Assembly (NCBI GenBank): GCA_023481165.1 | Contig: JAMCWO010000191.1 | Location: forward strand, 1,434 to 65,433 | Origin: Planctomycetota bacterium | GTDB lineage: Bacteria; Planctomycetota; Phycisphaerae; Sedimentisphaerales; Anaerobacaceae | DNA length: 64,000 bases | Reading direction: 5' to 3' | Position numbers and translations under genes: made by a program | The notes under the pieces: generated by a model | The model's input: the letters and a program-made list of their open reading frames with translations, nothing else | Databases searched by the model: none | What the model was told of the DNA's origin: nothing | In this document: piece by piece, positions 1 to 64,000 of the stretch | Layout of the letters: each line of letters begins with the position of its first letter | How positions within the stretch are numbered: the stretch's first letter is position 1

Positions 1-201
1 GACCCGGCCGGAGCGCATCCCGCAGGTCTGCGGCACGCCCGTCAGCAGGAGGTGGTAATCGGCCGGGTCTTCCAGGCTACGGACAAAGGGTACGGGGGAG
101 GTGTGCATCCCGGCGGTTTGGCGACTGGTGGCACATCCAGCAGCGATCAGCATGCCGATAACGAGTCCCGGGACCACGAACGCGATTGACACATGTCTCA
201 T
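1..201 (-). CDS. cupin-like lipoprotein, N-terminal 67 codons only (gene continues past the left edge)
   Basis: Reverse-strand ATG at 199-201. It reads MRHVSIAFVVPGLVIGMLIAAGCATS (signal peptide ending in Cys) ... DYHLLLTGVPQTCGMRSGRV. This parallels EYQRLLEGKPQTLGMRSGRV of the cupin at 13492-13872. It is absent from the ORF track because no stop lies inside the window. Confidence 0.45.
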   Translation of the reverse strand, partial: MRHVSIAFVVPGLVIGMLIAAGCATSRQTAGMHTSPVPFVRSLEDPADYHLLLTGVPQTCGMRSGRV

Positions 202-204
202 ATT

Positions 205-864
205 TCATCCTCTCCAACCGTCAAATGAGCCGATCTGGCGTCCGTTCCGCAACCGCATGCGGACGATGACGCCTTCTTTCGTCTGCGGGTCATACCAGGT
301 GCCGCGCGGCACGGGGTACTGCATTTCCTTCATCCGCCGGTCGTCGTAGTTGGGGCCCTGGCTGTAGAGGACCCAACTCACGGGCGATTCCTTCAGGGTG
401 CTGTAGGTTTGCCCTTCCTTCTGTTCGTGGTCGGGGAAACCATTCGGAACCCACAGGTAGGCACTGTCCGCCATGACGGTCGTCCGGTTGTAGATGAGCG
501 TGCCGACCGAGCGGTACTTGTACGTATAGCCGGGATTGAACGGGTCCTCGATACCTGCCGACAGGAACGTGTTCGGCGGGGGCTTCGGCAGGTACCCCTC
601 GTTCGTCAGCTCATACGGAAGCAGGTAGAAGTGCCCACCGAGCATGCAATCGACCCGCACCGGCGGATACCGGCCCTCGTGATCGAGGCCATACGCTTCG
701 AGGGCCAACCCGATGTCCCGCAGTTCGGCCTGGACCGCGAGGATCTTCGTCTGGAGCCGGGCGCGCCCTGCCGCAGGCAGCAGAAGGCCCAAAAGCACCG
801 CGATGATAGCGATGACGACCAACAGTTCTACCAGCGTGAATGCCCGTTTCACGACTCCCTCCAT
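205..864 (-). CDS. prepilin-type N-terminal cleavage/methylation domain protein (pseudopilin-like)
   Basis: Met33 of ORF 205-960 gives MEGVVKRAFTLVELLVVIAIIAVLLGLLLPA, a canonical prepilin leader plus hydrophobic helix. This start avoids overlap with the upstream gene, whose stop is at 875. Confidence 0.7.
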   Translation of the reverse strand: MEGVVKRAFTLVELLVVIAIIAVLLGLLLPAAGRARLQTKILAVQAELRDIGLALEAYGLDHEGRYPPVRVDCMLGGHFYLLPYELTNEGYLPKPPPNTFLSAGIEDPFNPGYTYKYRSVGTLIYNRTTVMADSAYLWVPNGFPDHEQKEGQTYSTLKESPVSWVLYSQGPNYDDRRMKEMQYPVPRGTWYDPQTKEGVIVRMRLRNGRQIGSFDGWRG

Positions 865-874
865 GTCTTGCCCA

Positions 875-1819
875 TCACGGGGATTCCTCCTGCGCGGGCG
901 CCTGTCGCGGCTGATCCGCCATCCGATGCTCGTAGGATGCCAGAACGCGCCCATTGCCATCGTAGTTCATGACGTAGAGCCGGTAGCCGCTGCGTAGGTC
1001 GGTGCTCTCCTGGTCGAGAATTCCAATCACGTCGAACGGCCGGCTCAGGTTGAAGGAGCCGGGGTAGATTCCATTGCCGCGCCCGAGCTTGATGGGAAAT
1101 GTCTTCGTTCCCTTCGTGACGGTCAGAGTACCATTCGGCCCCCAGCCATGGGCGTCGACGACGTTGACCTCCTCGATCTTGATCAGCCGGCCCTGATAGT
1201 ACTCGCCGCCGGTCAGTCGCGCCGGGTCGAACACGAACCGGCCCTGATCGTCCTTGAGCTCATCCAGAGATACGACTTCAGGTTTCGGCAGGCCAACGCC
1301 CCGTTCCAGAATCTCGATCGTGAAATCGTGATCGGGCTGATTCTTGTGCTGCTCGTTGATGTTGTTCTTGCCCTTGTAGGAAAGGAAGTAGCCCGTGACG
1401 CGGATGCGGTCGCCGACGCTGAACTGGGCCGCGTTGAGGCGGGCGAGCTCCGCGAGGAACTGGGCGTTGGAGTAGCCGCCGCCCGGCATGATCCACGGCA
1501 GATTGTCGTAGAGTTGGGCCAGGTAGACCGCCGTCCCGGCGTGATCCTCTCCTTCCCCCTGGAAGAATAGTTGCCACTGCCCACCCAGATTGAACGGTTC
1601 GAGGATCGTATCATCCGGGGTCGGGTCCAGCATATCGGCCGGGTGGTGGAGCACGATCCCCTCCAGAATCACCTTCTGCGCGGCCGTGTACGTCTGTTCG
1701 CCGCTGCCGTTGACCGCCTGGAACCGGCTGTGGGTGACCCGGGCCACGGTGGGGTCGCCCCGGGATAAGCCCCCGAGCACCAGGCCGATCAGCAGGCACG
1801 ATGCCAAGCACCCTCTCAT
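875..1819 (-). CDS. secreted hypothetical protein
   Basis: The Met16 start gives the signal peptide MRGCLASCLLIGLVLGG and is preceded by GGAGGTGTGAGT. No catalytic motif was recognised. It lies 10 nt upstream of the pseudopilin-like gene on the same strand. Confidence 0.5.
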   Translation of the reverse strand: MRGCLASCLLIGLVLGGLSRGDPTVARVTHSRFQAVNGSGEQTYTAAQKVILEGIVLHHPADMLDPTPDDTILEPFNLGGQWQLFFQGEGEDHAGTAVYLAQLYDNLPWIMPGGGYSNAQFLAELARLNAAQFSVGDRIRVTGYFLSYKGKNNINEQHKNQPDHDFTIEILERGVGLPKPEVVSLDELKDDQGRFVFDPARLTGGEYYQGRLIKIEEVNVVDAHGWGPNGTLTVTKGTKTFPIKLGRGNGIYPGSFNLSRPFDVIGILDQESTDLRSGYRLYVMNYDGNGRVLASYEHRMADQPRQAPAQEESP

Positions 1820-1849
1820 ACTCACACCTCCGAACACCCAAACAGTTGC

Positions 1850-1910
1850 GCATAACAATTCCACACTCGTGCTAACGCATAACAGTACAGAATTCGTGCT
1901 ACCGCATCAA
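1850..1910. repeat. two 27-nt tandem direct repeats plus a partial third unit, in the nikR upstream region
   Basis: Unit 1 (1850-1876) is gcataacaattccacactcgtgctaac. Unit 2 (1877-1903) is gcataacagtacagaattcgtgctacc, followed by gcatcaa. About 20 of 27 positions are identical. Each unit ends in GTGCTA(A/C)C. Confidence 0.6.
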
Positions 1911-2014
1911 GCCCCATTCCGGCATTTGCAGGAAAAATTCGCCTGGGGTAAGATGGTCCAGGTTGTGTTCGAGGAAAAAACTGTGCCGTGCGGCGTCTTT
2001 GGCAGAGGATCACG

Positions 2015-2428
2015 ATGAGCCAGGTGGAACGCATAGGGGTGTCGCTGGAAAAGGATCTGCTCGCCACGTTCGATGGGTTGATCGCCCGGCGGGGCTATCC
2101 GAGCCGGTCGGAGGCGATCCGCGATCTGATCCGCCAGCAAATCAGCGAGGAGCGCTTGAGCAATCCGAAAGCGACCGCGGTGGCGGCGGTCTTCCTGGTC
2201 TACAACCATCATGCGACGAAGCTGATGGAAGAGTTGGCCGGCTTGCAGCACTCGCACCTGCTTCAGACGATTTCTTCGATGCACATTCATCTGGATGAGC
2301 ACGACTGCCTGGAGGTGATCGTGCTGCGGGGGCCGGCGGGCGAGATCAAGAAGACCGCCGAGAACCTGATCAGCCTAAAGGGCGTCAAGCTCAGCCGCAT
2401 CAACCTCTTGACCACCGAGGCCACCTGA
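2015..2428 (+). CDS. nikR: nickel-responsive transcriptional regulator NikR
   Basis: MSQVERIGVSLEKDLLATFDGLIARRGYPSRSEAIRDLIR is a ribbon-helix-helix N-domain. The C-domain carries YNHH, LQHSH and MHIHLDEHDCLEV, matching the His/Cys nickel-site pattern of NikR. AGAGGA lies 7 nt before the ATG at 2015. Confidence 0.85.
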   Translation: MSQVERIGVSLEKDLLATFDGLIARRGYPSRSEAIRDLIRQQISEERLSNPKATAVAAVFLVYNHHATKLMEELAGLQHSHLLQTISSMHIHLDEHDCLEVIVLRGPAGEIKKTAENLISLKGVKLSRINLLTTEAT

Positions 2429-5400
2429 TCGCCCGGGGAACCGCCCGTACCGAAGCGTCAGGGCCGGCAGCACGAGGAGATTGAGGATGGTGGACGTCAC
2501 CAAACCGCCGAGGATCACGATCGCCATGGGGCCCTCGATCTCGCGGCCCGCTGTCCCTGTACCGACGACCAGGGGCAGCAGGCCCAGCCCCGTGACCAGA
2601 GCCGTCATCAGGATCGGAGCCAATCGCTCGGAAGCGCCCCGCGTGGCCGCCTCCGGGCCCCAGCTCATGCCCTCCACCACCACCAGGTGCTCATAGTGGG
2701 AAATCAGCATGATGGAATTTCGCAGCGTGATGCCGAACACGGTGATGAAACCCACCATGGCGCCAAGCGAAAGCAGGGTTCCCGACAGCAGCAGAATCAG
2801 CACGCCGCCGACCAGGGCGAAGGGTAGGTTCAGCAGGACCAGCAACACGTTGCGATGGTTTCGCAGCACGATGGACAGCAGGAGAATGATCCCGATGCCG
2901 GCCAGGGCGGAATGGATCTCCAGGTCTTCCGTGGCCCGCGCCTGGGCTTGGGCCGCGCCGGCAAATTGCACATAGGTCCCCGCGGGCAGGACCACGGAAG
3001 AGAGAATGTCCCGGCGGGCCTGGGCGACGAAGGAGTTGACGCTGCGTCCCTGGACATTGCACGTGATAGTCTGGACCCGCCGGCCGGTATTGTGCAGGAT
3101 CGTATAGCGCCCGGGGGCCTCGTAGATATCGGCCAGTTGCTGCAGCGGCAGGTACGTGCCGCCGGGACTACGCAGCGGCAGGGCCTGGATTTCATTGATG
3201 GAGCGGCGGTCTTGCGGGTCGAGGAAGACCGCCACGTTGAACACCTGGTCCCCCTGGTAGATTTGCCCCACCACAGCGCCCTGGTAGGCGGAACGAACCG
3301 CATCCAGAACGGTCACCGGATCGAAGCCCCAGCGCAGCAGGTCGCCTTTGCGGACCACAATCTCGATTTCCGGGCTGGTGGGCAGGGCCGCCATCGTAAC
3401 GTCGGCGGCCCCCGGAATCTGCTGCAGTAGATGCATGACTTCCTGCCCCAGGTCTTGGAGCACCTCGAAGTCCTGGCTGAAGATGTCGATGACAACGGCG
3501 GCGCCATAGCCGGAAAGTGTCTCGCCGATGCGTTCCGTCAAAAAGGAGTTGACCTGGTAGGTGATCCCGGGGAACTGGGCCAGCATCTGCCGCACCTGCC
3601 CGGGGGAATACCCGACCGGCGTTCCGCCGGCCGAGGCGAAGCTGATATCGATCTCGCTGGAGCCGATCCCCCGCGTGGATGAGCCCTCTTCGGCCCGGCC
3701 CGTCTTCTGGGACACGTACCGGGCATCCGGCAGCTTCAACAACTCACGTGAGACGAGGTCTCCCAGGCGCAAGGACTCTTCGAGCGAAGTCCCCGGGATC
3801 GTGTTGACGTGGACGATGGCATTGCCTTCCCGCAGGGAAGGCAGAAACTCCGTGTGCAGAAAGAAGAATACGATTACACCGATGACGATCAGGAGGACCA
3901 CAACGCCGATCGCTGCCCAGGGATGTCTGTCGACATGCCTGAGAATCCTGCCATACCCTCTTTTGAGCCAGCGTACCACAGGCGGCTCCTTTTCCACGTT
4001 CGGAGTACCGCCTTTAGGCGGGTAAGACTCTTCTGATCCGCGTAAACGCGGTACTGGGCTCCCCAACGCGCCGAGCAGCAGGGAAGATAGGGCCGGCGTG
4101 ACGGTAAGGGCGACCACCAGCGACGTGAGGACGGCCGCGATGTACGCAATGCCGAGGGGCGCAAAGAGCCGGCCCGCCACGCCGGACAAGGTCAGCACCG
4201 GGACGAATACCAGCACCACAGCGAATGTGGCGAATACCACGGCACTGCGAACCTCGATGGAAGCATCCAGGATCACCCGCAGCACCGGGCGTGGATTTTG
4301 CCGATGGCGATTCTCGCGCAGACGCCGCAGGATGTTCTCCACGTCGATCACGGCGTCGTCCACCACCTCCCCGATGGCCACGGCCAAGCCGCCCATCGTC
4401 ATCGTGTTGAGACTCTGACCGAAGTACCGCAAAACCGTCACGGCCCCCAGGAGCGATAAGGGAATGGCGATGATGGAGATGACCGCCGTGCGCCAGTTGA
4501 ACAGAAATAGAAACAGCACGATCGCGACCAGAATTGCTCCTATTCCCAGCGCCTGCTCCACGTTGCGCAGGGCCGTGTGAATGTAGGTCGCCGGGCGGAA
4601 GAGTTCCGAGTAGAGAACGATGTTCTCCTTCTGCAGCATCGGGCGCAGGTCCGCCACGGCCTGATCCAATTGCGAGGTGATATCGAGTGTGTTGGCCTGG
4701 TATTGCCCCGTAATCAACAGGACCACCCCAGGCTGTCCATTCACGGAGGCGGCCCCAATCGGCGGCGCCTCCGCCTCGACCACCTGTGCCACAACGCCCA
4801 GGGTCACGTTGGCTCCCTCGTGGTGCACCAGAACTGTCTGGGCCAACCCCTCCGGCGTCAGCGACTGGCCTTGCATCCGGAGCGTAAGACGCTGGTTGGG
4901 GGTTTCGATGAAGCCCGCCCCCCGGATGGCGGTGGCCTTGGCCCCGACGCGCAGCACATCGTCCATCGACAGGTTGTATTTGATGAGTTGCGAGGGCCGG
5001 ACCTGGATTTGTAGCTGTTTGACCTGCCCGCCGTAGACCTGCACTTGAGCCACTCCGGGCGCGGCCAGCAGCCGGGGCTTGATCGTCCAATCCGCAATCG
5101 TCCTAAGGTCCATGAGACTGCGGGTCTTCGAGGTCAGTCCCAACTGCAAGACCGTCCCGGTCGAGGAAGTCAGGGGCGAGAGAAAAGGCGTCACGCCTGT
5201 CGGCAAAGGCTCGGTCATCGAGGCCAGCCGTTCGGCCACCATCTGCCGGGCCCGATAGATATCGATGCCCGTATGAAAAACAATGGTGATGGCAGACAGG
5301 CCGTGCAGGGAAGATGAACGAAAGGACTCGATGCCTGCCACTCCACCGATGGTGTTCTCCACGGGCCGTGTGACCAGCATTTCCACCTGCTCGGAGGAAA

Positions 5401-5587
5401 GCCCCGGCGCTTCCAGCCGGATACTGACTTGCGGCGAGGTGAACTCGGGAAAGACGTCGTACTCGGTCTTCGTGAGAGAGTAGATGGCGTAGGCCGCCCA
5501 CAGAGCCGCCAGCGCGATGATGACGCCGCGAAAGCGTAGAGAGAAGCGAACGATGGCGGCGAGAATGCCTGTAGTCTCCAAGTTCAT
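2375..5587 (-). CDS. heavy-metal-efflux type RND permease (CzcA/CusA family)
   Basis: The true start, MNLETTGILAAIVRFSLRFRGVIIALAAL, is at 5587 and overlaps the upstream stop as ATGA. The product is 1070 aa. DVFPEFTSPQVSIRLEAPGLSSEQVEMLVTRPVE is typical of HME-RND N-termini. The protein is large with 12 predicted TM segments. The first 206 codons of the track ORF overlap the MFP gene and are not coding. Confidence 0.9.
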   Translation of the reverse strand: MNLETTGILAAIVRFSLRFRGVIIALAALWAAYAIYSLTKTEYDVFPEFTSPQVSIRLEAPGLSSEQVEMLVTRPVENTIGGVAGIESFRSSSLHGLSAITIVFHTGIDIYRARQMVAERLASMTEPLPTGVTPFLSPLTSSTGTVLQLGLTSKTRSLMDLRTIADWTIKPRLLAAPGVAQVQVYGGQVKQLQIQVRPSQLIKYNLSMDDVLRVGAKATAIRGAGFIETPNQRLTLRMQGQSLTPEGLAQTVLVHHEGANVTLGVVAQVVEAEAPPIGAASVNGQPGVVLLITGQYQANTLDITSQLDQAVADLRPMLQKENIVLYSELFRPATYIHTALRNVEQALGIGAILVAIVLFLFLFNWRTAVISIIAIPLSLLGAVTVLRYFGQSLNTMTMGGLAVAIGEVVDDAVIDVENILRRLRENRHRQNPRPVLRVILDASIEVRSAVVFATFAVVLVFVPVLTLSGVAGRLFAPLGIAYIAAVLTSLVVALTVTPALSSLLLGALGSPVPRLRGSEESYPPKGGTPNVEKEPPVVRWLKRGYGRILRHVDRHPWAAIGVVVLLIVIGVIVFFFLHTEFLPSLREGNAIVHVNTIPGTSLEESLRLGDLVSRELLKLPDARYVSQKTGRAEEGSSTRGIGSSEIDISFASAGGTPVGYSPGQVRQMLAQFPGITYQVNSFLTERIGETLSGYGAAVVIDIFSQDFEVLQDLGQEVMHLLQQIPGAADVTMAALPTSPEIEIVVRKGDLLRWGFDPVTVLDAVRSAYQGAVVGQIYQGDQVFNVAVFLDPQDRRSINEIQALPLRSPGGTYLPLQQLADIYEAPGRYTILHNTGRRVQTITCNVQGRSVNSFVAQARRDILSSVVLPAGTYVQFAGAAQAQARATEDLEIHSALAGIGIILLLSIVLRNHRNVLLVLLNLPFALVGGVLILLLSGTLLSLGAMVGFITVFGITLRNSIMLISHYEHLVVVEGMSWGPEAATRGASERLAPILMTALVTGLGLLPLVVGTGTAGREIEGPMAIVILGGLVTSTILNLLVLPALTLRYGRFPGRSGGLGGQEVDAAELDAL

Positions 5588-6651
5588 TTCCTGGCCTTCT
5601 TGCCTTTCTGTGCCTGCCGGTGCGCTTCCTGGGACAGAAGAAGCTGTGCCCCTCGGACGACGCACCACTGGCCGGCCGAGAAACCTTCCCGCACGAACCA
5701 GCCGCCGGAGACAGGGGTATTCGTGGGAATTTCCCGACGGACAAAGGTGTCCGGGCTCGTCTGCACGTAGATCCAGGCTCGGCCTTGCAGCCAGACGACG
5801 GCGGACGCGGGAACATCGATCCCGCGTATCTCCTGACCGGTCGGGAGAGATGCCACAATGTTCATGCCGGGCAGAAGACCCGTGGCCTTGGCCGGCGCCC
5901 GATAGAAGAAGCTGAATCCCTGGATGCGCGGGTCCGTCCGGGGAGACGCCGAAACGCAGGTGGCCGTTTCCGTCTTTCCAACGGGTGTCTCGATGGTCGC
6001 GCTTGGAGGGGGAGACAACAACTTCGTCCCTACCGGCACCGTGATCTGGATCAGCACCTCCTCCTGGTCCATCAATCGGACGAGCGGGGCGGAGTTTTCC
6101 TCGATCCATTGGGCGATTACAGGCCCCCACTGCTGCCGGAGGAGCGCCGTCTGAGAATGAAGCGCCACTTCCGCCGCCCGTGCCTGGGCCTGGTCCGACA
6201 GCCAAGTGGCCTGCGCCTTCTGGACAGCCTTTTCGGAGGTGCTACGATTGTCTTTATAGAGCGACTGGGCGCGGGTGTACTCCTCCCGCGCGGCCACCAG
6301 TTCGGCCTGGGCACTTTCCTGCTTCGCCTGGGCATCGGCGAAGCGGCTCCTGGAATCGGACAACTGCTGCGTGTCGGAAACAGTCCCGTAGGCCGTGACC
6401 TTCTCCTGAAAGGACATCAAGTTCAGCGGGGCCACCGCGATTCCCCCTTTCGTCTGCTGGGCCGGGCTCAACGTCACCTCATTGTGGTCCACCGGCTTGG
6501 GCGCCATCTTTCCGGCAGGTTGATTGGGATCCAGCGGCCTTCCGGTGCCCTTCCCGTGTCCCAGAATCCATGTCGCCAACAGGGCGCCGCCTCCCGCGAG
6601 GGTCACGACAGCCGTCCAGAGAAACACTCTATTCCTGATCTGTTCGGACAC
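5584..6651 (-). CDS. efflux RND periplasmic adaptor (MFP) subunit
   Basis: GTG start, an N-terminal TM anchor, a coiled-coil segment (AQAKQESAQAELVAAREEYTRAQSLY) and a beta-barrel C-terminus. It sits between the OMF and RND genes. Confidence 0.8.
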   Translation of the reverse strand: MSEQIRNRVFLWTAVVTLAGGGALLATWILGHGKGTGRPLDPNQPAGKMAPKPVDHNEVTLSPAQQTKGGIAVAPLNLMSFQEKVTAYGTVSDTQQLSDSRSRFADAQAKQESAQAELVAAREEYTRAQSLYKDNRSTSEKAVQKAQATWLSDQAQARAAEVALHSQTALLRQQWGPVIAQWIEENSAPLVRLMDQEEVLIQITVPVGTKLLSPPPSATIETPVGKTETATCVSASPRTDPRIQGFSFFYRAPAKATGLLPGMNIVASLPTGQEIRGIDVPASAVVWLQGRAWIYVQTSPDTFVRREIPTNTPVSGGWFVREGFSAGQWCVVRGAQLLLSQEAHRQAQKGKKARK

Positions 6652-6667
6652 GGCGTTATCATCTCCC

Positions 6668-8062
6668 TTACTCTTTGGGATTGGGGACCGAATCCTCGCA
6701 CACCAGCGGACGCATCACCGCATCCTCCAACGCACCTAACGCCTGCTGTACGCCGACGAACGATTGGAGTCGGGAGAGAGAGGCCGCGTTACGGTCCTGT
6801 TCCACGGTGAGAAGCTCCAGGCGGCTGATATCCCCCACTTCGAATTGTCTCTGGGCGATCTTCTCCTGGTCGGTGCGCTGCGCGAGAATCGACTCGGCCA
6901 CCTTCAGCACATCCAAAGCTTTGCTGTAACCGACCGCGGCCTGCTCCACCTGGCTGATCACGCTGATTTGCAGAGCGTAGAAGCGCTCTGCCGCTTCCCG
7001 GCGTTTCGCCTCGGCTGCCGCGATCGGTCCTTGGTTCTGATTGAAGATCGGCAGGGTTACGGCCAAGCCAATGCCCCACTCATTTTGTCCCTGGTCGAAC
7101 TCGTAGGCCGGTCCCAGGCTGATGTCGGGGTACTGCCTGGCAATCTCCAGTTGCAGGTCCGATTGGGCCGCCTGATAATCCGCCAGGGACGAGAGCACAT
7201 CGGGGCGACTCCAGAGAGCTGCCTTCCGTACCTCCGCGGCGAGCAGGCTGGAGGGGACCTTTTCGAGACACGTGAAAGACAGGTCGATCCTTGTCAGCGC
7301 CGCCTCCGGCAGAGCCAAAGCCGCCGCTAAGGCCGCCCGATCCTGGGCGATCTGCTTGCTCGTCCCAATCAAGGACAAGCGCGCCTGGTCCAGGGCGATG
7401 CGTGCCTGGCTGAGCACGAGCTGCGAGATTTCCCCACGCTGGAGCTGCTTCTCCTGCATCTCTACCGTCTGTTGCTGCAACCGGACTTGTTCCTGCTGAA
7501 GACTCTCGGTGTGGAGGGCCGTGTACAGGTTCAGGAGACTTGTCCGCACCCGGCTGTGCACCTGCCAGGCGAGCGTCGCTGTGTTCAGCCGCGCGGCCGT
7601 GGCGAGGTTCCGGGCACGCGCGATCCGGTAGCCGCGTTTGCCCGCCGTCTCGATCGGAGCCAGAACGGAGAAGTCCACAATCCACGGGGAAATCCCACCG
7701 CCCGTGTTGGTCACATACTGAGGTGTGAACCGTAGAGCCGGATGGGGCCATTGGCCGGCTGTCCGGATCCCGGCTTCGGCCACTTGCCATTGGGCTTGGG
7801 CGACCTTCACCTGGGGTTGGTAATAGCACGCGGCCAGCGCCAGCAGGTCGAGGCTCCATTGTTTGGGGGGCCACGGCGTCATTTCCCGATGAAGATCCGT
7901 CTCCAGGAAAGCCCTCACTTCCGAAGAATCCAGACGCCGGGCTTCGAAAGCCGCGGCTGATGTCTCGGGAGAGATGGGCTCATCCTGGAACGTGGTGCAT
8001 CCGGCGGTCACAGCCGCAAGCAAGACCAAGGCGCTGACGTTCCGGGCCATGGCGTTCCCCAA
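6668..8062 (-). CDS. TolC-like outer membrane efflux protein (lipoprotein)
   Basis: Lipobox LLAAVTAGCTTF. Two repeated long alpha-helical halves typical of outer membrane factors. It lies 16 nt upstream of the MFP gene. Confidence 0.8.
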   Translation of the reverse strand: MGNAMARNVSALVLLAAVTAGCTTFQDEPISPETSAAAFEARRLDSSEVRAFLETDLHREMTPWPPKQWSLDLLALAACYYQPQVKVAQAQWQVAEAGIRTAGQWPHPALRFTPQYVTNTGGGISPWIVDFSVLAPIETAGKRGYRIARARNLATAARLNTATLAWQVHSRVRTSLLNLYTALHTESLQQEQVRLQQQTVEMQEKQLQRGEISQLVLSQARIALDQARLSLIGTSKQIAQDRAALAAALALPEAALTRIDLSFTCLEKVPSSLLAAEVRKAALWSRPDVLSSLADYQAAQSDLQLEIARQYPDISLGPAYEFDQGQNEWGIGLAVTLPIFNQNQGPIAAAEAKRREAAERFYALQISVISQVEQAAVGYSKALDVLKVAESILAQRTDQEKIAQRQFEVGDISRLELLTVEQDRNAASLSRLQSFVGVQQALGALEDAVMRPLVCEDSVPNPKE

Positions 8063-9580
8063 TTATCCCCCGCCCTGCACGAAGACGTAGACCCGCGCCC
8101 CGCTGGGGTCGGTTATGAGCAAACGTACGCCCGACGATGGCTTCACGGAGGAGAGGATCTGATCGGCCTGCTGACTGGAGGTGACGGCTTCATTCTGAAT
8201 CTGCAAGATCACCATGCCCGGAATCAGACCGGCGAACGCGGCCTCCGAGCCCGGCTGTACCGCCGTGATCATGACTCCCTGAAGAGACGATGGATAGCCG
8301 TATTTCTGCGCCAACTCCGGCGTCAGAGTCGTCAGGCTGATCCCGAACCCGCCGGGCGCCGCGGTCTGGGGAGCCGGTGCGGGAGTCGAAGGCTTCTCCG
8401 GCAGCGCCGCGATCTCCACTTCGATGGTCAGTTTCTCACCTTTGCGGTACACGTCAAATGGGACCTTCGTGCCGGGGGACAAGCCCGTCACGATGCGGCG
8501 CAGGGCGGCGCTGCTATCCACCGGCTTGCCGTCGATGGCGGTGATGAAGTCTCCCGTCTTGATCCCTGCCTTGGCACCGGGACCATCCGGCACGACTTCC
8601 GCCACCAGGGCCCCTTTCGTCGTCGGCAGGCCAAAGCTCTTGGCGAGCTTCTCACTCACGTCCTGGACCTCTACCCCCACGTAGCCGCGGACGACTTTGC
8701 CCTTTGCGATCAATTGGGTCATCACGTGCTTCGCCGTGTTGGAGGGGATCGCCAAGCCAATTCCGGCGTTGATCTTCTCCGGCGAGACAATCGCGGTATT
8801 GATCCCGATGACCTGGCCCTTCATGCTCGTCAAGGGCCCGCCGGAATTGCCCGGGTTGATCGCGGCATCCGTCTGAAAGTAGCTCTCCGAATCGTCGCTG
8901 ATGGTGCGCCCTCGCGCAGAGATGATGCCGGCGGTGACTGTCTGGGCCAATCCTTCCGGAGCACCGACCGCCAAGACCCAATCCCCGACGACGACCTTGC
9001 TGCTGTCTCCCAACGGGACCGAAATCAGGTCCGAGGCATCGATCTTGACCACCGCCAGGTCCGTCAGCCGGTCGGTGCGTACCCACTGTGTCTTGAAATG
9101 GCGTCCATCCGCCAGAATGACTTCCACGGTGTCGGCCCCATGCACCACGTGCCAGTTCGTCAGGATGTAGCCGTTGTTCGCATCCACAATGATGCCGCTG
9201 CCCAGTCCATAGATGTACTCGTATGTCGGCGGCAGGGCCTTGCCGCCATTGCCGCCAAAGAGGTGCTGCCAGAAGTCGCGCATGCCGGAGCCGACGGTCT
9301 GCGTTTCCTTGACCCGCTCCGTTACCTGGACCATGACCACGGCGGGCCGGACGATCTCGGCCACGGCGTAAAACAGCGGCGACAACGTGTCGCCTTTTCT
9401 TAGTTCCGGCAGGGCCGTCCGCGCCGTTTTGACCTCCTGGGCCACCCGGTCGAAGCGAATCCGCTGAACTACCATCGGTACGAAAACGAGCGCCCCGACT
9501 CCCACGGCCAGTCCCAATAGCCATATCAGTGTTGATCCACGGATGCGCATACTCTGTTGCCTTTCGCACTTGGTCCTCAT
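8063..9580 (-). CDS. htrA: HtrA/DegP-family serine protease with two PDZ domains
   Basis: GYILTNWHVV (His), GNSGGPL (Ser) and two PDZ-like C-terminal segments. The start ATG overlaps the upstream stop (ATGA at 9577-9580). An alternative ATG lies at 9550. The stop directly abuts the TolC-like start with 0 nt between them. Confidence 0.9.
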   Translation of the reverse strand: MRTKCERQQSMRIRGSTLIWLLGLAVGVGALVFVPMVVQRIRFDRVAQEVKTARTALPELRKGDTLSPLFYAVAEIVRPAVVMVQVTERVKETQTVGSGMRDFWQHLFGGNGGKALPPTYEYIYGLGSGIIVDANNGYILTNWHVVHGADTVEVILADGRHFKTQWVRTDRLTDLAVVKIDASDLISVPLGDSSKVVVGDWVLAVGAPEGLAQTVTAGIISARGRTISDDSESYFQTDAAINPGNSGGPLTSMKGQVIGINTAIVSPEKINAGIGLAIPSNTAKHVMTQLIAKGKVVRGYVGVEVQDVSEKLAKSFGLPTTKGALVAEVVPDGPGAKAGIKTGDFITAIDGKPVDSSAALRRIVTGLSPGTKVPFDVYRKGEKLTIEVEIAALPEKPSTPAPAPQTAAPGGFGISLTTLTPELAQKYGYPSSLQGVMITAVQPGSEAAFAGLIPGMVILQIQNEAVTSSQQADQILSSVKPSSGVRLLITDPSGARVYVFVQGGG

Positions 9581-10707
9581 TTGCCCTCCAAGTCTATCTT
9601 GAGATCCAGGAACTTGAGCAGATCCTTGAGGGTCACGATGCCTGCCAAATGGTCACCATCCACCACCAGGAGCCGGCTGTTGCCGGTGCGGTTCATGATA
9701 GACAGCGCCTGCATGGCGTCGGTATGGGAGCCAATGGCATTCTCGGCCGAGCACGGGGCGAGCACGTCTTGCACCGTGTAGCGGTCCCACTGCTCGCGCG
9801 ACAGATCCCGGACCTGCTTCGTGGTGACACAGCCTACGAGCGTGCCGTCGGACGCGACGGGAAACATCCGGTGATGATATTGATAGAAGTAGTTGTCCAC
9901 CAGCTCGTGCACGGAGATGGAAGGCGGCACGACCACGGGATTGGGCTGCATGAACCTCATGATGGGCTCACCGCCCAAAGCCTGGCGGATCAGCACCTGC
10001 CGGTAAGACATCCGGGCGGCCGACCGGACGAACAGGCCGATCAGGAAATACCAGATCCCGGTGACAAAGCCTCCCAGGAGGAAGGTCGCCAACCCCAGCA
10101 GGATCAGGAGAATGCCAAAGCCGGAGCCAAAGGCGGCCGCTATCCGCGTGGACCACCGCAAACGCCCCGTGGCCGCCCACAGGATCGACCGGAAGACCCG
10201 GCCGCCATCGAGCGGAAAGGCCGGGATCAGGTTGAAGACAGCCAACAGGAAATTCAACCAGCCCAGGTACTGCAAGACGCCCCAGACGGACATCGGCCAG
10301 TGCGCGACGATGCCGGCGTGCGCGATCCCCACCAGAATGCCGCCCAGAACGGCGCTGGACAACGGACCGGCAATCGCCATGAGGAACTCGGTCTTGGCAT
10401 TGGCCGGCTCGTCCCCCATCTCCGCCACGCCGCCGAAAATAAACAGGGTGATGCCCTGCATCGGCAATCCGAAACGCCGGGCGACCAGCGAATGACAGAA
10501 CTCGTGGAAGACAATCGAGAAGAACAGGCCGACGGCCCCCGCCACGCCCATGGCCCAATAGATCCCCGTCGCGTAGCCTTGGTAGTACACGGGGAAGAAA
10601 TAGACGGCCAGCGACCACGCTACCAGGATGGCGAGCAGAAACCATGTGAAGTCGATGCCCACACTAAAGCCAAACAGAGTGAACAGGTGTATCTTCTTCC
10701 CAAACAT
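9577..10707 (-). CDS. M50 site-2 protease family metalloprotease with a C-terminal CBS pair
   Basis: HEFCHSLVARRFG (HExxH) lies in a polytopic membrane core. NLIPAFPLDGGRV is the second metal-ligand motif. The C-terminal CBS-like repeats include LAGIVTLKDLLKF. A GGAGA SD precedes the ATG at 10707. Confidence 0.85.
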   Translation of the reverse strand: MFGKKIHLFTLFGFSVGIDFTWFLLAILVAWSLAVYFFPVYYQGYATGIYWAMGVAGAVGLFFSIVFHEFCHSLVARRFGLPMQGITLFIFGGVAEMGDEPANAKTEFLMAIAGPLSSAVLGGILVGIAHAGIVAHWPMSVWGVLQYLGWLNFLLAVFNLIPAFPLDGGRVFRSILWAATGRLRWSTRIAAAFGSGFGILLILLGLATFLLGGFVTGIWYFLIGLFVRSAARMSYRQVLIRQALGGEPIMRFMQPNPVVVPPSISVHELVDNYFYQYHHRMFPVASDGTLVGCVTTKQVRDLSREQWDRYTVQDVLAPCSAENAIGSHTDAMQALSIMNRTGNSRLLVVDGDHLAGIVTLKDLLKFLDLKIDLEGK

Positions 10708-10931
10708 CGGAGTATCTCCTATGATCCATTACTGTAGCCAAGGCGGCAGCATGGAGACATAGGGAAATCACCCGGTCTGATGAAGATATTCCCTCAAAGA
10801 GGCTGCTTCCGGCGACCGACACCGCCTGAGCCGCGCCGAGACCGGCCTCCGGCTATGCCCCCGGAAATTCGAGGGCCGGGCCGCCGAAGTCCCCCGCGAC
10901 TTTCGTCTTTCGCTTTCGCTCTCCGCGTCCC

Positions 10932-11678
10932 TCAGTGCGGATGCCGGTGGCGCAGGATGTGGGGGCGTTCGAGGCCGTGGGCCAGCATGAGCGCCTCATC
11001 GTTCAGAAGGTCGGCCGTGGGTCCGTCCGCCACGATCTGGCCGTGGTCCAGCACCAACGCGCGCGGACAGCTTTCCACGACGAATTCCAGATCGTGCGTC
11101 GCGATGATCTGCGCGATGGGCAGCCGGGCGAGCAGGGCCATCAATTCCCGTCGGCCGCGCGGGTCCAGCTCGCTGGTCGGCTCGTCCAGCGCGAGCACCC
11201 GCGCGTCACACGCCAGGAGCCCCGCCAGGCAGACGCGGCGCTTCTCGCCGCGACTGAGGTGATGAGGGAGCCGTTCTTCAAAACCGGCCAGCCCGACCTG
11301 CGCCAACGCCTCGGAGACGCGAGCGGCCAACGCGGCCCCGCGCAGGCCCCACTGCTGCGGACCGAAGGCGACATCCTCCCACACGGTGGGGCAGAACAAC
11401 TGATCGTCCGGGTCTTGAAACAGCAGGCCCACCTGGGCGCGGATCGTTTCCAGGTGCGGCGCGGCCACCGGGGTCCCGAAGACCCGCACGGCCGGCTCCG
11501 CCGCGGGGCGTTCCGGCAGCAGACCGTTGAGGTGCAGGAGCAACGTGGACTTGCCCGCGCCGTTCGGGCCGAGCAGGCCCACCCGTTCGCCTTCCGCGAG
11601 AGAAAAACTGACGTCCTGCAAGGCGGCCGTGCCATCCGCGTAGCGATAACTGAGGCCCCGGACTTCCAACGTGTTCAT
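10932..11678 (-). CDS. ECF-type nickel/cobalt transporter ATPase (NikO/CbiO)
   Basis: MNTLEVRGLSYRYADGTAALQDVSFSLAEGERVGLLGPNGAGKSTLL (Walker A), LSRGEKRRV (signature) and VLALDEPT (Walker B). The ATG at 11678 overlaps the upstream stop (ATGA). Confidence 0.9.
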   Translation of the reverse strand: MNTLEVRGLSYRYADGTAALQDVSFSLAEGERVGLLGPNGAGKSTLLLHLNGLLPERPAAEPAVRVFGTPVAAPHLETIRAQVGLLFQDPDDQLFCPTVWEDVAFGPQQWGLRGAALAARVSEALAQVGLAGFEERLPHHLSRGEKRRVCLAGLLACDARVLALDEPTSELDPRGRRELMALLARLPIAQIIATHDLEFVVESCPRALVLDHGQIVADGPTADLLNDEALMLAHGLERPHILRHRHPH

Positions 11679-12289
11679 GTCTTCCATCCTCGTGCGCACA
11701 TGGCGGCGTAGATGCGCTCGGCGTGCTCGAGACTGCGGAGAAACAAATGCGCGATGACGCCGGCGCCGGACCGCCAGACCCAGAGCCGGCCGTCGGTGAA
11801 CGTGCGGCTGCGGCGCGCCCGGCGCATGCGCCCCATCTCGTCGTGGAGCAGAAAGACGTAGCGGTGCATCAGCGCCAGCGTGGTCACCAGCAAGGACGGC
11901 ACGCGGGCCCGTCCCAGCGCCTGGAGGAGGTCGGTGAAGCGGGTCGTGCTGGACAGCAGGACCATGCACAAGAGGCAGAGCGTGCTCCGGGCCAGCATGG
12001 CGGCGAAGACGCGGATGCCGTTGTGTTGCAGGAGCGCCAGCAGCGCGATTCCCAGCGCGAACGGCTCGACCCAGAGGAGCTTGCGGGCCAGCACACGGGC
12101 CGGGAGTCGGGCGAAAGCGGCTATCAGCAACAGCGCCGCAGCTCCCAGCGCGTAGGCGCGCCATGCCGAAAGGGGCAGCAGCACGACGACAAAAACAAAC
12201 ACCAAAGCGCCGATCAATTTGACCGTCGCCGGGAGCCGGTGAATGGGGCTATCCCGATGCTGGTAGAGGCTGAGCAGTTGATGATCCAC
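11675..12289 (-). CDS. ECF transporter transmembrane (T) component (NikQ/CbiQ)
   Basis: IHRLPATVKLIGALVFVFVVVLL followed by a multi-TM region and the ARxR-rich loop typical of CbiQ. It lies between the M and O components. GTG start. Confidence 0.8.
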   Translation of the reverse strand: MDHQLLSLYQHRDSPIHRLPATVKLIGALVFVFVVVLLPLSAWRAYALGAAALLLIAAFARLPARVLARKLLWVEPFALGIALLALLQHNGIRVFAAMLARSTLCLLCMVLLSSTTRFTDLLQALGRARVPSLLVTTLALMHRYVFLLHDEMGRMRRARRSRTFTDGRLWVWRSGAGVIAHLFLRSLEHAERIYAAMCARGWKT

Positions 12290-12310
12290 GGCGGAAATCC
12301 TCTCTCGACC

Positions 12311-13270
12311 TCACGCGGACTTCGCCCGGGCGAAGCCGGTCGGCGTCAGGAAACGCGCCAGCAGATAGGCAAAGACAAACGCCGCCACCGTGCCCACACA
12401 ACCGGCGACAATCGTGGAGAGCACGGCCGACCCGATCCCCGGCACCGCATAGTCGGGAAACGGCGACGGCGCTACCGGGGTCCCGGCGGCCCGGTGGGCA
12501 AAACCCAGGACGGCCGCAACGGTTTCCAAGCCATCCGGCCAACTGCAAGCAAAGGGCGTCAAGAACACGACCAGCCCCAGGGCCAGGAGCAGGCCCTGCG
12601 CCAGCAGGCGCCGGCGGTTCGAGGGAAGGTCCGCGGCGGCGCCTTCCAGGAGCAGCTCCGGACGCACGCGAAGGATCGTCGCGATCACCAGTGTGGTAAG
12701 GAGCGCTTCGCCGAGGCCGATGAGCATGTGAAGGCCGGCCATGGCCGGAAAGCCGACGGCCCAAGCCACGGTCCCCGACCACGCCAACTCACCGGTACAG
12801 GCCAGCGCGGCGGCCACCGGCGAACACCAGGAGGCAAAGGCCACCGCCAAAAGCTGGCCGCGCGGTCCGCCCCCCGCGCTGCGCCGAACGACCGCGTAAA
12901 CCACGTACCCGACCCCGGGGGCCACCAGGGCCATATTGAGCAGGTTCGCGCCCAGGGCCGTCACACCGCCATCGGCGAACATAAAACATTGCAGAATCAC
13001 CACCGCGCTCATGACCACGACCGCCCCGCTCGGGCCGAGGAGAACCGCGGCCAGGACCCCGCCGAGCAAATGGCCGGAGGTCCCGCCGGCCACGGGGAAA
13101 TTCAACATCTGCGCCGTGAAAAGGAAGGCCGCGGTCAAGCCCAACAGGGGGACGCGCCGCGGCGGAAGACAGCGCCGGACCCGCAGCAGAGCGAGCCCCA
13201 GCCCCGCCGCCGCCAGGGCGCCGGTCGTCGTTGCCGTCTTGGCATCGATGAACCCATCGGGGATGTGCAC
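12311..13270 (-). CDS. NikM/CbiM substrate-capture component fused to a PDGLE (NikN/CbiN-like) C-terminal domain
   Basis: The (M)HIPDGF N-terminus is characteristic of CbiM/NikM. The C-terminal extension contains WPDGLE plus a final TM helix. The GTG start is preceded by GAAGGAGGAG. Confidence 0.8.
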   Translation of the reverse strand: MHIPDGFIDAKTATTTGALAAAGLGLALLRVRRCLPPRRVPLLGLTAAFLFTAQMLNFPVAGGTSGHLLGGVLAAVLLGPSGAVVVMSAVVILQCFMFADGGVTALGANLLNMALVAPGVGYVVYAVVRRSAGGGPRGQLLAVAFASWCSPVAAALACTGELAWSGTVAWAVGFPAMAGLHMLIGLGEALLTTLVIATILRVRPELLLEGAAADLPSNRRRLLAQGLLLALGLVVFLTPFACSWPDGLETVAAVLGFAHRAAGTPVAPSPFPDYAVPGIGSAVLSTIVAGCVGTVAAFVFAYLLARFLTPTGFARAKSA

Positions 13271-13346
13271 GTTACTCCTCCTTCACGCCGGCCTTGTTTC
13301 CCGAATTCCCGGCCGACGGAACCGACAGAGAAGCTTCTTTGGCATC

Positions 13347-13374
13347 GTGTTACTCTTTGACCAAAAGGTAGCAC
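13347..13374. promoter_or_regulatory. candidate NikR operator
   Basis: GTGTTAC-N14-GTAGCAC is an imperfect inverted repeat, one mismatch from GTGTTAC-N14-GTAACAC. It lies 77 nt upstream of the nikM start and overlaps the putative -10. Confidence 0.5.
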
Positions 13375-13393
13375 GCCGCCCCAGACCTGTCAA
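13365..13393 (-). promoter_or_regulatory. sigma70-like promoter for nik(MN)QO
   Basis: On the reverse strand: TTGACA (13393-13388), a 17-nt spacer, then TACCTT (13370-13365). Confidence 0.4.
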
Positions 13394-13418
13394 CAAAAAC
13401 TGCGTGGGGTGTGGACAG

Positions 13419-13447
13419 TTGACAGAAAGGCACCGTATCCGTATTAA
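13419..13447 (+). promoter_or_regulatory. sigma70-like promoter for the cupin gene
   Basis: TTGACA (13419-13424), a 17-nt spacer, then TATTAA (13442-13447). It lies 45 nt upstream of the ATG at 13492. Confidence 0.5.
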
Positions 13448-13491
13448 GACGCTGGCAAAGAATTTTGGCAAGCACTTTTTCAGGAGATCCG

Positions 13492-13872
13492 ATGGCGGCG
13501 CAAGGAGCGTTCACGGTCGATCTGAACAGTAAGCCCGAGTATCAGAGGCTCCTGGAGGGCAAGCCCCAGACGCTGGGGATGCGCTCCGGGCGGGTCCATC
13601 TGCTGCCGGGGCAGGCGTGCGGCCAGCACAGCACGAAAAATCACGAGGAGTTGTTGGTGTTTCTCGCCGGCCAGGGCGAGCTCCAGATCGGTGGCCCCGA
13701 CCCGAAAATCGGACGCACCGCGGCCCTCGGAACCGAGGGCGCGCCCGGGGCCCGCCACGCGGTCGGCGTGGGCAAGGTGGCCTATATCCCGCCCGAGACG
13801 CTCCACGATGTCAGCAACACGGGCCGGGAGCCGCTGATCTATATTTATTGCGTGGCGCCCGTCGGCTCATAG
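13492..13872 (+). CDS. cupin domain protein
   Basis: The ATG at 13492 follows AGGAG. GMRSGRVHLLPGQACGQHSTKNHEELLVFLAG ... VAYIPPETLHDVSNTG fits the two cupin motifs. Confidence 0.7.
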   Translation: MAAQGAFTVDLNSKPEYQRLLEGKPQTLGMRSGRVHLLPGQACGQHSTKNHEELLVFLAGQGELQIGGPDPKIGRTAALGTEGAPGARHAVGVGKVAYIPPETLHDVSNTGREPLIYIYCVAPVGS

Positions 13873-14136
13873 GCCCCTGCCGGCAGGCAGGCGAGGACCG
13901 GGAGACATCGGGCGCACCGCGGTTGCGCCGCCCGCTTGTAGATCGACGATCACGCACGAGACGGCCGATAAATCTCTTGCCGGGCGACAGCATCATGGTT
14001 ACAATACAGATGCTGGATATGAGGTATGACGACCATGGGCGCCGGCACCTCATCTACGTCCGCCCGGCCTTCGCCTCAACGGGAGGGAGTTCGTCGTGTA
14101 GGAGTACGCCACAGGTCTGCTTGCAGGAGACAGATC

Positions 14137-14946
14137 ATGCGGAAACACCGAGCCTTCACCCTCATCGAGCTGCTCGTCGTCATCTCCATCATCGCCCTGC
14201 TGATGGCCATTCTGATGCCGGCCCTGGCGCGGGCCCGCAACCAGGCGCGCACCGTGGCCTGCCGGGCCCTGCTCAAGCAGTGGGGCCCGATCTGGTACAT
14301 GTACTGCAACGACAACAACGGCTACTTCAGCAACGGCAACCTCACCGATATCGGCTGGACCCGCGGCGAATGGGTCATCGTTCTTCGCTCCGCCTATGAG
14401 ACGAGATCGGACATCCTCCGCTGCCCGATGGCGGTGAAGCGGCTTCCTGACGGTGCCAGTCATGGTGGACCGTTCCACACCTACGTCATGGGAGGCGGCG
14501 GCACAGGGAACCTCCGGGAGGAAGCCAGCTACGGGCAGAACAACTGGCTCTTCAATCCGCCGCCCGGCGTCGCGAAGATCCAGGGCCGTCCTTCCGAGTG
14601 GCACTGGCGGACGATGAATGTCCGGCAGGCGGCCGAGATCCCGGTGTTTGCCGACACGATGTGGCGGGGGGGCGGGCCCCTCGACAAGGGCGCCAAAGGC
14701 GAGCCGCCGCTGTTCAACGGCCAGTGGGTCGATGCCGGCGCTGAGATGCGGCACTTCTGCATCGACCGGCACAACGGCTTCATCAACCACCTGTTCCTGG
14801 ATTGGTCGGTGCGCCCCGTGGGCCTCAAGGAGCTCTGGACCCTCAAATGGCACAAAACGTTCGACGTCCGCGGCCCCTGGACCACCGGCGGCGGTGTGAC
14901 CGCGGCCGATTGGCCCGAATGGATGCGGAAATTCAAGGACTATTGA
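14137..14946 (+). CDS. prepilin-type N-terminal cleavage/methylation domain protein (DUF1559-like)
   Basis: [34 protein letters not shown]. The C-terminal [14 protein letters not shown] resembles the H-X9-DG motif of planctomycetal DUF1559 proteins. A GGAGA SD precedes the ATG at 14137. Confidence 0.75.
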
Positions 14947-15016
14947 CGGACTCCGCGTACGATGGAGAGTCAGAAAGGGCCGGCGACTCCGTTCTCCGCC
15001 AGCCCTTTTCCGTGCT

Positions 15017-15093
15017 TGTAGGGGCAGGCCCCCGTGCCTGCCCTCTTGGCTTTGTGCCCGTCCCGGGAGGGCGACCACAGGGGGTCGCCCTAC
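15017..15093. repeat. double-hairpin palindromic element (TGTAGGGG...CCCTAC family), copy at the kinase ORF 3' end
   Basis: TGTAGGGGCAGGCCCCCGTGCCTGCCC ... GGGCGACCACAGGGGGTCGCCCTAC. The left arm differs by 1 nt from the copy at 19336. The kinase ORF stop codon (15090-15092) lies inside the right arm. Confidence 0.7.
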
Positions 15094-16928
15094 GGTTTGG
15101 GTACGGCAGCGCTTTGGATGCAGAAGAACCGCACCTCGCTCAGACCAGCGGACGGCGTACTGCCCCAGCCTTTGTCGATGGTCAGCTTAACGTATTTGGC
15201 CGAGACCCCCCCGAAGCTGACGATCGTGTTCGCTGTATAACCGGGCTTGCCGGTCGCTTTGGCGAATTCCGGCACGTTAGCCACGGCTGTCCACGTCGTG
15301 CCATCGGTGGAGTACTCGATCTTGACGGTCTGGGCGCCAAAGCCGATGAAGGACTCTATCGGCTGATTGGAGTTCCACACCCATAGCTCATGCAGGGTGT
15401 AGACCTTGTCGAACTGGTACTGAATCCAGTGCGGCGCGGTGGTGCTGAGCCACATGTCGGTTCCATTCGTCGAATGTCCATCGCTCTTGTCGAGCCCGGA
15501 GCCATCGATCGTCCTCTCCGGCCCCATGTTAACCTGGGACGGGGAAGCTGTGGCCGTGATGCTCTTGATCGGATACGTCAAGGCGGCAGTCGTGAACTTC
15601 AGGATCGGCCCCTTGATAGGAGTAGCGCCCGAGATCACGAAATCCACCCGCCAGTAGTAGGTCTGGCTGACTTTCAGCGGCTCTGCGGGGTCGTAGGTAC
15701 TCGCTGTCTGCCCCTGGCTCACCAACACGCCCTGTGGATTCGTTCGACTGGCCGTGCTGACCACTTCGAGAGAGGTGCCGAAGTAGAGATCGCAGGCTTG
15801 GGCGAACGAAGGTGAGATCCAACTCAGGATGACATCGCAAGGCACATCTGAGGCTTTGGGTCCGGGAGTCACCAGCGATTCCATGAGAACCCCAAGGTCT
15901 TTCTCGTCCACGATACCATCGCCCCAGGCAAAGGGACCGATGTCACACAAGGACGTGTTCTTCCCCCAATTGTCCGCCAGAAGGCTCATGTCTTTCGCAT
16001 CGACCTTGCCGTCGCCGTTGAAGTCCATGACGGGAATGATCGGTGCCTGCCAGAGGTCCCATCCGCCGACGCCGCCGGGACACGGGCCTTCGAAATCATC
16101 GAAATAGCACCACCGCCCGTCAGGCGAAATGCTCGAAATGCAATTGGAGTAGTTGGTGTTGAGAGTTGGCCCAAGGTTCCTTGGTGGACCCCAGACGCTG
16201 GTCTTAGAGGGGCGAGTCGTTATCCACGTGTCCCATGCTCCAAAGCCACCAGGGCGATTCGACGCGATAAGGAGCGTTAGGGCATCAGGCGATATCCACT
16301 GGCACATATCATGAAGGGAACTGTTGACCGTTGCGCCGAGATTCACTGGCGTTCCCCAGGCATCTGAGGTGGTTGCCCGCTTGCTCACCCAGATGTCCCA
16401 GCCACCATATCCGCCGGGACGAATCGATATGAAATAGAACTCTAAGCCGTCCGGCGAAACGATTGGCTGAGCGTCCTTCCCCTGTATGATGATGTTTGGA
16501 GCCAGACTTGCCGCCGGTCCCCAGGGAGCATCTCTGGTGGCACGTGTGGTCGAGCACAAATCGTTGCCCCTTTGGAAATACAAGGTCAGTCCATCTGCCG
16601 ATATGCTCCCGGTTGCGTCCCAACCTGGTGAATTCACCTGCGCTCCCAAATTGGCGGGTGGACCCCATGCGTCTGGTACGCTGGCTCGCTTGGTCACCCA
16701 GATATCGAACCCGCCATATCCTTCGGGGCGATTGGAAGTGAAGTACAACTCCAGACCATCAGGGGAGAGAATGGCATTATAATCACGGGACGCACTGTTA
16801 ACGGTTGGCCCCAGATTCGCAGGCGTGCCGAAGACGAAATCCGCGTGCGCGGGAGGCGCATCAAGACCCGCGAGGAAACAAAGACTCAGTAGTGATAGTC
16901 CGGCCGTGGGAATCTCGAACAGTTTCAT
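15090..16928 (-). CDS. alternative model: independent secreted PD40-repeat / dockerin-like / discoidin protein starting at an internal ATG
   Basis: The internal ATG at 16926-16928 is preceded by GGAAGGTGTGAG. It encodes MKLFEIPTAGLSLLSLCFLAGLDAPPAHA-DF, a complete signal peptide, at codon 1153 of the long ORF. Confidence 0.4.
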   Translation of the reverse strand: MKLFEIPTAGLSLLSLCFLAGLDAPPAHADFVFGTPANLGPTVNSASRDYNAILSPDGLELYFTSNRPEGYGGFDIWVTKRASVPDAWGPPANLGAQVNSPGWDATGSISADGLTLYFQRGNDLCSTTRATRDAPWGPAASLAPNIIIQGKDAQPIVSPDGLEFYFISIRPGGYGGWDIWVSKRATTSDAWGTPVNLGATVNSSLHDMCQWISPDALTLLIASNRPGGFGAWDTWITTRPSKTSVWGPPRNLGPTLNTNYSNCISSISPDGRWCYFDDFEGPCPGGVGGWDLWQAPIIPVMDFNGDGKVDAKDMSLLADNWGKNTSLCDIGPFAWGDGIVDEKDLGVLMESLVTPGPKASDVPCDVILSWISPSFAQACDLYFGTSLEVVSTASRTNPQGVLVSQGQTASTYDPAEPLKVSQTYYWRVDFVISGATPIKGPILKFTTAALTYPIKSITATASPSQVNMGPERTIDGSGLDKSDGHSTNGTDMWLSTTAPHWIQYQFDKVYTLHELWVWNSNQPIESFIGFGAQTVKIEYSTDGTTWTAVANVPEFAKATGKPGYTANTIVSFGGVSAKYVKLTIDKGWGSTPSAGLSEVRFFCIQSAAVPKP

Positions 16929-19900
16929 CTCACACCTTCCCTTCTGCCCGAAGGCAACAGACATTGTTGGAATCGTATTGACAGGTCTTTCTGCAGAGAA
17001 GACGAGTTCACAGTCGAAAGGCAGGTCGATGACGTGCCGCTGGCCGGCCGCTGCGTCGAACCACGAGTCGAACGCCGACCGGCCACTCGTGACGGCGGAC
17101 CACCGCTTCATATCAGCCTCGGCTCTGGCTCGTTCGTGCAGAGCGTCGTAGCACCGCGCCCGCACTAAGTAGGCGTGGGCGTCCCACGGGTCGGTCGCAA
17201 TGCGCTGGGTGTGCCGGGCCACCAGTTCTCGGAGGTGCTCGCCCACCGTTTGGGCGGGCCCCAGCGCCTCGACCGTTGTGACGGCGGGAGCAAGGTCCGC
17301 CGTCCAAATCTCGAAATACGGTGCACCCAGTTCAAAAACGAGTTTCGCCCCCTCCGTGGCCCACGAGCCTACCGTGATCGGACCACCCAGCGTCTGGGCA
17401 GGCTGATTCTGGCCCAGGCGATATACCCACAGTCCCGTCGGGTTTTCCAGACCGCCGCTGCCGCCCAGGCACAGTTCGTTACTGCCCGGAGACCAGGCCA
17501 ATGCGCCCCAGCCATCGGAGGGCGAAGGCAGAGGCCATCTGGCGATCAACGTCTGGGAGGCCAGGTCTATGACCTTCAGGGCTGTGCCCTCTAGGCAGGC
17601 CATGCGTTGATTGTCGGGCGACACCGACGGGTTCCATTGCGGACACGGAATGACCCGTTTCAGCTCGGGGTCTTCCCCTGCGATGGAGACGCAATAGAGC
17701 GTGCTGTCTGAACGCGATTTGTAGTAGACGCTGTTCGAATCCCGACCCCAGGAGGGCCAGACCCCGACAGCCAGACGCCGTGGCGCGGTCCCATCGTCAT
17801 TCATGAGCCAAACCTCTTCATCCGTGCTGCCGATGGGTTCGTTCTTCGCGTCCGCGGTAACGAATTCCGGGACGGGCAGGAACTGTCGATCCCGCACAAA
17901 AGCAATATGCCGCCCATCCGGCGACCACCGGGGGTACTTGCCGGGGACGATCAGCAGATCCGTTTTTCCCGTGCTAGGATCGAAGACGGCAATACCGCTA
18001 CGGCCCTGCACTCCCAGACTAAAGGCCAGCCTCTTGCCATCCGGCGACCACGCGGCACTAAAGCCGTCCGTAGTCAGCCGCCGGCCTTTGGCGGAGAGCA
18101 GGCGATGGGTCTCCTCCGCCTCCACCATCGGCAGAAAGGCCGCCCCTGCCGGCGCGGGACCTGCCGGATGCCAGGACTGTCCGGCCGTCAACGTGTCAAA
18201 GACATACTTGGCGCACCAGTTCCGGAACTTCTGTCGTGCCTCCTGGCCGGGGCTGATGAGCCGACGAAACAAGGCGGCAGCTTCGTCGTAGTCGCCCACC
18301 GCTGTCAGCGCGCCGAACAGGTGATTGTGTAGGACCGACACATCTTCCGCCCCCGGCTGGACCTCCGCGATGATGCGACCGTAATCCTTCATCCGCAGGA
18401 GCGTGTCGCAGCGTTGAACGGACAGTTCCACGTGTTGGGGGCTGTCCTCTGCCGTCAGTTCAATCGCTTTGTCATACTCGCCAATCGCCTCCTGGCAGCG
18501 GTCCAGCTCTCGGAGAGCGGTCGCACGCAGGGAGTGCGCGAGCGGATCAGAATCGCGCAACATCTCCATGGCACGTGCATCCTCGTTCATGCGGTCATAC
18601 TTCCGCGATGCGTACCAGGTATAAGCCCGCAGTCGGAGAGACTCGTAGTGCTTCGAGTTGAGCCGCAGGGCTTCCTCCAGTGCCTCCAGTTGCTCGTGCA
18701 CCGTGATGGCCATCATCGCCCGTAAGTAGAATGCCTCCGCCGTCTTCGGAAGCAGGGCCTCCGCCTTCTGACGGTACTCTTCGATCTGCTTGAACTTATC
18801 GGGGTTGAGTGGACCGCTCTCCCCAAGAATGCGGCCCCAGAGCAAATGGGCTGCCCCCGCAATGTCCGCGCGCTCGTTCACCAGGTCCTTCAGTACGCTC
18901 AGTGCCTCTGCGAAACGGCGGTCGTCCGCGAGAATCCTGGCGTAAAGAAGCTGGGCCTCGGGTCCCGCGTACCTATTCCGAAGGAGCGATTTGATCGTCT
19001 CCAAAGCCGCCTCTCGATCTCCATTGTCATATTGCCCACGAGCTTGGGACAGCGCGGCCTCCGCTAATTTCAAACGGTCTTGATTCCACGCCCAAAGGAT
19101 GATGCTTCCGGCGCCAACCACAACCACCATCATCAGGGCAGCGATGGCCTGCGCGCGGTGTCGCCGGAGGAACTTGGCCAGACGATAGGCTGGGCCGGGG
19201 CCGCGGGCCAGAACCGGCTCGTGCTCCAAATGCCGCCGCACGTCTTCGGCCAAACCGCTGACGGTCTCGTAGCGCCGGACACGGTCCTTCTCCAGGGACT
19301 TCATCACGATCCAGTCCAGATCGCCGCGGACCTCTTGTAGGGGCAGGCCCCCGTGTCTGCCCAACTTCGGGCGGCCACGGGGGGCCGCCCCTACAGGTCG
19401 CCGTTCCCGCGTGGCGGTTCGGATCCGGGTCGAGGGCTTGACCGGCTCCTGCTCTCGGATCACCCGCTGCATCTCGATGTAGCCAGCTTGGCGGAGTTCC
19501 TCTTCACTGAAGGGGGTCGTCCCGGTCAGCAGTTCATAGAGCAACACGCCCAGCGAGTAGATGTCCGAGCGGGTGTCGATGTCCAGATCGCTCAGTTCCG
19601 CCTGCTCCGGACTCATGTAGGCCGGGGTGCCGATGATATGAGCGTAACGAGTGAAGAGCGTCTTTTCGGTCAGCTTCTGGTTCGTGGCCTTAGCTATCCC
19701 GAAGTCGATCACCTTGGGGACGGGCTTACCATCATGGTGCGTAACCATCACATTGGAAGGTTTGAGATCGCGATGGATGATGCCCTTCTGATGGGCGTGC
19801 TGCACGGCGTTGCAGACCTGTAGGAATAATACCAGCCGGTCTTTCGTGCTCAGGCTGTTCTTGTCGCAGTACTCGGTGATCGAAACGCCCTGGACCAGCT

Positions 19901-20384
19901 CCATGACAAAGTAGGGCCGGCCGGTATCGGTCGCTCCGGCGTCGAGGACCTTGGCGATACAGGGATGGTCCATCAGGGCAAGAGCCTGCCGCTCCGCCTC
20001 GAACCGGGCGATGACCTGGCGGGTATCCATGCCCAGCTTGATGATCTTGAGAGCCACCTTGCGGCGGAGGGGCTCGGTCTGCTCGGCCAGGTAGACGACC
20101 GCCATGCCGCCTTCCCCGATCTTCTCCAGGAGTTTGTAGCGGCCGATGATTGTGCCGGGGCCTTCCGTAAGGACGGGCATATCCAGCACCAGGGCCGAGT
20201 CCCACGGGGCAGATTCCAGGAAGTTGTCCCTGACCTCGTGGGCCTTGAGCAGAACCCGGATGCGGGCCAACAGACCGGCATCCTGGCCGCAGGCCGCTTG
20301 GAGGTAGGCCTCCCGCTGAGCCGGGGCCTGGCCCAGAGCTTCGTAGTAGATCGCCTCTTCGTTGGTCTTGTGCTCCGTGGACAC
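15090..20384 (-). CDS. giant Ser/Thr protein kinase ORF: kinase, TM helix, TPR, TolB-like PD40 propeller, then signal-peptide-like segment, PD40 repeats, dockerin-like pair and F5/8 type C domain
   Basis: GTG start after AAAGGAG. Kinase motifs are GEGGMAVVYLA, VALK, HRDLKPSN, DFG and GTPAYMSPE. The TM helix is AIAALMMVVVVGAGSIILWAW. PD40-type repeats include WSPDGKRLAF and WSPDGRHIAF. The dockerin-like pair is DFNGDGKVDAKD and GDGIVDEKD. The discoidin-like C-terminus includes WIQYQFDKVYTLHELWVWN and AKYVKLTI. Confidence 0.85.
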   Translation of the reverse strand: MSTEHKTNEEAIYYEALGQAPAQREAYLQAACGQDAGLLARIRVLLKAHEVRDNFLESAPWDSALVLDMPVLTEGPGTIIGRYKLLEKIGEGGMAVVYLAEQTEPLRRKVALKIIKLGMDTRQVIARFEAERQALALMDHPCIAKVLDAGATDTGRPYFVMELVQGVSITEYCDKNSLSTKDRLVLFLQVCNAVQHAHQKGIIHRDLKPSNVMVTHHDGKPVPKVIDFGIAKATNQKLTEKTLFTRYAHIIGTPAYMSPEQAELSDLDIDTRSDIYSLGVLLYELLTGTTPFSEEELRQAGYIEMQRVIREQEPVKPSTRIRTATRERRPVGAAPRGRPKLGRHGGLPLQEVRGDLDWIVMKSLEKDRVRRYETVSGLAEDVRRHLEHEPVLARGPGPAYRLAKFLRRHRAQAIAALMMVVVVGAGSIILWAWNQDRLKLAEAALSQARGQYDNGDREAALETIKSLLRNRYAGPEAQLLYARILADDRRFAEALSVLKDLVNERADIAGAAHLLWGRILGESGPLNPDKFKQIEEYRQKAEALLPKTAEAFYLRAMMAITVHEQLEALEEALRLNSKHYESLRLRAYTWYASRKYDRMNEDARAMEMLRDSDPLAHSLRATALRELDRCQEAIGEYDKAIELTAEDSPQHVELSVQRCDTLLRMKDYGRIIAEVQPGAEDVSVLHNHLFGALTAVGDYDEAAALFRRLISPGQEARQKFRNWCAKYVFDTLTAGQSWHPAGPAPAGAAFLPMVEAEETHRLLSAKGRRLTTDGFSAAWSPDGKRLAFSLGVQGRSGIAVFDPSTGKTDLLIVPGKYPRWSPDGRHIAFVRDRQFLPVPEFVTADAKNEPIGSTDEEVWLMNDDGTAPRRLAVGVWPSWGRDSNSVYYKSRSDSTLYCVSIAGEDPELKRVIPCPQWNPSVSPDNQRMACLEGTALKVIDLASQTLIARWPLPSPSDGWGALAWSPGSNELCLGGSGGLENPTGLWVYRLGQNQPAQTLGGPITVGSWATEGAKLVFELGAPYFEIWTADLAPAVTTVEALGPAQTVGEHLRELVARHTQRIATDPWDAHAYLVRARCYDALHERARAEADMKRWSAVTSGRSAFDSWFDAAAGQRHVIDLPFDCELVFSAERPVNTIPTMSVAFGQKGRCEMKLFEIPTAGLSLLSLCFLAGLDAPPAHADFVFGTPANLGPTVNSASRDYNAILSPDGLELYFTSNRPEGYGGFDIWVTKRASVPDAWGPPANLGAQVNSPGWDATGSISADGLTLYFQRGNDLCSTTRATRDAPWGPAASLAPNIIIQGKDAQPIVSPDGLEFYFISIRPGGYGGWDIWVSKRATTSDAWGTPVNLGATVNSSLHDMCQWISPDALTLLIASNRPGGFGAWDTWITTRPSKTSVWGPPRNLGPTLNTNYSNCISSISPDGRWCYFDDFEGPCPGGVGGWDLWQAPIIPVMDFNGDGKVDAKDMSLLADNWGKNTSLCDIGPFAWGDGIVDEKDLGVLMESLVTPGPKASDVPCDVILSWISPSFAQACDLYFGTSLEVVSTASRTNPQGVLVSQGQTASTYDPAEPLKVSQTYYWRVDFVISGATPIKGPILKFTTAALTYPIKSITATASPSQVNMGPERTIDGSGLDKSDGHSTNGTDMWLSTTAPHWIQYQFDKVYTLHELWVWNSNQPIESFIGFGAQTVKIEYSTDGTTWTAVANVPEFAKATGKPGYTANTIVSFGGVSAKYVKLTIDKGWGSTPSAGLSEVRFFCIQSAAVPKP
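19336..19395. repeat. 60-nt double-hairpin palindromic element inserted in frame in the kinase ORF
   Basis: TGTAGGGGCAGGCCCCCGTGTCTGCCCAACTTCGGGCGGCCACGGGGGGCCGCCCCTACA. The termini TGTAGGGG/CCCCTACA are inverted repeats. It is translated as about 20 aa (PVGAAPRGRPKLGRHGGLPLQ) just before the conserved RGDLDWIVMKSLEKD segment. Confidence 0.75.
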
Positions 20385-20463
20385 CGCTGCTCCTTTCGCT
20401 CTTCAATGCGTAAAGCCGGGGCCGATCCCCTCACGGAAATGCGAAAAAATCAACCACAGAGGC

Positions 20464-20611
20464 ACAGAGAGCACCGAGAAAACCGAAGGCAGGAGGGTAG
20501 AGAGCCATGAAGTCAGCAGGAAGAAGACGCGACGCACGGCGGCTTTCTGAAGTTTTCATCTTCCCACGGTCTTCCCCTCCGTGTCCTCTGTGCCTCTGTG
20601 GTGAAGAACCT
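20464..20611. mobile_element. MITE-like element with 16-nt terminal inverted repeats
   Basis: CCACAGAGGCACAGAG (20464-20479) and CTCTGTGCCTCTGTGG (20596-20611) are perfect inverted repeats 116 nt apart. The element lies in the gap between the sigma and kinase genes. Confidence 0.5.
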
Positions 20612-20664
20612 CGGCCGCTTGTAGTGGCGTCATCAGACGCTATCTATATGCTCTTACGAGCACA

Positions 20665-21231
20665 CTACAAACCGTCGATCTGCCCCAGTTCCACGCGTAG
20701 CCAGGCGCGGGCGTAGTCCCAACCCCGCTCGGCCGTCGCGTGCGAGATGCCCAAGGCTTGCGCCGCCTGCTCGATGGTCAGGCCCGCGAAATAGCGGAGC
20801 TTCACCAGATCGGCCTTGAGCGGGTCCTGCCGGGCAAGCTTGGCCAGTGCCTCGTCCAACGCCAGTATCTCCTGGGCTTGGGAAGCGTCGTCCGCCGCCG
20901 GAAATTCCTCGAGGTCCACCGGCCGGCGGCCAGCACCGCGCTTCAGGCTCTTCTTGCGGCGGGCATTGTCGATCAGGATACGCCGCATAGCCTCGGCGGC
21001 GGCCTTGAAGAAATGACCCTTGCTGTCCCAGCCATGTCCCTCATGGCCCACCAGGCGGAGGTATGCCTCATGCACCAGGGCGGTCGCTTGGAGGGTCTGG
21101 CCGGGAGGCTCAAGGGAGAGCTTTTGGGCGGCGAGAAGGCGGAGTTCCTCATAGACCAGGGGCAAGAGTTCGTCCGTAGCTTTCGCGTCCCCCCGTTCGA
21201 TGGCATTCAAGATGCGTGTGACATCACTCAT
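20665..21231 (-). CDS. ECF sigma factor of the Ser/Thr-kinase-associated type (TIGR02999-like)
   Basis: [38 protein letters not shown] ... [10 protein letters not shown] is the distinctive N-terminus of this ECF subgroup. The region 4 HTH is [21 protein letters not shown]. The gene lies directly upstream of the kinase. Confidence 0.85.
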
Positions 21232-21250
21232 GCCAACTCCCGACCGTTTG

Positions 21251-21272
21251 GGGGCGAATAATTATTCGCCCC
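21251..21272. repeat. perfect 22-bp palindrome
   Basis: GGGGCGAATAATTATTCGCCCC followed by TACA, the same CGCCCCTACA terminus as the 19336 element. It lies 20 nt upstream of the sigma start codon. Confidence 0.7.
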
Positions 21273-21413
21273 TACATGGGCCTATTCTGTCACAAGAGTC
21301 GGCAGACTTCAAGTCTTCGCATGTACCGGGAACGGGATAGTTGACTTGGCCGTATAGTATTTATAGAATAGGGATGGCTGTAGAGAGGTATTCTGCTCTT
21401 GAGGAGAAGGTCT

Positions 21414-22397
21414 ATGGACTCCGGGAAAGACAGCCAGGTATGGCAATACAAATGGCACATCGCCATCATTGTCGTCGTGGTGGCGGGGGCACTGGCCTTG
21501 TCGATCTTCACGAAGGTCCTGGAGACGTCGGACAGTGTGCGGCAACTCCTGATGCTCATGGGCGGGCTGATTTTTCTGATCGCCCTGCTGACGGTGCTTT
21601 CGCGCGTCTCCCGGATCGTCAGCACGCTCAATGAAAACAGCGCCCGGCTGGAGGAAGCCAGCAAGGCGATGGAGAGCATCCGGGATGGGCTGCTCCAGAT
21701 CAACCACACCTCGCGCATCAGCGAGGCGGCCAAGGCCATCGCCTTTCGCGAGGACGACAAGCGCTCCCTGCGCGAGGCCGTCTTCGAGCGGCTCAAGCAA
21801 AACGATTTCAACGGGGCGTACGAGATTGTCGACGAGATCGAGAACCACTCCTCGTACCGGCTGCTGGCGGAGGAGCTGCGCCGGCAGGTGGACAACTACC
21901 GCAATGCCACGCAGGAAGAGAGGATCGATCAGGCCATCGCCCAGGTGGAGAAGCTGTTCGACGCGTGCCAGTGGGTCAAGGCCAGTCTGCAGATCGAGTC
22001 ACTGATTCGGGCCAATCCGACTTCGGACAAGCTCAAGACCCTGCGTCAGAAGCTGGTCGAGCGCAAAGAGGAGCGCAAGCGCATCCTGCTGGCCGCCTGG
22101 GACGACGCCGTGACGCGGCAGGAAACGGACCGCAGCCTGGAGATCCTCCGCGAGCTGGACATGTACCTGACGCCCAACGAGGCCCTGGCGCTGCAGGAGG
22201 CGGCCAAGGACGTCTTCCGGACGAAACTCCACAACCTGGGCGTGCAGTTTGCCTTGGCCGTCTCGGACAAGCACTGGTCCAACGCCCTGGAGATCGGCCA
22301 GCAGATCGTGCGGGACTTCCCGAACAGCCGCATGTCCGTGGAGATTCGTGAAAAGCTCCACGTGCTCCGGCAGAACGTGGAATTGCAGACCAACTGA
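21414..22397 (+). CDS. membrane-anchored coiled-coil hypothetical protein
   Basis: The ATG at 21414 follows GAGGAGAAGG. Two N-terminal TM helices are followed by a long helical, charged region. No family was recognised. Confidence 0.55.
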   Translation: MDSGKDSQVWQYKWHIAIIVVVVAGALALSIFTKVLETSDSVRQLLMLMGGLIFLIALLTVLSRVSRIVSTLNENSARLEEASKAMESIRDGLLQINHTSRISEAAKAIAFREDDKRSLREAVFERLKQNDFNGAYEIVDEIENHSSYRLLAEELRRQVDNYRNATQEERIDQAIAQVEKLFDACQWVKASLQIESLIRANPTSDKLKTLRQKLVERKEERKRILLAAWDDAVTRQETDRSLEILRELDMYLTPNEALALQEAAKDVFRTKLHNLGVQFALAVSDKHWSNALEIGQQIVRDFPNSRMSVEIREKLHVLRQNVELQTN

Positions 22398-22544
22398 TGA
22401 GAAGTTTGAAGTGTGATGGTTGATTGTTGATCTGAAAATCAAAAATCACACATCCAAAATCATACTTCCCTCCGCCCGTCACCCGGGAGGGCCGAGGGTG
22501 ACGGGTTTCCTACCACCAGGGGAATCGGCCAGGCGGTACGCCGG

Positions 22545-23090
22545 TCACTGGAAATCGAACAGCGACTGCGTCTTGATCATCGTCACCTGGTCGGGATACG
22601 CGGCGAACGTGTAGATATGCAATTCCGTCCGCCGGGCTTCAAAATCGATGTAGCAGAACGGCGGAAGACTGTCCACTTCGAGCTCGGGGAACTTCACGAA
22701 CACGCCGCGATTGCGGGCATGTTTCTCCAGGTCCAGGTAGCTTTGCTGGTAGAGGTTCGCGCTCATCTTGTCGATCTGGAAGTCGGTCATGTAGCTGACG
22801 CCGTGGTTGAGCGTGCATTTGTGGGTCCGCGGCCCGCGGAACTGGAACCGCTCCACCAGGCCGCGATGCGGCAGCAATTGTCCCGGCGTGCTCACCACTT
22901 CGCTCAGGCAGACATCGCCCGCAAACACACTGACGACGTGCGTGCAGCCCGTCACCCAGATCAGCGCCTCGTACTTCTCGGTCTTGAGTTGCCGGCTCGC
23001 GTAGATCTGGAACAGCTCCGGGTGCAGCGGCCTCTGGAAAAGACTGAACGTCAGTTGGTCGATCCCGACATTGGTCTGCGGCGATTCCAT
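22545..23090 (-). CDS. conserved hypothetical protein
   Basis: The ORF has normal amino-acid composition. The ATG at 23090 is preferred over the GTG at 23111. No motif was recognised with confidence. Confidence 0.5.
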   Translation of the reverse strand: MESPQTNVGIDQLTFSLFQRPLHPELFQIYASRQLKTEKYEALIWVTGCTHVVSVFAGDVCLSEVVSTPGQLLPHRGLVERFQFRGPRTHKCTLNHGVSYMTDFQIDKMSANLYQQSYLDLEKHARNRGVFVKFPELEVDSLPPFCYIDFEARRTELHIYTFAAYPDQVTMIKTQSLFDFQ

Positions 23091-23299
23091 AGCGAAAAAA
23101 CCCCGAAACACTCTGCTCTACCTTTTCCGGTATTATACCGGAAATCCCCGCGCGATTCAAGCGCAATATCAGTACTGCCAGGGCCGCTGGTACCCCTTAT
23201 GGGACGATTATGCTCCAAACCCCCGCACGCAAAAGGGTAACAGCAGAGAAGATTTTTTCGCCCGGCGGCGCGGGAAAAAACCGCAGGGTCTCCCGGCCC

Positions 23300-24226
23300 T
23301 CAATAGTCGAAGAAAATCGCGTTTATCAGCGTGGCAAGGATGTCATAGAAAGCGTGGGTACCGGCCGTGATGCCGAAGCCCCGGATGGCAAACAGCAGGG
23401 CAAAGTAGATGCCGGCAATCGTGCGAAAGCCGAACTCCGTCCAATTGAAAGGAGCGCTGCGGGCCAGCCGGCCGTCAATCCAGATGATATGATGGTGCGC
23501 ACTGAACAGGGCCGCCGACATCAGGACCGATAGCGCAATGGCGTTCTGATGGCTCAGTCCGATCACATCCTGAAACAGCACCATCAGGGCACAGATCAGG
23601 ATCAGGCGAAAGACCAACTCTTCGTAGATTCCCGCCCCGACGCCGGTCACGACGTTCGCCAGGAGCGAATGAACCTTCGGGTGGGCCGCCTCTTGCTGCC
23701 CCAGGGCGGCCATGATCTGCTCCGGCGAGACGATCCGGGTGCTGGCGGCCATCTGCACCTGGGCCGGCGGCTGCATACTCTGGGGCCGGTTGAGATGATC
23801 GGGCCGCGTGCTCGGGCTGTTGGACAGCAGGCTCAGGACGATCAACGGCACGGCCAGCAGCACACATTCCAGCAGCATCGGGAGATAGTCGCTGAAGCAG
23901 AAGTACCACTGCTTCTTGGAGGCCACTTGCAGGCCGACCAGGATCACCACGACCACCAGAGGCGGCGCCACCCAGGCAAACCGGCTGCTCGTGCCCAGGT
24001 GCAGCAGCGCATCCTGGATCCAGACGAATGCCACCACGCGAAGCTGATACCGGGTCAGGAGATCCGTGTTGATCAGACTGGTGCCGATCTCGTAAAAAAT
24101 GAGGAACGGCAGCAGAAAGAGGATGGCATACACCGGGCGGCTGGTCCGCTCCAGGTAGGAGTCGCGCGCGAAATTGAGCAACTGACCCGTCGGGTAGTCG
24201 CGTGGCTCCTTCTTTTTCCGGCCCAT
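23300..24226 (-). CDS. CPBP-family intramembrane glutamic endopeptidase (CAAX protease/Abi-like)
   Basis: GIYEELVFRLIL (EExxxR), FSAHHH (FxxxH) and GTHAFYD (HxxxD) lie in a polytopic membrane protein. ATG at 24226. The track ORF starts at an upstream GTG (24259). Confidence 0.75.
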   Translation of the reverse strand: MGRKKKEPRDYPTGQLLNFARDSYLERTSRPVYAILFLLPFLIFYEIGTSLINTDLLTRYQLRVVAFVWIQDALLHLGTSSRFAWVAPPLVVVVILVGLQVASKKQWYFCFSDYLPMLLECVLLAVPLIVLSLLSNSPSTRPDHLNRPQSMQPPAQVQMAASTRIVSPEQIMAALGQQEAAHPKVHSLLANVVTGVGAGIYEELVFRLILICALMVLFQDVIGLSHQNAIALSVLMSAALFSAHHHIIWIDGRLARSAPFNWTEFGFRTIAGIYFALLFAIRGFGITAGTHAFYDILATLINAIFFDY

Positions 24227-24552
24227 CGTCGGCAAAGTAACACCTTCTGCGGCCTGCACTCCAAACCATCCCTGGATCCGTTACCGGTGGAATAGTCGGG
24301 AGTTTACCCCAGCCGCCGGGAAATTACAATAGCTTGTGGCCGTGAGCGAACCAGCGCCGATAAGATGCGCGTAGTACACAGTGGGATGGCGGCCGGGGAA
24401 CGATGTGCTCTGTTGGGTTTTGACATCCAAGTTCAGTAATCGAGGTCCACGGATGGCCGGGTGTCACGCCCAAGCGCAGCTTGAGCGTGTTCTCCGCATG
24501 CGAGGGAGCACGGTCAAACAAGTTTGGCCGTGCCACCCGGGAATTACCGAAG

Positions 24553-24581
24553 TTGCTCGTCGAAACTCGTTAGAATAAGAT
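24553..24581 (+). promoter_or_regulatory. sigma70-like promoter candidate for the endonuclease III-like gene
   Basis: TTGCTC, a 17-nt spacer, then TAAGAT. It lies 17 nt upstream of the ATG at 24598 and sits within a 26-nt motif that recurs at 54222. Confidence 0.35.
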
Positions 24582-24597
24582 TTGCGGTAGGACCCCC

Positions 24598-25269
24598 ATG
24601 AAAACCACACGCGAGTTGTTACTGGAAATCTACCACCTGCTGCTGGACTTTTTCGGGCCGCAGCACTGGTGGCCGGGCGAGACCCCGTTCGAGGTCGCTG
24701 TCGGCGCGATCCTGACCCAGAACACCAGTTGGACCAACGTCGCCAAGGCAATCGCGAACCTCAAAGCCGCCGGGTGCCTCGACCCGATCAAGCTCTACGA
24801 GATGGACAGCGAGCAGCTCGAACTGCTGATCCGCCCCGCCGGCTACTTCCGCGTCAAGGCCAAGCGGCTGAAGAACTTCATCAACTGGCTCTGCGACCGC
24901 TACGGCGGCGACTTGAAGAACCTCGAATCCATCAACACCTCGCGTCTGCGCCAGGAGCTTCTCGCCATCTCCGGCATTGGTCCCGAGACCGCCGACTCGA
25001 TCCTGCTGTACGCTCTGAACCGTCCGGTCTTCGTGGTGGACACGTACACCGCCCGGGTGATGGTCCGCCACGGCCTGATCGGTCCCGACCTCGACTACCA
25101 GCAGTTGCAGGACCTGTTCATGTCCAACCTGGAGCCGGATGCAGCCCTGTTCAACGAGTTCCACGCCCTGCTGGTGATGACCGGCAAAGACTACTGCAAG
25201 CCCCACCCCAAATGCTCCCCCTGCCCCCTCGCCTCCCTGCCCCACCGGACCGACATTGAGTACGAATGA
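24598..25269 (+). CDS. endonuclease III domain (HhH-GPD) protein
   Basis: FGPQHWWPGETPFEVAVGAILTQNTSWTNV, the helix-hairpin-helix LLAISGIGPETAD, and the C-terminal Cys cluster CKPHPKCSPCPL. Confidence 0.8.
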   Translation: MKTTRELLLEIYHLLLDFFGPQHWWPGETPFEVAVGAILTQNTSWTNVAKAIANLKAAGCLDPIKLYEMDSEQLELLIRPAGYFRVKAKRLKNFINWLCDRYGGDLKNLESINTSRLRQELLAISGIGPETADSILLYALNRPVFVVDTYTARVMVRHGLIGPDLDYQQLQDLFMSNLEPDAALFNEFHALLVMTGKDYCKPHPKCSPCPLASLPHRTDIEYE

Positions 25270-25369
25270 ACCGTGAGCACACGCGGGTAAGGCCAATCCT
25301 TGACGACAGGCCATGCAAGGCTGACAATGGCGGCGTTGTCTGAATGTCAGCTTTTGAGAGGGTCAGAAG

Positions 25370-27670
25370 ATGTGTGCACGAGTGATTTGCCTGATAGCCT
25401 TCGCGTGCGGATTTGTCTCTTGTGGCTGGGCCCAGGATTACCTGGCGGTAGCTACTTATGGCGAGCGGCTGCCGGGATCGACCGAACAGGTCGGTTTGTG
25501 GTGGGCCTCATCCGGGTGGAAGGTCGGGCAGGACCGGGCGCTGCCGCAGACGAAAGGGGACGCGATTCTCATTCGGGCGGCGCAAAATGAGGCCGAAGCG
25601 GCCCAATTGGTGGTGCGGCCGGCAGCGGCCCTGAAGGGACTTGTCCTGGAGGCGGGGGTCTTGACCGGACCAGCCGGTGCGACAATACCCGGGCAGAACA
25701 TCGGTGTTCTGGAAGTGCGGTACGTCCACGTCACGCGGGCGACGGATAAGAGCACTACGCCGGGATATTGGCCCGATCCCCTGCCGCCGTTGAAGAAGGC
25801 TATTGATCTGGCGGCGGGCAAGAATCAACCCTTCTGGGTTCGGGTGAAGGTGCCGCGCGGGACACAGGCCGGCGTATACCAGGGGACGATCAGACTGAGG
25901 GCAGAAGGTTTCAAGGCGGCGGTGCCGCTGAAGGTCGAGGTCTATGACTTCGAGTTGCCGGACCGCATGACGTGCACGACGGCGTTCGGCTTCAGTCCGG
26001 ACAACGTCTGGCGCTACCAGGGGATCTCCGATCCACGCCGCCGGCATGAGGTCCTGGAGAAGTACTGGGCCAACTACAGCGCCCATCATATCTCGCCGTA
26101 CGATCCCGCGCCGCTCGAGCGAATCGAGGTGACGTGGCCCGACATCAAGCCGCCCAAGCCCAAATGGCAAGGCGGCCGGCCGGTGACCAATGAAGTGCAT
26201 GGCGGCGCGCGCAGCCTCCTGCTGTTCGACGACCGCAAGGATGCGAATGTGGAGGCGGTGTACGAGCCGCTCGTGCCGATCCCGGAGGGCGACCTGCGTC
26301 TGCGGTTCTGGTACCGCACCGCCGTGCCGGGCCAGACCTTTCTGGTCACGCTGAACCACTATGATGGTTCGGGCCGGTGGATCTCCGGCGCCAACAACGA
26401 CATCGGTCTCGAAGGCAGCGGGCACTGGCAGGAATTCGACCGCGTGCTCCGGAAGTTCCCCGCCGGGGCCAAGTCTGTGCAGCTTCACCTGCGGGCGGCG
26501 AACTGGAGCGAAAGCGGCGAGGCTACCGGATTGGTTTGGTTCGATGATATTTCACTGACGAACGCCGCGACCGGGCAGGAGTTGATTGAAGGCGGCACGT
26601 TCGAGCCGCCCGAGCTGCCGCCGGTCGAGCGGGACAAGCTCCAGGTGAAGCTCGATTTCACCGCCTGGGACAAGGCGATGGAACAAGGCATCGACTACTA
26701 TCATTTCAACTCCTTCCGCCTGGGAATTCTGGGCATGGGCGGCGGGACCTTCCATGCCCGCCAAGACCCGCAGTTGCTCGGCTTCGGAGAGGACACACCC
26801 TGCTACAAAGTGCTCTTCAACAGCTACTGCTCGCAACTGCAGGAGCACCTGCGGCAGAAGGGCTGGCTCGATGAGGCTTTCGTCTACTGGTTCGACGAGC
26901 CGGACCCGAAGGATTATCCCTTCGTCAGCAACGGCTTCGCCAAGCTCAAGGCGGCGGCGCCCGACATCCACCGCATGTTGACGGAGCAGGTCGAGCCGGG
27001 ACTGATCGGCGGCCCGAACATCTGGTGCCCCGTCTCCAATCAGTACCAGCCCGGGGCCGCCGAGGAGCGGCGCCAACAGGGCGAGAAGTTCTGGTGGTAC
27101 GTCTGCACGGGACCCAAGGCCCCCTACTGCACGCTGTTCATCGACCATCCGGGGACCGAGCTGCGCGTCTGGCTCTGGCAGACCTGGCAACGGAAGATCG
27201 CCGGCATCCTGGTCTGGGAGACGAACTACTGGACCAGCGGGGCGGCGTATCCCGACCGCGACCACCCGCAGAATCCCTACGAAGATCCGATGGGCTGGAC
27301 ATCGGGCTACAGCACGCCCGAGGGCCAGAAGCGGCCCTGGGGCAACGGCGATGGCCGGTTCGTCTATCCGCCGGTCGAGGCGGCCGATGGACGTCCAACT
27401 CAGCCGATTGTCGAAGGACCGGTGGACAGCATCCGCTGGGAGATGCTCCGGGATGGGATCGAAGATTACGAGTACTTCGTAATCCTGAAGAACCTGATTT
27501 CCGCCAAAGGCGACCGGCTCAGCGCCATCCATAAGGCCGAGTACACCGCCCTGCTCGACGTACCGGCGGAGGTCACGAAGGATATGACGACCTTCACCAA
27601 GGACCCGGCGGCGATCGAGCAGCATCGTGACCGCGTGGCCCGCGCGATCAGTGCGCTCCGCCAGCAGTAG
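25370..27670 (+). CDS. DUF4091 domain protein (putative glycoside-hydrolase-like), secreted/lipoprotein
   Basis: N-terminal signal with Cys. The C-terminal WWYVCTGP ... IRWEMLRDGIEDYEYF block is typical of DUF4091 proteins (assigned from memory). Confidence 0.7.
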   Translation: MCARVICLIAFACGFVSCGWAQDYLAVATYGERLPGSTEQVGLWWASSGWKVGQDRALPQTKGDAILIRAAQNEAEAAQLVVRPAAALKGLVLEAGVLTGPAGATIPGQNIGVLEVRYVHVTRATDKSTTPGYWPDPLPPLKKAIDLAAGKNQPFWVRVKVPRGTQAGVYQGTIRLRAEGFKAAVPLKVEVYDFELPDRMTCTTAFGFSPDNVWRYQGISDPRRRHEVLEKYWANYSAHHISPYDPAPLERIEVTWPDIKPPKPKWQGGRPVTNEVHGGARSLLLFDDRKDANVEAVYEPLVPIPEGDLRLRFWYRTAVPGQTFLVTLNHYDGSGRWISGANNDIGLEGSGHWQEFDRVLRKFPAGAKSVQLHLRAANWSESGEATGLVWFDDISLTNAATGQELIEGGTFEPPELPPVERDKLQVKLDFTAWDKAMEQGIDYYHFNSFRLGILGMGGGTFHARQDPQLLGFGEDTPCYKVLFNSYCSQLQEHLRQKGWLDEAFVYWFDEPDPKDYPFVSNGFAKLKAAAPDIHRMLTEQVEPGLIGGPNIWCPVSNQYQPGAAEERRQQGEKFWWYVCTGPKAPYCTLFIDHPGTELRVWLWQTWQRKIAGILVWETNYWTSGAAYPDRDHPQNPYEDPMGWTSGYSTPEGQKRPWGNGDGRFVYPPVEAADGRPTQPIVEGPVDSIRWEMLRDGIEDYEYFVILKNLISAKGDRLSAIHKAEYTALLDVPAEVTKDMTTFTKDPAAIEQHRDRVARAISALRQQ

Positions 27671-27726
27671 CATGGGCGTCCCGCCCATGCTACGAGTGAA
27701 CACCTGACGGCGTCACTACGAACACG

Positions 27727-29085
27727 TCACTTCGACGGAGGCGTCCAGTCCTGGGTGCGCGTGCCGTTGTAGGTGGTCAGCGTGTACTGGAACTTGCGCT
27801 CGGAGCGCGGTTGTAGGAGCAGGGTAAACTTGACCGTGTCCTGATCCACCCTCTCGAATTCCTCGATCTCGCCGGAGCGTCGGAGCGTCCAGTAGGTCGT
27901 CGGGAAGTTGCGCAGGATCTCCACCTTGACCGGAATATCGCGGGTGTTCTTGACCGTGATCTCGAAGGTCCGGATCTCGTCCCAGCCGGCGATGTTGCGA
28001 TTACGGTCGAAACGATAGTTGTCCGTCCGCACCTCCATCAACATCGGCTCGACCACAATGTCCGAGACTGCACCCAAGTTCAGCTCCACGTCCTCGTCCA
28101 CGGGAATGTACTTGAACGCCGACTGGCCGGCGTAGGACAGGTGCGCCTCAGCATCCGCGGCGCGGTAGACCTTGAGCACACCGCCCGGGATCGGGGTCCG
28201 GCCGAGCTTGTGCTCCTTGTCATTTTTGAAGCTCAGGAACCGCATGACGTTGGAGCGATAGCGCTCTTGTTCGTACTTGTACAGATTGGCCACCGGAATC
28301 TCGTCGATGTCGAAGCTCACGAGCCGTTTCGACCAGCCGTTGGGGATCGTCTCGGTCCCCTCGATCGTGTACAGGAAGTACTCGCTGAGACCCTCCTTCA
28401 CGATCTGCTTTGGTGCGGCGGGCGCCGCCACGGTAGGTGCGTCCTCCCTGGGCCAATTCCACCGCTCCATCTCCCTTTTGCCGGCTATGCCAGCCTTCCG
28501 CGAGGAGAGAGGCACCGCTTGACCCGGCCGACCGTAGGGATACTCGCGTCGGGCCAAGTCCGCGATCTGATCAAGAATGTGGACCTTACCGACGATCAGG
28601 CGGACCTGGGCGTTCTCGTAGTCCTCGCCGCTGTTGTTCGTCACGCGGACGTATGCCTGCAAGCGCATCATCTTCTCATCCGGCGCGAGCGTCCCCATGT
28701 AGAACGCCCGCCAGGTGAGACCGCTGGTGAGGTACGAGATCTCGACGGGGGTCTTGCCGCTGGCGGCGCTGCGAACGTTCCACAGACCCAGGTTCTTCAC
28801 CCGCGGCGGATAGACCAACTCGGCGATGTCAATCGTACCGGCGGCGCCCTTGGGCACCATTTCCAGACTGGTCGGGTCGATCAGCGTGTTTTCCCAGGAG
28901 AATTGCAGGGCGTTCTCGCCTTGCTTGACGGTCAACGCCCGGCTCTCCCGCACGAGGGTCATGTCGGCGGAGTTGTAGATCGTAAGCTGCACCGTGTCCC
29001 GCGGCGGCAAAGTGACCAGATCGACCTTGGCCTTGGCCCCCGGAGCGAGGAACGCGACCATAGACAAAAGGCAGAACCGTTTCAT
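27727..29085 (-). CDS. secreted DUF4139-like protein, paralogue 4
   Basis: The ATG at 29085 follows GGGAG. Signal peptide MKRFCLLSMVAFLAPGAKA. Long identical blocks are shared with 29253-30602 and with the C-domain of 32035-34095. Confidence 0.8.
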   Translation of the reverse strand: MKRFCLLSMVAFLAPGAKAKVDLVTLPPRDTVQLTIYNSADMTLVRESRALTVKQGENALQFSWENTLIDPTSLEMVPKGAAGTIDIAELVYPPRVKNLGLWNVRSAASGKTPVEISYLTSGLTWRAFYMGTLAPDEKMMRLQAYVRVTNNSGEDYENAQVRLIVGKVHILDQIADLARREYPYGRPGQAVPLSSRKAGIAGKREMERWNWPREDAPTVAAPAAPKQIVKEGLSEYFLYTIEGTETIPNGWSKRLVSFDIDEIPVANLYKYEQERYRSNVMRFLSFKNDKEHKLGRTPIPGGVLKVYRAADAEAHLSYAGQSAFKYIPVDEDVELNLGAVSDIVVEPMLMEVRTDNYRFDRNRNIAGWDEIRTFEITVKNTRDIPVKVEILRNFPTTYWTLRRSGEIEEFERVDQDTVKFTLLLQPRSERKFQYTLTTYNGTRTQDWTPPSK

Positions 29086-29119
29086 GTGCACTCCCATAAA
29101 AGAGACCTCCGTCGCCCCC

Positions 29120-29220
29120 TGTCATCCTGAACGGAGCGAAGCGCAGTGAAGGATCTGGGCCGCGGACCTGTGACACCTTCCATTCGCCGGCCAGATCCTT
29201 CGCTGCCGCTCAGGATGACA
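29120..29220. mobile_element. MITE-like palindromic element, family TGTCATCCTGA...TCAGGATGACA (copy A)
   Basis: 101 nt with terminal inverted repeats TGTCATCCTGAACG / CGCTCAGGATGACA and inner repeats GAAGGATCTGGGC / GCCAGATCCTTC. It lies between two paralogous genes. Confidence 0.65.
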
Positions 29221-29252
29221 AGACTGTGCACGGGGGTTTCTCCAAATCAACG

Positions 29253-30602
29253 TCATCGGGACTTCTTGCTCGGTTCCTGGGCCCGCACCCCGTGGTAGGT
29301 CGTCAGGGTATAGCCGAACACCTGCTTCGAGTGCGGCGACAATTCGACGGTGAACTTGACCGTGTCCAGATCGACCTTCTCGAAGCTGCCGACCTCATCG
29401 CTTCTCTTGAGGTCCCAGTTCGGGCCGGCGAAGTTGCGGGTGATCTCGACCTTGGCCGGCACCTCCCGCGTGTTGCGCACCTGGACGCTGAACACCTGAA
29501 TCTCATCCCAGCCGGAGATATTGCGGTTGTTGTCGAACCGGTAGTTGTCCGTCCGGGTCTCGATCAGGTTCGGCTCGACCACGACGTCGGCCACCGCCCC
29601 GAGATCAAGCTCCACAGCCTCATTGACCGGGATGTATTTGAACGAGGACCGGCCTTCATAAGAGAGATGCTTCTGTTCATCGGCGGACCGGTAGACGGTG
29701 AGGATGCCGTCGGGAATCGGCGTCTGGCCGAGCTTGTGGGCCTCGTCGTTCTTGAGGCTCAGGAAGCGCGTGACGCTCGAACCGTACCGCTCTTCTTCGA
29801 ACTTGTAGAGGTTGATCACCGGTACGCCGTCGATATCGAAGCTCAGCAGCCGCTTTGACCAGCCGTTGGGAATGGTCTCCGTGCCTTCGATCGTGTAGAG
29901 GAAGTATTCGCTCAGACCCTCCTTGACGATCTCCTTGGGCTTGGCGATGGCACTCTCAGCGAGGGCGCGAACCCTGCCAAGGGCCTTCTGCCGCTCCTCG
30001 ACCATGGGCGCCGGCAGCGCGAGCGGCCTGACCTCGCCCGGTCGGCCATAGGGATACTGCCGTTGGGCCAACTCCGCGATCTGGTCGAGAATATGGACCT
30101 TGCCGACGATGAGCCGAACCTGGGCGTTCTCGTAGTCCTCGCCGCTGTTGTTCGTCACGCGGACGTAGGCTTGGAGCCGCATCGTCTTCTCATCCTGCGT
30201 CAGGGTCCCCATGTAGAAGGCCCGCCAGGTGAGGCCGCTGGTCAGGTACGTGATCTCGACGGGGACCTTGCCGCTGACCTTGCTTTGGACGTTCCAAAGG
30301 CCAAGGTTCTTCACTCGCGGCGGATACACCAACTCGGAGATGTCGATCTGATCGGCGTTGGCCTTCGGCAGCATTTCCAAGCTCGTCGGGTCGATCAGGG
30401 TATTCTCCCAGGAGAACTGGAGGGCATTGGCCCCGGTCTTGAGCGTCAGGGCCCGGCTCTCGCGGGCGAGGGTCATATCGGCGGAATTGTAGATCGTAAG
30501 CTGAACCGTGTCGCGCGACGGCAAGGTGGTCAGGTCCACCTTCGCCTGCGCGACACCGGCAACTACCGTAAGCACTCCCAAGGATGAGATCAAACGCTTC
30601 AT
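29253..30602 (-). CDS. secreted DUF4139-like protein, paralogue 3
   Basis: The ATG at 30602 follows GGGAG. Signal peptide MKRLISSLGVLTVVAGVAQA. It is very similar to paralogue 4 except for a central segment. Confidence 0.8.
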   Translation of the reverse strand: MKRLISSLGVLTVVAGVAQAKVDLTTLPSRDTVQLTIYNSADMTLARESRALTLKTGANALQFSWENTLIDPTSLEMLPKANADQIDISELVYPPRVKNLGLWNVQSKVSGKVPVEITYLTSGLTWRAFYMGTLTQDEKTMRLQAYVRVTNNSGEDYENAQVRLIVGKVHILDQIAELAQRQYPYGRPGEVRPLALPAPMVEERQKALGRVRALAESAIAKPKEIVKEGLSEYFLYTIEGTETIPNGWSKRLLSFDIDGVPVINLYKFEEERYGSSVTRFLSLKNDEAHKLGQTPIPDGILTVYRSADEQKHLSYEGRSSFKYIPVNEAVELDLGAVADVVVEPNLIETRTDNYRFDNNRNISGWDEIQVFSVQVRNTREVPAKVEITRNFAGPNWDLKRSDEVGSFEKVDLDTVKFTVELSPHSKQVFGYTLTTYHGVRAQEPSKKSR

Positions 30603-30640
30603 TGGATAGCTCCCGTATTCGTTGATGACTCCGAAGGTCT

Positions 30641-30707
30641 TGTCACCCCCGCGAAGGCGGGGGTCCATCCGATAGATCTGGGGATTCCCGCCTTCGCGGG
30701 AATGACA
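30641..30707. repeat. double-hairpin element TGTCACCCCCGC...GCGGGAATGACA (copy 1)
   Basis: It contains CCCCCGCgaagGCGGGGG and TCCCGCcttcGCGGGA hairpins flanked by TGTCA/TGACA. It is related to the copy at 55138-55233. Confidence 0.65.
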
Positions 30708-30749
30708 CGGGGGCGGTGTTCAACCACCCCTTCATCGGCTCAGGGCCCC

Positions 30750-31895
30750 TTACGGCCGGACGTTGCGGCGGTGGTAGTGCATCGTCAATTCCTTCACCGC
30801 CGGGCCCTTTTCGGTCCGGGCAGGAAGCTCGATCTCGAATTTGAGCGTGCCGGCGTCCTTCTTCGTGTACTTCATGTTGCACTCTTCCATGTCCCACTGG
30901 CCGGGGATGTGCTGAATCATCGTCAACACGGCGGGGCTGTCCTTGAAGTTCTCGATCTTGGCCGTGATGACCTCGTCCGTGTCGTAGAGCACAACCTGCT
31001 CGGAATTGTTCCGGCGGATGCTGATCTGGGCCTCGCGCATCTTGCGTTGCGTGACCACGATGTCGCGGCTATCGCCGATGTACAGCTCCATCTTCTCGCC
31101 GACAGGCACCAGGGCCGCGTTGTCCTCGCCCAGGAAGATCGTGCCACCGTGGCCGTCCTGCTGGAAGATACGGGCCTTGCCGCCCCAGAGGGCGAAGCCG
31201 CCCAGGCCGCCGGCCTTGTTGTTGGTGATCTCGTAGCTGACGGGGATGCCGACATTCTGGTTTTCGAGCTTCGTCGGGTCCCAGGGCAACGTCGCGGCGT
31301 CGAACTTCCAGACCTTACGAATCGGGGCGTTCGGGTCGTTCAGGAACAGCATCTGCTTGGTCTCCTCGTGGCTGATGCCCTGCTCGAAGGCTTCGCCGTA
31401 ATCGAGGAGGATACGGGCCTTCGCAAAGTCCTCGCCGGAGAAGTTGCGCAGGACCAGGTAGCTCTTGAGGTCCACCAGCGTCTCGGGCTTATTGGCGACG
31501 GCCTTGTAGGTGATCAACCGGTCGATGTTGCTCAGGAGGTAACTGATGCGAACCGTCTCGGCGAAGTCGCCGCCGCTGCTGATCTCCCAGACCAGCGCTG
31601 ACTCGCCCGGCGGGTAGCTGACGCTCAACAGCGTTACATCCGCCGGATGTTCGAGCATCTGCAGGCGAATGGAATCCTCGTCGATCTGCACGCCCTTCCA
31701 CGAGAAGTCCACCTTGTTGAGACCCTTCTGCAGCGTCAGGACGCGCTCCTCCTCGATCAAAGTCGCGCTGGGATTATCCAGCCGGATCACCGTCGCCGCC
31801 CGCTCCGGCAGCGCCACGAGCTTGATGCGGGCCTGCGTCGTCGTGGCACACAGCAGAGTCAAGAAAGCAACCACCATAGCACGTTTTGCGTTCAT
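30750..31895 (-). CDS. secreted DUF4139-like protein, divergent paralogue 2
   Basis: The ATG at 31895 follows GGGAGA. Signal peptide MNAKRAMVVAFLTLLCATTTQA. It is collinear with the other paralogues but weakly similar (RIKLVALPERAATVIRLDNPSATLIEEERVLTLQKGLNKVDFSW; LRNFSGEDFAKARI). Confidence 0.7.
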   Translation of the reverse strand: MNAKRAMVVAFLTLLCATTTQARIKLVALPERAATVIRLDNPSATLIEEERVLTLQKGLNKVDFSWKGVQIDEDSIRLQMLEHPADVTLLSVSYPPGESALVWEISSGGDFAETVRISYLLSNIDRLITYKAVANKPETLVDLKSYLVLRNFSGEDFAKARILLDYGEAFEQGISHEETKQMLFLNDPNAPIRKVWKFDAATLPWDPTKLENQNVGIPVSYEITNNKAGGLGGFALWGGKARIFQQDGHGGTIFLGEDNAALVPVGEKMELYIGDSRDIVVTQRKMREAQISIRRNNSEQVVLYDTDEVITAKIENFKDSPAVLTMIQHIPGQWDMEECNMKYTKKDAGTLKFEIELPARTEKGPAVKELTMHYHRRNVRP

Positions 31896-31945
31896 ACGTA
31901 CATCTCCCAAAAACCAGTTCCCTGCCCTCAAATCGATCTATCGGC

Positions 31946-32023
31946 GGGTGCCATGCTTACGCTTGCGTAAGCATGTCTTCCCTATCGGATGAGCATGTCT
32001 ACGCAAGCGTAGACATGGCACCC
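31946..32023. repeat. 78-nt composite palindrome with two internal hairpins
   Basis: The hairpins are CATGCTTACGCttGCGTAAGCATG (31952-31975) and CATGTCTACGCaaGCGTAGACATG (31994-32017). They are nested in the outer inverted repeat GGGTGCCATG / CATGGCACCC. Confidence 0.7.
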
Positions 32024-32034
32024 AGTTCCAATGT

Positions 32035-34095
32035 TCATCTGCCAGGCGCCGCTTGCCGGCGAGCGCCGTGGTACATCGCCACCGTATACTCGAAGACCCG
32101 CTTGCTCTGCGGCTCAATCGTCAGTTTGAACCGAGCGTGGGTCGCGTCATACTTCTCGTAAGACACTTCCTTATCCGTCGACTTGAGCGTCCAATAGGGC
32201 GTCTCGAAGCCGCGGGTCACTTCTATGTCCACCGGCAGCGGACGAGTATTGGCGATTTCGATTTTCCAGGTCCGCACCTCGTCCCAGCCGGAGACATTGC
32301 CGTTGTTGTCGAACGTATGATTCTCCACCTGGTAGTCGATCAGGATGGGCTTGACTTCGACCAGCCGTGCCGGCCCGAGGTTCAGCTCGACCTCCTCGTT
32401 GACGGGAATGTACTTCACATTCATCGCCCCGACGTACAACAGATGGCCTTGCTCACCGGCTCGACCGTAGATGCGGACGGCGCCGTCCGGAATCGGCGTC
32501 TGGCCAAGCTTGTGCTTTTCGTCATTCGCGAAGGACAGGAACCGGATCGTCGCCGTGGCCCAGCGCTCTTCGTCGTATTTGTACAAGCTCGCCACCGGGA
32601 CGTCGTCAGCCTCGAAGGAAAGAAGCCTTTTGCCCCACTTATCGGGGATCGTCTCCGTCCCTTCAATCGTGTACAGGAAGTACTCACTGAGTCCCTCTTT
32701 GTGGATCACCCTAGGGGCCGCCTCGTAGACTCCGGCCCTTACACCATTCCTGATCGGCGAGCTACTATCCTTATCACGATCCACTCCCTCGAAACCCGTC
32801 GCGATGCTCTTGCCGATTGGCGACGGACTGTCGTAAGGATACTGACGCCTGGCCAGATCGGAGATCTGATCGAGGAGATGCACGCGACCAACTATAAGGC
32901 GGGTCTGCGCATCTTCGTAGTCCTCGCCGCTGCTGTTGCTGACTCGCACGTAGCCTGCCAAGTGCATGGTCCTCTCATCCGGCGAGAGCGTGCCCATGTA
33001 GAAGGCCCGCCAGGCCAAGCCACTGGTGAAGTAAGTCAATTCGAAAGGCACTTGGCCGTCGACCTCCGAACGAATGAGCCAACGGCCAAGTTCCCGTAGC
33101 CTCGGCGGAAAGACCAATTGCTGGACTTGCACGCCGTCTTCGTGTTCCAATGGCTCCAAAGCCAGCGAGGTCGGATCGATCAGCGTATTGGCCCACATGA
33201 ACTGGAGCCAGTTCCAGCCCCGCTTCAAGGTCAAGTTGCGCCGTTCGCGGACCAGCGTCAGATCGGCCCCGTTGTAGATCGTCAGTTGGACGTTCTCCCG
33301 GCGCGGCAGCACAACCAACTCGATGGCGCTGGCCGGAGCAAAGGGCGGCTGCTCGGCAACCTGTGCCGTCCGGGTGGCGTCCGGCACGTTTGTAGTGACG
33401 CCGTCGGGCGTTTGCGGATATGCCCTTACGGGCACACTACGAACCGGGCCTTCGGCCTTGATACTGGCGCCCGGCGCGGACGTGGGTTCCGGTGGGGCAA
33501 GCCGGGACCCCCAACGCGATTCATCGCGTTGGGGAGCCCGATCCACCCTACCGGCTGCCCCGGGTGTCGTGCCAGGCTGGGCGTCGGCCAGCGACGTCCT
33601 GAGCGACGAAGGTTTCGATGGCACCGTGGCCTCGGCTTGCCCTGCCTCCTGTGCCACGAGCGGCGCGGGCTGGTCTTTCCTGAAGGCGAACTCCTGATCC
33701 GCAGAGGCAGCAGGAGCGGCGTTCTGGGCCGATGGGCCAGGCGCTATTGTCGGCGCGATTCGATTGTCCTGGGGAAAATTGGAGACCAGCAACAGAGCTA
33801 CACCCACTATGACCGCCGCCGCAACTGCCCCCGCCGCAGGCAACCGGTACAGCCAGATTACCCTGGCGGGACGGGCTTGGGCGGCGTTCTCGACGGTCTT
33901 GGATAGAAGGTCTTTAGAGACTTCGATCTCCCCACGCAGCAAATCCAGCGTAGCGAACTTCCGCGCCAGCGTTTGCAGCTTCCGCCGACATTCCTCACAT
34001 TCATCCAGGTGGGCCTGGGCCGCGTTCCTAGCGGCCGCGTCGGCCAGCTTGAACTGGGAGTCGATCAACTGTTGTTCTGTCAGATGCTGGTTCAT
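32035..34095 (-). CDS. anti-sigma factor (zf-HC2) joined through a TM helix and a Pro/Ala linker to a DUF4139-like extracytoplasmic domain (paralogue 1)
   Basis: AHLDECEECRRKL (H-x3-C-x2-C) at aa 29-36. The TM helix is at aa 80-104 and a low-complexity linker runs to about aa 255. The following 430 aa domain is collinear with paralogues 2-4. The start overlaps the sigma stop (ATGA). Confidence 0.8.
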   Translation of the reverse strand: MNQHLTEQQLIDSQFKLADAAARNAAQAHLDECEECRRKLQTLARKFATLDLLRGEIEVSKDLLSKTVENAAQARPARVIWLYRLPAAGAVAAAVIVGVALLLVSNFPQDNRIAPTIAPGPSAQNAAPAASADQEFAFRKDQPAPLVAQEAGQAEATVPSKPSSLRTSLADAQPGTTPGAAGRVDRAPQRDESRWGSRLAPPEPTSAPGASIKAEGPVRSVPVRAYPQTPDGVTTNVPDATRTAQVAEQPPFAPASAIELVVLPRRENVQLTIYNGADLTLVRERRNLTLKRGWNWLQFMWANTLIDPTSLALEPLEHEDGVQVQQLVFPPRLRELGRWLIRSEVDGQVPFELTYFTSGLAWRAFYMGTLSPDERTMHLAGYVRVSNSSGEDYEDAQTRLIVGRVHLLDQISDLARRQYPYDSPSPIGKSIATGFEGVDRDKDSSSPIRNGVRAGVYEAAPRVIHKEGLSEYFLYTIEGTETIPDKWGKRLLSFEADDVPVASLYKYDEERWATATIRFLSFANDEKHKLGQTPIPDGAVRIYGRAGEQGHLLYVGAMNVKYIPVNEEVELNLGPARLVEVKPILIDYQVENHTFDNNGNVSGWDEVRTWKIEIANTRPLPVDIEVTRGFETPYWTLKSTDKEVSYEKYDATHARFKLTIEPQSKRVFEYTVAMYHGARRQAAPGR
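33509..33534. repeat. CCCCAACGC...GCGTTGGGG hairpin element (copy 1), inside the anti-sigma linker coding region
   Basis: CCCCAACGCGATtcATCGCGTTGGGG with GGGA/AGCCC flanks. It is translated as ..PQRDESRWGS.. Confidence 0.7.
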
Positions 34096-34676
34096 GGCGT
34101 CACGTCAACGGAATCCGGCAGTTTCCGGGCCAGTTTCGCCAAGGCCCGGGACATCTGGGTCTTCACAGAACCAACGGAGCAGCCCAGAGCCTCGGCGACT
34201 TCCGGGTAACTCAGTTGCTGGTAATAGGCGAGGACCAGAGCGGCCCGTTGCCCAAGCGGGAGTGATTCAATCGCCCGCCGGACCTGCTCCTTCTGCTCCT
34301 CTTTGACCGCCTCCTCCACCGGGTCCGGGGCATCTTGTGCGACGGCTGTCTCCAACAACGGAGGATCGTCCTCGCAGTCGGTGTCACGGTTCAGGGAGAG
34401 AAACGCAAGGCGTTTGCGCCGGCGGACGGTGTCGATAGTTACGCGCGTGGCGATGGTGAACAGCCAGCTTTTGAAGCTGCCGCCCCGGTAGCTGCGGGCC
34501 TTCTCGTGGACCCGTTGGAAGGTCTCCTGGAAAAGGTCTTCGGCCTGGTCTCGACTGCCCGTCATGCGGCACAAATACCCCAGCACGCCGTCCCCGTACC
34601 GGCGGACCAGCTCGCGAAACGCCGCCGGATCACCCCGCAGGTGAGCGGCGACTAAGCTCTCATCCAGACCTTCCAT
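34092..34676 (-). CDS. ECF (RpoE-like) sigma-70 family sigma factor
   Basis: Region 2 is AEDLFQETFQRVHEKARSYRGGSFKSWLFTIATRVTIDTVRRRKR. The region 4 HTH is LSYPEVAEALGCSVGSVKTQMSRAL. Confidence 0.9.
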   Translation of the reverse strand: MEGLDESLVAAHLRGDPAAFRELVRRYGDGVLGYLCRMTGSRDQAEDLFQETFQRVHEKARSYRGGSFKSWLFTIATRVTIDTVRRRKRLAFLSLNRDTDCEDDPPLLETAVAQDAPDPVEEAVKEEQKEQVRRAIESLPLGQRAALVLAYYQQLSYPEVAEALGCSVGSVKTQMSRALAKLARKLPDSVDVTP

Positions 34677-34699
34677 CGAGGCTACGACTCCAAAGGGCC

Positions 34700-34725
34700 C
34701 CCCAACGCATACTTCCGCGTTGGGG
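34700..34725. repeat. CCCCAACGC...GCGTTGGGG hairpin element (copy 2)
   Basis: CCCCAACGCatacttccGCGTTGGGG, 24 nt upstream of the sigma start codon. Confidence 0.7.
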
Positions 34726-34743
34726 ACCCCGGCTACTCCTTTA

Positions 34744-34770
34744 GACGAGCATCGTAGCGCTGGGGTTGAC
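34744..34770 (-). promoter_or_regulatory. candidate ECF-type autoregulated promoter
   Basis: The reverse strand reads GTCAAC-N17-CGTC, an AAC / CGT spacing like ECF promoters. It lies about 68 nt upstream of the sigma ATG. Confidence 0.25.
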
Positions 34771-34837
34771 AGCGATCAGGGCACAATCCGCAAGAACGGA
34801 ACTCGCGCTGCGAGAATCTCGCGGAACGAGCATAGGT

Positions 34838-34929
34838 CCCCTGCCTTCGCAGGGGCAGGCTCTATCAGTCCTATCCGTCCTATTCGTCTTATAGGACCCA
34901 TAGGACACATCGGACCGATAGGACCTATA
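34838..34929. repeat. stack of short palindromic repeats
   Basis: CCCCTGCcttcGCAGGGG hairpin (34838-34855), then two GTCCTAT units followed by three inverted ATAGGAC units (34868-34929). Confidence 0.6.
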
Positions 34930-34941
34930 TCGGCTTACGCC

Positions 34942-36519
34942 TCACTTCTTGTCCATTGCCCAGAATAGCGTGTTGATGAGCATTTTGCGAAATTGGGGGT
35001 TCGCGAAGTCGTCGGGATAGCCGAGCGAGGTGTAGAAGACCCGCGAGTTCCGGTAGCGGTTCGTCCAAGCGACAGGCTCGGGATCCTTGTCCGGGATCGT
35101 CCCGACCAGCAGCAGCGTGGCACTGGCCGCGAGGGGGCTCGCCCGATAAAGCGACTCCTTGCTCAGCAGGGGCAGCTCGACTCCCTTGAGAATCGGATGG
35201 CTGGTGGCCCCGGCAGCCGGCGTGACCGTCAGCGTCGGGCCGGCGGGGTAGTGGTTGTGATAGTTGCCGCCCAGCACTTCGGGGTCGAACTTGCGCCACT
35301 CCTCGTGCCCTTCCTTCGGGCCGGTGCCCTTGGCATCGAAGGCATGACTGGCGGTCCGCAGGCCGATCAGCGGGCCGCCGCGGTCCAGATAGTCATGAAG
35401 ATACTTCATCTGATCGATGGGTAGCGCGCGGCGGCGGGCAAAGACCACGACGAGGTCGGCCTGGGTCAGGATCTCCATGCCGCTGATGTAGTGCAGATCT
35501 TTGCTTTTTGCATCCGTGGCGCCTTGGACGATCTCGCAGCGCAGGCCGTGACGAAGCTGGAGTTCATGCGCGAAGGCGGGCAAGGTATCCGCCGCATCGT
35601 ACTCATTCTCCGCCGAGAGGAAAACGACAAAGGGGCGTTTGTCCTCCTTGAACCTGAACGGCGGCTTGCCGGTGAAGACGGTGGATACGATGCTCGGGCA
35701 GACGTACTTCTCCGTGTGCTCGACGATCAGGTCGGTGCCCGTGAAGTGATTCACCCGCGGCGGCTGGCGGGAATTGTACATCGTGTCGGTCAGGTCGCGC
35801 ATCAGGACCACATTCTTGCCCGCCTTCGCCAGGTTGCGAAGGCCGAAGGGCCGGCCAAGCACGCACATGTTCGCGTGAACGCCCATCAGGATCACGTTCT
35901 TGATGCCCCGCGCTTCCAGCAGATTCCAGACCTCGGCTCCCGAATCGCTGATCGCGTCCTGGTCCCTGATCTCGATGCTCGCGATCTGGCTGGTCCAGGG
36001 CGAGCCCTGCTGGCACTGGGGCTGGCAATCGCAGCCGCCGTCGGAATGGTCAATGGGATAGCCGACCTTCTCCTCCGTCGCGTCCTTCCACTTGCACCAC
36101 GAATTGATCCCCTCGGGCAGGTTGGCCGCCTTGGGCGCGTTCATCGCCGCCTGGCGAGCGGGATGGTCCTTGTAATGGTTGATGGTGCCACTGGGCGAGT
36201 GAACGATCAGCACGCCCTTGTCCCGGGCCAGGGAAACGACCTGGTTCATCACCGGCGCCAGCTCCGCCACGCGGTCCGTCGCCCCTTTGCACCAATGCCG
36301 GTTCCACATGTCACAGATGACGATAGCCGTTTCCGAGGGGTTCCACTGCTGCTTCGCGCAGACAATATGGAACTTGTCCGGCGCAGCGGCAGCCGCGACC
36401 CGCTTGCGGAGGTCCACCTTCAGCGTGTCCCCGGCCCCGGCATTGGCGGCCGCCACGCCACAGATCAGTGCGGCGACCAGAAGCTGCATACTTCGGATTG
36501 AATCAGGCGCGGACTTCAT
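34942..36519 (-). CDS. secreted fusion protein: isochorismatase-like (cysteine hydrolase) domain plus ThuA-like domain
   Basis: The ATG at 36519 follows GGAGAA, and the product has a signal peptide. The N-half has AIVICDMWNRHWC ... ILMGVHANMCVLGRPFG, an isochorismatase-family pattern. The C-half has VVFLSAENEYDA ... PVAWTNRYRNSRVFYTSLGY ... LINTLFWA, ThuA-like. Confidence 0.65.
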   Translation of the reverse strand: MKSAPDSIRSMQLLVAALICGVAAANAGAGDTLKVDLRKRVAAAAAPDKFHIVCAKQQWNPSETAIVICDMWNRHWCKGATDRVAELAPVMNQVVSLARDKGVLIVHSPSGTINHYKDHPARQAAMNAPKAANLPEGINSWCKWKDATEEKVGYPIDHSDGGCDCQPQCQQGSPWTSQIASIEIRDQDAISDSGAEVWNLLEARGIKNVILMGVHANMCVLGRPFGLRNLAKAGKNVVLMRDLTDTMYNSRQPPRVNHFTGTDLIVEHTEKYVCPSIVSTVFTGKPPFRFKEDKRPFVVFLSAENEYDAADTLPAFAHELQLRHGLRCEIVQGATDAKSKDLHYISGMEILTQADLVVVFARRRALPIDQMKYLHDYLDRGGPLIGLRTASHAFDAKGTGPKEGHEEWRKFDPEVLGGNYHNHYPAGPTLTVTPAAGATSHPILKGVELPLLSKESLYRASPLAASATLLLVGTIPDKDPEPVAWTNRYRNSRVFYTSLGYPDDFANPQFRKMLINTLFWAMDKK

Positions 36520-36557
36520 AGTAGTTCTCCGATTGTCACCCAGCATCCACCGTGCTG

Positions 36558-37331
36558 CTAAACGAGGGCGGTCCAGCCGCCATCGACGTAAAAGATCTGT
36601 CCCGTGATAAAGTCACCGGCCCGGGAGGCGAGCAGAATCGCCGTTCCCACCAGGTCCTCGGGGCGGCCCCAGCGGTTCAAAGGCGTCTTGGAGAGCACCC
36701 ATTGACTGAACTGGGCATCCGCCTGCAAGGGGGCGGTCAGGTCGGTCGCGATATATCCGGGCCCGATGGCATTGACATGGATCCCGTACTTGGCCCATTC
36801 GACCGCCAGGGTCCGGGTCAGGGCCAGCACGCCCATCTTGCTGCACGCATAGGCGGCAATGGTCGGCCGGGCCGCATGACACGCGAGGGAGCCGATATTG
36901 ATAATCCGGCCGGGCCGGCCCGCCTGCTTGCGCTGCCGGCAGAACGCCTGGCACAGCAGCAGGACCTCCGTCAGGTTGACATCCATCACCCGCTGGAAGC
37001 TTTCCAGGGACGCGTCCTCCGAAGGCTCCCGGACCGTCGTCCCGGCGCAGTTCACCAGAATGTCGACGCCGCCGGTCGCTCGGACGACTTCCTCGAAGAG
37101 CCGCCCAACGTGCTTCACCTCGGCGAGATCGGCGGGGAAGACCCACACCGTACGGCCCGTCTCGGTCTCGATCTGTTCCTTCGCCGCCTGGAGCTGGCCC
37201 TGAGTCCGGGCCACGAGGGCCACATCCGCCCCCTGCCGTGCCAAAGCCCGCGCGACAGCCAGACCGATCCCCCGCCCTGCCCCTGTCACCAAGGCCCTCT
37301 TGCCGTCCAGATCGAAAAGCCCATTCTCCAT
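36558..37331 (-). CDS. SDR-family oxidoreductase
   Basis: GKRALVTGAGRGIGLAVARAL (TGxxxGxG), NCAG and YACSKMGV (YxxxK). Confidence 0.85.
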   Translation of the reverse strand: MENGLFDLDGKRALVTGAGRGIGLAVARALARQGADVALVARTQGQLQAAKEQIETETGRTVWVFPADLAEVKHVGRLFEEVVRATGGVDILVNCAGTTVREPSEDASLESFQRVMDVNLTEVLLLCQAFCRQRKQAGRPGRIINIGSLACHAARPTIAAYACSKMGVLALTRTLAVEWAKYGIHVNAIGPGYIATDLTAPLQADAQFSQWVLSKTPLNRWGRPEDLVGTAILLASRAGDFITGQIFYVDGGWTALV

Positions 37332-37538
37332 GCGGCACAGTTAAGCAGAAAGGACCGGCGGTGACAAGCTCCAAGCGTACAATGTGGACCTTCAGGAGGC
37401 CTCCGCCCGAACATGGTTTTGTCCTTTACAGTAATGATTGGGGTTGGTAGCATAAGGCCGAGGCCAAGGGAGGGGGTTGTCCGTTGCGCTGGGTCGTCCG
37501 GGTACTTTGATAATGTCAGGAACACCAAGGACGTGAAC

Positions 37539-37817
37539 ATGGCAGGCAAAATCGTCATCGACATGGAGCGGTGCAAGGGCTGCGGCCTGTGCATCACGGT
37601 TTGCCCCAGGAAGAATATCGCGGTTTCAAGCGAATCGAATAAGAGCGGCTACTTCCCGGCCCAGGCGAAGAACGTCGGATGCACGGCATGCACCCAATGC
37701 GCCATCGTCTGCCCGGAGGGGAGCATCGAGGTTATTTTGGAAGAGCCGCAGAGGATGCGCATCGTCGCCACGGTGGCCAAAAAGGACACGCCGCACCTTG
37801 TCGAGGAAAAACGGTGA
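37539..37817 (+). CDS. 4Fe-4S dicluster ferredoxin (delta subunit of 2-oxoacid:ferredoxin oxidoreductase)
   Basis: CKGCGLCITVCP and CTACTQCAIVCP cluster motifs. ATG at 37539. It is the first gene of the OFOR operon. Confidence 0.8.
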   Translation: MAGKIVIDMERCKGCGLCITVCPRKNIAVSSESNKSGYFPAQAKNVGCTACTQCAIVCPEGSIEVILEEPQRMRIVATVAKKDTPHLVEEKR

Positions 37818-37821
37818 GCGG

Positions 37822-38142
37822 ATGGACCCGAAAGTCAAACGCCTGGTGGAGCAAGTAAAAGCATTCCTGCACGAGAGATACGGCGCAGGCATCAAACGGG
37901 TCATCCTCTACGGCTCGCACGCCCGCGGCGAAGCCACAGAAGACTCGGATGTGGATGTGCGGGTGCTGACCGATCCGTCCTTGAAGCCCTCCGAGGTCCG
38001 CAAGAGCCTGAGCGATCTCCTGTTCGATATGCTCATGAACGAAGGTGAGCTCGTTTCCGTCATCGTGATTCCCGAAGATTTTTTTGAGGACCATAACCTG
38101 CCGTTCATGCTGAATGTCAGGCAAGAGGGCGTAGCCGTTTGA
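37822..38142 (+). CDS. minimal nucleotidyltransferase (MNT) domain protein
   Basis: RVILYGSHARGEATEDSDVDVRVL matches the GSxxRGxxxxxSDxD NTase motif. The gene starts 5 nt after the ferredoxin stop. Confidence 0.75.
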   Translation: MDPKVKRLVEQVKAFLHERYGAGIKRVILYGSHARGEATEDSDVDVRVLTDPSLKPSEVRKSLSDLLFDMLMNEGELVSVIVIPEDFFEDHNLPFMLNVRQEGVAV

Positions 38143-38321
38143 ATGACACAGAGGGCCATATGGGAAGAGCGATCAATTATGCTTATGACACACGGCTTGT
38201 GGGGGACTATGGAGTGAGCCGTTCCGTTGCGCAGGAGGAGGCAGAGGACTTGCTGAACACCGCCCAGGATTTCGTCGGTAAAGTGAAAGATTATCTCGAT
38301 AAGTGGGCAGAGCAGAAGTGA
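38139..38321 (+). pseudogene. truncated HEPN-domain gene (C-terminal half only)
   Basis: The 60-aa ORF overlaps the MNT stop (ATGA). DTRLVGDYGVSRSVAQEEAEDLLNTAQDFVGKVKDYL resembles the last two helices of HEPN proteins. The N-terminal half is missing. Confidence 0.5.
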
Positions 38322-39388
38322 AAAACGCGACCGAACGGATTCTGATGTGTGGGAATGAGGCGATGGCGGAGGCAGCCATCCTGGCCGGCTGCGACGCCTA
38401 TTTCGGGTACCCGATCACGCCGCAGAACGAGATCAGCGCCTACATGGCCCAGCGAATGCCCGAGGAGGGCCGGGTCTTTATCCAGAGCGAGAGCGAGCTG
38501 GCGGCCATCAACATGGTCTTCGGGGCTTCCGCCACCGGGAAACGGGCGATGACCAGTTCCTCCAGTCCCGGCATCAGTCTGATGCAGGAGGGCATGAGCT
38601 ATCTGGCCGGGGCGGAACTGCCGGCAGTCGTGGTCAACGTCATGCGCGGCGGCCCGGGACTGGGAAATATCTCTCCCGCCCAGGGGGATTACTTCCAAGC
38701 CACGCGCGGCGGTGGGCACGGGGACTACAAGACGATCGTTCTGGGCCCCTCCAGCGTGCAGGAGATGGCGGATTGCATGGCTTTGGCCTTCGATCTGGCC
38801 GACCAGTATCGCATCACCGTGGAAATCCTGGCGGACGGCCTCCTCGGGCAGATGATGGAGCCGTTGACGTTGGAGCCCAAGCCGCGTCGCAAGCTGCCCT
38901 CGAAGGACTGGGCCCTGACCGGCCACAAGAGCGGTCAGCAGAACATCGTTCGCTCTCTGTGGCTTGGAGAAGGCGCCTTGGAGAGACACAACGAAAAACT
39001 ACAAGCCAAGTACCGGGAAATCCAGGAGAAAGAGGTCCTCTGCGAGGAGTACCGGCTTGATGGAGCCGAAATTGTTGTCGTCGCCTACGGGATCGTTGCA
39101 CGCATCGCCCGGGCGGCGGTCGACCAGGGCCGGGATGAGGGCATTCCTGTCGGCCTGATCCGGCCCATCACCTTATGGCCCTTCCCCTCCCAACAGATCA
39201 GCCGGGCCGCCGAGGAATTTCGTCTGTTTCTGACCGTGGAAATGAGCGCCGGTCAGATGCTGGAGGACGTCAGGCTGGCGGTGGCTGGCCAGGCGCCGGT
39301 ATTGTTCTATGGGCGGATGGGTGGCGGCATTCCGAGTGCGGATGAACTTCTGGACAAAATCCGGGAATTGACTTTAAGCAAGAGATGA
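38303..39388 (+). CDS. 2-oxoacid:ferredoxin oxidoreductase alpha subunit (VorB/KorA/PorA-like)
   Basis: GNEAMAEAAILAGCDAYFGYPITPQNEI ... QSESELAAINMVFGASATGKRAMTSSSSPG. The start is GTG at 38303 or GTG at 38318. The latter overlaps the HEPN stop. Confidence 0.85.
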   Translation: MGRAEVKNATERILMCGNEAMAEAAILAGCDAYFGYPITPQNEISAYMAQRMPEEGRVFIQSESELAAINMVFGASATGKRAMTSSSSPGISLMQEGMSYLAGAELPAVVVNVMRGGPGLGNISPAQGDYFQATRGGGHGDYKTIVLGPSSVQEMADCMALAFDLADQYRITVEILADGLLGQMMEPLTLEPKPRRKLPSKDWALTGHKSGQQNIVRSLWLGEGALERHNEKLQAKYREIQEKEVLCEEYRLDGAEIVVVAYGIVARIARAAVDQGRDEGIPVGLIRPITLWPFPSQQISRAAEEFRLFLTVEMSAGQMLEDVRLAVAGQAPVLFYGRMGGGIPSADELLDKIRELTLSKR

Positions 39389-40140
39389 GCATGAAGACGA
39401 TGTTCAGGCGAACGCCGGTCTTGAAGGATTGCCCGACGCATTACTGTCCGGGCTGCGGCCATGGGATTGCCCACCGGCTGCTGGCGGAAGTGATCGAGGA
39501 GCTGGGCATCCAGGACCGCACGATCGGCATCGCCCCGGTCGGCTGCGCTGTGCTGGCGTACAACTACATCGACGTCGATATGATCGAAGTGGCCCACGGG
39601 CGCGCGCCGGCGGTCGCCACCGGGATGAAACGCTGCAACCCCAACAAGATCATTTTCTCCTATCAAGGCGATGGGGACTTGGCGGCGATTGGCACGGCCG
39701 AGATCATTCACGCCGCCCACCGGGCGGAGCAGCTCACGGTGATCTTCATCAACAACGCCGTCTTCGGCATGACGGGCGGCCAGATGGCCCCCACCACGGT
39801 CCTCGGGCAGGTCACCGCGACCACACCCCGGGGCCGCCAATCGAACGGCCAGGGCTATCCCCTCCAGGTTTCCGAATTGCTGGCGATCTTGCCCGGGGCG
39901 GTGTACGTTGAACGATGTGCTCTGAGCAGCGTGCCGCGGATTCGGCAAACCAAGGCCGCCCTGAAGCACGCCTTCGAGCTGCAACTGCAGGGCGCTCCCG
40001 GGCTTTCGCTGGTCGAAATCCTCTCGCCCTGCCCGACCTACTGGCGGATGCCGCCCAGCGAGGCCATGCAATGGATCGAGGACCACATGAGCAAGGCCTT
40101 CCCCATCGGCTGCCTGAAAGATACAGGAAAGGACGATTGA
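39385..40140 (+). CDS. 2-oxoacid:ferredoxin oxidoreductase beta (TPP-binding) subunit
   Basis: HYCPGCGHGIAHRLL ... GDGDLAAIGTAE ... INNAVFGMTGGQ. The start overlaps the alpha stop (ATGA). Confidence 0.9.
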   Translation: MSMKTMFRRTPVLKDCPTHYCPGCGHGIAHRLLAEVIEELGIQDRTIGIAPVGCAVLAYNYIDVDMIEVAHGRAPAVATGMKRCNPNKIIFSYQGDGDLAAIGTAEIIHAAHRAEQLTVIFINNAVFGMTGGQMAPTTVLGQVTATTPRGRQSNGQGYPLQVSELLAILPGAVYVERCALSSVPRIRQTKAALKHAFELQLQGAPGLSLVEILSPCPTYWRMPPSEAMQWIEDHMSKAFPIGCLKDTGKDD

Positions 40141-40694
40141 TGTCGCTTTACGAGGAACTCGTGATCGCCGGCTTCGGCGGCCAGGGGATCGTCCTGGCGG
40201 GCAAGCTCCTGGCCCAGACGGCCATGCGGGCCGGCCTGGAAGTGACTTATATGCCGTCCTACGGCGCCGAGGTTCGCGGCGGGACCGCCAATTGCATGGT
40301 GATCGTGTCGAGCCAGCCGATTGCCTGCCCGGTCGTCAGCGCGCCGAATTCACTGGTGATCTGCAACAAAGCGTCCCTGAGCAAGTTCGCCCCGCGTCTC
40401 AAGTGCGGGGGCCTGCTGATCTTCAACAGATCTCTCATTCAAGGCGTGGATTGTGCCCCGGACGGCGTGGAGGTCATCGGGGTGCCGGCGGAAGAAATCG
40501 CCATCGAATCCGGCAGTCCGAAATGCGCCAACATGGTCATGCTCGGCGCTTACCTGGGCAAACGAGGCCACCTCAGTCCCCAGCAAGCGACCGAGGCTCT
40601 GCCCGACGTCCTGGCCGAGCGCCACCACAAGACCATCCCGATCAACGCCGAGGCCCTCCGCCGGGGCGCGGAGTGCGCCCTGTGCCACGCCTGA
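40140..40694 (+). CDS. 2-oxoacid:ferredoxin oxidoreductase gamma subunit
   Basis: MSLYEELVIAGFGGQGIVLAGKLLAQTAMRAGLEVTYMPSYGAEVRGGTANC. The ATG shares 1 nt with the beta stop. Confidence 0.85.
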   Translation: MSLYEELVIAGFGGQGIVLAGKLLAQTAMRAGLEVTYMPSYGAEVRGGTANCMVIVSSQPIACPVVSAPNSLVICNKASLSKFAPRLKCGGLLIFNRSLIQGVDCAPDGVEVIGVPAEEIAIESGSPKCANMVMLGAYLGKRGHLSPQQATEALPDVLAERHHKTIPINAEALRRGAECALCHA

Positions 40695-40706
40695 CAGCAC
40701 CGGAGC

Positions 40707-41951
40707 TTACGGCAAGAGCTGTGCCCCCGCGTCGCTCTGATTCGGGTCGGCCGGTAACGGCGCGGGTTCGAGACCGCCGAAGATGCCATAGTCGGAGCCG
40801 TCCTGGCCGTCGCTTTCCCAGGCCGCCAGGAAGAAGCCCGCGCCGGCCATCGCGACATCCGGATACCGCTGCGCCTCGGGTGTGTAGGTGTTCAGTTGAA
40901 ACTGCTCACTGATCGGCATGCCATCCCGGCCGAAATACCGAGCAGCGATCTCCGTGGCGGCGTTCGGGTCGCCCGTATCGTGCTCCCAGACAACGATGAA
41001 TTCGTTGGCATCATTGATGGCCGCCTGCGGCAATTGCTGAACGCCGGCACGGATCGTATTGACGATGAAGGGCTCGCCCCGGGGCACACCGTTCGGATCG
41101 TAGCGACGGGCGTACACATCGTCCTCGCCGGCCCGCGCCGGGTGCCCGTCCCAGGCGACGACGAAATACCCGCGCGCGTTCATCGCGATCGACGGCCGCG
41201 TGACGGAAGAAATACCGGTCGTGTTCACTTCCCGCGGATCCATGAGAGGCACGCCGGCGGCATCGAACAGGCGCGCGACGATGGGATGACTGGTGCGGTC
41301 CCGCATCCACGTTACGGCGAAGCGCCCGGTCCCGTCCATGGCGACCTCTGGGTAGCGGCAATCGTACACCTCCGTGTCCACGGGGACCGGGCCGCCCAGA
41401 CGGGAACCGTTCGGATCGAAACGCTGCACCAGGACCACGACTCTCTGGCCTTGGGCTGTCGTCTCCCGGCTCTCCCAAGCCACGGCCAGCGTGCCGGTGC
41501 CGGCCGCCGCGACGCTCGGATAGAGCTGCCGGCCGGCCGTATCCAGATTGACCGGCAACTCCTGCGTGGCAGCGCTGCCGTTCGGCCAGAACAACCGCAG
41601 AAAGATGTCCTCCTGCTCGACGCCGGGCCCCTGCCAGACAACCGCGAAGCGGCCCAGGGAGTCCATCGCCACCGCCGGTTCCGTCTGGTTGCCCTGGGTC
41701 GTCACGTTCACCAGGAATTCGCCGCCGGCAAAGCCGCCTGCGGCATCCAGCCGACGGGCGAAGATGTCATTGGACCGCCCGGAGGAGGTGTAGTAACTGC
41801 TCCAGACGATCACCGAGCTTCCGTTCGTGCTGGAGGCCGCGGCTGCATTGGCCTGCGCCTCGCTGGTCCGGTCATTGACCTGCACCTCCGCCGTCCCGGG
41901 GAATGCCTGGGCCGTGACAGCCATCAGGGCCATGAGATATACGCTGGGCAT
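40707..41951 (-). CDS. secreted protein built of seven ~55-aa repeats (putative 7-bladed beta-propeller)
   Basis: Signal peptide MPSVYLMALMAVTAQA. There are seven units of the pattern (F/P)xVN..T.G.Q..P.VAM...G.F.V.W.....D...DI(F/Y)ARR(F/Y)D..G. Confidence 0.65.
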   Translation of the reverse strand: MPSVYLMALMAVTAQAFPGTAEVQVNDRTSEAQANAAAASSTNGSSVIVWSSYYTSSGRSNDIFARRLDAAGGFAGGEFLVNVTTQGNQTEPAVAMDSLGRFAVVWQGPGVEQEDIFLRLFWPNGSAATQELPVNLDTAGRQLYPSVAAAGTGTLAVAWESRETTAQGQRVVVLVQRFDPNGSRLGGPVPVDTEVYDCRYPEVAMDGTGRFAVTWMRDRTSHPIVARLFDAAGVPLMDPREVNTTGISSVTRPSIAMNARGYFVVAWDGHPARAGEDDVYARRYDPNGVPRGEPFIVNTIRAGVQQLPQAAINDANEFIVVWEHDTGDPNAATEIAARYFGRDGMPISEQFQLNTYTPEAQRYPDVAMAGAGFFLAAWESDGQDGSDYGIFGGLEPAPLPADPNQSDAGAQLLP

Positions 41952-42175
41952 GGGTGTCCCCTCCTTTCCTCATCTATTCGCGCCGATCCAATCCAACCTG
42001 AACACTTCGTCCGCCGTGTTCGTCTCATTGTCGCAGCAAAGCAGACGCTGCCGACGGGGTCATCCCGCCTGATCGACATGTCATTATAGGTCGGAGCCGT
42101 CTCCCGTCCAGAACAAACCGGGCAAAATTGCGGAAGGGCAGCCGCGGAAGAAAAGGCCGCGAGAGTCCCGCTGAC

Positions 42176-43510
42176 TCAGCCGCAGTTGTCGGCGGGAGCG
42201 TCACGCCCGGCGGCGCTGACCAGCGCCTCCGACAGCCTCTTGCGGCGAAACTTGCGGGGGACGACCCGCAGGCCCCCCCGCTCGATCGCGGCCCCGCCCT
42301 GGAGACCGTCCGGCGCATTCTGTCGCGCCCAGTCCGCCAGGGTGGGCACGCGTCCGCCGCCGAATTTGCCGGACCAATCGAGACCGACGGTGGAAGCCGC
42401 CGTGGTCATCGGCACCCCCCCGCCCATGATCCAGGCCGCGCCGCAGGGATGAATATGCACCGGCAGACGGTCGAACTCATCTTCGATCTCGCCCACCAGC
42501 TCTTCGATCACGTCCTCCAGTGTCACCAGGCCCAGGACTGTCCCCTCCGGGGAGACGACCAGGACGATGTGCGTCTTTTGCTGGATCATCATCTCCAGCA
42601 GGTTCGACAGCGCCATATCCTCCCGGACCTTCTTGATCGGCCGGGAGATCCCCTTGAGGCTCGGGTCCTTGGGATTGACTCGCATCGCCGCGACGATGTC
42701 CTTGAAGTTGACGTAGGTCTCCACGCTTTGCGGATCGTTCGGGACCGCACAGACGGGAAAGCGCGTGTGCATGTCCATGTGCGCCTGGACCAGCGCCTCC
42801 ATCAGGCTGCTGCCCGCGTAGATCATCGACATATCCTGCGCCGGGATCACGATGTCGCGCACCGGCCGAACCGACATTTGCGCCGCCGCCAGCACGATCT
42901 TCTCTTCCCGCTCGCCCAGGAGCTTGGACGTGCGGGCCAGCGACACCGCGGCGCGCAGCTCATGCAGCCACTGGCTCCGGGCCCCGGTTTGCGCCCGCGG
43001 GTGGTGCGGCAGCAGGCTGACCACCGCTTTGACCGCGCCTTCGATCAGCCAGACCACCGGATAGGCCGCCCGGGCCAGAACCCGCATGGGCGGCGACAGA
43101 CGCAGCACCACCCACTCGTTGTTGTGCAGCGCGATCATCTTCGGGACCAGCTCGGCGAAGACGATCGTCACAAACGTCAGGGGCACGACCAACACCGCCA
43201 GCGCCACGATATCGGCCAGGGTTCGGGACAGGCCCAATTGTTGCAGGTAAGGCGCGAACTTGGCCTGCATGCCGGCCCCGCCCGTCGCCGCGGCGACGGC
43301 CCCGACCACGGTGATCCCCACCTGTACCACGGCCAGACTCGCCTCCATCCGGTCCTTCATGAAGACGGCGTCCGCCGCCCCCTTCCTGCGCTCGTGCAGC
43401 AGGATGGCCAGTCGGGCCCGCGAGATCGACGCCAGTCCCATCTCGTACGCCGCAAAGACGGCGTTGAAGACCAGCATCGCACCGATGACAGCCAACTCGT
43501 ACAAAAACAT
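42176..43510 (-). CDS. CNNM/DUF21 - CBS - CorC_HlyC family transporter
   Basis: The N-terminal four-TM DUF21 begins MFLYELAVIGAMLVFNAVFAAYEMGLASISRARL. It is followed by a CBS pair and a C-terminal CorC/HlyC-like domain. Confidence 0.8.
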   Translation of the reverse strand: MFLYELAVIGAMLVFNAVFAAYEMGLASISRARLAILLHERRKGAADAVFMKDRMEASLAVVQVGITVVGAVAAATGGAGMQAKFAPYLQQLGLSRTLADIVALAVLVVPLTFVTIVFAELVPKMIALHNNEWVVLRLSPPMRVLARAAYPVVWLIEGAVKAVVSLLPHHPRAQTGARSQWLHELRAAVSLARTSKLLGEREEKIVLAAAQMSVRPVRDIVIPAQDMSMIYAGSSLMEALVQAHMDMHTRFPVCAVPNDPQSVETYVNFKDIVAAMRVNPKDPSLKGISRPIKKVREDMALSNLLEMMIQQKTHIVLVVSPEGTVLGLVTLEDVIEELVGEIEDEFDRLPVHIHPCGAAWIMGGGVPMTTAASTVGLDWSGKFGGGRVPTLADWARQNAPDGLQGGAAIERGGLRVVPRKFRRKRLSEALVSAAGRDAPADNCG

Positions 43511-43540
43511 CGGACACCCTTCATGGATGATGGTTCATCA

Positions 43541-44518
43541 TCAATAATCCATCTGTAGTGCCTGCCGCGCTGCGTCGCAATCCTTGGCAATTTGCGCGAC
43601 CAGTTCTTCCGGCGTGTTGAATTTGTGCTGGCTCCGCAGGTGCTGCACGAAATCCATCGCCATCCACTGCCCCATCAGGTCGCCCACGTTCCCAATCAGC
43701 AGATGGGCCTCGATCAGCAGCGGATGCTGGTCCCCGAACGTGCGGGCCTGTCCGAGGCTGAACACGGCCGGAATATGCTCCTGCTTTTGCAGAAGCTCCT
43801 CCCGCGTCGGGGCCGTCTCGACCAGACCGGCGTAGACACCCTCCGCCGGCAGGATCTGCTCGGGCCTGCTCAGGTTGAGCGTCGGAAAGCCCAGCTTTCG
43901 GCCGCGCCCCCAGCCGGAGACGATCGGGCCCAGGAGGCGGTACGGCCGCGATAACGCCCGGGCGGCCTCCGCCACGTGGCCGCCCTCGATCATGTAACGA
44001 ATGATCGTGCTCGAAACCCGCAGGGTCTGCCCGGTCGTCAATTCGATCTGCCGGGACGGAACCACGACGACCTCGAAGCCCTTTTCCCGCCCGAATTGGG
44101 CCAAAGTCCGGACATCCCCGGCCCGGCCCGCGCCAAAGTGGAAGTCCTCCCCCTCCACGATGGCCGCCGGCCGGATCGCCGCCATCAGGAACTCGTCCAC
44201 GAACTGCGCCGGCGACAGCTTCAAAAGGTCGCGGTTGTCCTCCAGAACGATGATGCAGTTGTCGGCATACTCCTGCAACAGGTGCAGTTTCAGCGGCAGC
44301 GGCGTGAGCACCCCCGGCGCTTGCTCCGGATGGAGGATGGCGACCGGGTGCGGCTCGAAGGTCATCACGACCATCTCGACGCCGCGCTGGGCCGCAATCC
44401 GGCGGGCCGTCCGCAGGATCTCCTGGTGCCCCACGTGCACGCCATCGAAGTTGCCGATGGTCAGGATACACCCCGCCTGGACCTGCCCGAATTCTGCGAA
44501 TCGCTCCAGAATCTTCAT
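43541..44518 (-). CDS. ribF: bifunctional riboflavin kinase / FMN adenylyltransferase
   Basis: LTIGNFDGVHVGHQEIL (FAD synthetase motif). The C-terminal riboflavin kinase segment includes GFPTLNL ... EAHLL. Confidence 0.9.
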   Translation of the reverse strand: MKILERFAEFGQVQAGCILTIGNFDGVHVGHQEILRTARRIAAQRGVEMVVMTFEPHPVAILHPEQAPGVLTPLPLKLHLLQEYADNCIIVLEDNRDLLKLSPAQFVDEFLMAAIRPAAIVEGEDFHFGAGRAGDVRTLAQFGREKGFEVVVVPSRQIELTTGQTLRVSSTIIRYMIEGGHVAEAARALSRPYRLLGPIVSGWGRGRKLGFPTLNLSRPEQILPAEGVYAGLVETAPTREELLQKQEHIPAVFSLGQARTFGDQHPLLIEAHLLIGNVGDLMGQWMAMDFVQHLRSQHKFNTPEELVAQIAKDCDAARQALQMDY

Positions 44519-44692
44519 GATCCAACCATCTCACAGAGTCGTCGTCCGCGCCCTGTACATCCTATGCTCCCTGGGGGCCGCTTGTGCGACGACCGCCATA
44601 GTATACCGTGGACCCGCCGAAGCGGACAGAACCTGGGGGCAATTTGCTTCCGCGGCGTGCGACTACATTTTGTGGGGCCGGACCATCACGCT

Positions 44693-44788
44693 TGTCATCC
44701 TGAGCGTCAGCGAAGGATCTGGGCCGCGCACGAGAGGGGGCGCAGGTTCCGTTCGCTGGCCAGGTGCTTCGCTTCGCTCAGCATGACA
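44693..44788. mobile_element. MITE-like element, TGTCATCCTGA family (copy B, degenerate right arm)
   Basis: TGTCATCCTGAGCGTCAGCGAAGGATCTGGGCCGCG ... GCTTCGCTCAGCATGACA. Confidence 0.6.
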
Positions 44789-44874
44789 AACGCAGGCTGG
44801 GCCCCACGAAGATCAGTCGCACACTTTCCGGGCCGGCCGGGCAGGGTGAGAAGAGGGGAGACGTGCGGCACAGA

Positions 44875-45501
44875 TCAGTGCGGGAGGCTGTTCGGCGCGG
44901 CGGGCGGCAGAGGGTCTGCGGCATGGCCGTAACCCGGATAGAGAACCCGCATTTCCTTGAGATTCAATTCGGTTTTGTCCGAGTCGCCGACCTTCTGATA
45001 GCACAGGACCAGCATGTCCAGGGCGTCGCGATGATAGGAGCTTCGTCCCAGGACACCGTCCTTGGCGCGAGCCGCACCGAGCCGGCGCACCTGCTCCAGG
45101 TAGGGAATCGCCATTTGGTGCTTGCCATCCTCCACGTACATCGTCGCCAGCTCGTAATGGGCCACTTGATTGGTGGCGTCGGCGTGCACGGCCTTCTCGT
45201 ACGCGGCGTGGGCCATCGCGCGATCGCCCTCGCTCTTGTAGAGGCGCGCCAATTGGCACCAGGCATCACTGTTGTCGTCATCAATCAGCAGGGCCTTCTC
45301 GCACTGCCGCTGGCACTCTTCGGCCATCCCGGCCGCGGAGTAAGCCTCGGCCCGGCTGAGGATCTGGTCCACCATCACCGGCCGCAGCACGACCAGCGCG
45401 ACGATCACAATGATGATGCTGTAGCAGCTCTTGGCGGCCACTTCCTTGCGCTGCTGCCAGCGTTCCCGGCGTTGATGAGAGAGGATCAGGCGGTCTTCCA
45501 C
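44875..45501 (-). CDS. TPR-repeat protein with an N-terminal membrane anchor
   Basis: GTG start and TM helix SIIIVIVALVVLRPV. TPR-like repeats include AWCQLARLYKSEGDRAMAHAAYEKAV and AHYELATMYVEDGKHQMAIPYLEQV. Confidence 0.7.
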   Translation of the reverse strand: MEDRLILSHQRRERWQQRKEVAAKSCYSIIIVIVALVVLRPVMVDQILSRAEAYSAAGMAEECQRQCEKALLIDDDNSDAWCQLARLYKSEGDRAMAHAAYEKAVHADATNQVAHYELATMYVEDGKHQMAIPYLEQVRRLGAARAKDGVLGRSSYHRDALDMLVLCYQKVGDSDKTELNLKEMRVLYPGYGHAADPLPPAAPNSLPH

Positions 45502-45510
45502 GGGGCACCT

Positions 45511-46212
45511 TCAACCAACAATGATGAAGTAAATACCGAGCACCACCAGCATATTCCCGGCCAGCAACTGGAGCCGCTGCTCGAGGGAGCACATCTGCGT
45601 CCGGAGCCACAAGACCAGGCTCGGTTTCAACAGAGCGACCAGCAGGCCGAGTCCAAGGGCTATGAGGCTTTGCCCTGCGGCGAAACCGACCAACAGAAGG
45701 AATCCGCCTTGGAGCGGCGCCGCCTCCACGACCGCCAGAAGCTGCCCGCGGCACACCGGGCACGCCGGTGTCTGCAGCAAGCCGAGCACAAGGCCCAAAA
45801 GCAGCGCCCCCGGCACCGTGGTCGGCGCCAACTGCCGGCCGATACGGCGCCATTTCTCCGGCACCAGCGGCAGATTGATCAGACCGGAGACCAGCACCCC
45901 GATGGCGGCCAGGCATGAGCCCAAGATCCAGAACGAGTGCTTGTCCACTTGCAGGACCTTGTGCACGCCGTCGGCCGCCGGTGCCGCGGTCTGCCCGAGG
46001 AGCCACACGCCGCCGGCCAGCCCCAGGGCCAGAAGCACGGCCAGCAGCGCGGCATGCTTCCGGGAGGTTCCTGCACCCGCCACATACGCGGCGACAAGGG
46101 GCAGCCGCACGGCGGCGCATACGTTGAACGCGGCCAGCACGCCCATCCAGAAGACGACCGTCAGCGTCATCTCACCAGGCTGCATCGAAAGGGAATCCGG
46201 AGTCGGAACCAT
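45511..46212 (-). CDS. DsbD_2/CcdA-like polytopic membrane protein
   Basis: About six TM helices, with Cys in TM1 (FNVCAAV) and a CPVC motif (LLQTPACPVCRG). The family assignment is tentative. The start may be a downstream Met. Confidence 0.5.
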   Translation of the reverse strand: MVPTPDSLSMQPGEMTLTVVFWMGVLAAFNVCAAVRLPLVAAYVAGAGTSRKHAALLAVLLALGLAGGVWLLGQTAAPAADGVHKVLQVDKHSFWILGSCLAAIGVLVSGLINLPLVPEKWRRIGRQLAPTTVPGALLLGLVLGLLQTPACPVCRGQLLAVVEAAPLQGGFLLLVGFAAGQSLIALGLGLLVALLKPSLVLWLRTQMCSLEQRLQLLAGNMLVVLGIYFIIVG

Positions 46213-46292
46213 ACTGCCACTCTTTCAAAGAATGTAGGAGCAGTCGCGCGCCCATAAATAAAGTCTACGAAATATCGGTCCGACAAAAAATC

Positions 46293-46307
46293 TGCAACTC
46301 AGTTGCA
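46293..46307. promoter_or_regulatory. perfect 7-1-7 palindrome, candidate operator of the Fur-family regulator
   Basis: TGCAACTcAGTTGCA overlaps the -35 hexamer of the promoter below. It lies 67 nt upstream of the ATG at 46374. Confidence 0.45.
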
Positions 46308-46330
46308 AATTCTGGCCCAGGGTCTATAAT
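46303..46330 (+). promoter_or_regulatory. sigma70-like promoter
   Basis: TTGCAA (46303-46308), a 16-nt spacer, then TATAAT (46325-46330). Confidence 0.55.
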
Positions 46331-46373
46331 ATAGGAGTGGCCACCGCAGCGCAGGCGGCCGGGAGCATGTGGG

Positions 46374-47096
46374 ATGAACAGAAAGCTTTCTACCGTACTC
46401 GAGGAACTGAGGGCTCACATACCCTTCACGCTGTTCGGCTCGCTGACCGGCATCGCGATGATGCTGCTCTTCCGGAACCTGCCCGAGACGACCACGTACC
46501 GGCTCTTCTACGTATTCCATCCCCTGCATGTCGCCCTCTCGGCGATTGTGGCCGGGTCCATCTTCCGGCTGCACGAGAGGACCCGGAGTTTCCTCGTCGT
46601 CCTGCTGGTCGGCTACGTCAGCTCGGTGGGCACGGCAACCGTGAGCAACTCGGTCATACCGTTTTTCGGAGAGAGTCTTCTTGGCGTGGCCATTCCCACC
46701 GAGTCCGAAGTCCACGGCAGCCACGCGCAGGAGGGATCGGACACCGGCGAATCGACCCCGCCCCACGGACCGAGGATCCATCTCGGTTTCATCGAAGAAT
46801 GGTACATTGTCAATCCCGCGGCGGTCCTGGGCATCCTGATCGGTTTCTTCCTGCCGCGGACCAAACTGCCGCACGCGGGCCATATCCTTGTCAGTACCTG
46901 GGCGGCCGCCTCGCATATCCTGATGAACACCCATAGTGACATAACGATTCTGACCATGGTCGGTATGGCCCTGGTGCTCTTCCTCGCGGTCTGGGTGCCC
47001 TGCTGCTCCAGCGACATCATCATGCCGCTGTTGTTTGTACGGTCCACCCATCCGCATCTGGGGCATCACCACGCCGAAGAGGAGGTGCACGCATGA
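46374..47096 (+). CDS. His-rich polytopic membrane protein, putative metal transporter (family not recognised)
   Basis: About six TM helices, with His in the membrane (FHPLHVALS, HAGHILVSTWAAASHILMN). An acidic/His loop reads ESEVHGSHAQEGSDTGESTPPHGPRIH. The tail reads THPHLGHHHAEEEVHA. The stop overlaps the Fur-family start (ATGA). Confidence 0.6.
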   Translation: MNRKLSTVLEELRAHIPFTLFGSLTGIAMMLLFRNLPETTTYRLFYVFHPLHVALSAIVAGSIFRLHERTRSFLVVLLVGYVSSVGTATVSNSVIPFFGESLLGVAIPTESEVHGSHAQEGSDTGESTPPHGPRIHLGFIEEWYIVNPAAVLGILIGFFLPRTKLPHAGHILVSTWAAASHILMNTHSDITILTMVGMALVLFLAVWVPCCSSDIIMPLLFVRSTHPHLGHHHAEEEVHA

Positions 47097-47515
47097 CCAG
47101 TCCGTTGCGGGACAGAGCCAGACAGATGCTGAAGGACGCCGGGCTCTACTGCACCGAGCCCCGGCTCGCCATCCTGCAAGTCCTGATGCAGGCGGCCCGC
47201 CCCCTTCGCCAGGACCAGATCGGCGAAAAATTGACCCTGCGGGCGCTGAACAAGGTCACCGTCTATCGGACGCTCGAATCGCTGATCGAAGTTGGGCTGG
47301 TCCACCGGGCGTTCACGTACCGGCGCGCGGGGTACTTCGAGCTGGCCGACCACTGCACGGAACATCAGTGCCATCCGCACTTTACGTGCACCCAATGCGG
47401 CGTGACACACTGCCTCACGGATATCCTGCTGCCCCTGGCCAAGATCGCGCAAAAGGGCTTCGTTATCAACCGCCAGCAGGTGCGGCTGGAGGGCCTGTGC
47501 CCGGCCTGTGCCTGA
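47093..47515 (+). CDS. Fur-family metalloregulator
   Basis: The winged-helix region is EPRLAILQVLMQAARPLRQDQIGEKL ... VTVYRTLESLIEVGLV. The metal/structural sites are HCTEHQCHPHFTCTQCG and CPAC. GAGGAGGTG is the SD. Confidence 0.85.
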   Translation: MTSPLRDRARQMLKDAGLYCTEPRLAILQVLMQAARPLRQDQIGEKLTLRALNKVTVYRTLESLIEVGLVHRAFTYRRAGYFELADHCTEHQCHPHFTCTQCGVTHCLTDILLPLAKIAQKGFVINRQQVRLEGLCPACA

Positions 47516-47594
47516 CCTTCCCCGGGCCGAACTCTCAAAATTCCGCCAAGAAGTCTAAACCCTTAGCCACCCAATTTCCGATAATAGTCGCTAT

Positions 47595-48587
47595 ATGAGC
47601 ACAAGAACGAATTTATCGGCCGTGCCACTGGATGTCGTGGCCGGGACGTCGAAGCGGCGGCCCGCCATGGTGCGTCCTCTATCCTCCGTGATTGCCTTGG
47701 GATTGCTGGCCCTGGGGATCGCCGGCTGCCAGCAGCCGCAGCAGCAGACGCCCAAGGTCATCGTCGGCGAGCACGCCACGACCATTGAGGATCTGGCCAC
47801 GCGCCTGGGCCTGCGGATCGAAGAGCGGGACAAGACGTTCATCGTTCTCAAGAACGCGGCGAACACGGTGATCCTCTTCACTCATGCCGAGGGGCGATTC
47901 TTCGTCAACGGCAAGCCCATGGGCAACGTCGGGGAGATCAAATGGCAAGGGGACACCCTGCTCGTATCCGATTTCCTGATCCCCCAGATCCGGCAGTATC
48001 TGCGTGCGGCCGTCCCGCCGTCACCGGTGGTCCCCCCCAGTCCTGTCAAATCAAAGGCCCTGGTGGTCGTCGACGCCGGCCATGGCGGCCAGGATCCCGG
48101 CGCCCGGAGTGTCGGCGGCTTTCATGAAAAGGACATCAATCTGGCCGTGGCCCTCAAGGTCGCCGATCTCCTCGAACAAAGGGGAATCGGGGTCCTCATG
48201 ACGCGCCAGCAGGATCGGTTCATCGAGCTGGAGGAGCGGGCGAATATCGCCAATCGGCGCAACGCCGACTTGTTCGTCAGTATCCATTCCGACTCCAACC
48301 CCGACCGAAGCCGCCAGGGCTTCACCGTCTTCGTCGCGCGCGCCGCCTCGGCCGAGGCTTACCGCGCCGCCAACTGTATCGGCCAGGCCATGGCCGCCAC
48401 CGGCGCCGACAGTCACGGCGTCCGCGAAGCGGACTACAAGGTCCTGGTCAACACGAGCGGTCCGGCTGTCCTGGTGGAGATCGGCTACCTCTCCAACATC
48501 CAGGACACCGCCCGCCTGCGCGACCCCGCCTGGCAAAACCGCCTCGCCCAAGCCGTCGCCGCCGGCATTCTGACTTACATGCGATAG
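47595..48587 (+). CDS. N-acetylmuramoyl-L-alanine amidase (Amidase_3), lipoprotein
   Basis: Lipobox LALGIAGC. VVVDAGHGGQDPGA ... NLAVALKVADLL ... ADLFVSIHSDS. Confidence 0.85.
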   Translation: MSTRTNLSAVPLDVVAGTSKRRPAMVRPLSSVIALGLLALGIAGCQQPQQQTPKVIVGEHATTIEDLATRLGLRIEERDKTFIVLKNAANTVILFTHAEGRFFVNGKPMGNVGEIKWQGDTLLVSDFLIPQIRQYLRAAVPPSPVVPPSPVKSKALVVVDAGHGGQDPGARSVGGFHEKDINLAVALKVADLLEQRGIGVLMTRQQDRFIELEERANIANRRNADLFVSIHSDSNPDRSRQGFTVFVARAASAEAYRAANCIGQAMAATGADSHGVREADYKVLVNTSGPAVLVEIGYLSNIQDTARLRDPAWQNRLAQAVAAGILTYMR

Positions 48588-48623
48588 GTTCGGGCTTATC
48601 GGTCGGTGCCCTCATCGACGACG

Positions 48624-48770
48624 CTATCGACGACGGTCGACCACTTTGAACGGGTGCTCCTTCTCCCATCGGCGTAGATCTTCCACAATCTTCTTCAGAT
48701 CGTGCTGATGCTCTGCCACATACGCATCGCGGTTCCGCCACACCTCGGCAATGATCTCATCCTTGTACAT
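48624..48770 (-). CDS. small (48 aa) hypothetical protein, below the ORF-track threshold
   Basis: My own translation is MYKDEIIAEVWRNRDAYVAEHQHDLKKIVEDLRRWEKEHPFKVVDRRR. The composition is helical and charged, like small antitoxin-type proteins. Confidence 0.4.
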   Translation of the reverse strand: MYKDEIIAEVWRNRDAYVAEHQHDLKKIVEDLRRWEKEHPFKVVDRRR

Positions 48771-48863
48771 CGGAGAGATCCTCTGAAAGCAACGCTACCA
48801 GCATGCAGATCTTCAGAGGGAATAGCCCCTTGCACGCACGAAACAGATAGTTGAGCAGGTGGA

Positions 48864-49082
48864 TCAGACACGCACAGATGGACCGACGCCCTCGAGCACC
48901 ACTTGACGCAAGGTGTCTTGCCCGCCGAAGCGCCGGACGGCGTCCAAGATCTCCAAGCCGACCAAGCGATTCTCGCTATCGTACTCGGCGGCGATACCTT
49001 CGGCCAGATGTTTGGTCGTCACGGTCGTATCGCGGAAGGTGATGCTCAATGCATCAACTTCGGGATCATAGGTTATCTTCAT
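48864..49082 (-). CDS. DUF2283 domain protein (antitoxin-like)
   Basis: MKITYDPEVDALSITFRD ... LVGLEILDA is the characteristic DUF2283 pattern. Confidence 0.75.
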   Translation of the reverse strand: MKITYDPEVDALSITFRDTTVTTKHLAEGIAAEYDSENRLVGLEILDAVRRFGGQDTLRQVVLEGVGPSVRV

Positions 49083-49095
49083 AGGGCACCTTGCC

Positions 49096-49350
49096 TCAAT
49101 AATAATAGACGTAGATGGTAATCACAATAATTTCGTCCGCCCCTTCTATGAAGATCGGACGCACCTGCTTGGTGGCGTACCAACGTCCGTTCCCGTCGTC
49201 ATTGAAAGGGAACTCCTTACGGCTACCCAGTCGGCCCAGTTCTGCCTGTTCCCGGCGGCCGGCGCGAATCGCCTCCTCCACTTCGGCAACCGTGAACCCA
49301 CGCCTCGCGAGATAGCTCGCGGCGTGGGCGGACAGACGGATTGGTTTCAT
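49096..49350 (-). CDS. DUF4258-like small protein (toxin-like partner of DUF2283)
   Basis: Only the last 84 codons of ORF 49096-50124 are credible. They begin at MKPIRLSAHAASYLARRGFTVAEVEEAI and end in IIVITIYVYYY. The rest of that ORF is antisense to the isomerase gene. Confidence 0.55.
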   Translation of the reverse strand: MKPIRLSAHAASYLARRGFTVAEVEEAIRAGRREQAELGRLGSRKEFPFNDDGNGRWYATKQVRPIFIEGADEIIVITIYVYYY

Positions 49351-49458
49351 TGCGAGCCTCCCGCGATAATCCGATTCTCCTCGGCCGTCCCGAGTTCGCC
49401 AAATCATACACAACCGCAGGTATATCGACAAGCGACAGGCTCTGGTAGAATGGGCGGC

Positions 49459-50406
49459 ATGGACGTCTATCCTTTGAAATCGGTGCCGGTGTTCAAGCCG
49501 CGGATCTGGGGCGGGCGGAGACTGGCGGAGGTCTTTGGCAAGGAGCTTCCGCCGGACCAGAAGATCGGCGAGAGCTGGGAGATTGCTGACCTGCCCGAGG
49601 GGCAGTCGCGTATTGCCAATGGACCGCTCGCGGGACAGACCCTGGGCGAAGTTGTCCGCCGACATGCGGAGGATATTACCGGGGTACGGGACTTCCCGCC
49701 GCAATTTCCCCTGCTCATCAAGTTGCTCGATGCCCAGGAGGTGCTGAGCGTGCAGGTGCACCCGGACCCCGAGACCTGCCGGCGGATGGGCAAGGGCGAC
49801 CCCAAGACGGAGTGCTGGTACATCATCCAGGCCGAGCCGGGGGCGGTCATCTACAAGGGGTTCAAGAAGGGAGTCACCCGGGAGCGCTTTGCCCGGGCGA
49901 TTGAGGATGGGACCGCGGCCGATTTGCTCGCCGCCGTGGCGGTCCGGCCCGGCGAGTGTCACTTCATCCCCGCCGGCACCGTCCACAGCCTCGGGGCGGG
50001 CCTGCTGATCGCCGAGGTCCAGACGCCCTCCGATACCACCTACCGCGTCTTCGACTGGAATCGGGTGGATGATTCGGGCCGGCCTCGGCCGTTGCACATC
50101 GCCGAGGCCCTGGAGAGCATCCATTTCGACGTCACGCCCGACAAGCTGCCGGTGACGACGGTCGGCCGCCTGGTCGACTGCGAGTACTTCAAGGTGGACA
50201 AGGGCCCTCAGACCCGCCGGGGCGAATTGCTCCTCGGCCGGGGGTGTTTGCGTGTGCTGATCTTCCTCACCGGCGGCGGCACGACCCTATCGCGCAAAGC
50301 CGAGCCGGTTCCGTTCCAGGCCGGGGACTGCCTGCTGATTCCCGCGACATTCGCAGGGGCGGCCCAATTCACGCAAGATACCGAGTACCTGACGGTGACC
50401 ATCTGA
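49459..50406 (+). CDS. manA: class I mannose-6-phosphate isomerase
   Basis: MDVYPLKSVPVFKPRIWGG ... GESWEIADLPEG ... LIKLLDAQEVLSVQVHPD ... HFIPAGTVHSLG. An alternative ATG lies at 49450. Confidence 0.85.
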   Translation: MDVYPLKSVPVFKPRIWGGRRLAEVFGKELPPDQKIGESWEIADLPEGQSRIANGPLAGQTLGEVVRRHAEDITGVRDFPPQFPLLIKLLDAQEVLSVQVHPDPETCRRMGKGDPKTECWYIIQAEPGAVIYKGFKKGVTRERFARAIEDGTAADLLAAVAVRPGECHFIPAGTVHSLGAGLLIAEVQTPSDTTYRVFDWNRVDDSGRPRPLHIAEALESIHFDVTPDKLPVTTVGRLVDCEYFKVDKGPQTRRGELLLGRGCLRVLIFLTGGGTTLSRKAEPVPFQAGDCLLIPATFAGAAQFTQDTEYLTVTI

Positions 50407-50487
50407 AATGGCAGCGTGCCATCGCAGAGGATCTCTTGGAACGTGTATGAGAAATGCCACGGGCGTTCTGCCCGCGCAGCTTGGTGG

Positions 50488-50528
50488 CATCGGCATCCTG
50501 CCGATGATTCATGGGCTGGAAGCCCATG
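50488..50528. repeat. double hairpin between convergent genes
   Basis: CATCGGCAtccTGCCGATG (50488-50506) and CATGGGCtggaaGCCCATG (50510-50528). Confidence 0.65.
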
Positions 50529-50541
50529 CCACGGTTCTGCA

Positions 50542-50718
50542 CTACGACGCGTCTTTCGGGCCCGAGAGCCGGCGGAGCATGCCGCGAATGTCGCCCACGC
50601 CTTTGATCGCGATGTAGATCGTAATCGTGGAATACCAGGTGAGGCAGGCGAGGGTGATCGCGCCCCAGAACCAGTGGTTCGTGAGCATTGCTTTGATGCC
50701 GTCGATGATGGGTGTCAT
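50542..50718 (-). CDS. small (58 aa) membrane protein translationally coupled to the symporter
   Basis: MTPIIDGIKAMLTNHWFWGAITLACLTWYSTITIYIAIKGV. The ATG at 50718 overlaps the symporter stop (ATGA). Confidence 0.55.
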   Translation of the reverse strand: MTPIIDGIKAMLTNHWFWGAITLACLTWYSTITIYIAIKGVGDIRGMLRRLSGPKDAS

Positions 50719-52385
50719 GCTGAAACTCCTTCGGCGGCAGCCTGCGGCTGCGGCTTGAGAAGCGACCCGAGCACCATAGCCAGCGCCACGATCACATAGG
50801 CGGCGATGCCACAGGTGGTGTCGTGATCCTTGATCCATTGTGTCCACGGGCCGTACTTCTGTAGAACGAGCGTGCTCATCGGCACGGCGGCCCCGCAGAT
50901 AATGGCCGCCGTGGCGCCCCAATTGTTAGCGCGCTTCCAGTAGCAACAGGCGATCAGCAAAACGGACATGCTGGAAAGGTAAATCGTACCCGTGATGCCG
51001 AGATACGTCCAGAGATCGCCCTCCAGCTTGTACCAGAGGCCGTAGATCAGGAGAAACACGCCGATCAGGGCCACGATCGCGCGGTTCCAGAGGAGACCTT
51101 TCTTCTCTGACCATTTCTTCCTGCGGAACGGGGCCATGATGTCGTTGTAAATCACGCCGCCCCAGGTGAGCATATAGGAGGAGTCCGTGCTCATGTCCGC
51201 GGCCAGCATCGCGGCGATCAGCAGCCCCATCAGGCCGGCGGGGACGAACATGCCCAGAAACAACGGCATGTGGTGCAGGGATGCTTCCTTGAGGCGGGCC
51301 ACCGTCTCTTTGGGCAGCTGGGCGGTCTCGGCGGGCGACAGGGTGCGCGCCTGGTCATTGGGGGACAATTGGGCGTAATCCTCCGGCGTGGCGGCGAAGA
51401 CCTTGCCCATCTGGCTGGCCTCGATTTTCTGCTGGAGCGCCGGCGGAATGGTCTGGAGCTGCTCGGCACTGAGGGTCTTGAGCGGGACCCAGCCGATGGT
51501 CGCCAGGGCCGCAATCCCCCAGATGCCCGGGATGAGGAAGCGGGCCACGAAGAAGAACGAGGTGCCGGTATAGACCTTGCGCCCGGTCCGCGAATCTTTG
51601 GCCGACAGAACGCGGGCGATCTGCGTCTGCCAGGTCAGCACGGCGGCGGTATTGAGCAACGCGTTGAAGATCACGTAGGACCAGCCGATGCTCGGGTTCT
51701 TGAAGGGGTTGAAGCCCCCTTCCCCGTGGTACGTCTGCACGGTAGATACCAGGCCGCTCCAGCCGATGTGGTGGAGAATGAGGAAGGTGATGACGATCAG
51801 GCCCGCGCTCATCACGATGAACTGAAGGAAATCGGTCACCAGCACGGAGAGCATGCCGCCAAGAATGGTGTAGACAGCCACGCCGATCAGCAGCGCGGTC
51901 ATCATGATCTCCAGCCGGCCCGGGTCCATGCCGCAGGTGTGGATGAGGAACTCGCCGCCGACGCGCAGGAACACGCCCATGTTCAGCAGGCCGCCGAGCA
52001 CAATGACCACGCCCGCCGCCCACCGCACGCGGGGCCCGAATTTCTTCTCGAAAAGCTCCGGAATGGTCATGACGCCGGAATCGCGGAGCGGCTTGATGCA
52101 AAAGCCCGTCCAGCCGACGAGGAACATCGCCACGAAGGTCAGGATACCGGGAATGGCCCCCGCGAATCCCTTCTCAAAGCCGTTCTGGGCCGTGTACATG
52201 CACGTCACGATGCCAAACTCGGTGGCCGCCAGCGACGCGATGCCGAGATACAAGTCCATCTGGCGCCGAGCGACGAGGAAGTCCTCAACCCGGCCTACGT
52301 ACTTACGGATCGCGATGCCGATGACCATCGTCGCGAGGAGGTAGACGCCGACGATGCCGCCGTCCAGTGGGGTAAAGCCGTTCAT
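50715..52385 (-). CDS. sodium:solute symporter (SSS) family transporter
   Basis: The start at 52385 gives MNGFTPLDGGIVGVYLLATMVIGIAIRKY. The product has about 13 TM helices with SSS-like organisation. The upstream 68 codons of the track ORF are Arg-rich and unlikely to be coding. Confidence 0.8.
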   Translation of the reverse strand: MNGFTPLDGGIVGVYLLATMVIGIAIRKYVGRVEDFLVARRQMDLYLGIASLAATEFGIVTCMYTAQNGFEKGFAGAIPGILTFVAMFLVGWTGFCIKPLRDSGVMTIPELFEKKFGPRVRWAAGVVIVLGGLLNMGVFLRVGGEFLIHTCGMDPGRLEIMMTALLIGVAVYTILGGMLSVLVTDFLQFIVMSAGLIVITFLILHHIGWSGLVSTVQTYHGEGGFNPFKNPSIGWSYVIFNALLNTAAVLTWQTQIARVLSAKDSRTGRKVYTGTSFFFVARFLIPGIWGIAALATIGWVPLKTLSAEQLQTIPPALQQKIEASQMGKVFAATPEDYAQLSPNDQARTLSPAETAQLPKETVARLKEASLHHMPLFLGMFVPAGLMGLLIAAMLAADMSTDSSYMLTWGGVIYNDIMAPFRRKKWSEKKGLLWNRAIVALIGVFLLIYGLWYKLEGDLWTYLGITGTIYLSSMSVLLIACCYWKRANNWGATAAIICGAAVPMSTLVLQKYGPWTQWIKDHDTTCGIAAYVIVALAMVLGSLLKPQPQAAAEGVSA

Positions 52386-52630
52386 GATCGCTGGGTCCTC
52401 TTCATTGCACCAGGTCCTTCGGGCAGCCCAAACGCGAATCCTCGCATTTGGGAGCCCGCGCCGGGGTCTCGCGCACCAAGCAACCCGTCGGCCGCTCTGC
52501 CAAAGTCCCTCGGCCACGACGGCGACACTGTACCAAGACGACCTGCGCTTGTAAACGGGAAAACAAACCGGGCGCAGGACAGAAGACACGCCGCCTCACC
52601 GCGCCGCAAGGAGGAGGTTCGCAGCCTCCG

Positions 52631-52670
52631 CACAAGCCCGGCCCGCGAGGGGAAGCAGGCCGGGCCTGTG
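52631..52670. repeat. hairpin element CACAAGCCCGGCC...GGCCGGGCCTGTG (copy 1)
   Basis: An inverted repeat with a 14-nt loop. It is followed by the shared downstream blocks GCGCTAC and CCTGTGGAG. Confidence 0.6.
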
Positions 52671-52841
52671 CAAGGAGAAGCGCTACTGACCTGTGGAGAG
52701 GGAAATCACTTTTGAGATACTTCTCATCATGTCGCCGGGGGCCGACGGCAGGCTTGGCGAATCCAGCATAGAAGCCCAAGCCACGCGGCGCTCGCCCATC
52801 ATCCCTGATCCTCGTCCGGCGGCGTCGTCCCAGACCCCTTT

Positions 52842-52881
52842 GCACAAGCCCGACCCGCGAGGGGGCAGGCCGGGCTTGTGC
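52842..52881. repeat. hairpin element GCACAAGCCCG...CGGGCTTGTGC (copy 2)
   Basis: Same family as the 52631 copy and in the same orientation, 211 nt away. Confidence 0.6.
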
Positions 52882-53428
52882 CCGGTGCGGGGCTTACGAT
52901 CGGCCTGTGGAGGGCCGCGCTACTTTCAGCACGACACCGGTGGTCCCAGAGGGACCCAGGGCGGAGTCGGTCAGGACGTAGACCTCCTCCTTGGTGTCCC
53001 GGCCTTTTCCTTCACAGACGGCTTCAGAAAGACCAGGTAACAAACCATCGAAATACTTGACTCCACGAGTTTCCATGGCAGCCCCCCAATCCTGTTCTCG
53101 TGGCGAAATCCTGGTGTCACGGCCTTGCGACCATGCCTCGGCGACATTCACGCCCTCGACACCATCTCACATCAATCGTCACTCCTGTCGGGCTCGCTAA
53201 TATCTACGGAAGGGACGGGACGTGGTTCATAAATTCCGGGTGATCCGCTGGGAAATCGTTCTGTGGAATTGTCCCTCTGCACCCCGCCGAAGATGCTGAT
53301 GAGTGAAGCGGGTCATCAGAAGTCGTGGGGGACTGCACATGGAGTGGACCGGGACACAGAGTACACCTCTGGTCCCGGCCCACTCCCTTGACACACAACT
53401 CCAAGCTCTCCGGGCGGCTGCGGCGCGA

Positions 53429-54088
53429 TCAGTCCTCAACTCCTCTCGTCCGCAGATCCGCGGCGTAGAGCCGGTCCGACTGGCGCTCGATCAAAGCCGC
53501 AAGCCCCGAGGTCGCTCGCGCCGAAGCCATCATGATGGGCGCGTGCGCGATCCGCTCCGTGAGCGGCGGCATCCACGTCACGGCGAAATCGCCGCGCATC
53601 GTGGCTGCCTGGGCCCGGCTGCGGTAGCCGGGGGTCAGGCCCCCTTCCGACATCGCGCCGAAGAGGCGCGCCGTGAGCGTGAACCGGACCGTGCCGCGCC
53701 CATCATCCTGCCAGTTGACCTCGGGGTCCGCCGCGAAGGCGCCCGCGTCCGACCCCATGGACAACAGCACCGTGTCCCGCGCGTCCGAGGCCCCCTTGGC
53801 GATCAGCTCGAGCGGATACTCCGTGTAGTGGACCACGCGGACCTGATACCGCTTGCCCACTTCCAGCAGCAGCGTCGGGTTGTCGAGGCGGAATGTGCCG
53901 AGTTGGACGCAGTACGGCTGCGGGGCCTCCAACCGATACGCTCCGTACCCGTTGTCGCCGAACGTCCAGCTCCCATTGCGCAACGGCGCGCAACTCTCGC
54001 TGCAGAACTGGGCCTGCGCAGCCGCCAAGCCCGGAAACAGAAGAACAAGGAGGAACCTGCCGAAATGGCTGACTCTTGCCGTCCTCAT
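53429..54088 (-). CDS. secreted hypothetical protein
   Basis: The Met11 start gives the signal peptide MRTARVSHFGRFLLVLLFPGLAAAQA. Composition is normal, whereas the antisense ORF 53303-54175 is Arg-rich. Confidence 0.5.
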   Translation of the reverse strand: MRTARVSHFGRFLLVLLFPGLAAAQAQFCSESCAPLRNGSWTFGDNGYGAYRLEAPQPYCVQLGTFRLDNPTLLLEVGKRYQVRVVHYTEYPLELIAKGASDARDTVLLSMGSDAGAFAADPEVNWQDDGRGTVRFTLTARLFGAMSEGGLTPGYRSRAQAATMRGDFAVTWMPPLTERIAHAPIMMASARATSGLAALIERQSDRLYAADLRTRGVED

Positions 54089-54264
54089 TTTGGCCCCTTT
54101 CCCACATATGTTGCTCAATGGGCGATACCAAGGACCACCCGTATCGGACTGCTAGTTCCTACTCGGGGAGAATAACGCGGTTCGCAAATTCCGGAAGAAA
54201 TCCGCCACGTGGTAGATTCCCAAGTTGCTCGTCAAAACTCATCAGAACCAGATGGCGACACTTG

Positions 54265-55038
54265 TTACGCCGCGTTCGCGGGGGCGACGCCGAAGAGAAA
54301 GTGAAGCAGGGCGCCTACGCCGTAGGCGAGGAGCGCCGCGATGCTCCCGATCAGAAACGTTTGCAGTCCCGATCGCAGCGGTGGGCGGTGCAGCATCGCG
54401 CCTTTCCACACGCCCAGAATGGCAAAGGCCACCGCGGAAAGAACGCCGCTGATCAGGAAGAGGTGCTGTCCCGCCGGAACCGGAAAGACGAACGGAATCA
54501 GGGGGATAAAACCGAAAACGATAAAGGCAATGAACGTGACGATGGCGGCACGCCGGGGGCTCGCGGCGACCTTTTGCAGGTTCAGCTCTTCCTCGAGCAT
54601 GGTGTCGATCCACACCTCCTTATCGCGGGTGATCACATCGACGATATGGTCGAGGGTGGGGCCACGAAAGCCCTTGCGGGCGAAGATCTCCCGTACCTCC
54701 CGGTGCTCGCCCAGCGGATAGCGGTCGATCTGCCAGGACTCATCCTCCTTGGCCTCCTCGACCTCTTCCTGCCGGCTCCGTGTGCCGAGGTAATTGCTGA
54801 TAGACATGCTGAACCCATCGGCGATCAGATTGGCAAACCCGAGAACGATGACGACATTGGTCGAGAGCTGCCCGCCCGCACTGCCCGCCACTACGGCGAA
54901 GGTCGTAACAATGCCATCGACCGCCCCCAGAACCGCATCCCCCAGCCAGCTTTGGCCGCCCGGGGCCGAGATCCGCTCCCGAATCCTGTCCGGCCGATGC
55001 TCCTCTTTCAGATCTCGATGTCTGGTCTGCGGCCACAT
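54265..55038 (-). CDS. VIT1/CCC1-family iron/manganese transporter
   Basis: WLGDAVLGAVDGIVTTFAVVAGSAGG ... LGFANLIADGFSMSISNYLG, followed by C-terminal TM helices. ATG at 55038. The upstream part of the track ORF is a translated palindromic element. Confidence 0.8.
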   Translation of the reverse strand: MWPQTRHRDLKEEHRPDRIRERISAPGGQSWLGDAVLGAVDGIVTTFAVVAGSAGGQLSTNVVIVLGFANLIADGFSMSISNYLGTRSRQEEVEEAKEDESWQIDRYPLGEHREVREIFARKGFRGPTLDHIVDVITRDKEVWIDTMLEEELNLQKVAASPRRAAIVTFIAFIVFGFIPLIPFVFPVPAGQHLFLISGVLSAVAFAILGVWKGAMLHRPPLRSGLQTFLIGSIAALLAYGVGALLHFLFGVAPANAA

Positions 55039-55137
55039 ATGCAGATTACGCCGCGGGCACAGATTCGCCGGGAAGGAATTTGCGGAATCCAGCATTCTCC
55101 TTAGAGCCTCTAACAGTGTGAGCGTCCTGCCCCCCTT

Positions 55138-55233
55138 TGTCGCCCCCGCGCAGAGCCTGCTCCCGACCCGATCAGGAGCGGGGGTCCAGGAAAGCCCCTG
55201 CGTCAGTGGATTCCCGCCTGCGCGGGAATGACA
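55138..55233. repeat. double-hairpin element TGTCGCCCCCGC...GCGGGAATGACA (copy 2)
   Basis: It shares CCCCCGC..GCGGGGGTCCA and GGATTCCCGCCtgCGCGGGAATGACA with the copy at 30641. Confidence 0.6.
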
Positions 55234-55390
55234 AGAAACAAGAACCTGCCTGTGGATTGTCATTGTGTTGGAGGCTCTTGGCAGGGTGCCCTTGCAGCCA
55301 TCCGGAAATCCGCGGTCAAACGAAGCAGGTCGGTCGAGTCCGAGACTTCCGGATGTTTACACACTCCCTCATTCCTGATAAAGTGGAGTC

Positions 55391-55603
55391 ATGGACGAAG
55401 TTGATTCCGTAAAGATCGACCGGAAGGCCCTCTCCGTCGGATCCGTTCGGGAGCCGTCGGACGAGAAGGCCTATTGGCTTTCCAAAACCCCGCAGGAGCG
55501 TCTGCAGGCGGCGGAACTGATGCGCCAGATTGTCTATGGCTACGACCCATCTACCACGCGACTTCAGAGAATTCTTGAAATTGCTCAACGCTCACCGCGT
55601 TGA
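55391..55603 (+). CDS. small hypothetical protein (antitoxin-like)
   Basis: The ATG follows GTGGAG. DEKAYWLSKTPQERLQAAELMRQIVYG ... RLQRILEIA is a pattern seen in small proteins that pair with nucleotidyltransferase-fold proteins (from memory). Confidence 0.5.
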   Translation: MDEVDSVKIDRKALSVGSVREPSDEKAYWLSKTPQERLQAAELMRQIVYGYDPSTTRLQRILEIAQRSPR

Positions 55604-55985
55604 GTACCTGCTCATCGGCGGGTACGCGGTCAATTACCACGGGTATCCGCGCGCGACCGCAGATATGGACATTTGGATCGCGGTACACCCAGCCAACGCC
55701 AATCGGGTTGTCGCCGCCCTGAAAGAGTTCGGCTTCGACCTTCCCGACCTGTCACCAGAGTTGTTCCTGCGCGAATGGCAGATCGTTCGGCTGGGCATGC
55801 CGCCCGTCCGCATCGAGATCTCCACAACCATTTCCGGCGTCGAGTTTGCCGAGTGCTACACGCAACGCATCGAAGATACTCTGGACGGCGTCCCCGTCAG
55901 CCTGATCGGTCTCGAACATCTGAAGCAGAACAAGAAAGCTTCCGGCCGGCACCAGGACCTCGCGGATCTGGAACACCTGCCTTAG
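55536..55985 (+). CDS. nucleotidyltransferase-fold hypothetical protein
   Basis: RDFREFLKLLNAHRVEYLLIGGYAVNYHGYPRATADMDIWI is a GG..A...G..R.T.D.D NTase-like motif. The ATG at 55536 overlaps the upstream ORF by 68 nt in another frame. Confidence 0.6.
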   Translation: MATTHLPRDFREFLKLLNAHRVEYLLIGGYAVNYHGYPRATADMDIWIAVHPANANRVVAALKEFGFDLPDLSPELFLREWQIVRLGMPPVRIEISTTISGVEFAECYTQRIEDTLDGVPVSLIGLEHLKQNKKASGRHQDLADLEHLP

Positions 55986-56022
55986 CACCGAACGTCCTCA
56001 TGGGCAGTTCAAGAGACCATCC

Positions 56023-57306
56023 TCACTCTGTCTTTGCGTGGATGAAGTATGCGAGATCATCTGTCTTCTTTGAGGTACGCTCGGACAACAACGCATCCGC
56101 CGCCCGCTCCCCCAGAAACCAGGAGTCCCTCAGGTCCTTTCCCACGGAGTACACCGCCGCGTCTGCGCGCGAATAACGGAATGGCTTACCGTCAAATGGG
56201 TCACGCGGCACCGTGCCGAGCAATTCCGGAACGAGGGCATCGAGAGTCTCCGGCAATCGGCCGTGACGCATTTCATAGAGCCGACAAGCAACCACAAGCC
56301 GGAGACCATCGAGATGGCTCTGGGTACGGCAACGTCCGGCCAGGAAACCGTTCAGATAATCAGGTCTGGGCATGCCCAATTTGACCATACCGTTGGGTCG
56401 AAGCAGCAGCAGGAGTTTTTGCGGTCCTTCGGAGGGATTGGGTTCGGGTGCCGGCAGGTCCATCTCGGAATAAGGCCGGGAGAAGTTCTTGATCATCGTG
56501 CGACAAAAGCAGGCAAAATCCGCCTTCGTTCGATTTGGCTGAAAGATATAGCCGCTAATGACCCTGTGCTTTGCCCCGGTGCTTTCGGCGGCCTTATCGA
56601 TTCCCCCGCTTATGAGTCCATACTCCATCTTGATGGCTTTGACCCACCCTTGTTCAAGAGGTGCCGTCTGACTCAGCCGATCCGACAACGAGACGAGTTC
56701 GGCCTCATCAAGCGCCAACTCACACAGCAGTCCCCCCACGGCCTTGAGCCCCCGCCCAATAACGACCATACCCACCACACAATCAATGAGGCTGGTGGGG
56801 TTTGCCTCGACAAGAGACCCGAACCGCAGAAGGCCGTAGCAGTCTTCCCGGGCAACTCCGGCGTGGCCTGTCCGTACGTCGTGTGCAGCCTTCAGAGCCA
56901 TGAGCTTGGACATGTCGTTCCTCTGCCAGAGCGGCCTGGGGTCGCTCGATTCCGGCTCATCATGAGGCTCGTAAGCCGGGCAGGCAAGGCCCTGCTTCAG
57001 CAGAGCAAGAGTTTCGGCGTTGCGGGAGATCAAGTCGTCCACATACGCCTCATCCCATTTCTTACCAGGGAGCATTGCCTCTACCTTACGGTCATCTTTG
57101 GGCCACTGGAAGAGCTTGAATGCCTCCAGGAAGAGAGTATATGCGTTCTCGTCGCCGGATGCCTCGATCGGAGCGGACACGAGATCGGACGTATCCGGAG
57201 GGTCGATGTCCCGGCTGTTGATCACAATCCAACCCACCGCGCACAGGGACAACACCGTCATCGTGCGTCCGACCACACGCAGCAGTATTCTCACACGTTT
57301 GCTCAT
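56023..57306 (-). CDS. membrane-anchored hypothetical protein
   Basis: The ATG at 57306 gives MSKRVRILLRVVGRTMTVLSLCAVGWIVI, an N-terminal anchor. The C-terminus LPETLDALVPELLGTVPRDPFDGKPFRY is common in PVC hypothetical proteins. Confidence 0.55.
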   Translation of the reverse strand: MSKRVRILLRVVGRTMTVLSLCAVGWIVINSRDIDPPDTSDLVSAPIEASGDENAYTLFLEAFKLFQWPKDDRKVEAMLPGKKWDEAYVDDLISRNAETLALLKQGLACPAYEPHDEPESSDPRPLWQRNDMSKLMALKAAHDVRTGHAGVAREDCYGLLRFGSLVEANPTSLIDCVVGMVVIGRGLKAVGGLLCELALDEAELVSLSDRLSQTAPLEQGWVKAIKMEYGLISGGIDKAAESTGAKHRVISGYIFQPNRTKADFACFCRTMIKNFSRPYSEMDLPAPEPNPSEGPQKLLLLLRPNGMVKLGMPRPDYLNGFLAGRCRTQSHLDGLRLVVACRLYEMRHGRLPETLDALVPELLGTVPRDPFDGKPFRYSRADAAVYSVGKDLRDSWFLGERAADALLSERTSKKTDDLAYFIHAKTE

Positions 57307-57619
57307 GGCCCACACGATATCAAGTATCGAATGCCTCCTCAAGCCAGAAGGTCGCTCGCCAGGATTGAATGATGAACACCGCGCATGAGAAGAAGCCACA
57401 ATAAGACGGTGGGACGTATGTGACAAGCAAGAACGCAGGAAGTCCAGGACCGTTCTGTTTCTCCATGCTCATAGTTACGGCGATTCCCATCCAGCGAATG
57501 TTGATGGGGAGATCGGTAGCCAGTAAGGGATCTATCCACCGCCTTCTGTCGTCGGGCTTCCCAACCTCTGCGCCCCAGTGTCTCTGTGCGAAATCAGATC
57601 GGCCCTTTGGTGGGGAGTT

Positions 57620-57800
57620 CACAGTTGCCAGTTCTCAATTCCCGGCAAGAGAGGGGCAACTTTACCCTACCGCCTCCAGCTTGCCATGAATATTTCTGCG
57701 GAATTCTGCCTTTTTGCGGCAACAGGCGGGCGCCGAGAAGCGTCTTAGTATGGTGAAACTATATAGTCACAGTTGTCGGTTGGCAGTTCTCAGTTCCCGG
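57620..57800. repeat. two copies of CACAGTTG..AGTTCTCA(A/G)TTCCCGG
   Basis: 57620-57645 and 57768-57800, in direct orientation. Confidence 0.6.
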
Positions 57801-57924
57801 GCCAAACGGGGGCTCAGAGTCAGGGGGCGGCCCCTGGTCTCGCGGGGGGCCGAGATACCCCAGCATCCTACTATTCTATCATTCGACCATTCTCGGCGGG
57901 GCCGGGTGGGGCGCGCGACGAAAT

Positions 57925-58409
57925 GTGCAAAACGAACCCAATCTCCCGATTGCGGATCTCGGATTGCGGATTGCGGATTGGGACGGAGTTGCGGCGGGAC
58001 GCTTGCTCTGCGGCTGCCGCGTCCGACCCACGCCGGGTCTGCTGCACAAACAAACCCAATTTCAGAAGGGGCAATCGTGCGAAACGAACCCAATTCGGTG
58101 GGTGTCAAATGTGCGAAACGAACCCAATTTGGCCCCGTCCGGGCACGGCCTCGATGGACAAAAGATGCAAAACAAACCCAATTCGCCGGCCGGCGCGCTG
58201 GGGCGGGCCGGACCGATCGTGCCAAACAAACCCAATTTCCGGATGAGGCATAATGAAGTTAACCGCTGTTGCGCCAAATGGTTACAGGAGTTTGGAGGGG
58301 CTTGCCGGTCCTGCAAAACAAAGCCAATTGGGGATAAGTGCGAAACAAACCCAATTTCAGGGACGCGGCTTGGGGACGGGGGTAATTGCGCGCAAAACGA
58401 ACCCAATTT
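57925..58409 (+). repeat. array of nine direct copies of a 20-nt motif, consensus GTGCRAAACRAACCCAATTT
   Basis: Copies lie at 57925, 58043, 58077, 58111, 58165, 58219, 58311, 58338 and 58390, all in the same orientation. The gaps are 98, 14, 14, 34, 34, 72, 7 and 32 nt. Confidence 0.8.
57948..57982. repeat. heptanucleotide microsatellite (GATTGCG)n
   Basis: Five units: gattgcg gatctcg gattgcg gattgcg gattggg. Confidence 0.8.
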
Positions 58410-58523
58410 CCGGCGGTCGCCATACTCCGCTATCTCAGTAGGGTATCGGCGAGCGAGACTTGTCGTCACCACACGGCCAAGGGTCGTTGTGGATGCGGTG
58501 GGATTCTGCTAAGATGACAGGAC

Positions 58524-59858
58524 ATGTGTGACAACCTGGAGCAAAGCATCGTAACAGTGAGGAGTCATGTCGTGAGTTCACGCAACAAGCTCAGTAGCAA
58601 TGCCATCAGCCGGCGGGAGTTTCTGCGGTCGTCCGCCCTGGCGGGTGCGGCGGTCGCCGTGCCGACCATTGTTCCATCCTCCGTATTCGGGGCGAACGCC
58701 CCATCTGAGCGGGTCACCATTGGCTGCATCGGGGTTGGGAATATGGGCAGCAGCGACTTGAAGGCGTTCAAGGGTAATACGAATGCCCAGGTGGTGGCCG
58801 TGTGCGAGGTGGATGCGCAGCGGCTCCAGGAGGCCCGCAAGCTGGCGGGGATCGACCAGGGGTCCTGCTATGGGGACTTTCGCGAGCTTCTGGCGCGGCG
58901 GGACATCGACGCGGTGACCGTGGTCACGCCGGACCATTGGCATGTGCCGATCTGCCTGGCCGCGGTCCGGGCGGGCAAGGATGTGTACTGCGAAAAGCCG
59001 CTGACGCTGACGATCCGGGAGGGCCGGGTGCTGGCCAATGAGGTGAAACGCTATGGGCGCGTCTTGCAGACGGGGTCGCAGCAGCGGTCGAGCGCGGAGT
59101 TCCGCCAGGCCTGTGAGCTGGTCCGCAATGGCTATATCGGCGACGTAAAGACCGTCACGGCGGGCCTGCCCGGCAACAACCGCAAGTGCGAGCCAACGTG
59201 GACACCGGAGCCGGTGCCGGAGGGTTTCGATTACGATATGTGGCTGGGCCCGGCCGAGTGGGCCCCCTACCACAGCCAGCGTTGCCACTACCAATTTCGT
59301 TTCCTCCTCGACTATTCGGGCGGGCAGGTGACCAACTGGGGCGCGCATCACCTCGACATCGCCCAGTGGGGCCTCGGCACGGACGATACCGGGCCGGTCC
59401 AGATCCTCGGCCAGGGCGAGTTCCCCGCCTCCGGCCTGTTCACCACCGCGACGAAAGTCTACTTCGAGATGACCTATGCCAACGGCGTCAAGCTCATCTG
59501 CAAGACCGGCGGCTCCGGCACGCGGTTCGAAGGGACCAAGGGCTGGGTGGATGTGAAACGCGGCAAGCTGGTGACCGAGCCGGCGTCACTGCAAACACAG
59601 ACCATCGGCGCCAACGAGATTCACCTGTACGAGAGCAGGAACCATCACCAGAACTTCCTCGACTGCATCAAGAGCCGCCAGCAACCAATTGCCAACGTCG
59701 AGGTCGGCCATCGTTCCGCGACGCTGTGTCACCTGGGCAATATCGCCATGCTGCTCAAGCGCCCGCTGAAGTGGGATCCGGTCAAAGAGGAGTTCGTCGG
59801 CGACGCTGTCGCCAATCGCATGCGCTGGCGGCCGCGGCGGGCCCCGTGGAATGCGTGA
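58524..59858 (+). CDS. Gfo/Idh/MocA-family oxidoreductase with a Tat signal
   Basis: SRREFLRSSALAGAAVAVP is Tat-like and IGCIGVGNMGSSD is the Rossmann motif. A likelier start is the GTG at 58572, after GAGGAG. Confidence 0.8.
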   Translation: MCDNLEQSIVTVRSHVVSSRNKLSSNAISRREFLRSSALAGAAVAVPTIVPSSVFGANAPSERVTIGCIGVGNMGSSDLKAFKGNTNAQVVAVCEVDAQRLQEARKLAGIDQGSCYGDFRELLARRDIDAVTVVTPDHWHVPICLAAVRAGKDVYCEKPLTLTIREGRVLANEVKRYGRVLQTGSQQRSSAEFRQACELVRNGYIGDVKTVTAGLPGNNRKCEPTWTPEPVPEGFDYDMWLGPAEWAPYHSQRCHYQFRFLLDYSGGQVTNWGAHHLDIAQWGLGTDDTGPVQILGQGEFPASGLFTTATKVYFEMTYANGVKLICKTGGSGTRFEGTKGWVDVKRGKLVTEPASLQTQTIGANEIHLYESRNHHQNFLDCIKSRQQPIANVEVGHRSATLCHLGNIAMLLKRPLKWDPVKEEFVGDAVANRMRWRPRRAPWNA

Positions 59859-59890
59859 CGCGGGCTGAGGTTTACTCGCTGCGCCGTGTC

Positions 59891-59990
59891 TGTCATCCTG
59901 AACGAAGTGAAGGATCTGGGCTGCGAGGGAGAGCAACCCCTCATGTGATGGCTGGATCCTTCACTCCGCTGCGCTGCGTTCAGGATGACA
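59891..59990. mobile_element. MITE-like element, TGTCATCCTGA family (copy C)
   Basis: TGTCATCCTGAACGAAGTGAAGGATCTGGGC ... GGATCCTTCACTCCGCTGCGCTGCGTTCAGGATGACA. It lies between convergent genes. Confidence 0.65.
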
Positions 59991-60040
59991 AACGTTGCGC
60001 ATAGGCTGATCACGGTCGGTCCGATACGGTCTGCGCCGTC

Positions 60041-64000: not shown

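Follow-up and report, generated by a model that had tools for sequence, protein, structure and literature searches.

A site-2 protease and an HtrA protease precede a tripartite RND pump in a lineage-specific gene cluster of an uncultured Planctomycetota-like bacterium

Two proteases and a complete tripartite efflux pump are encoded by five closely spaced genes in an uncultured Planctomycetota-like bacterium from a mine-tailings metagenome. On the minus strand of the 64,000-nucleotide stretch of DNA that we analyzed (the window) these genes encode, in order, a CBS-type M50 site-2 protease (S2P), an HtrA/Do protease, an OMF lipoprotein, an MFP and an HME-like RND permease; Pfam and NCBIfam bear out the gene content and order given in a preliminary description of this DNA. 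We lean modestly toward reading the cluster as a lineage-specific stress/efflux operon that combines an older S2P-HtrA module with a tripartite RND pump in a joint envelope-stress role. None of the components falls outside well-known families, and only a few uncultured relatives have the arrangement, which resembles an ordinary stress operon more than a new signaling cascade.

Gene junctions

Short gaps between genes on the same strand are typical of any operon and, alone, unremarkable. Direct reading of the sequence confirmed two junctions of the preliminary description, the 16-nt gap between the OMF and MFP genes and the ATGA overlap of the MFP and RND genes at 5584-5587; the latter recurs in the related locus L094 and is replaced by a 1-nt TGATG overlap in L087. 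The other two junctions had to be revised. An ATGA does join the S2P and HtrA frames at 9577-9580, where the HtrA frame (8063-9580) has an alternative in-frame start, at 9580, that overlaps the S2P stop, with GGAGG just upstream, but the conserved HtrA start is ATG 9550, leaving a 26-nt gap: ATG 9550 is invariant in a four-lineage alignment, whereas in L087 and L090 the start at 9580 is either missing or in another frame. The zero spacing described between HtrA and OMF came from taking the first possible OMF start, TTG 8062. Translation most likely begins at ATG 8050, from which the product begins MARNVSALVLLAAVTAGC, with its lipobox, and matches the 460-aa product called in L094; the gap is then 12 nt. 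With the starts corrected, no gap among the five genes exceeds 26 nt.

Co-transcription from S2P to RND is plausible given these gaps, the retention of the cluster in relatives and a conserved upstream region that starts at S2P. The spacings of 12, 16 and -4 nt after HtrA make it likely that the pump is read on the same transcript, and a scan confined to the sigma-70 consensus found no minus-strand promoter-like site within the cluster. The 224-nt gap between cbiO and S2P holds no convincing terminator, so read-through from cbiO is possible.

A CBS-type S2P and a Do-type HtrA

The S2P gene (9577..10707, minus strand) encodes 376 aa, in which an M50 core (Pfam Peptidase_M50) is followed by a C-terminal pair of CBS stretches (Pfam, E = 1.8e-17). 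The zinc-metalloprotease motifs HExxH and LDG are present as HEFCH at residue 68 and NLIPAFPLDG at residue 159, both invariant in 40 homologs, and the closest solved structures in the PDB are the MjS2P core (3B4R; E = 3e-23) and an archaeal S2P CBS domain (5G5R). The protein thus fits the CBS-type group of MjS2P and SpoIVFB, with an M50 core and then a CBS pair. Assignment to the RseP type (M50, group I) was ruled out: besides the CBS pair, Pfam found no PDZ domain, NCBIfam returned no family, including the RseP model TIGR00054, and no RseP chain was among the PDB matches. Homologs 49-90% identical are spread over many phyla; the 376-aa family is highly conserved in many bacterial phyla, usually as a stand-alone gene, and the HtrA-linked S2Ps make up a single clade inside the stand-alone ones.

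HtrA (8063..9550, minus strand) has a Trypsin_2 domain with GNSGG at residue 244 and two PDZ domains, at residues 299-390 and about 413-474. It scores 430.6 bits against the Do-family model TIGR02037 (cut-off 416.2) and falls below both DegS models (TIGR02038, 300.9 against 422.95; NF008147, 262.9 against 408); the two PDZ domains and these sub-cut-off scores rule out DegS. The N-terminus reads MRIRGS and continues into a 22-residue hydrophobic stretch, TLIWLLGLAVGVGALVFVPMVV, through which HtrA may be anchored in the membrane.

A tripartite pump of the HME-like type

Adjacent OMF, MFP and RND genes, a trio found also in L094, L095 and L096, make up a tripartite RND system. The OMF (6668..8050, minus strand) is a TolC/NodT-like lipoprotein of 460 aa with the lipobox VTAGC and two OEP stretches (Pfam). 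The MFP, or periplasmic adaptor (5584..6651, minus strand; GTG start), is divergent: it has no Pfam match, and in NCBIfam it scores below the cut-off both for RND_mfp (58.7 bits) and for the CzcB/NccB model (37 bits). In L094, L095 and L096 its orthologs likewise have the OMF gene on one side and the RND gene on the other.

The RND permease (2375..5587, minus strand; 1070 aa; ACR_tran, 776 bits) had been described as CzcA, of which the HME-like character stands and the subfamily does not. Its best PDB matches are ZneA and then CusA, and TIGR00914 is still its top-scoring model, although at 657.2 bits it remains under the cut-off of 701.45. Transmembrane helix (TMH) IV, AIGEVVDDAVIDVEN, carries AIG-EVV-DDA-VID-VEN in the window and in eight homologs, a NieA/AcrB-like DD type (AIG-X3-DDA-X3-VEN). 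CzcA and HME1/HME2 were ruled out because TMH IV lacks their signature, DFG-X3-DGA-X3-VEN (PMC3637150; Table S7 of PMC7060636). HME4, the CusA type that exports Cu(I)/Ag(I), was ruled out too: in our reading of the alignment, the methionine triad M573/M623/M672 is replaced by H, S and E, and TMH IV carries DDA, against A(V/I)G-DAA-IEN in HME4 (PMC7060636). Acidic residues occupy only three of the five positions of the ZneA proximal site (E610, D654, D658), which, like the DD type of TMH IV, counts against a confident assignment. The substrate would be a toxic cation, probably a divalent one.

The cluster is confined to close relatives

The full five-gene cluster occurs only in close relatives, with RND proteins at least 78% identical. 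It is kept in the window, in L001/L086, in L094 and, without the OMF gene, in L087, and its upstream neighbor varies among the retaining lineages (cbiO, an Rce1-like gene, cytochrome bd or an ABC exporter). With proteins 73-89% identical, a short time since divergence could account for part of the conserved gene order. The preliminary description had made its claim depend on synteny of the proteases with RND pumps in relatives; outside this narrow clade there is none. None of another 84 S2P loci, spread over many phyla, has a pump within 10 kb, and 82 of the 84 have no HtrA within that distance, while in a distant Ignavibacteria locus (L031) HtrA directly follows a member of the same S2P family. 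RND orthologs of 65-68% identity are encoded in simple OMF-MFP-RND operons without proteases (L095, L096/L097), which makes the pump separable from them.

These stand-alone orthologous pumps invite another explanation, that a self-sufficient OMF-MFP-RND operon landed behind an existing S2P-HtrA pair and is expressed mainly from its own promoter in the 3' end of HtrA or by incidental read-through, the tight spacing being compaction. HtrA orthologs without a pump (L088/L089, L092) point the same way, as does L090, where the S2P-HtrA pair follows an unrelated ABC-type efflux cluster, and the region is evolutionarily fluid: the OMF gene is present or absent by lineage, and a 62-aa ORF is inserted into the cluster in L001/L086. 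However, the 12-nt gap between HtrA and OMF leaves no intergenic space for a promoter, the sigma-70 scan gave no internal site, and in at least three lineages the cluster has lasted through changes on both sides. We regard simple juxtaposition as unlikely, though worth keeping in mind. The pumpless HtrA genes of L088/L089 and L092 and the lack of an OMF gene in L087 also count against the operon that we prefer.

A conserved region precedes S2P

Cross-lineage alignment identified a promoter/operator-like region directly upstream of S2P (10708..10800, minus strand). It contains GAGGGAAT-N16-GTGATT at 10766-10795, then CTACAGTAAT, then the Shine-Dalgarno sequence AGGAG before ATG 10707. These ~90 nt align in the window, L001, L087 and L090 despite differing upstream genes, and can be aligned in L088/L089 as well; they are common to every S2P-HtrA lineage of the clade. 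In L088/L089 the region persists, with HtrA intact and S2P decayed to a ~190-nt remnant. Matches to the upstream-motif regex in the 1.49 Mb scanned were confined to these places upstream of S2P or HtrA, and the region gave neither a conserved RNA structure nor an Rfam match.

One could imagine S2P and a membrane-anchored HtrA as a dedicated module whose conserved promoter (GAGGRAAT-N16-GNGAYT) might depend on an ECF sigma factor or a response regulator. The module would sense envelope or metal damage and be functionally coupled to the pump; the coupling would involve, for example, processing of a pump component or of a membrane-bound regulator. We think this improbable. If true, it would tie regulated intramembrane proteolysis of a non-RseP, non-DegS kind to metal efflux.

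nikR and the nickel uptake genes

Downstream, nikR (2015..2428, plus strand; RHH_1 and NikR_C) encodes a nickel-responsive ribbon-helix-helix repressor of 137 aa that scores 163 bits against NF003381 (cut-off 105). Its coding region converges on that of RND, and the 54-nt overlap of their 3' ends noted earlier (2375..2428, both strands) is indeed there in the sequence. The overlap exists because a poorly conserved 20-residue C-terminal tail of RND extends antisense into nikR; the window and L094 share 71% identity over this tail, compared with 89% over the full protein, and the other orthologs lack it. Upstream of S2P, on the same strand and 224 nt away, Pfam, NCBIfam and junction sequences define an ECF-type Ni/Co uptake operon, nik(MN)QO/cbiMQO (10932..13270, minus strand), made up of CbiM-PDGLE (12311-13270), CbiQ (11675-12289) and CbiO (10932-11678). 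A predicted NikR operator, GTGcTAC-N14-GTAACAC, lies at 13347..13374, ending 77 nt before nik(MN) begins; with a single mismatch to the consensus GTGTTAC-N13/14-GTAACAC (Rodionov et al., 2004, PMC545781), it is the only NikR site with at most one mismatch in the 64 kb. We take nikR for a neighbor of the five-gene operon and not a component of it; through this box NikR most probably represses the adjoining nik(MN)QO.

The whole neighborhood might instead be one NikR-controlled regulon for nickel, taking in nikR, nik(MN)QO, the proteases and the pump, with the overlap serving antisense control between nikR and the pump. The cluster is flanked by nikR and a Ni/Co importer, the TMH IV motif of the RND equals that of NieA, the habitat is mine tailings, and the overlap is older than the split from L094; but the 64-kb scan found no NikR box near the region upstream of S2P, no NiCo riboswitch was found, the RND lacks the histidine motifs of NieA, and nik(MN)QO is not upstream in L001, L087 or L090, the relatives with a sequenced upstream flank. 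In L094 nikR is only a 36-codon 3' stump, with the same overlap, beside an intact pump, and in L087 it is absent. Given this stump and the sole NikR box at nik(MN)QO, regulation of the pump by nikR is not supported, nor is antisense control, and a common nickel regulon is very doubtful.

ECF sigma genes and the comparison with DegS and RseP

The two ECF systems said to be nearby are represented by two ECF sigma genes, which exist but are not next to the operon: one (20665-21231; PF07638), ~10 kb away, is beside a gene for a 1764-aa Ser/Thr kinase, and the other (34092-34676), ~24 kb away, is beside one for a DUF4139 protein. No sigma or anti-sigma gene adjoins the operon in the window, and the operon's upstream motif was not found near either ECF sigma gene. 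The analogy drawn earlier with DegS and RseP fails, given an S2P with CBS and not PDZ domains, a Do-type HtrA with two PDZ domains and no adjacent anti-sigma gene.

A DegS/RseP-like cascade, in which HtrA as the site-1 and the M50 protease as the site-2 enzyme would cleave a membrane regulator such as an ECF anti-sigma factor and so control the pump, would draw on the intact catalytic motifs of both proteases, the long hydrophobic segment of HtrA as a potential membrane anchor, the conservation of the pair as a unit under one upstream region, its recurrence in L031, and the ECF sigma genes here and, in L088/L089 and L090, close to the HtrA or S2P gene; but it is not supported and is highly improbable, since S2P has CBS domains and no PDZ domain and hits neither an RseP model nor an RseP structure, HtrA passes the Do cut-off and neither DegS one, the two sigma genes pair with other partners and lack the upstream motif, L088/L089 keep HtrA while S2P decayed, and HtrA is missing near 82 of the 84 other S2P loci.

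A possible envelope-stress operon

The operon that we favor would begin with the older two-gene module, an intramembrane M50 protease of the CBS type and, behind it, a Do-type HtrA that faces the periplasm and is probably anchored in the membrane, driven from its own conserved upstream region, and would continue into the complete tripartite RND pump on a shared transcript. Under the stress role that we infer, the pump would expel a toxic cation, HtrA would degrade or chaperone damaged periplasmic proteins, and S2P would clear or process membrane proteins.

If the genes are co-transcribed, periplasmic and intramembrane protein quality control would be hard-wired to an efflux pump in one operon; to our knowledge, a link between proteases and efflux is known in model bacteria only at the level of regulons. 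Co-transcription would also offer a starting point for working out the function of a very widespread, highly conserved and uncharacterized family of CBS-type S2Ps. The practical gain is in annotation: the starts of HtrA and OMF, a pump that is HME-like and not CzcA, and nik(MN)QO as the likely target of NikR.

Comparison with known systems

The pump genes follow the OMF-MFP-RND order of the CBA operon, as in ZneCAB, CzcCBA, CusCBA and NieA-type systems; the locus differs from known HME-RND pumps in the two protease genes that precede it and in an MFP too divergent for Pfam. NieA, a putative nickel pump, has a TMH IV motif identical to that of the RND, but its histidine motifs HAEGVH..E and HRLDH are, in our reading of the alignment, replaced by STRGIGSSE and ERIGE. 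With the NikR-nik(MN)QO regulon the window shares a NikR equivalog and a box upstream of a CbiM/Q/O-type importer; here, however, an unrelated operon separates nikR from its predicted target, ~11 kb away, and the 3' end of nikR overlaps RND.

The S2P shares with MjS2P (MJ0392) and SpoIVFB the M50 core, HExxH and NxxPxxxLDG, and then the CBS domain(s), whereas neither the pro-sigma-K-like substrate nor the sporulation context of the SpoIVFB type is present at this locus. DegS/RseP, like AlgW/MucP of P. aeruginosa, pairs an HtrA-family serine protease with an envelope M50 metalloprotease, as here; but RseP has periplasmic PDZ domains where this S2P has a cytoplasmic CBS pair, and DegS has one PDZ domain where this HtrA has two and a Do-type score. 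In E. coli, degS and rseP are in separate operons, neither of them beside a pump. The Cpx and sigma-E regulons (DegP/DegQ) co-express, as the operon favored here would, a periplasmic quality-control protease with envelope protection, with metals such as copper as inducers. A precedent for the stress role is that in E. coli copper induces Cpx, which regulates both DegP and HtpX, an inner-membrane protease (PMC6737893). The members of these E. coli regulons, inner-membrane proteases and RND pumps among them, are encoded at separate loci, whereas the genes described here are contiguous.

Results and Discussion

We read the ORF map and gene junctions straight from the sequence and assigned identities with Pfam and NCBIfam. 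This upheld the five co-directional minus-strand genes at 2375-10707 and the convergent plus-strand gene at 2015-2428 of the preliminary description. In order, the cluster encodes an M50 site-2 protease with two CBS domains (S2P, 9577-10707; Pfam); a Do-family HtrA with a trypsin fold and two PDZ domains (8063-9580 from the first possible start; TIGR02037, 430.6 bits, cut-off 416.2); an outer-membrane factor with two OEP stretches (OMF, 6668-8062 from the first possible start; Pfam); a divergent membrane-fusion adaptor (MFP, 5584-6651), with no Pfam match and an RND_mfp score of 58.7 bits, below cut-off; and an RND permease (2375-5587; ACR_tran, 776 bits). The convergent gene is nikR (NF003381, 163 bits, cut-off 105). 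The ATGA overlap of MFP and RND, the 16-nt gap between OMF and MFP, and the 54-nt overlap of nikR and RND are exactly as first described. The ATGA overlap of S2P and HtrA and the zero spacing between HtrA and OMF assumed the earliest possible start codon, and did not hold. When four lineages are aligned, the S2P stop and an ATG downstream of it do not vary, and the ATG that overlaps this stop is either absent or in the wrong frame in the related loci L087 and L090; the conserved HtrA start is therefore at 9550, giving a 26-nt gap. OMF translated from the ATG at 8050 yields MARNVSALVLLAAVTAGC, a lipoprotein signal with lipobox, and agrees with the 460-aa orthologue called in the related locus L094, so its gap to HtrA is 12 nt. 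All gaps within the cluster are still short and operon-like.

S2P is a member of a 376-aa family whose conservation is very high. An S2P-anchored survey of 84 loci from many phyla (homologues 49-74% identical) placed no relative of the RND, MFP or OMF genes closer than 10 kb at any locus; HtrA is directly downstream of the S2P homologue at one (L031), and HtrA genes lie 3-6 kb upstream at one further locus (L046). Two compared loci, L006 and L062, are contigs of one Phycisphaerae MAG (T1Sed10_97) with S2P homologues 60% and 54% identical, and some genomes therefore hold two copies of this family. The cluster HtrA has orthologues at 67% identity or more, which form a clear group separate from most planctomycete Do proteases (57% or less). 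Within this group the S2P-HtrA pair is present in the window, L001/L086, L087 and L090/L091, and HtrA is alone in L088/L089 and L092/L093; an HtrA-anchored search of genome contigs returned no relatives, and a metagenome scan a single locus, L086. The window sequence itself comes from a mine-tailings metagenome, and named homologues point to Planctomycetota, Phycisphaerae for the most part. The full cluster is found in the window, L001/L086 and L094, whose contig starts inside HtrA with S2P out of view. L087 has S2P-HtrA-MFP-RND without OMF, and OMF-MFP-RND occurs without proteases in L095 (RND 68% identical) and in L096/L097 (65%, Nitrospiraceae). The upstream neighbour, cbiO in the window and an Rce1-like, cytochrome bd or ABC exporter gene in relatives, changes in every relative with a sequenced upstream flank.

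Two relatives carry additional genes. In L001 (7797-7985; L086, about 5045-5226) a 62-aa ORF lies between MFP and RND, its start and stop codons overlapping at both ends; it apparently forms two hydrophobic helices, has no Pfam match, and may serve the pump as a small accessory protein. In L090 a different efflux system (2107-8655; OEP, YbhG-like MFP, ABC ATPase, two ABC-2 permeases) directly precedes the S2P-HtrA pair, with a divergent pair of ECF sigma and zf-HC2 anti-sigma genes further upstream.

The window, L001, L087 and L090 share an alignable stretch of about 90 nt preceding the S2P start codon, with the pattern GAGGRAAT-N16-GNGAYT, then CTACA(G/A)TA, then GGAGA-ATG. The corresponding regular expression occurs at six places only in 1.49 Mb of sequence from the compared loci, four being the S2P upstream regions used to derive it and the other two lying in L088 and L089. 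There the motif precedes the stand-alone HtrA by 250 nt, and a decayed S2P (L088, 2938-3215; L089, 2683-2960) separates it from the intact HtrA orthologue; the start ATG now reads ATA, the codons after it can still be made out, and internal deletions leave about 190 nt. We treat the upstream region as a DNA element because no RNA fold is conserved in it (0 compensatory pairs, -2.3 kcal/mol); Rfam gave one sub-threshold chance match, and none for this region. Relaxed matches to the motif occur in the window at 16316-16343 and 38663-38690. Consensus scanning and folding gave no promoter or terminator callable with confidence: the sigma-70 scan flagged nothing on the minus strand within the cluster or ahead of it; terminator-like sites (16 observed, 9.5 +/- 2.7 expected) were all weak and intragenic; and folding gave no convincing terminator in the cbiO-S2P spacer or on either strand around the nikR/RND overlap (z-scores -0.5, -1.6 and +0.7).

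In a neighbour-joining tree the HtrA-linked S2Ps all group in a single clade that lies within the stand-alone Phycisphaerae-like S2Ps, and we rejected a divergent paralogue as the origin of the cluster S2P on this basis. From motif, decayed S2P, tree and synteny we conclude that the S2P-HtrA pair had a single origin, that S2P can be lost from it, and that the pump is a separable unit joined to the pair in some lineages only. We conclude also that the pair has a promoter/operator-like region of its own. On balance we lean towards a lineage-specific operon: transcription would begin in the conserved region upstream of S2P and presumably run through the cluster, envelope protein quality control by HtrA and S2P would be coupled to cation efflux, with inducer and substrate both presumed, and nikR, a neighbour of the operon, would regulate nickel uptake. 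Juxtaposition without functional link, the pump having an internal promoter, is an unlikely alternative to this operon; the separability of the pump fits it well, the short gaps less so.

The pump had been described as CzcA, an identity not borne out in the strict sense. Its best solved matches are ZneA (398 bits) and CusA (333 bits), with MdtB and AcrB well behind, and TIGR00914 is its best model, yet scores below cut-off. TMH IV, AIGEVVDDAVIDVEN, reads AIG-X3-DDA-X3-VEN, and AIG/AVG-X3-DDA-X3-VEN is kept in seven of eight RND homologues, the eighth ending TEN. This is the signature listed for NieA, a putative nickel pump, and is unlike those of CzcA, CnrA and NccA (DFG-DGA-VEN) and of CusA and SilA (A(V/I)G-DAA-IEN). 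By our own reading of the alignment, the CusA methionine triad is replaced by H, S and E, and the ZneA proximal-site residues E136, D602, E610, D654 and D658 by T, S, E, E and E. Structural ranking, model score, TMH IV and site residues together make this an HME-like pump, plausibly with divalent cations as substrate.

An ECF-type Ni/Co importer, nik(MN)QO, is encoded on the same strand 224 nt upstream: a CbiM-PDGLE fusion with N-terminus MHIPDG (12311-13270), CbiQ (11675-12289) and CbiO (10932-11678). We scanned the whole window for GTGTTAC-N12-16-GTAACAC, the NikR box tied to nik(MN)QO operons (PMC545781). The sole site with one mismatch in the 64 kb, GTGcTAC-N14-GTAACAC at 13347-13374, is a predicted operator 77 nt ahead of the GTG start codon of nik(MN); by our own reading it overlaps a promoter-like TTGACA-N17-TACCTT, which the consensus scan did not flag. 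The scan placed no box near S2P; three-mismatch matches at 6600-6627, 29470-29495 and 34381-34406 were judged to be chance, and Rfam returned no NiCo riboswitch. A divergent plus-strand cupin gene (Cupin_2, 126 aa, 13492-13872) may also be NikR-regulated, since it shares the box-containing intergenic region with nik(MN)QO. Upstream of nikR, in the divergent region between it and a 329-aa minus-strand ORF (875-1864), lies a tandem 27-nt direct repeat (1849-1902; CGCATAACA...TCGTGCTAA / CGCATAACA...TCGTGCTAC). Both copies end in a NikR-like half-site; we rejected the repeat as a canonical autoregulatory site, the half-sites being direct, not inverted, and wrongly spaced.

In L094, whose RND is 89% identical, only nikR codons 100-135 survive (6466-6573, 72% identical), the rest being replaced by TauE, DUF1634, P-type ATPase and MFS genes. 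This stump still runs antisense across the RND 3' end; the overlap therefore predates the split of the window from L094. The overlap is made by 20 RND residues past the family's usual ...RYGRF end, found among the aligned homologues in the window and L094 only; 71% identical between the two, against 89% for the whole protein, this tail looks like a weakly constrained run-on. For the pump locus, nikR itself is dispensable. A nickel island under NikR with antisense control, which the adjoining importer and the overlap might suggest, is thus hard to credit given the stump in L094 and the placing of the sole box.

The two nearby ECF systems of the preliminary description are two ECF sigma genes, and neither adjoins the cluster: a PF07638-type gene (20665-21231) lies by a 1764-aa Ser/Thr kinase protein, and another (34092-34676) adjoins a DUF4139 protein. 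In the window no copy of the upstream motif lies beside either. The 1764-aa protein (15090-20384) combines the kinase domain with TPR, PD40 repeats and a discoidin domain, and the arrangement across 15090-21231 is reminiscent of ECF sigma systems paired with a kinase. In S2P the HExxH and NxxPxxxLDG motifs are intact and the accessory domain is a CBS pair; among solved structures MjS2P and an archaeal S2P CBS domain are closest to it, SpoIVFB is a weak match, and neither the NCBIfam RseP model nor a PDB RseP structure matched. HtrA has GNSGG and a long N-terminal hydrophobic segment, and scores above the Do-family cut-off and below both DegS models. The regulated-proteolysis cascade first proposed, to which the pairing of protease types and the sigma genes lend some colour, is improbable.

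Conclusions

The observation first made here is confirmed in part, and its interpretation supported in part. The analogy to DegS and RseP did not stand: with a CBS-type S2P, a Do-type HtrA with two PDZ domains and no anti-sigma gene adjoining the cluster, the resemblance is at superfamily level only. For the operon that we favour there is an E. coli precedent at the level of the regulon, where DegP and inner-membrane proteases are under the control of Cpx and sigma-E, and Cpx responds to copper as an inducer (PMC6737893). The components of the cluster are all ordinary members of known families; their arrangement is an undescribed, narrowly distributed variant of the RND operon.

Follow-up and report, generated by a model that had tools for sequence, protein, structure and literature searches.

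A conserved initiation region and predicted signal peptide inside a Planctomycetota receptor kinase gene point to a nested gene for an exported PD40 protein

Introduction

In Planctomycetota, ECF sigma factors and Ser/Thr kinases occur as pairs, with PF07638-type sigma genes lying beside genes for Hanks kinases. A secreted PD40 partner of such pairs, nested or adjacent, was not described in the literature that we searched, and to our knowledge none has been reported. Sensor kinases with a periplasmic partner are otherwise found as separate pairs, such as LuxP-LuxQ, TorT-TorS and ChvE-VirA, and the exchange of cassettes at conserved junctions is familiar from the orphan modules of Rhs and CdiA-CT and from pilE/pilS gene conversion. 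In-frame internal initiation gives rise to N-terminally truncated proteoforms of several bacterial proteins, namely CheA-L/CheA-S, SctQ/SpaO-C, IF2 and ClpB (PMC13515050), and internal translation initiation has been mapped genome-wide (bioRxiv 10.1101/520783). Furthermore, some phage endolysins consist of two polypeptides encoded by a single gene (PMC9430671).

Here we describe a 1764-codon ORF on the minus strand of a 64,000-nucleotide stretch of Planctomycetota DNA (the window). Like the CheA-type genes it carries an in-frame Shine-Dalgarno sequence and start codon within a longer ORF, with a shared stop codon; use of the internal start is in our case deduced from the sequence. Unlike in those genes, the long form would be a membrane receptor and the short form, through gain of a Sec signal peptide, an exported protein, and the initiation region is conserved in more than 100 paralogues and identical to the leader of free-standing genes. 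As with the endolysins, there is a nested in-frame ORF with its own ribosome-binding site whose product would be the C-terminal module of the full-length protein, but this is a cellular system and its products would differ in being tethered or free and exported. In the manner of Rosetta-stone fusions, a secreted protein of ligand-binding type and a membrane kinase are adjacent in some loci (L060, L186-L190) and fused in the window, although here the fusion keeps the initiation region and signal peptide of the putative binding partner intact. As in Rhs/CdiA-CT and pilE/pilS, the family is a mosaic: a short, highly conserved junction lies at its breakpoints, and the variable module has additional copies nearby. 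These copies, however, are not silent fragments but read as complete genes that could be expressed, each with a start and signal peptide of its own. The system has no toxin-immunity logic, and we saw no dedicated recombinase. A PF07638 sigma gene lies immediately upstream of the window kinase, as in the known ECF/kinase pairs, and the same sigma-kinase-PD40 neighbourhood is present at L190-L192.

Results

Architecture of the receptor kinase gene

The features of the ORF and its neighbour are as follows.
20665..21231, minus strand: ECF sigma factor gene directly upstream of the kinase (Pfam PF07638, E = 5e-61)
15090..20384, minus strand: complete ORF of 1764 codons with a GTG start (Pfam domains; 120 uninterrupted homologues)
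19464..20138, minus strand: protein kinase domain, aa 83-307 (Pfam PF00069, E = 6e-45)
19086..19148, minus strand: TM1 signal-anchor helix, aa 413-433 (Kyte-Doolittle maximum 2.44; N-terminal flank rich in Arg/Lys)
17040..19085, minus strand: extracytoplasmic N-module, aa 434-1115 (Pfam TPR/PD40; AlphaFold models)
16929..17039, minus strand: conserved junction segment, aa 1116-1152, RHVIDLPFDCELVFSAERPVNTIPTMSVAFGQKGRCE (highest conservation in the junction; AlphaFold)
16842..16928, minus strand: Sec-type signal peptide of the predicted nested product, aa 1153-1181 (n-, h- and c-regions read directly)
15093..16841, minus strand: mature part of the predicted nested product, aa 1182-1764 (Pfam; AlphaFold; stand-alone counterparts L187 and L189)
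about 16065-16832, minus strand: four PD40 repeats (Pfam)
15873-16025, minus strand: dockerin-like Ca-binding pair (no Pfam match above threshold, hence 'dockerin-like' only)
15156-15548, minus strand: F5/8 type C discoidin domain, aa 1613-1743 (Pfam)

The ORF encodes a Hanks-type Ser/Thr kinase (HRD at aa 204-206, DFG at aa 227-229) followed by a TM helix, TPR repeats, a PD40 propeller and the junction, C-terminal to which lie four PD40 repeats, the dockerin-like segment and the discoidin domain. The N-module comprises a TPR region, the first PD40 beta-propeller (AlphaFold pLDDT about 75-94) and a 3-helix TPR-like tail (aa 1046-1098, pLDDT 95-98), and the second propeller was modelled with a pLDDT of 83-97. 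The family of this protein in Phycisphaerae/Sedimentisphaerales-type Planctomycetota is large and rich in paralogues, and its members are ECF-sigma-linked receptor Ser/Thr kinases with a cytoplasmic kinase, one TM helix and an extracytoplasmic TPR region and beta-propeller. The ECF sigma gene is likely a signalling partner or operon mate of the kinase.

A sequence-only reading of this DNA had placed a signal peptide and Shine-Dalgarno sequence at codon 1153, which we confirm on the minus strand, and had offered gene fusion, a lost stop codon or an assembly indel as explanations. What looks like a gene start within an ORF, together with the absence of this exact protein from the public collection, would fit an assembly or sequencing indel, or a fresh stop loss, in this genome only. 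The comparative data refute this, and we give it next to no weight: the fusion is uninterrupted in all of the best 120 homologues (1500-2300 aa, 54-68% identity, from NCBI, JGI and ENA assemblies), each aligning across the junction, and at least 300 open in-frame codons precede the internal ATG in 117 of the 149 loci that were retrieved independently of gene calls and whose status could be determined, spanning many assemblies and assemblers. None of the alternative frames upstream of the internal ATG looks coding. Judged by its homologues, the ORF is one genuine reading frame of 1764 codons that has been conserved.

The internal initiation region

16926..16928, minus strand: internal in-frame start codon, Met1153 (ATG in 175/176 loci; invariant in alignment A2)
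16933..16945, minus strand: extended Shine-Dalgarno AGAAGGGAAGGUG (best anti-SD duplex; codons fixed relative to background)
16944..16957, minus strand: hairpin H2 (UUGCC-UUCG-GGCAG) immediately 5' of the Shine-Dalgarno (stem invariant in 61 sequences)
16985..17003, minus strand: hairpin H1 (GUCUUC-UCUGCAG-AAAGAC; RNAalifold prediction)

On the minus strand, the ATG is preceded by GGAAGGTG (GGAAGGTGTGAG), the Shine-Dalgarno core GGAAGGUG (16933-16940) ending 4 nt 5' of it. Codon 1153 has the strongest predicted 16S anti-SD pairing (-11.3 kcal/mol) among 89 in-frame ATG/GTG/TTG codons (mean -3.9, sd 2.5), compared with -7.9 for the GTG start of the ORF itself, so that the internal site stands out beyond chance. 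GGAGGTG-type sites are used at true starts of the same genome; the similar context noted earlier at a comparison gene is real, with ttcGGAGGTGTGAGTATG on the minus strand (motif from 1831) ahead of a lipoprotein-like signal peptide. Across 176 loci the internal start is ATG in 175 and GTG in one, and the homologous proteins have Met at the position of Met1153 with three exceptions, two Val and one Thr.

Variation in H2 is restricted to the loop in the 61 sequences, and at L190, where hairpin and Shine-Dalgarno stand ahead of a different class of signal peptide, the stem is retained with another loop (UUGCCC-AAAA-GGGCAG). Compensatory changes were found in 5 of the 7 pairs of H1, with 93.7% of cells paired as against at most 63% in slid controls; the window has one C.A mismatch in this hairpin. 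The RNA around the internal start of the window showed no extra stability relative to shuffled sequence (z = +1.05).

Third codon positions between -30 and +14 nt carry 1.2-1.6 bits of information, compared with about 0.5 bits in coding sequence to either side, and in a scan of 750 codons the junction was the only such peak (1.03-1.44 bits). In 50 fused loci ascertained by protein pattern, the Arg codon of the Shine-Dalgarno stretch is AGG in 49 (background 0.09) and the Gly codons are GGG in 50 (0.22) and GGA in 45 (0.13); the Cys codon is TGT in 34 of 35 (0.37). Loci L066-L185 were ascertained by the DNA motif itself, and L001-L065 with the protein-derived loci form the unbiased set for this stretch. 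As these codon choices show, purifying selection acts on synonymous sites of the initiation region within fused genes, and in the alignments its nucleotide sequence is conserved among well over 100 paralogues. Such selection on a ribosome-binding site within fused genes makes a second initiation at 16928 likely.

The codons before the ATG had been considered featureless, which is incorrect: in homologues, conservation across the junction is highest in the roughly 37 codons just before the ATG. The codons had also been suggested to be former intergenic DNA. This holds for the last ~13 codons, which correspond to untranslated leader in stand-alone genes, but not further upstream, where the segment is conserved as protein and AlphaFold predicts a beta-meander for aa 1116-1152 with moderate confidence (pLDDT 66-79). 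The segment is translated in the fused protein, with its 3' third also forming the nested gene's 5' leader, and the modelled meander takes MKLFEIP as its fourth strand; hence conservation there would partly serve the full-length protein.

Relation to stand-alone secreted genes

The leader, ATG and signal peptide are common to stand-alone secreted PD40 genes (L045, L053, L060, L104, L189 and others). In nine stand-alone cases (L045, L053, L077, L090, L104, L108, L146, L175 and L189) homology to the window begins at about -38 nt and runs through the ATG and signal peptide, with unrelated DNA further upstream. At L060 the kinase ORF stops and is followed by the leader and then a separate gene for a signal peptide and PD40 protein, and L187 and L189 encode stand-alone PD40-discoidin proteins of 619-623 aa that end like the window ORF. 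The earlier proposal that the C-terminal 612 aa constitute a separate secreted protein is thus borne out in other genomes. This alignment of leaders shows that the fused genes carry internally the very element from which stand-alone secreted paralogues are initiated. By the same comparison, an entire gene for a predicted secreted PD40/dockerin-like/discoidin protein, fused in frame, occupies the 3' third of the ORF, and the fusion retained this gene's own initiation region (small hairpin, extended Shine-Dalgarno and ATG) and its Sec signal peptide.

Some homologues are 'clean' fusions that contain neither leader nor signal peptide. A separate secreted PD40 gene lies downstream in 4 of the 5 found without reference to the leader (L186, L187, L188 and L189, with P0130 as the exception) and in 4/4 of those found via the leader, compared with just 3/77 leader-retaining fusions. 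This distribution is complementary (Fisher p = 1e-4), though the sequences here, as in all our locus statistics, are phylogenetically related and p-values overstate their independence.

Cassette exchange at the junction

Identities of the N-module and C-module are only loosely related (r = 0.37), the nearest neighbour agreeing in 4 of 74 sequences, and identity switches at the junction, for example from 90% to 49% between P0002 and P0004. The switches show that recombination breakpoints between paralogues fall at the junction, and the near-identical junction DNA would also act as a crossover point for swaps of PD40 cassettes. A second breakpoint region lies at the end of the PD40 module (+290 to +330 codons).

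These breakpoints bear on a simpler explanation, a domain fusion with a single product in which relics of a ribosome-binding site and signal peptide persist internally but no longer serve for initiation. The junction would then be conserved either as an anchor for homologous recombination or gene conversion during cassette swaps, or as an element with a role other than internal initiation, acting as RNA or by binding a regulator. The coincidence of breakpoints with the junction and the PD40 module end is consistent with this, as are the frame, which is always preserved, and the upstream junction segment conserved as protein; the clean fusions, moreover, show that a single-chain architecture is workable. 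However, gene conversion homogenises copies within a genome, and does not explain ~50 nt that are near-invariant across many genomes and habitats while the flanks fall to 40-60%. Compared with the junction, third-position conservation rises only weakly in the second breakpoint region, where three of the four 10-codon bins carry 0.76-0.90 bits and the remaining one 0.50. Nor would a single product account for a start codon replaced only by GTG in the DNA set, for the A-x-A and h-region features kept in fused genes, or for the complementary distribution with downstream stand-alone genes. We consider a single product less likely, but the strongest of the alternatives.

Topology of the internal hydrophobic segment

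The signal peptide that begins at the codon 1153 ATG reads MKLFEIPTAGLSLLSLCFLAGLDAPPAHA/DF, with predicted cleavage at AHA/DF (the slash marking the cut). The A-x-A/DFTFG junction is conserved among fused genes, and in stand-alone homologues with unrelated signal peptides DFTFG likewise comes first after A-x-A. This conservation shows that predicted signal-peptide features are maintained in fused genes.

The 1764-aa protein has two hydrophobic stretches only, TM1 (about aa 410-433) and the internal segment (aa 1153-1176), which has a Kyte-Doolittle value of 1.62 compared with 2.44 for TM1 and is signal-peptide-like, not TM-like. As the second such stretch, following a translocated domain, it could be imagined as a second TM helix that places the PD40, dockerin-like and discoidin part inside the cell. 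This is very unlikely, given that the segment is short and weakly hydrophobic, that its positive charges are N-terminal and its acidic residues C-terminal, the wrong polarity for an N-out helix, and that homologous modules are Sec-exported proteins. Furthermore, natural variants have the segment deleted with all else unchanged, and these clean fusions imply that the two halves share one side of the membrane, the outer one, in agreement with the earlier argument from topology.

The conserved A-x-A/DF motif and hydrophobic segment, in a frame that is always open, would also suit a single polypeptide that is translocated and then cut at or near A-x-A, freeing the PD40-discoidin module from the kinase, whether by signal peptidase I acting on the re-inserted segment or by another periplasmic or membrane protease. 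The topology of Sec export and signal peptidase I is established and underlies the orientation argument against such a cut: after a translocated domain of 720 aa the segment would enter the membrane N-out/C-in, which would put A-x-A at the cytoplasmic face, far from the signal peptidase active site. Cleavage also leaves the synonymous-site conservation of the Shine-Dalgarno and ATG unexplained, and we regard it as improbable.

Discussion

We favour, with a probability of roughly 0.55, a model in which the gene has two products, the full-length ECF-sigma-linked receptor kinase and, by internal in-frame initiation, a 612-aa protein that is exported. Ribosomes would also initiate at codon 1153 to give a 612-aa precursor, which would be exported by Sec and cut by signal peptidase I after Ala1181, leaving a free periplasmic or secreted protein of 583 aa. 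Read-through from the kinase start would give the full-length receptor, in which the weakly hydrophobic segment would fail to stop translocation and the PD40 module would be tethered outside the membrane. Ribosomes that translate through from the kinase part would open up the hairpins of the leader, and internal initiation may be inefficient for that reason; it may also need an mRNA that is processed or started internally.

If this model is correct, the tethered and the free form of the sensor module, for which other loci have two separate genes, would come from a single stretch of DNA.

The kinase ORF and its domains

The kinase ORF, its sigma factor gene and a comparison gene are laid out in the window as follows.

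Features of the kinase locus and the comparison gene
15090..20384, minus strand: kinase ORF of 1764 codons, GTG start preceded by AAAGGAG
aa 83-307: Hanks-type Ser/Thr kinase domain (Pfam PF00069, 154.1 bits against a cut-off of 31.7)
within the ORF: TPR repeats (Pfam)
within the ORF: PD40 repeats in four stretches (Pfam PF07676, 103.5 bits)
aa 1613-1743: F5/8 type C (discoidin) domain (Pfam, 39 bits against a cut-off of 28.2)
20665-21231, minus strand: ECF sigma factor gene directly upstream of the kinase ORF (PF07638, E = 5e-61)
875-1864, minus strand: comparison ORF of 329 aa; ttcGGAGGTGTGAGTATG as Shine-Dalgarno (SD) sequence near 1819-1831, then MRGCLASCLLIGL..., a lipoprotein-like signal peptide

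In the kinase sequence both the catalytic HRD motif (HRDLKPSN, aa 204-211) and the Mg-binding DFG motif (DFGIAK, aa 227-232) can be read. AlphaFold models of the ORF contain two propellers and a three-helix tail, all confidently predicted, and a fold search with the larger model returned generic propellers only, including tandem propellers and TolB. The proposed dockerin module gave no match to dockerin type I (PF00404) at E ≤ 0.01 in the window protein, and homologues scored 18.4 and 14.8 bits, below the cut-off of 22.9. Two DxDGxxD-type loops are visible (DFNGDGKVD and GDGIVDEKD); as the window protein and its homologues alike stay below the Pfam threshold, we call the segment dockerin-like only. 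Look-up of the identical sequence returned no record of the exact window protein.

The sigma-kinase pairing recurs in three further loci (L190-L192), there with a divergently transcribed stand-alone gene for a PD40 protein with a signal peptide. An AcrB-type RND transporter (PF00873, E = 1.6e-232) and a CbiM/PDGLE cobalt-uptake component beside an ABC ATPase lie in the neighbourhood (2375-6205 and 10932-13270, minus strand, listed jointly), with no evident link to the nested gene. No tRNA, rRNA or Rfam family at gathering threshold was found in the whole 64-kb window (1-64000).

An initiation region and signal peptide within the ORF

Codon 1153 is an ATG (16926-16928, minus strand) with GGAAGGTGTGAG ahead of it and MKLFEIPTAGLSLLSLCFLAGLDAPPAHA|DF after it, as the sequence-only reading had described. 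The SD sequence GGAAGGUG, a 4-nt spacer and the AUG lie in frame at functional spacing. The predicted anti-SD duplex at this codon (-11.3 kcal/mol) is the strongest among 89 in-frame ATG, GTG and TTG codons (mean -3.9, sd 2.5) and that of the ORF's own GTG start is weaker (-7.9 kcal/mol); pairing was predicted to the 16S anti-SD, the window having no rRNA from which to read the host's own. Only two hydrophobic stretches occur in the protein: the transmembrane helix TM1 at aa 410-433, with a Kyte-Doolittle score of 2.44, and the internal segment, which scores 1.62. The top-ranking duplex and the scarcity of hydrophobic stretches thus put the observation beyond a chance match.

The predicted signal peptide consists of MK, LFEIPTAGLSLLSLCFLAGL and DAPPAHA|DF as n-, h- and c-regions and has Sec/SPase I composition, namely a positive n-region, an h-region of about 10-17 hydrophobic residues and small residues at -3 and -1. 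Its A-x-A motif is conserved among homologues. It stands at aa 1153 of the 1764-aa product and would be N-terminal only if translation begins at codon 1153; in stand-alone homologues the same signal peptide is N-terminal. The comparison gene near 1819 is likewise real; its 329-aa ORF has no Pfam match, and since ttcGGAGGTGTGAGTATG precedes this signal-peptide gene the genome uses canonical GGAGGTG ribosome-binding sites. The leader, comprising about 40 nt with a hairpin and the SD ahead of codon 1153, is present once, with no further copies in the window. An antisense ORF of 108 codons with a GTG start (16825-17151, plus strand) overlaps the junction exactly; it is probably spurious, because the core is conserved at every codon position, unlike the constraint expected of antisense coding.

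The fusion is conserved across the family

A sequencing or assembly indel, or a newly lost stop codon, had been proposed to explain how a complete initiation region and signal peptide came to lie inside the ORF. All 120 best matches of a whole-protein search are uninterrupted (1500-2300 aa, 54-68% identity, 82-100% coverage), their alignments span the junction in 120/120, and they derive from NCBI, JGI and ENA assemblies of Planctomycetota, Phycisphaerae and Sedimentisphaerales MAGs. The junction consensus is LPFDCELVFSAERPVNxIPxMSVAFGQKGRCEMKLFEIPMVVxSLLGLCLLSGLDAPPAxADFTFG, and the stretch before the ATG, earlier taken as featureless, is its most conserved part. Two locus sets were collected independently of gene calls, one with a peptide pattern in one genome per species (65 loci, often many per genome) and one with a 22-nt DNA pattern in metagenomes (at least 120 loci). 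At least 300 in-frame codons are open upstream of the ATG in 117 of the 149 judgeable loci, with a nearer stop in 32.

In three-frame translation of the window, both alternative frames upstream of the ATG are Arg/Ser-rich, contain stops and look non-coding; frame +1 ends at a TGA overlapping the ATG (ATGA) and in other loci is closed about 10-13 codons upstream. Because the homologues and most loci are open across the junction and the other frames look non-coding, assembly error, frameshift and recent stop-codon loss are refuted, and an artefact of any kind is scarcely credible. A programmed +1 shift with termination and reinitiation is unsupported by any slippery site.

Many family members do carry frameshifts, nonsense codons or truncations (L005, L006, L011, L015, L028, L050, L062, L064, L065, L079, L122 and L178), such as an in-frame stop 129 codons ahead of the internal ATG in L079; the nested gene is still intact in several, and the interrupted members could be pseudogenes or sequencing errors. 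Some homologues (P0023, P0121 and L050) are labelled Solirubrobacterales or Acidobacteriota in source records, probably through mis-binning, since all remaining homologues are Planctomycetota/Phycisphaerae.

Stand-alone counterparts

Several of the loci with a nearby upstream stop are true stand-alone genes whose upstream DNA is unrelated (for example L045, L053, L077, L090, L104, L108, L146 and L175). Homology between stand-alone and fused genes starts sharply at about -38 nt, at (TGTCT)RTTGCCTTCGGGCAGAAGGGAAGGTGTGAGATG; the protein-level conservation further upstream is explained by the junction also serving as a linker in the long product. In L060 the kinase, whose sensor is of another type (WD40), ends at a stop and, about 130 nt on, the leader and ATG open a separate signal peptide-PD40 gene.

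A protein search from a leaderless junction retrieved stand-alone PD40 proteins by the hundred, each 325-410 aa long. Among them 23 open with an MKLFEIP-type signal peptide and many more with unrelated ones, yet the sequence past the cleavage motif starts identically (A-x-A|DFTFGxPxNLGP) in every one inspected. Because this position is shared despite unrelated signal peptides, the predicted signal peptidase site in the window is AHA|DF. The separate 612-aa secreted protein suggested by the sequence-only reading has direct counterparts in stand-alone PD40-discoidin proteins of 623 aa (L189) and 619 aa (L187), which end ...GLSEVRFFYIPDR... where the window ORF ends ...GLSEVRFFCIQSAAVPKP. In L190 the hairpin and SD leader, TTGCCC-AAAA-GGGCAG-AAAGGAAGG, stands ahead of a different signal-peptide class, in a gene transcribed divergently from an ECF-sigma/kinase pair.

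A second leader copy occurs in L001 (5203-5290), about 90 nt past the stop of the fused gene, and runs straight into the last 20 or so codons of a dockerin-like tail (...AEGKVDIEDLKVFMTYYEKANPPAQP*). It looks like the deletion remnant of a downstream signal peptide-PD40 cassette, formed between similar GGNAAGGTG sequences. The 22-nt pattern also matched TPR-repeat genes encoding ALGQKGRLDEAI in L109, L138, L164 and L171, which were set aside as off-target, unrelated genes. ALGQKGRLDEAI resembles AFGQKGRCEM in peptide and DNA, either by coincidence or, possibly, because the junction arose from a degenerate TPR repeat.

Topology of the long product

The N-terminal flank of TM1 is strongly positive, from which it follows by the positive-inside rule that the TPR/propeller module is predicted to lie outside the cytoplasm. 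With two hydrophobic stretches in the protein, a two-TM topology would return the C-terminal half to the inside. The internal segment is short, weakly hydrophobic and signal-peptide-like in charge polarity, and in clean fusions the N-module (the extracytoplasmic TPR region and first propeller) joins the DFTFG start of the PD40 module directly, with neither leader nor hydrophobic segment. An example is P0082 (...SGRLPSD|PDAPPAQVDFTFG...); others are the upstream ORFs of L041, L108, L169 and L175, and P0121, P0125, P0130, P0150, P0154 and P0155. Since these fusions do without the segment, both halves should lie on the same outer side and the segment is no topology-reversing helix, which bears out the earlier argument against a second TM helix and makes that topology very improbable.

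AlphaFold models the junction at moderate pLDDT (66-79) as a four-stranded beta-meander (RHVIDL, CELVFSAE, TMSVAFGQ, MKLFEIP) followed by a hydrophobic helix. No Pfam family matches the junction, and a fold search of the model against the PDB gave no significant match (best E = 0.2). The junction is thus also a translated linker in the long product, and probably a folded one.

Nucleotide-level selection and predicted RNA structure

Third-codon-position information in 62 loci found by peptide pattern reaches 1.63 bits at -30..-16 nt, 1.21 at -15..-1 and 1.24 at 0..+14, whereas the signal-peptide and PD40 codons that follow directly carry about 0.5 bits. When 101 fused loci, a set partly biased by DNA-pattern ascertainment, were aligned over 750 codons, the junction was the sole place above 1 bit. 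Codon choice at the junction is fixed against background usage.

Codon choice at the junction in 50 fused loci found by protein pattern (codon; loci using it; background frequency from the genes' own usage)
Arg AGG; 49/50; 0.09
Gly GGG; 50/50; 0.22
Gly GGA; 45/50; 0.13
Ala GCC; 50/50; 0.49
Cys TGT; 34/35; 0.37

The internal start codon reads ATG at 175 loci and GTG at a single one, and in proteins the only substitutes for its Met are Val (two cases) and Thr (one case). Hence, by synonymous-site fixation and the third-position peak, SD and start are conserved beyond any amino-acid requirement. Post-translational release of the C-terminal module, with which the conserved A-x-A motif would also agree, concerns the protein and is improbable beside this conservation of nucleotides.

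Predicted hairpins near the internal start
H2, abutting the SD: UUGCC-UUCG-GGCAG; stem invariant, variation in the loop only
H1, window 16985-17003, about 57-75 nt upstream: GUCUUU-N7-AAAGAC; compensatory changes in five of seven pairs

The H2 stem is retained in L190 with a different loop. H1 pairing is kept in 93.7% of cells, where slid controls reach no more than 63%, and its score was reached by 0 of 500 shuffles, in sequences that are related and with H1 lying in translated sequence; the window copy carries a C.A mismatch. As the window leader RNA is no more stable than shuffles (z = +1.05), we base the structure claim on the family covariation of H1 and the loop-only variation of H2. An alternative hairpin sequestering the SD (CCUUC/GAAGG) was rejected, variation in its 5' arm being uncompensated. 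Rfam gave no gathering-score match in the window, and 16700-17300 gave chance-level matches only (E of 7 or more).

The junction as a probable crossover point

Between pairs of sequences, identity in the N-module (aa 820-1105) is only weakly correlated with identity in the PD40 module (aa 1185-1435; r = 0.37), and the nearest neighbour is the same in both modules in only 4 of 74 sequences. In sliding windows identity switches at two places, the junction and a point close to where the PD40 module ends; P0002 and P0004, for instance, are about 85-98% identical as far as residue -12, about 50% between +28 and +270, and 85% again from +290. Because identity switches there between paralogues, recombination evidently crosses over at the conserved junction, and the PD40 block behaves as an exchangeable cassette. 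N-modules fall into a long class (about 1136-1316 codons) and a short class (about 590-670 codons) in which kinase and TM helix (aa 1-490) join the aa 1040-1152 tail and junction directly, lacking the long TPR region and first propeller (L066, L071, L080, L085, L092, L114, L117, L121, L123, L162, L172, L181, L020, L044 and L056). As in silent-cassette systems (Rhs/CdiA orphans, pilS), the conserved junction coincides with recombination breakpoints; unlike theirs, the stand-alone copies have SD, ATG, signal peptide and full ORFs and are not silent.

The principal alternative is a single product, with conservation of the junction DNA owed to a role as recombination anchor, regulator site or RNA site. 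Crossover at the junction is consistent with it, and we consider it unlikely in view of the distribution of separate PD40 genes. If cells need both tethered and free PD40 modules, kinases without the internal start and signal peptide should encode the free protein in a gene of its own. Five clean-fusion kinases were found independently of the leader, and four of them (L186, L187, L188 and L189) have a secreted PD40 gene directly downstream, the exception (P0130) being followed by a Kelch-propeller gene; each of the four clean fusions identified through the leader has a downstream PD40 gene too, by ascertainment. Six PD40-like matches lay downstream of the 80 leader-retaining fusions for which 1.2 kb or more of following sequence exists; three of them were frameshifted continuations of the same gene, leaving a second PD40 gene in 3/77. 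The unbiased comparison (4/5 against 3/77) gives p = 1e-4 by Fisher's exact test. The window kinase fits this complementary pattern, keeping its leader and having no PD40 match in the ORF downstream (14050-15078).

Discussion

Collectively, at the level of comparative sequence analysis, our data show that a complete secreted-protein gene is fused in frame to an ECF-sigma-linked receptor kinase, that the fusion is conserved, and that the initiation region and signal peptide of the secreted-protein gene have been retained under nucleotide-level selection inside the fused genes. We favour, with a probability of roughly 55%, a model where the internal start is used. Ribosomes initiating at codon 1153 would make a 612-aa precursor for export, to be cleaved at AHA|DF into a free mature protein of 583 aa, and those initiating at the kinase start would make the full-length receptor with the same PD40 module tethered. 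More tentatively, and at slightly less than even odds, dual coding may be family-wide, the nested gene giving tethered and free PD40 copies and the initiation region of about 50 nt acting as the cassette crossover site among dozens of paralogues per genome. One may speculate that free and tethered PD40/discoidin modules form a binding-protein/sensor pair, much as periplasmic binding proteins do with their sensor kinases.

Rosetta-stone fusions are commonplace. In-frame internal initiation is a known route to N-terminal proteoforms in bacteria and phages (PMC13515050; bioRxiv 10.1101/520783; PMC9430671). The present case differs in that the nested product has its own signal peptide inside a receptor ectodomain, the initiation region is conserved near letter for letter over well over a hundred loci, and the same region marks recombination breakpoints. 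A literature search found no description of this kinase/PD40 family.

What appeared to be a mis-assembly is thus a real, selected feature, and it flags a systematic blind spot in annotation, because gene callers give just the long ORF. A translation-initiation region can, it appears, double as coding sequence and recombination anchor. Use of the internal start would make this a conserved example, in bacteria, of alternative initiation switching the fate of a module between kinase-tethered and free, Sec-exported forms, with comparative support from more than 150 loci rather than one gene. It offers the testable hypothesis that the large ECF-sigma/Ser-Thr-kinase families of Planctomycetota may sense their surroundings through a free binding protein together with a tethered copy.

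What the first reader, a model, noticed from the sequence alone, without database searches (positions are those of the whole stretch)
19336..19395. Palindromic 60-nt element inserted in frame into the Ser/Thr kinase, with a second copy supplying the ORF stop codon
TGTAGGGGCAGGCCCCCGTGTCTGCCCAACTTCGGGCGGCCACGGGGGGCCGCCCCTACA consists of two GC-rich hairpins bounded by inverted termini TGTAGGGG/CCCCTACA. It is exactly 60 nt (20 codons) and sits in the variable juxta-kinase segment just before the conserved RGDLDWIVMKSLEKD. A second copy at 15017-15093 has a left arm differing by 1 nt. It lies in the gap between the convergent genes, and the TAG stop of the kinase ORF (15090-15092) falls inside its right arm. 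Both copies give the same GRHGGLPLQ peptide when translated. A related terminus (CGCCCCTACA) closes the 22-bp palindrome at 21251-21272. In-frame colonisation of coding sequence by palindromic repeats is well documented for Rickettsia palindromic elements. It would be notable in this lineage.
Basis: partly seen in the sequence, partly recalled or inferred. Interest (0 to 1): 0.65.

Follow-up and report, generated by a model that had tools for sequence, protein, structure and literature searches.

The report
In-frame REP hairpin pair in kinase
The 60-base palindrome is a pair of GTAG-tagged REP hairpins (a REPIN-type mini mobile element) sitting in frame in a surface loop of a planctomycete-type Ser/Thr kinase, which is a known phenomenon, although here the same loop carries REP-derived sequence in about a third of related kinases.

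Summary
Window 19336-19395 is a 60-nt near-perfect palindrome inside the 1764-aa kinase ORF (15090-20384, minus strand). It is made of two inverted GTAG-tagged hairpin units of the form GTAGGGGC-N3-CCCCCGTG-N3-GCCC. That makes it a head-to-head REP heterodimer, i.e. a REPIN.

More units lie at 15018-15043, 15069-15093 (its TAG is the kinase stop codon), 21251-21275 and 27667-27693.

- **Family:** Its stems covary, and RAYT (Y1) transposase genes lie next to it.
- **Not a simple +20-aa insertion:** most homologues carry a conserved loop (KLSTLG..TDIAK.R..TPDLLRKAV). In 42 of 120 it is replaced by RIRTA plus variable REP-derived hairpins plus (E/Q)V.
- **Shared copy:** five other homologues carry this same dimer at the same site. 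The window's copy is inverted relative to all five.
- **Conservation:** the hairpin units are far more conserved than the spacer, the neighbouring codons or synonymous sites.
- **Stop codon:** the protein's C-terminus (…KP*) is ancestral, so the 3' REP overlaps the stop codon without changing the protein.

In-frame GTAG REP dimers, and GTAG tags that supply TAG stops, were already described in 2013, including in PVC bacteria. This is a new member of a known kind, with some extra interest.

The parts
19336..19395 (-). 60-nt REP head-to-head heterodimer (REPIN-type palindrome). It lies in frame in the kinase mRNA and encodes V331-Q350 (VGAAPRGRPKLGRHGGLPLQ).
   Evidence: Sequence; folds; translation. 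The same element sits at the same site in five homologues.
19337..19362 (+). REP unit A: GTAGGGGCAGGCCCCCGTGTCTGCCC. GTAG tag, 8-bp stem with one G/T mismatch, loop CCCCGT.
   Evidence: The stem variant CAGG/CCTG is the commonest one in the genome-contig scan (41 of 138 units).
19363..19368 (.). 6-nt spacer (AACTTC) between the two units. This is the fast-evolving part of the element.
   Evidence: Spacer plus junction: 4 of 7 positions vary among six homologous copies, against 3 of 51 in the units.
19369..19394 (-). REP unit B: GTAGGGGCGGCCCCCCGTGGCCGCCC. Same tag and loop as unit A, with a compensatory stem variant CGGC/GCCG.
   Evidence: It is 0 of 25 variable among six homologous copies.
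19396..19428 (-). Left part of the cassette, codons R320-P330 (RIRTATRERRP). The RIR signature is diagnostic of REP-bearing homologues.
   Evidence: R320, I321 and R322 occur in 98%, 98% and 79% of REP-bearing homologues. K, L and S occur there in 94%, 92% and 86% of canonical ones. DNA.
15090..20384 (-). Host gene: 1764-aa Ser/Thr kinase (kinase, TM, TPR, PD40 beta-propeller, F5/8 type C). Catalytic motifs are intact.
   Evidence: Pfam. Full-length homologues at 57-68% identity from Planctomycetota/Phycisphaerae MAGs.
15018..15043 (+). Extragenic REP unit GTAGGGGCAGGCCCCCGTGCCTGCCC. It is the left half of the dimer between the convergent genes.
15069..15093 (-). REP unit GTAGGGCGACCCCCTGTGGTCGCCC. 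The TAG of its tag (15090-15092) is the kinase stop codon.
   Evidence: The C-terminus ...KP* is conserved in homologues.
21251..21275 (-). Single REP unit GTAGGGGCGAATAATTATTCGCCCC, 20 nt upstream of the ECF sigma start codon, in the 5' leader of the sigma-kinase operon.
   Evidence: Near-identical units (GTAGGGGCGAATGATCATTCGCCCCTAC) sit in frame in the activation loop of homologue P0016 (L002).
27667..27693 (.). 'Double-foot' REP, a perfect palindrome GTAGCATGGGCG-TCC-CGCCCATGCTAC. The TAG of its left foot (27668-27670) is the stop codon of the GH123 gene 25370..27670 (+).
   Evidence: The ...TPMLREV cassette ending of other kinase homologues can be back-translated to the right foot of this unit type; this is a protein-level inference.
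20665..21231 (-). ECF sigma factor gene (PF07638) directly upstream of the kinase. This pairing is conserved in the relatives examined.
   Evidence: Pfam 5.4e-61. Same pairing in L001, L002, L202-L205.

Best explanation
The 60-nt element is a REPIN-type dimer: two GTAG-tagged REP hairpins in head-to-head orientation, with the GTAG feet outside and a 6-nt spacer between them. The family is GTAGGGGC-N3-CCCCCGTG-N3-GCCC. This kind of non-autonomous element is thought to be mobilised in trans, as single-stranded hairpin DNA, by a REP-associated tyrosine (Y1/HUH) transposase. Here the best match is TnpA_REP subclass 2.4, also called RAYT group 4.

**Shown**
- The element is embedded in frame in the loop between 'PSTR' and 'DLDWIVMK' of the kinase domain. 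In PknB that loop is only about 5 residues long.
- It belongs to a REP-derived cassette, RIRTA + hairpin units + (E/Q)V. In about a third of homologous kinases this cassette replaces the canonical segment of about 27 aa.
- The same dimer, with the same partner units, the same 60-nt length and the same flanks, is present in five other homologues. The window's copy is therefore shared with relatives rather than private to this genome.
- The window's copy is inverted in place relative to all five.
- The hairpin units stay nearly invariant while the spacer, the adjacent linker codons and synonymous sites have diverged.

**Inferred**
- An ancestral kinase paralogue acquired REP units in this loop.
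- The insertion survived because the net length kept the reading frame, because two of the three phases of the palindrome are stop-free in either orientation, and because the loop tolerates Gly/Pro/Arg-rich sequence.
- The cassette then spread and was homogenised among the many tandem sigma-kinase paralogues by recombination or gene conversion, and its REP content turned over.
- The inversion arose by recombination or template switching between the arms, or by excision and re-insertion.

The dimer at 15018-15093 is an ordinary extragenic REP pair between convergent genes. Its GTAG foot overlaps the ancestral stop codon.
For: **Anatomy**
- GTAG feet, 8-bp G+C-rich stems with three G-C pairs at the foot, and a 6-nt loop.
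- 3 exact unit matches in the window against 0.00 expected.

**Family**
- 138 units with 31 stem variants in 119 stretches from many phyla. The tag and loop are fixed by the search pattern. The stems covary: CAGG/CCTG 41 times, CGGC/GCCG 21 times, CAAC/GTTG 16 times.
- 30 head-to-head dimers among all held sequences, with spacers of 1-40 nt.

**Transposase link**
- Y1_Tnp (PF01797) ORFs with NH[FV]H, WQRNY.EHIIRN and YI..N motifs lie next to or around units in L096 and L103.
- tblastn homologues of these occur in L041, L024 and L089.
- This matches TnpA_REP subclass 2.4, whose REPs have three G-C pairs at the foot or a 'double foot' and are often inserted in frame (PMC6006769).

**In-frame replacement**
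- The canonical loop of 41-42 aa (counted from P.KPS to DLDWIV) is present in most of the 80 metagenome loci and in 78 of 120 proteins.
- 42 of 120 proteins have the RIRTA + hairpin cassette.

**Homologous copies and inversion**
- W, L001, L002, L202, L204 and L205 were aligned. Five have A-to-B orientation on the coding strand and the window has B-to-A.

**Conservation**
- Units: 3 of 51 positions variable. Spacer plus junction: 4 of 7 (Fisher p = 0.0025). Adjacent linkers: 15 of 48 and 9 of 29.
- Window versus L001: element 59/60 identical, against 64.5% identity at four-fold third positions (p = 3e-8).

**Loop tolerance**
- Alignment to PknB (1MRU) and to 9eed_A.

**Paralogue exchange**
- Four tandem sigma-kinase pairs in one relative show mosaic identity, with cassettes 94-97% identical against 83-89% for the kinase domain.

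**Stop codon**
- The C-terminus is conserved.

**Literature**
- PMC3733652.
Against: - No RAYT gene lies in the 64-kb window (regex and tblastn), and the rest of the genome is not available. A cognate transposase and a high genomic copy number are therefore unproven for this organism.
- In 45 kb of one relative (L202/L203), every perfect GT[AG]G hairpin lies inside a kinase hot spot and none is intergenic. In these genomes the units may be inherited with the kinases rather than being actively spreading extragenic repeats.
- REP-bearing homologues are not monophyletic. NJ trees of any module need 24-32 state changes, against about 35 for shuffled labels. A single ancestral event therefore requires much recombination.
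- Transposition of REPINs by RAYTs has not been demonstrated experimentally in any system (established knowledge; PMC6006769 notes the absence of formal evidence of mobility).
- Why the units are so conserved is not explained by passive tolerance alone.
Confidence: 0.8

Rival explanations
1. Independent, recent, site-specific insertion. The window's dimer was inserted de novo into this kinase, at a hot-spot target, from the genome's own REPIN pool. Its opposite orientation reflects a separate insertion event, not an in-place inversion of an inherited copy.
For: - The element is 59/60 identical to L001's, while the 45 nt just upstream are only about 80% identical and synonymous sites about 65%.
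- The right boundary of every cassette is a CTAC foot 5-6 nt before GTC-CGN-GGC-GAT.
- The unit sequences are the same across phyla, so separate pools could yield near-identical inserts.
Against: - The spacer AACTTC with the CAGG+CGGC partner combination occurs only in the window and L001 among the 30 dimers found in all held sequences. Spacers elsewhere differ in both length and sequence.
- All six in-kinase copies have exactly the same length and flanks, and their spacers differ by graded substitutions, as expected for descent.
- The linker TATRE(R/G)R(P/S) upstream is also shared.
Confidence: 0.12
2. A selected functional element. The hairpin units are kept by selection for a role at the DNA or RNA level. 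Candidate roles are a docking site for a RAYT or other REP-binding protein, an mRNA stability or decay determinant inside the sigma-kinase operon, or a translational pause site. On this reading the units are not a tolerated passenger.
For: - The units are near-invariant (3 of 51 variable positions) while the spacer (4 of 7) and the adjacent codons (15 of 48; 9 of 29) vary. A second embedded unit shows 0 of 19 variable positions.
- Cassettes are the most conserved DNA stretch among tandem paralogues.
- The mRNA hairpin is very stable, at -48.7 kcal/mol.
Against: - Different homologues carry quite different unit families, numbers and lengths at this site (segment 47-91 aa from P.KPS to DLDWIV, against 41-42 aa in the canonical form). 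Most homologues have none, so no particular hairpin is required for kinase function.
- Gene conversion among paralogues, or with other genomic REP copies, could produce the same conservation without any function.
- No expression or structure-probing data were available.
Confidence: 0.2
3. Assembly or binning artefact. The palindrome, or its orientation, was created by the assembler at a repeat.
For: - In the best-matching public run, Logan contigs stop at 19326-19333 and resume at 19486. The stretch is hard to assemble from short reads.
Against: - The same element sits at the same codon position in five independent assemblies from different sources (ENA, NCBI MAGs, JGI).
- The longest perfect inverted repeat is only 9 nt, too short to let a k-mer assembler flip the interior (sequence).
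- The ORF stays open in either orientation.
Confidence: 0.02
4. Programmed invertible segment. The 60-nt palindrome flips in vivo and switches the loop between two 20-aa variants (phase or antigenic-type variation).
For: - Both orientations exist in nature and both keep the frame open: VGAAPRGRPKLGRHGGLPLQ versus VGAGPRACPTSGGHGGPPLQ.
Against: - Only one of six lineages is flipped.
- The loop is cytoplasmic, in a kinase domain.
- No within-population polymorphism could be tested.
Confidence: 0.03

Closest known systems
GTAG-tagged REPs and their head-to-head (HH) dimers, including intragenic ones (Di Nocera, De Gregorio & Rocco 2013, PMC3733652)
   Same: - A GTAG foot directly followed by a 6-13-bp stem, with subfamilies that differ by compensatory stem changes.
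- HH heterodimers with short spacers.
- Location downstream of genes and between convergent genes.
- GTAG termini that supply TAG stop codons.
- Intragenic dimers that encode 20-30 aa, and clusters that encode 43-82 aa.
- Presence in PVC bacteria (Opitutus terrae, Rhodopirellula baltica).
   Different: - The host gene family (ECF-sigma-linked Ser/Thr kinases of Phycisphaerae-like Planctomycetota) is not among the reported cases.
- One loop is occupied in about a third of a large paralogous family.
- One copy has been inverted in place.
- The units are more conserved than the surrounding coding DNA.
- I could not assign the unit to one of that paper's 24 numbered families, because the consensus figure is not held.
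REPIN / RAYT systems (Bertels & Rainey 2011, PMC3116915; PMC3337134) and TnpA_REP subclass 2.4 with its cognate REPs (Quentin et al. 2018, PMC6006769)
   Same: - Two inverted REPs plus a spacer that fold into one long hairpin.
- Family-level association with a Y1/HUH transposase gene.
- Subclass 2.4 REPs have three G-C pairs at the stem foot or a 'double foot', occur in many phyla, and are inserted in frame within genes, notably within tnpA_REP itself. I also saw this in L096, L041, L024 and L089.
   Different: - No RAYT gene is in the window and the genomic copy number is unknown.
- In Pseudomonas, REPINs are overwhelmingly extragenic and number in the hundreds. In the relatives sampled here the units are sparse and concentrated inside kinase genes.
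Rickettsia palindromic elements (RPEs; Ogata et al. 2000, as cited in PMC3733652)
   Same: Palindromic repeats inserted in frame into genes that apparently remain functional, adding a peptide segment on the protein surface.
   Different: - According to PMC3733652, RPE-4 and RPE-6 fall in the CGTC-tagged superfamily. The present units are GTAG-tagged.
- RPE-1 is a longer insertion.
- RPEs belong to Rickettsia, and no RAYT link is known for them.
E. coli BIMEs (clusters of alternating REPs)
   Same: In homologues the cassette grows into arrays of alternating hairpins of several unit types (for example L122 and L128, whose segments are 74 and 91 aa from P.KPS to DLDWIV).
   Different: BIMEs are extragenic and bind IHF, gyrase or Pol I. 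Here the arrays are translated.

Membership tests
REP (GTAG superfamily) | Short (20-40 bp) imperfect palindrome that forms a stem-loop | tested here: met
   Units of 25-26 nt with 8-9-bp stems and 4-6-nt loops.
REP (GTAG superfamily) | Conserved unpaired GTAG (GT[AG]G) tetranucleotide at one end, 0-2 nt from the stem | tested here: met
   All five window units start with GTAG, and the stem begins within the GGG that follows.
REP (GTAG superfamily) | Subfamilies that differ by compensatory changes in the stem | tested here: met
   31 stem variants among 138 units, almost all complementary (CAGG/CCTG, CGGC/GCCG, CAAC/GTTG, CGGA/TCCG and others). The tag and loop were fixed by the search pattern, so their constancy was not tested.
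REP (GTAG superfamily) | Many copies per genome, mostly extragenic | tested here: inconclusive
   The 64-kb window holds 4 GTAGGG-tagged units and one double-foot unit; of these, 2 are intragenic, 2 overlap stop codons and 2 are intergenic. The whole genome is not available. In 45 kb of one relative, all units are intragenic.
REPIN | Two REPs in inverted orientation separated by a short spacer, able to fold into one long hairpin | tested here: met
   Units at 19337-19362 (+) and 19369-19394 (-) with a 6-nt spacer. The minimum-free-energy structure is a single hairpin over all 60 nt.
REPIN | A cognate RAYT (Y1/HUH transposase) gene in the same genome, typically flanked by the repeats | tested here: inconclusive
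   None in the window. At family level it is met: Y1_Tnp ORFs lie beside or around units in L096 and L103 (Pfam), with tblastn homologues in L041, L024 and L089. A Y1_Tnp gene lies about 10 kb from the kinase in relative L002.
REPIN | Evidence of replication within the genome (multiple near-identical full dimers) | not testable with these tools
   This needs the complete genome. Within the window, the second dimer (15018-15093) has a different partner unit and a different spacer.
Rickettsia palindromic elements (RPE) | Sequence membership in the RPE-1 to RPE-8 families; the short ones are CGTC-tagged | tested here: not met
   The units carry GTAG, not CGTC. [quoted passage not shown] The element works like an RPE (in-frame palindromic insert) but is not one.
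MITE (IS-derived) | Terminal inverted repeats of a DDE-type IS, flanked by a target-site duplication; usually 70-300 bp | tested here: not met
   The element is 60 nt. Its flanks CGACC|...|AGAGG show no direct duplication. The termini are REP feet, not IS ends.
Known structured RNA (Rfam) | Match to a curated covariance model | tested here: not met
   Nothing relevant in 14000-22000 at E <= 1.

The most novel reading that the evidence does not exclude
The loop between the last helices of the kinase domain in this ECF-sigma-linked kinase family may be a long-lived 'REP nest' inside a coding sequence. REP/REPIN units are swapped, multiplied and even inverted there in frame. The units themselves are actively maintained, either by selection for RAYT or other protein binding or for RNA structure, or by continual conversion from other copies, while everything around them drifts.

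That would make REPs a source of a hypervariable protein loop. It would also provide a natural system in which REP maintenance can be measured against a coding-sequence clock.
Probability: 0.35. Interest if true: 0.6.

Novelty: new member of a known kind. Interest (0 to 1): 0.38.

Why it matters
For annotation, it explains an odd Gly/Pro/Arg-rich stretch in an otherwise very conserved kinase. It also explains the many 'low-complexity' variable segments in homologues. These are translated REP hairpins, not sequencing errors and not functional motifs.

For REP/REPIN biology, the locus offers something rare. There are homologous copies of the same dimer in several lineages, embedded in a gene whose synonymous sites serve as a clock. 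Against that clock the hairpin units are almost frozen (3 of 51 variable sites), while the spacer and neighbouring codons change freely, and one copy has flipped in place.

That bears on an open question: are REPINs passively decaying parasites, or are they maintained sequences? It also suggests that hairpin cassettes may focus gene conversion among tandem paralogues. None of this changes the basic classification, which is already in the literature.

Tried and rejected
- **AlphaFold2 on the kinase domain.** A 7-row and then a 64-row alignment gave mean pLDDT 41.5 and 48.2. Both models are too poor to use. Loop placement therefore rests on sequence alignment to PknB (1MRU) and 9eed_A.
- **Population polymorphism (orientation, presence/absence).** Only Logan contigs exist for the best-matching run, a mine-tailings metagenome holding 55% of the words. 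They break at 19326-19333 and resume at 19486, so nothing could be concluded.
- **Generic 'GTAG + hairpin' census over 354 kb.** It found 30 units, but control tags gave 4-43. The generic detector is not specific, and only the explicit unit families are trustworthy.
- **Monophyly of REP-bearing homologues.** Rejected. Trees need 24-32 changes, against about 35 for shuffled labels, for every module.
- **Idea that the ORF is two fused genes.** This was prompted by an internal signal-peptide-like segment. It is rejected because the whole architecture, including that segment, is conserved in full-length homologues.
- **Idea that the 3' REP truncated the protein.** Rejected.
- **Rfam.** No family matched.
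- **Literal-sequence literature search.** Nothing relevant.
- **Source record.** The window's sigma protein is not on record in the assemblies index, so the source record and genome could not be retrieved.
- **Pseudogenes.** Six loci first flagged 'no segment' were canonical kinases with motif variants, not frameshifted pseudogenes.
Full report
**1. The observation**

The sequence at 19336-19395 is exactly as quoted. It lies inside a 1764-codon ORF on the minus strand, 15090..20384. That ORF encodes a Hanks-type Ser/Thr kinase followed by a TM segment, TPR repeats, PD40 beta-propeller repeats and an F5/8 type C domain.

- The 60 nt fold into one long hairpin: DNA -27 kcal/mol, z = -6.1; mRNA strand -48.7 kcal/mol, z = -6.6; none of 200 shuffles folds as well.
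- They run from the third base of codon 330 to the second base of codon 350. They encode VGAAPRGRPKLGRHGGLPLQ, immediately before EVRGDLDWIVMKSLEKD.
- The element is two inverted copies of one unit type, GTAGGGGC-N3-CCCCCGTG-N3-GCCC, which differ by a compensatory stem change (CAGG/TCTG versus CGGC/GCCG).
- The window has three exact matches to that pattern, against 0.00 expected.

Other units in the window:

- 15069-15093 (-), GTAGGGCGACCCCCTGTGGTCGCCC. The TAG of its foot is the kinase stop codon at 15090-15092.
- 21251-21275 (-), GTAGGGGCGAATAATTATTCGCCCC.
- 27667-27693, a perfect 'double-foot' palindrome GTAGCATGGGCG-TCC-CGCCCATGCTAC. Its TAG is the stop codon of a GH123 glycosidase gene.

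The 'second copy' at 15017-15093 shares only the left unit (1 nt different). It has another partner unit and a 25-nt spacer. It is a sibling dimer, not a copy.

**2. What the units are**

A GTAG foot followed directly by a G+C-rich stem-loop is the definition of the GTAG superfamily of REPs. Two such units with their feet outward form a head-to-head dimer, which is a REPIN (PMC3733652; PMC3337134).

The stretches come from Proteobacteria, Chloroflexota, Acidobacteriota, Planctomycetota, Cyanobacteria, Bacteroidota, Nitrospinota, Binatia, Omnitrophota, Deinococcota and others.
- The 138 units fall into 31 stem variants, nearly all complementary. Tag and loop were fixed by the search pattern.
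- 30 head-to-head dimers with spacers of 1-40 nt were found among all held sequences.
- Y1_Tnp (PF01797) ORFs with NH[FV]H, WQRNY.EHIIRN and YI..N motifs lie beside or around the units in L096 and L103. Homologues of these occur in L041, L024 and L089.
- In four of these loci the REP units sit in frame inside the transposase gene, after the HUH motif.

This is the published signature of TnpA_REP subclass 2.4 (RAYT group 4). That subclass is scattered over many phyla. Its REPs have three G-C pairs at the stem foot or a double foot, and are frequently inserted in frame in tnpA_REP (PMC6006769).

No RAYT gene lies in the window itself. Rfam has no match.

**3. Not a simple insertion but a REP-derived cassette at a hot spot**

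The full architecture of the protein is conserved in many homologues at 57-68% identity from Planctomycetota, Phycisphaerae and Sedimentisphaerales MAGs. The kinase domain itself is about 85-90% identical.

- In 78 of 120 homologues, and in most of 80 metagenome loci, the segment between PST and RGDLDW is a conserved 27-residue loop, KLSTLG(D/E)TLTD(I/V)AK.R..TPDLLRKAV.
- In 42 of 120 it is replaced by RIRTA, then highly variable Gly/Pro/Arg/Ala-rich sequence, then (E/Q)V. The whole segment from P.KPS to DLDWIV is then 47-91 aa rather than 41-42 aa.
- At the DNA level these variable stretches are arrays of G+C-rich hairpins of several GT[AG]G-footed types. Predicted RNA folding energy is -0.39 to -0.58 kcal/mol per nt, against about -0.30 for canonical loops.
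- The right boundary seen in the DNA is usually a CTAC-type foot (CTAC, or GTAC, TTAC, CTAT) 5-6 nt before GTC-CGN-GGC-GAT.
- The substitutions K320R, L321I and S322R are almost perfectly linked to REP presence: 98%, 98% and 79% against 94%, 92% and 86%.
- A canonical loop starting STRIRTLG exists in more distant kinases (L145). The cassette therefore probably arose in such a background and removed about 22 native residues.

Alignment to solved structures shows that PknB has only about 5 residues between PSAR and DLDAVVLKAL. The closest solved relative, 9eed_A, has a long loop. The segment is thus a family-specific surface loop, not part of the kinase core. Two AlphaFold2 attempts were too poor to add anything.

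The same protein family carries REP-like in-frame inserts at other sites:

- The activation loop, where NQK is replaced by VGANDHSPL from a unit like the one at 21251-21275.
- Positions after residues 528, 545, 677-684 and 745.

**4. The window's copy is homologous to copies in relatives, and is inverted**

Five other homologues carry this very dimer: L001, L002, kinase K3 of L202/L203, L204 and L205. They share the same two partner units, the same 60-nt length and the same flanks.

- Among the 30 dimers found in all held sequences, the spacer AACTTC with this partner combination is seen only in the window and L001. The other in-kinase copies differ from it by graded substitutions: AACGTC, AATGTC, AATGCC. 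This points to descent from one insertion rather than repeated insertions.
- In all five relatives the coding strand reads unit A then unit B. In the window it reads B then A.
- The window's coding strand is the exact reverse complement of L001's element except for 1 nt (59/60).
- Protein-level data for P0046 and P0050 agree with the A-to-B orientation.
- The inversion is therefore derived in the window's lineage. Because the element is 60 nt and palindromic, both orientations stay open in this frame. They give different peptides: VGAAPRGRPKLGRHGGLPLQ versus VGAGPRACPTSGGHGGPPLQ.
- Only one of the three phases contains the TAG of the foot.

**5. The units are conserved far beyond their surroundings**

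- Across the six copies, unit A has 3 of 26 variable positions, unit B 0 of 25, and the spacer plus junction 4 of 7 (Fisher p = 0.0025).
- The linker codons just upstream have 15 of 48 variable positions (window, L001, L202) and 9 of 29 (L002, L204, L205).
- A second embedded unit, GGCGAGCGTCCCGCTCGCC, has 0 of 19.
- Between the window and L001 the kinase domain is 87.2% identical in DNA and 64.5% at four-fold third positions. The element is 59/60 identical (p = 3e-8 against four-fold sites).
- In one relative genome (GCA_036744855.1), four sigma-kinase pairs lie in tandem. Three share another cassette (HVAQPPPAGG...TPYQQV) at 94-97% identity, while their kinase domains are 86-89% identical (66-71% at third positions). 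Identity along the genes is mosaic, which suggests gene conversion.

Passive tolerance does not explain this conservation. Either the units are under selection (protein binding or RNA/DNA structure), or they are continually homogenised. I could not separate these two.

**6. Phylogeny**

REP-bearing homologues are scattered on neighbour-joining trees of every module: 24-32 state changes against about 35 for shuffled labels. Together with the shared boundaries and the RIR signature, this fits a cassette moved among paralogues by recombination. Recurrent events are not excluded.

**7. The 3' dimer and the stop codon**

The kinase ends ...CIQSAAVPKP*. Homologues end the same way: P0045 is identical, and P0001 and P0010 end ...AIQSAAVKP. 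The REP foot therefore overlaps or supplies the TAG without changing the protein.

The same arrangement occurs at 27667-27670 for the GH123 gene. [quoted passage not shown] The dimer lies between convergent genes: a gene for a protein with an N-terminal methylation motif at 14026-14946 (+), and the kinase. That is the typical REP location.

**8. Comparison with what is known, and novelty**

PMC3733652 reports the following:

- Intragenic GTAG REPs, of which more than half are dimers or groups encoding 20-30 aa.
- Clusters encoding 43-82 aa.
- REPs at the same site in orthologous recB genes.
- The highest intragenic count in the PVC bacterium Opitutus terrae.
- Several REP families in Rhodopirellula baltica.

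PMC6006769 describes in-frame REP insertions for the RAYT subclass that matches these units.

The element works like a Rickettsia RPE but is not one, because those are CGTC-tagged. I therefore file it as a new member of a known kind.

The following seem not to have been described:

1. The host family and the scale: one loop occupied in about a third of a large paralogous kinase family.
2. The in-place inversion of a translated dimer.
3. The strong conservation of embedded units measured against a coding clock.

**9. Limits**

- The genome of the window's organism was not available. A window protein is not on record, and the best public run holds only 55% of the sampled words. Copy number, RAYT presence and population polymorphism are therefore untested for this organism.
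- Mobility of REPINs by RAYTs is itself inferred in the literature.

**Verdict**

- Observation confirmed.
- Interpretation supported, with refinements.
- Interest is modest: high for a REP specialist as a study system, low as a discovery of kind.

Noticed in passing
window 27667-27693: A perfect 27-nt 'double-foot' palindrome, GTAGCATGGGCG-TCC-CGCCCATGCTAC, lies between convergent genes. The TAG of its left foot (27668-27670) is the stop codon of the GH123 glycosidase gene 25370..27670 (+). The ...TPMLREV ending of the hot-spot cassettes in other kinase homologues can be back-translated to the right foot of this unit type (CGCCCATGCTAC).
   Followed up: partly
window 33489-33554 (inside ORF 32035..34095, minus strand): A 66-nt (22-codon) imperfect palindrome, 75% complementary, has a GTAGGG foot on the minus strand. 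It sits in frame in the low-complexity linker of an anti-sigma-like DUF4139 protein, encoded next to a sigma-70 r2/r4 ECF sigma gene (34092..34676). It may be a second, decayed in-frame REP dimer in this window.
   Followed up: partly
window about 16870-16960 (kinase residues about 1143-1171): A signal-peptide-like segment (MKLFEIPTAGLSLLSLCFLAGLDAPPAHA) lies in the middle of the kinase ORF, after the PD40 propeller. It is conserved in homologues (consensus GQKGRCEMK.FEIP...SLLGLCLLSGLD.PPA.ADF). It is either a second membrane pass or an internal start/processing site for the C-terminal PD40/dockerin-like/F5/8C part. It is unexplained.
   Followed up: no
L202 and L203 (GCA_036744855.1, contig DAIOHF010000008.1): Four ECF-sigma/kinase gene pairs lie in tandem. 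Pairwise DNA identity along the kinases is mosaic, with stretches of 100% next to stretches of 50-80%. This suggests frequent gene conversion among paralogues. The REP cassette region is always among the most conserved stretches.
   Followed up: partly
L096 2604-3398 (-); also L041 7350-8000, L024 5364-5792, L089 690-929: RAYT-type Y1 transposase genes carry REP units of this same family in frame, directly after the HUH motif (...PNHFHGIVII|VGAGPRACP...GQPQGVAPT...). This matches the published peculiarity of TnpA_REP subclass 2.4.
   Followed up: yes
L003-L121 (genome-contig scan): Exact matches to the 26-nt unit pattern turn up in MAGs and isolates labelled as many different phyla, including Prevotella, a Woesebacteria (CPR) MAG and cyanobacterial isolates. 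Only the middle 3 bp of the stem vary, and they do so in a compensatory way. Such breadth implies either very old conservation of a RAYT-REP recognition code or horizontal spread. Some MAG hits could be binning contamination.
   Followed up: partly
L002 2559-2586; L134 7813-7840; proteins P0011, P0081, P0092, P0052, P0100, P0115 and others: Further in-frame REP-like inserts occur at other loops of the same kinase family. In the activation loop, NQK is replaced by VGANDHSPL, VGANNH.. or VRATHASPL. Others occur in the TPR region after residues 528, 545, 677-684 and 745 (for example TVGATPCGCPIHR...GAATRG).
   Followed up: partly
window 21251-21275: The single REP unit upstream of the ECF sigma gene ends 20 nt before the ATG, immediately 5' of the GGGAG ribosome-binding site. 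It is therefore probably part of the 5' leader of the sigma-kinase operon and could affect its translation or stability.
   Followed up: no
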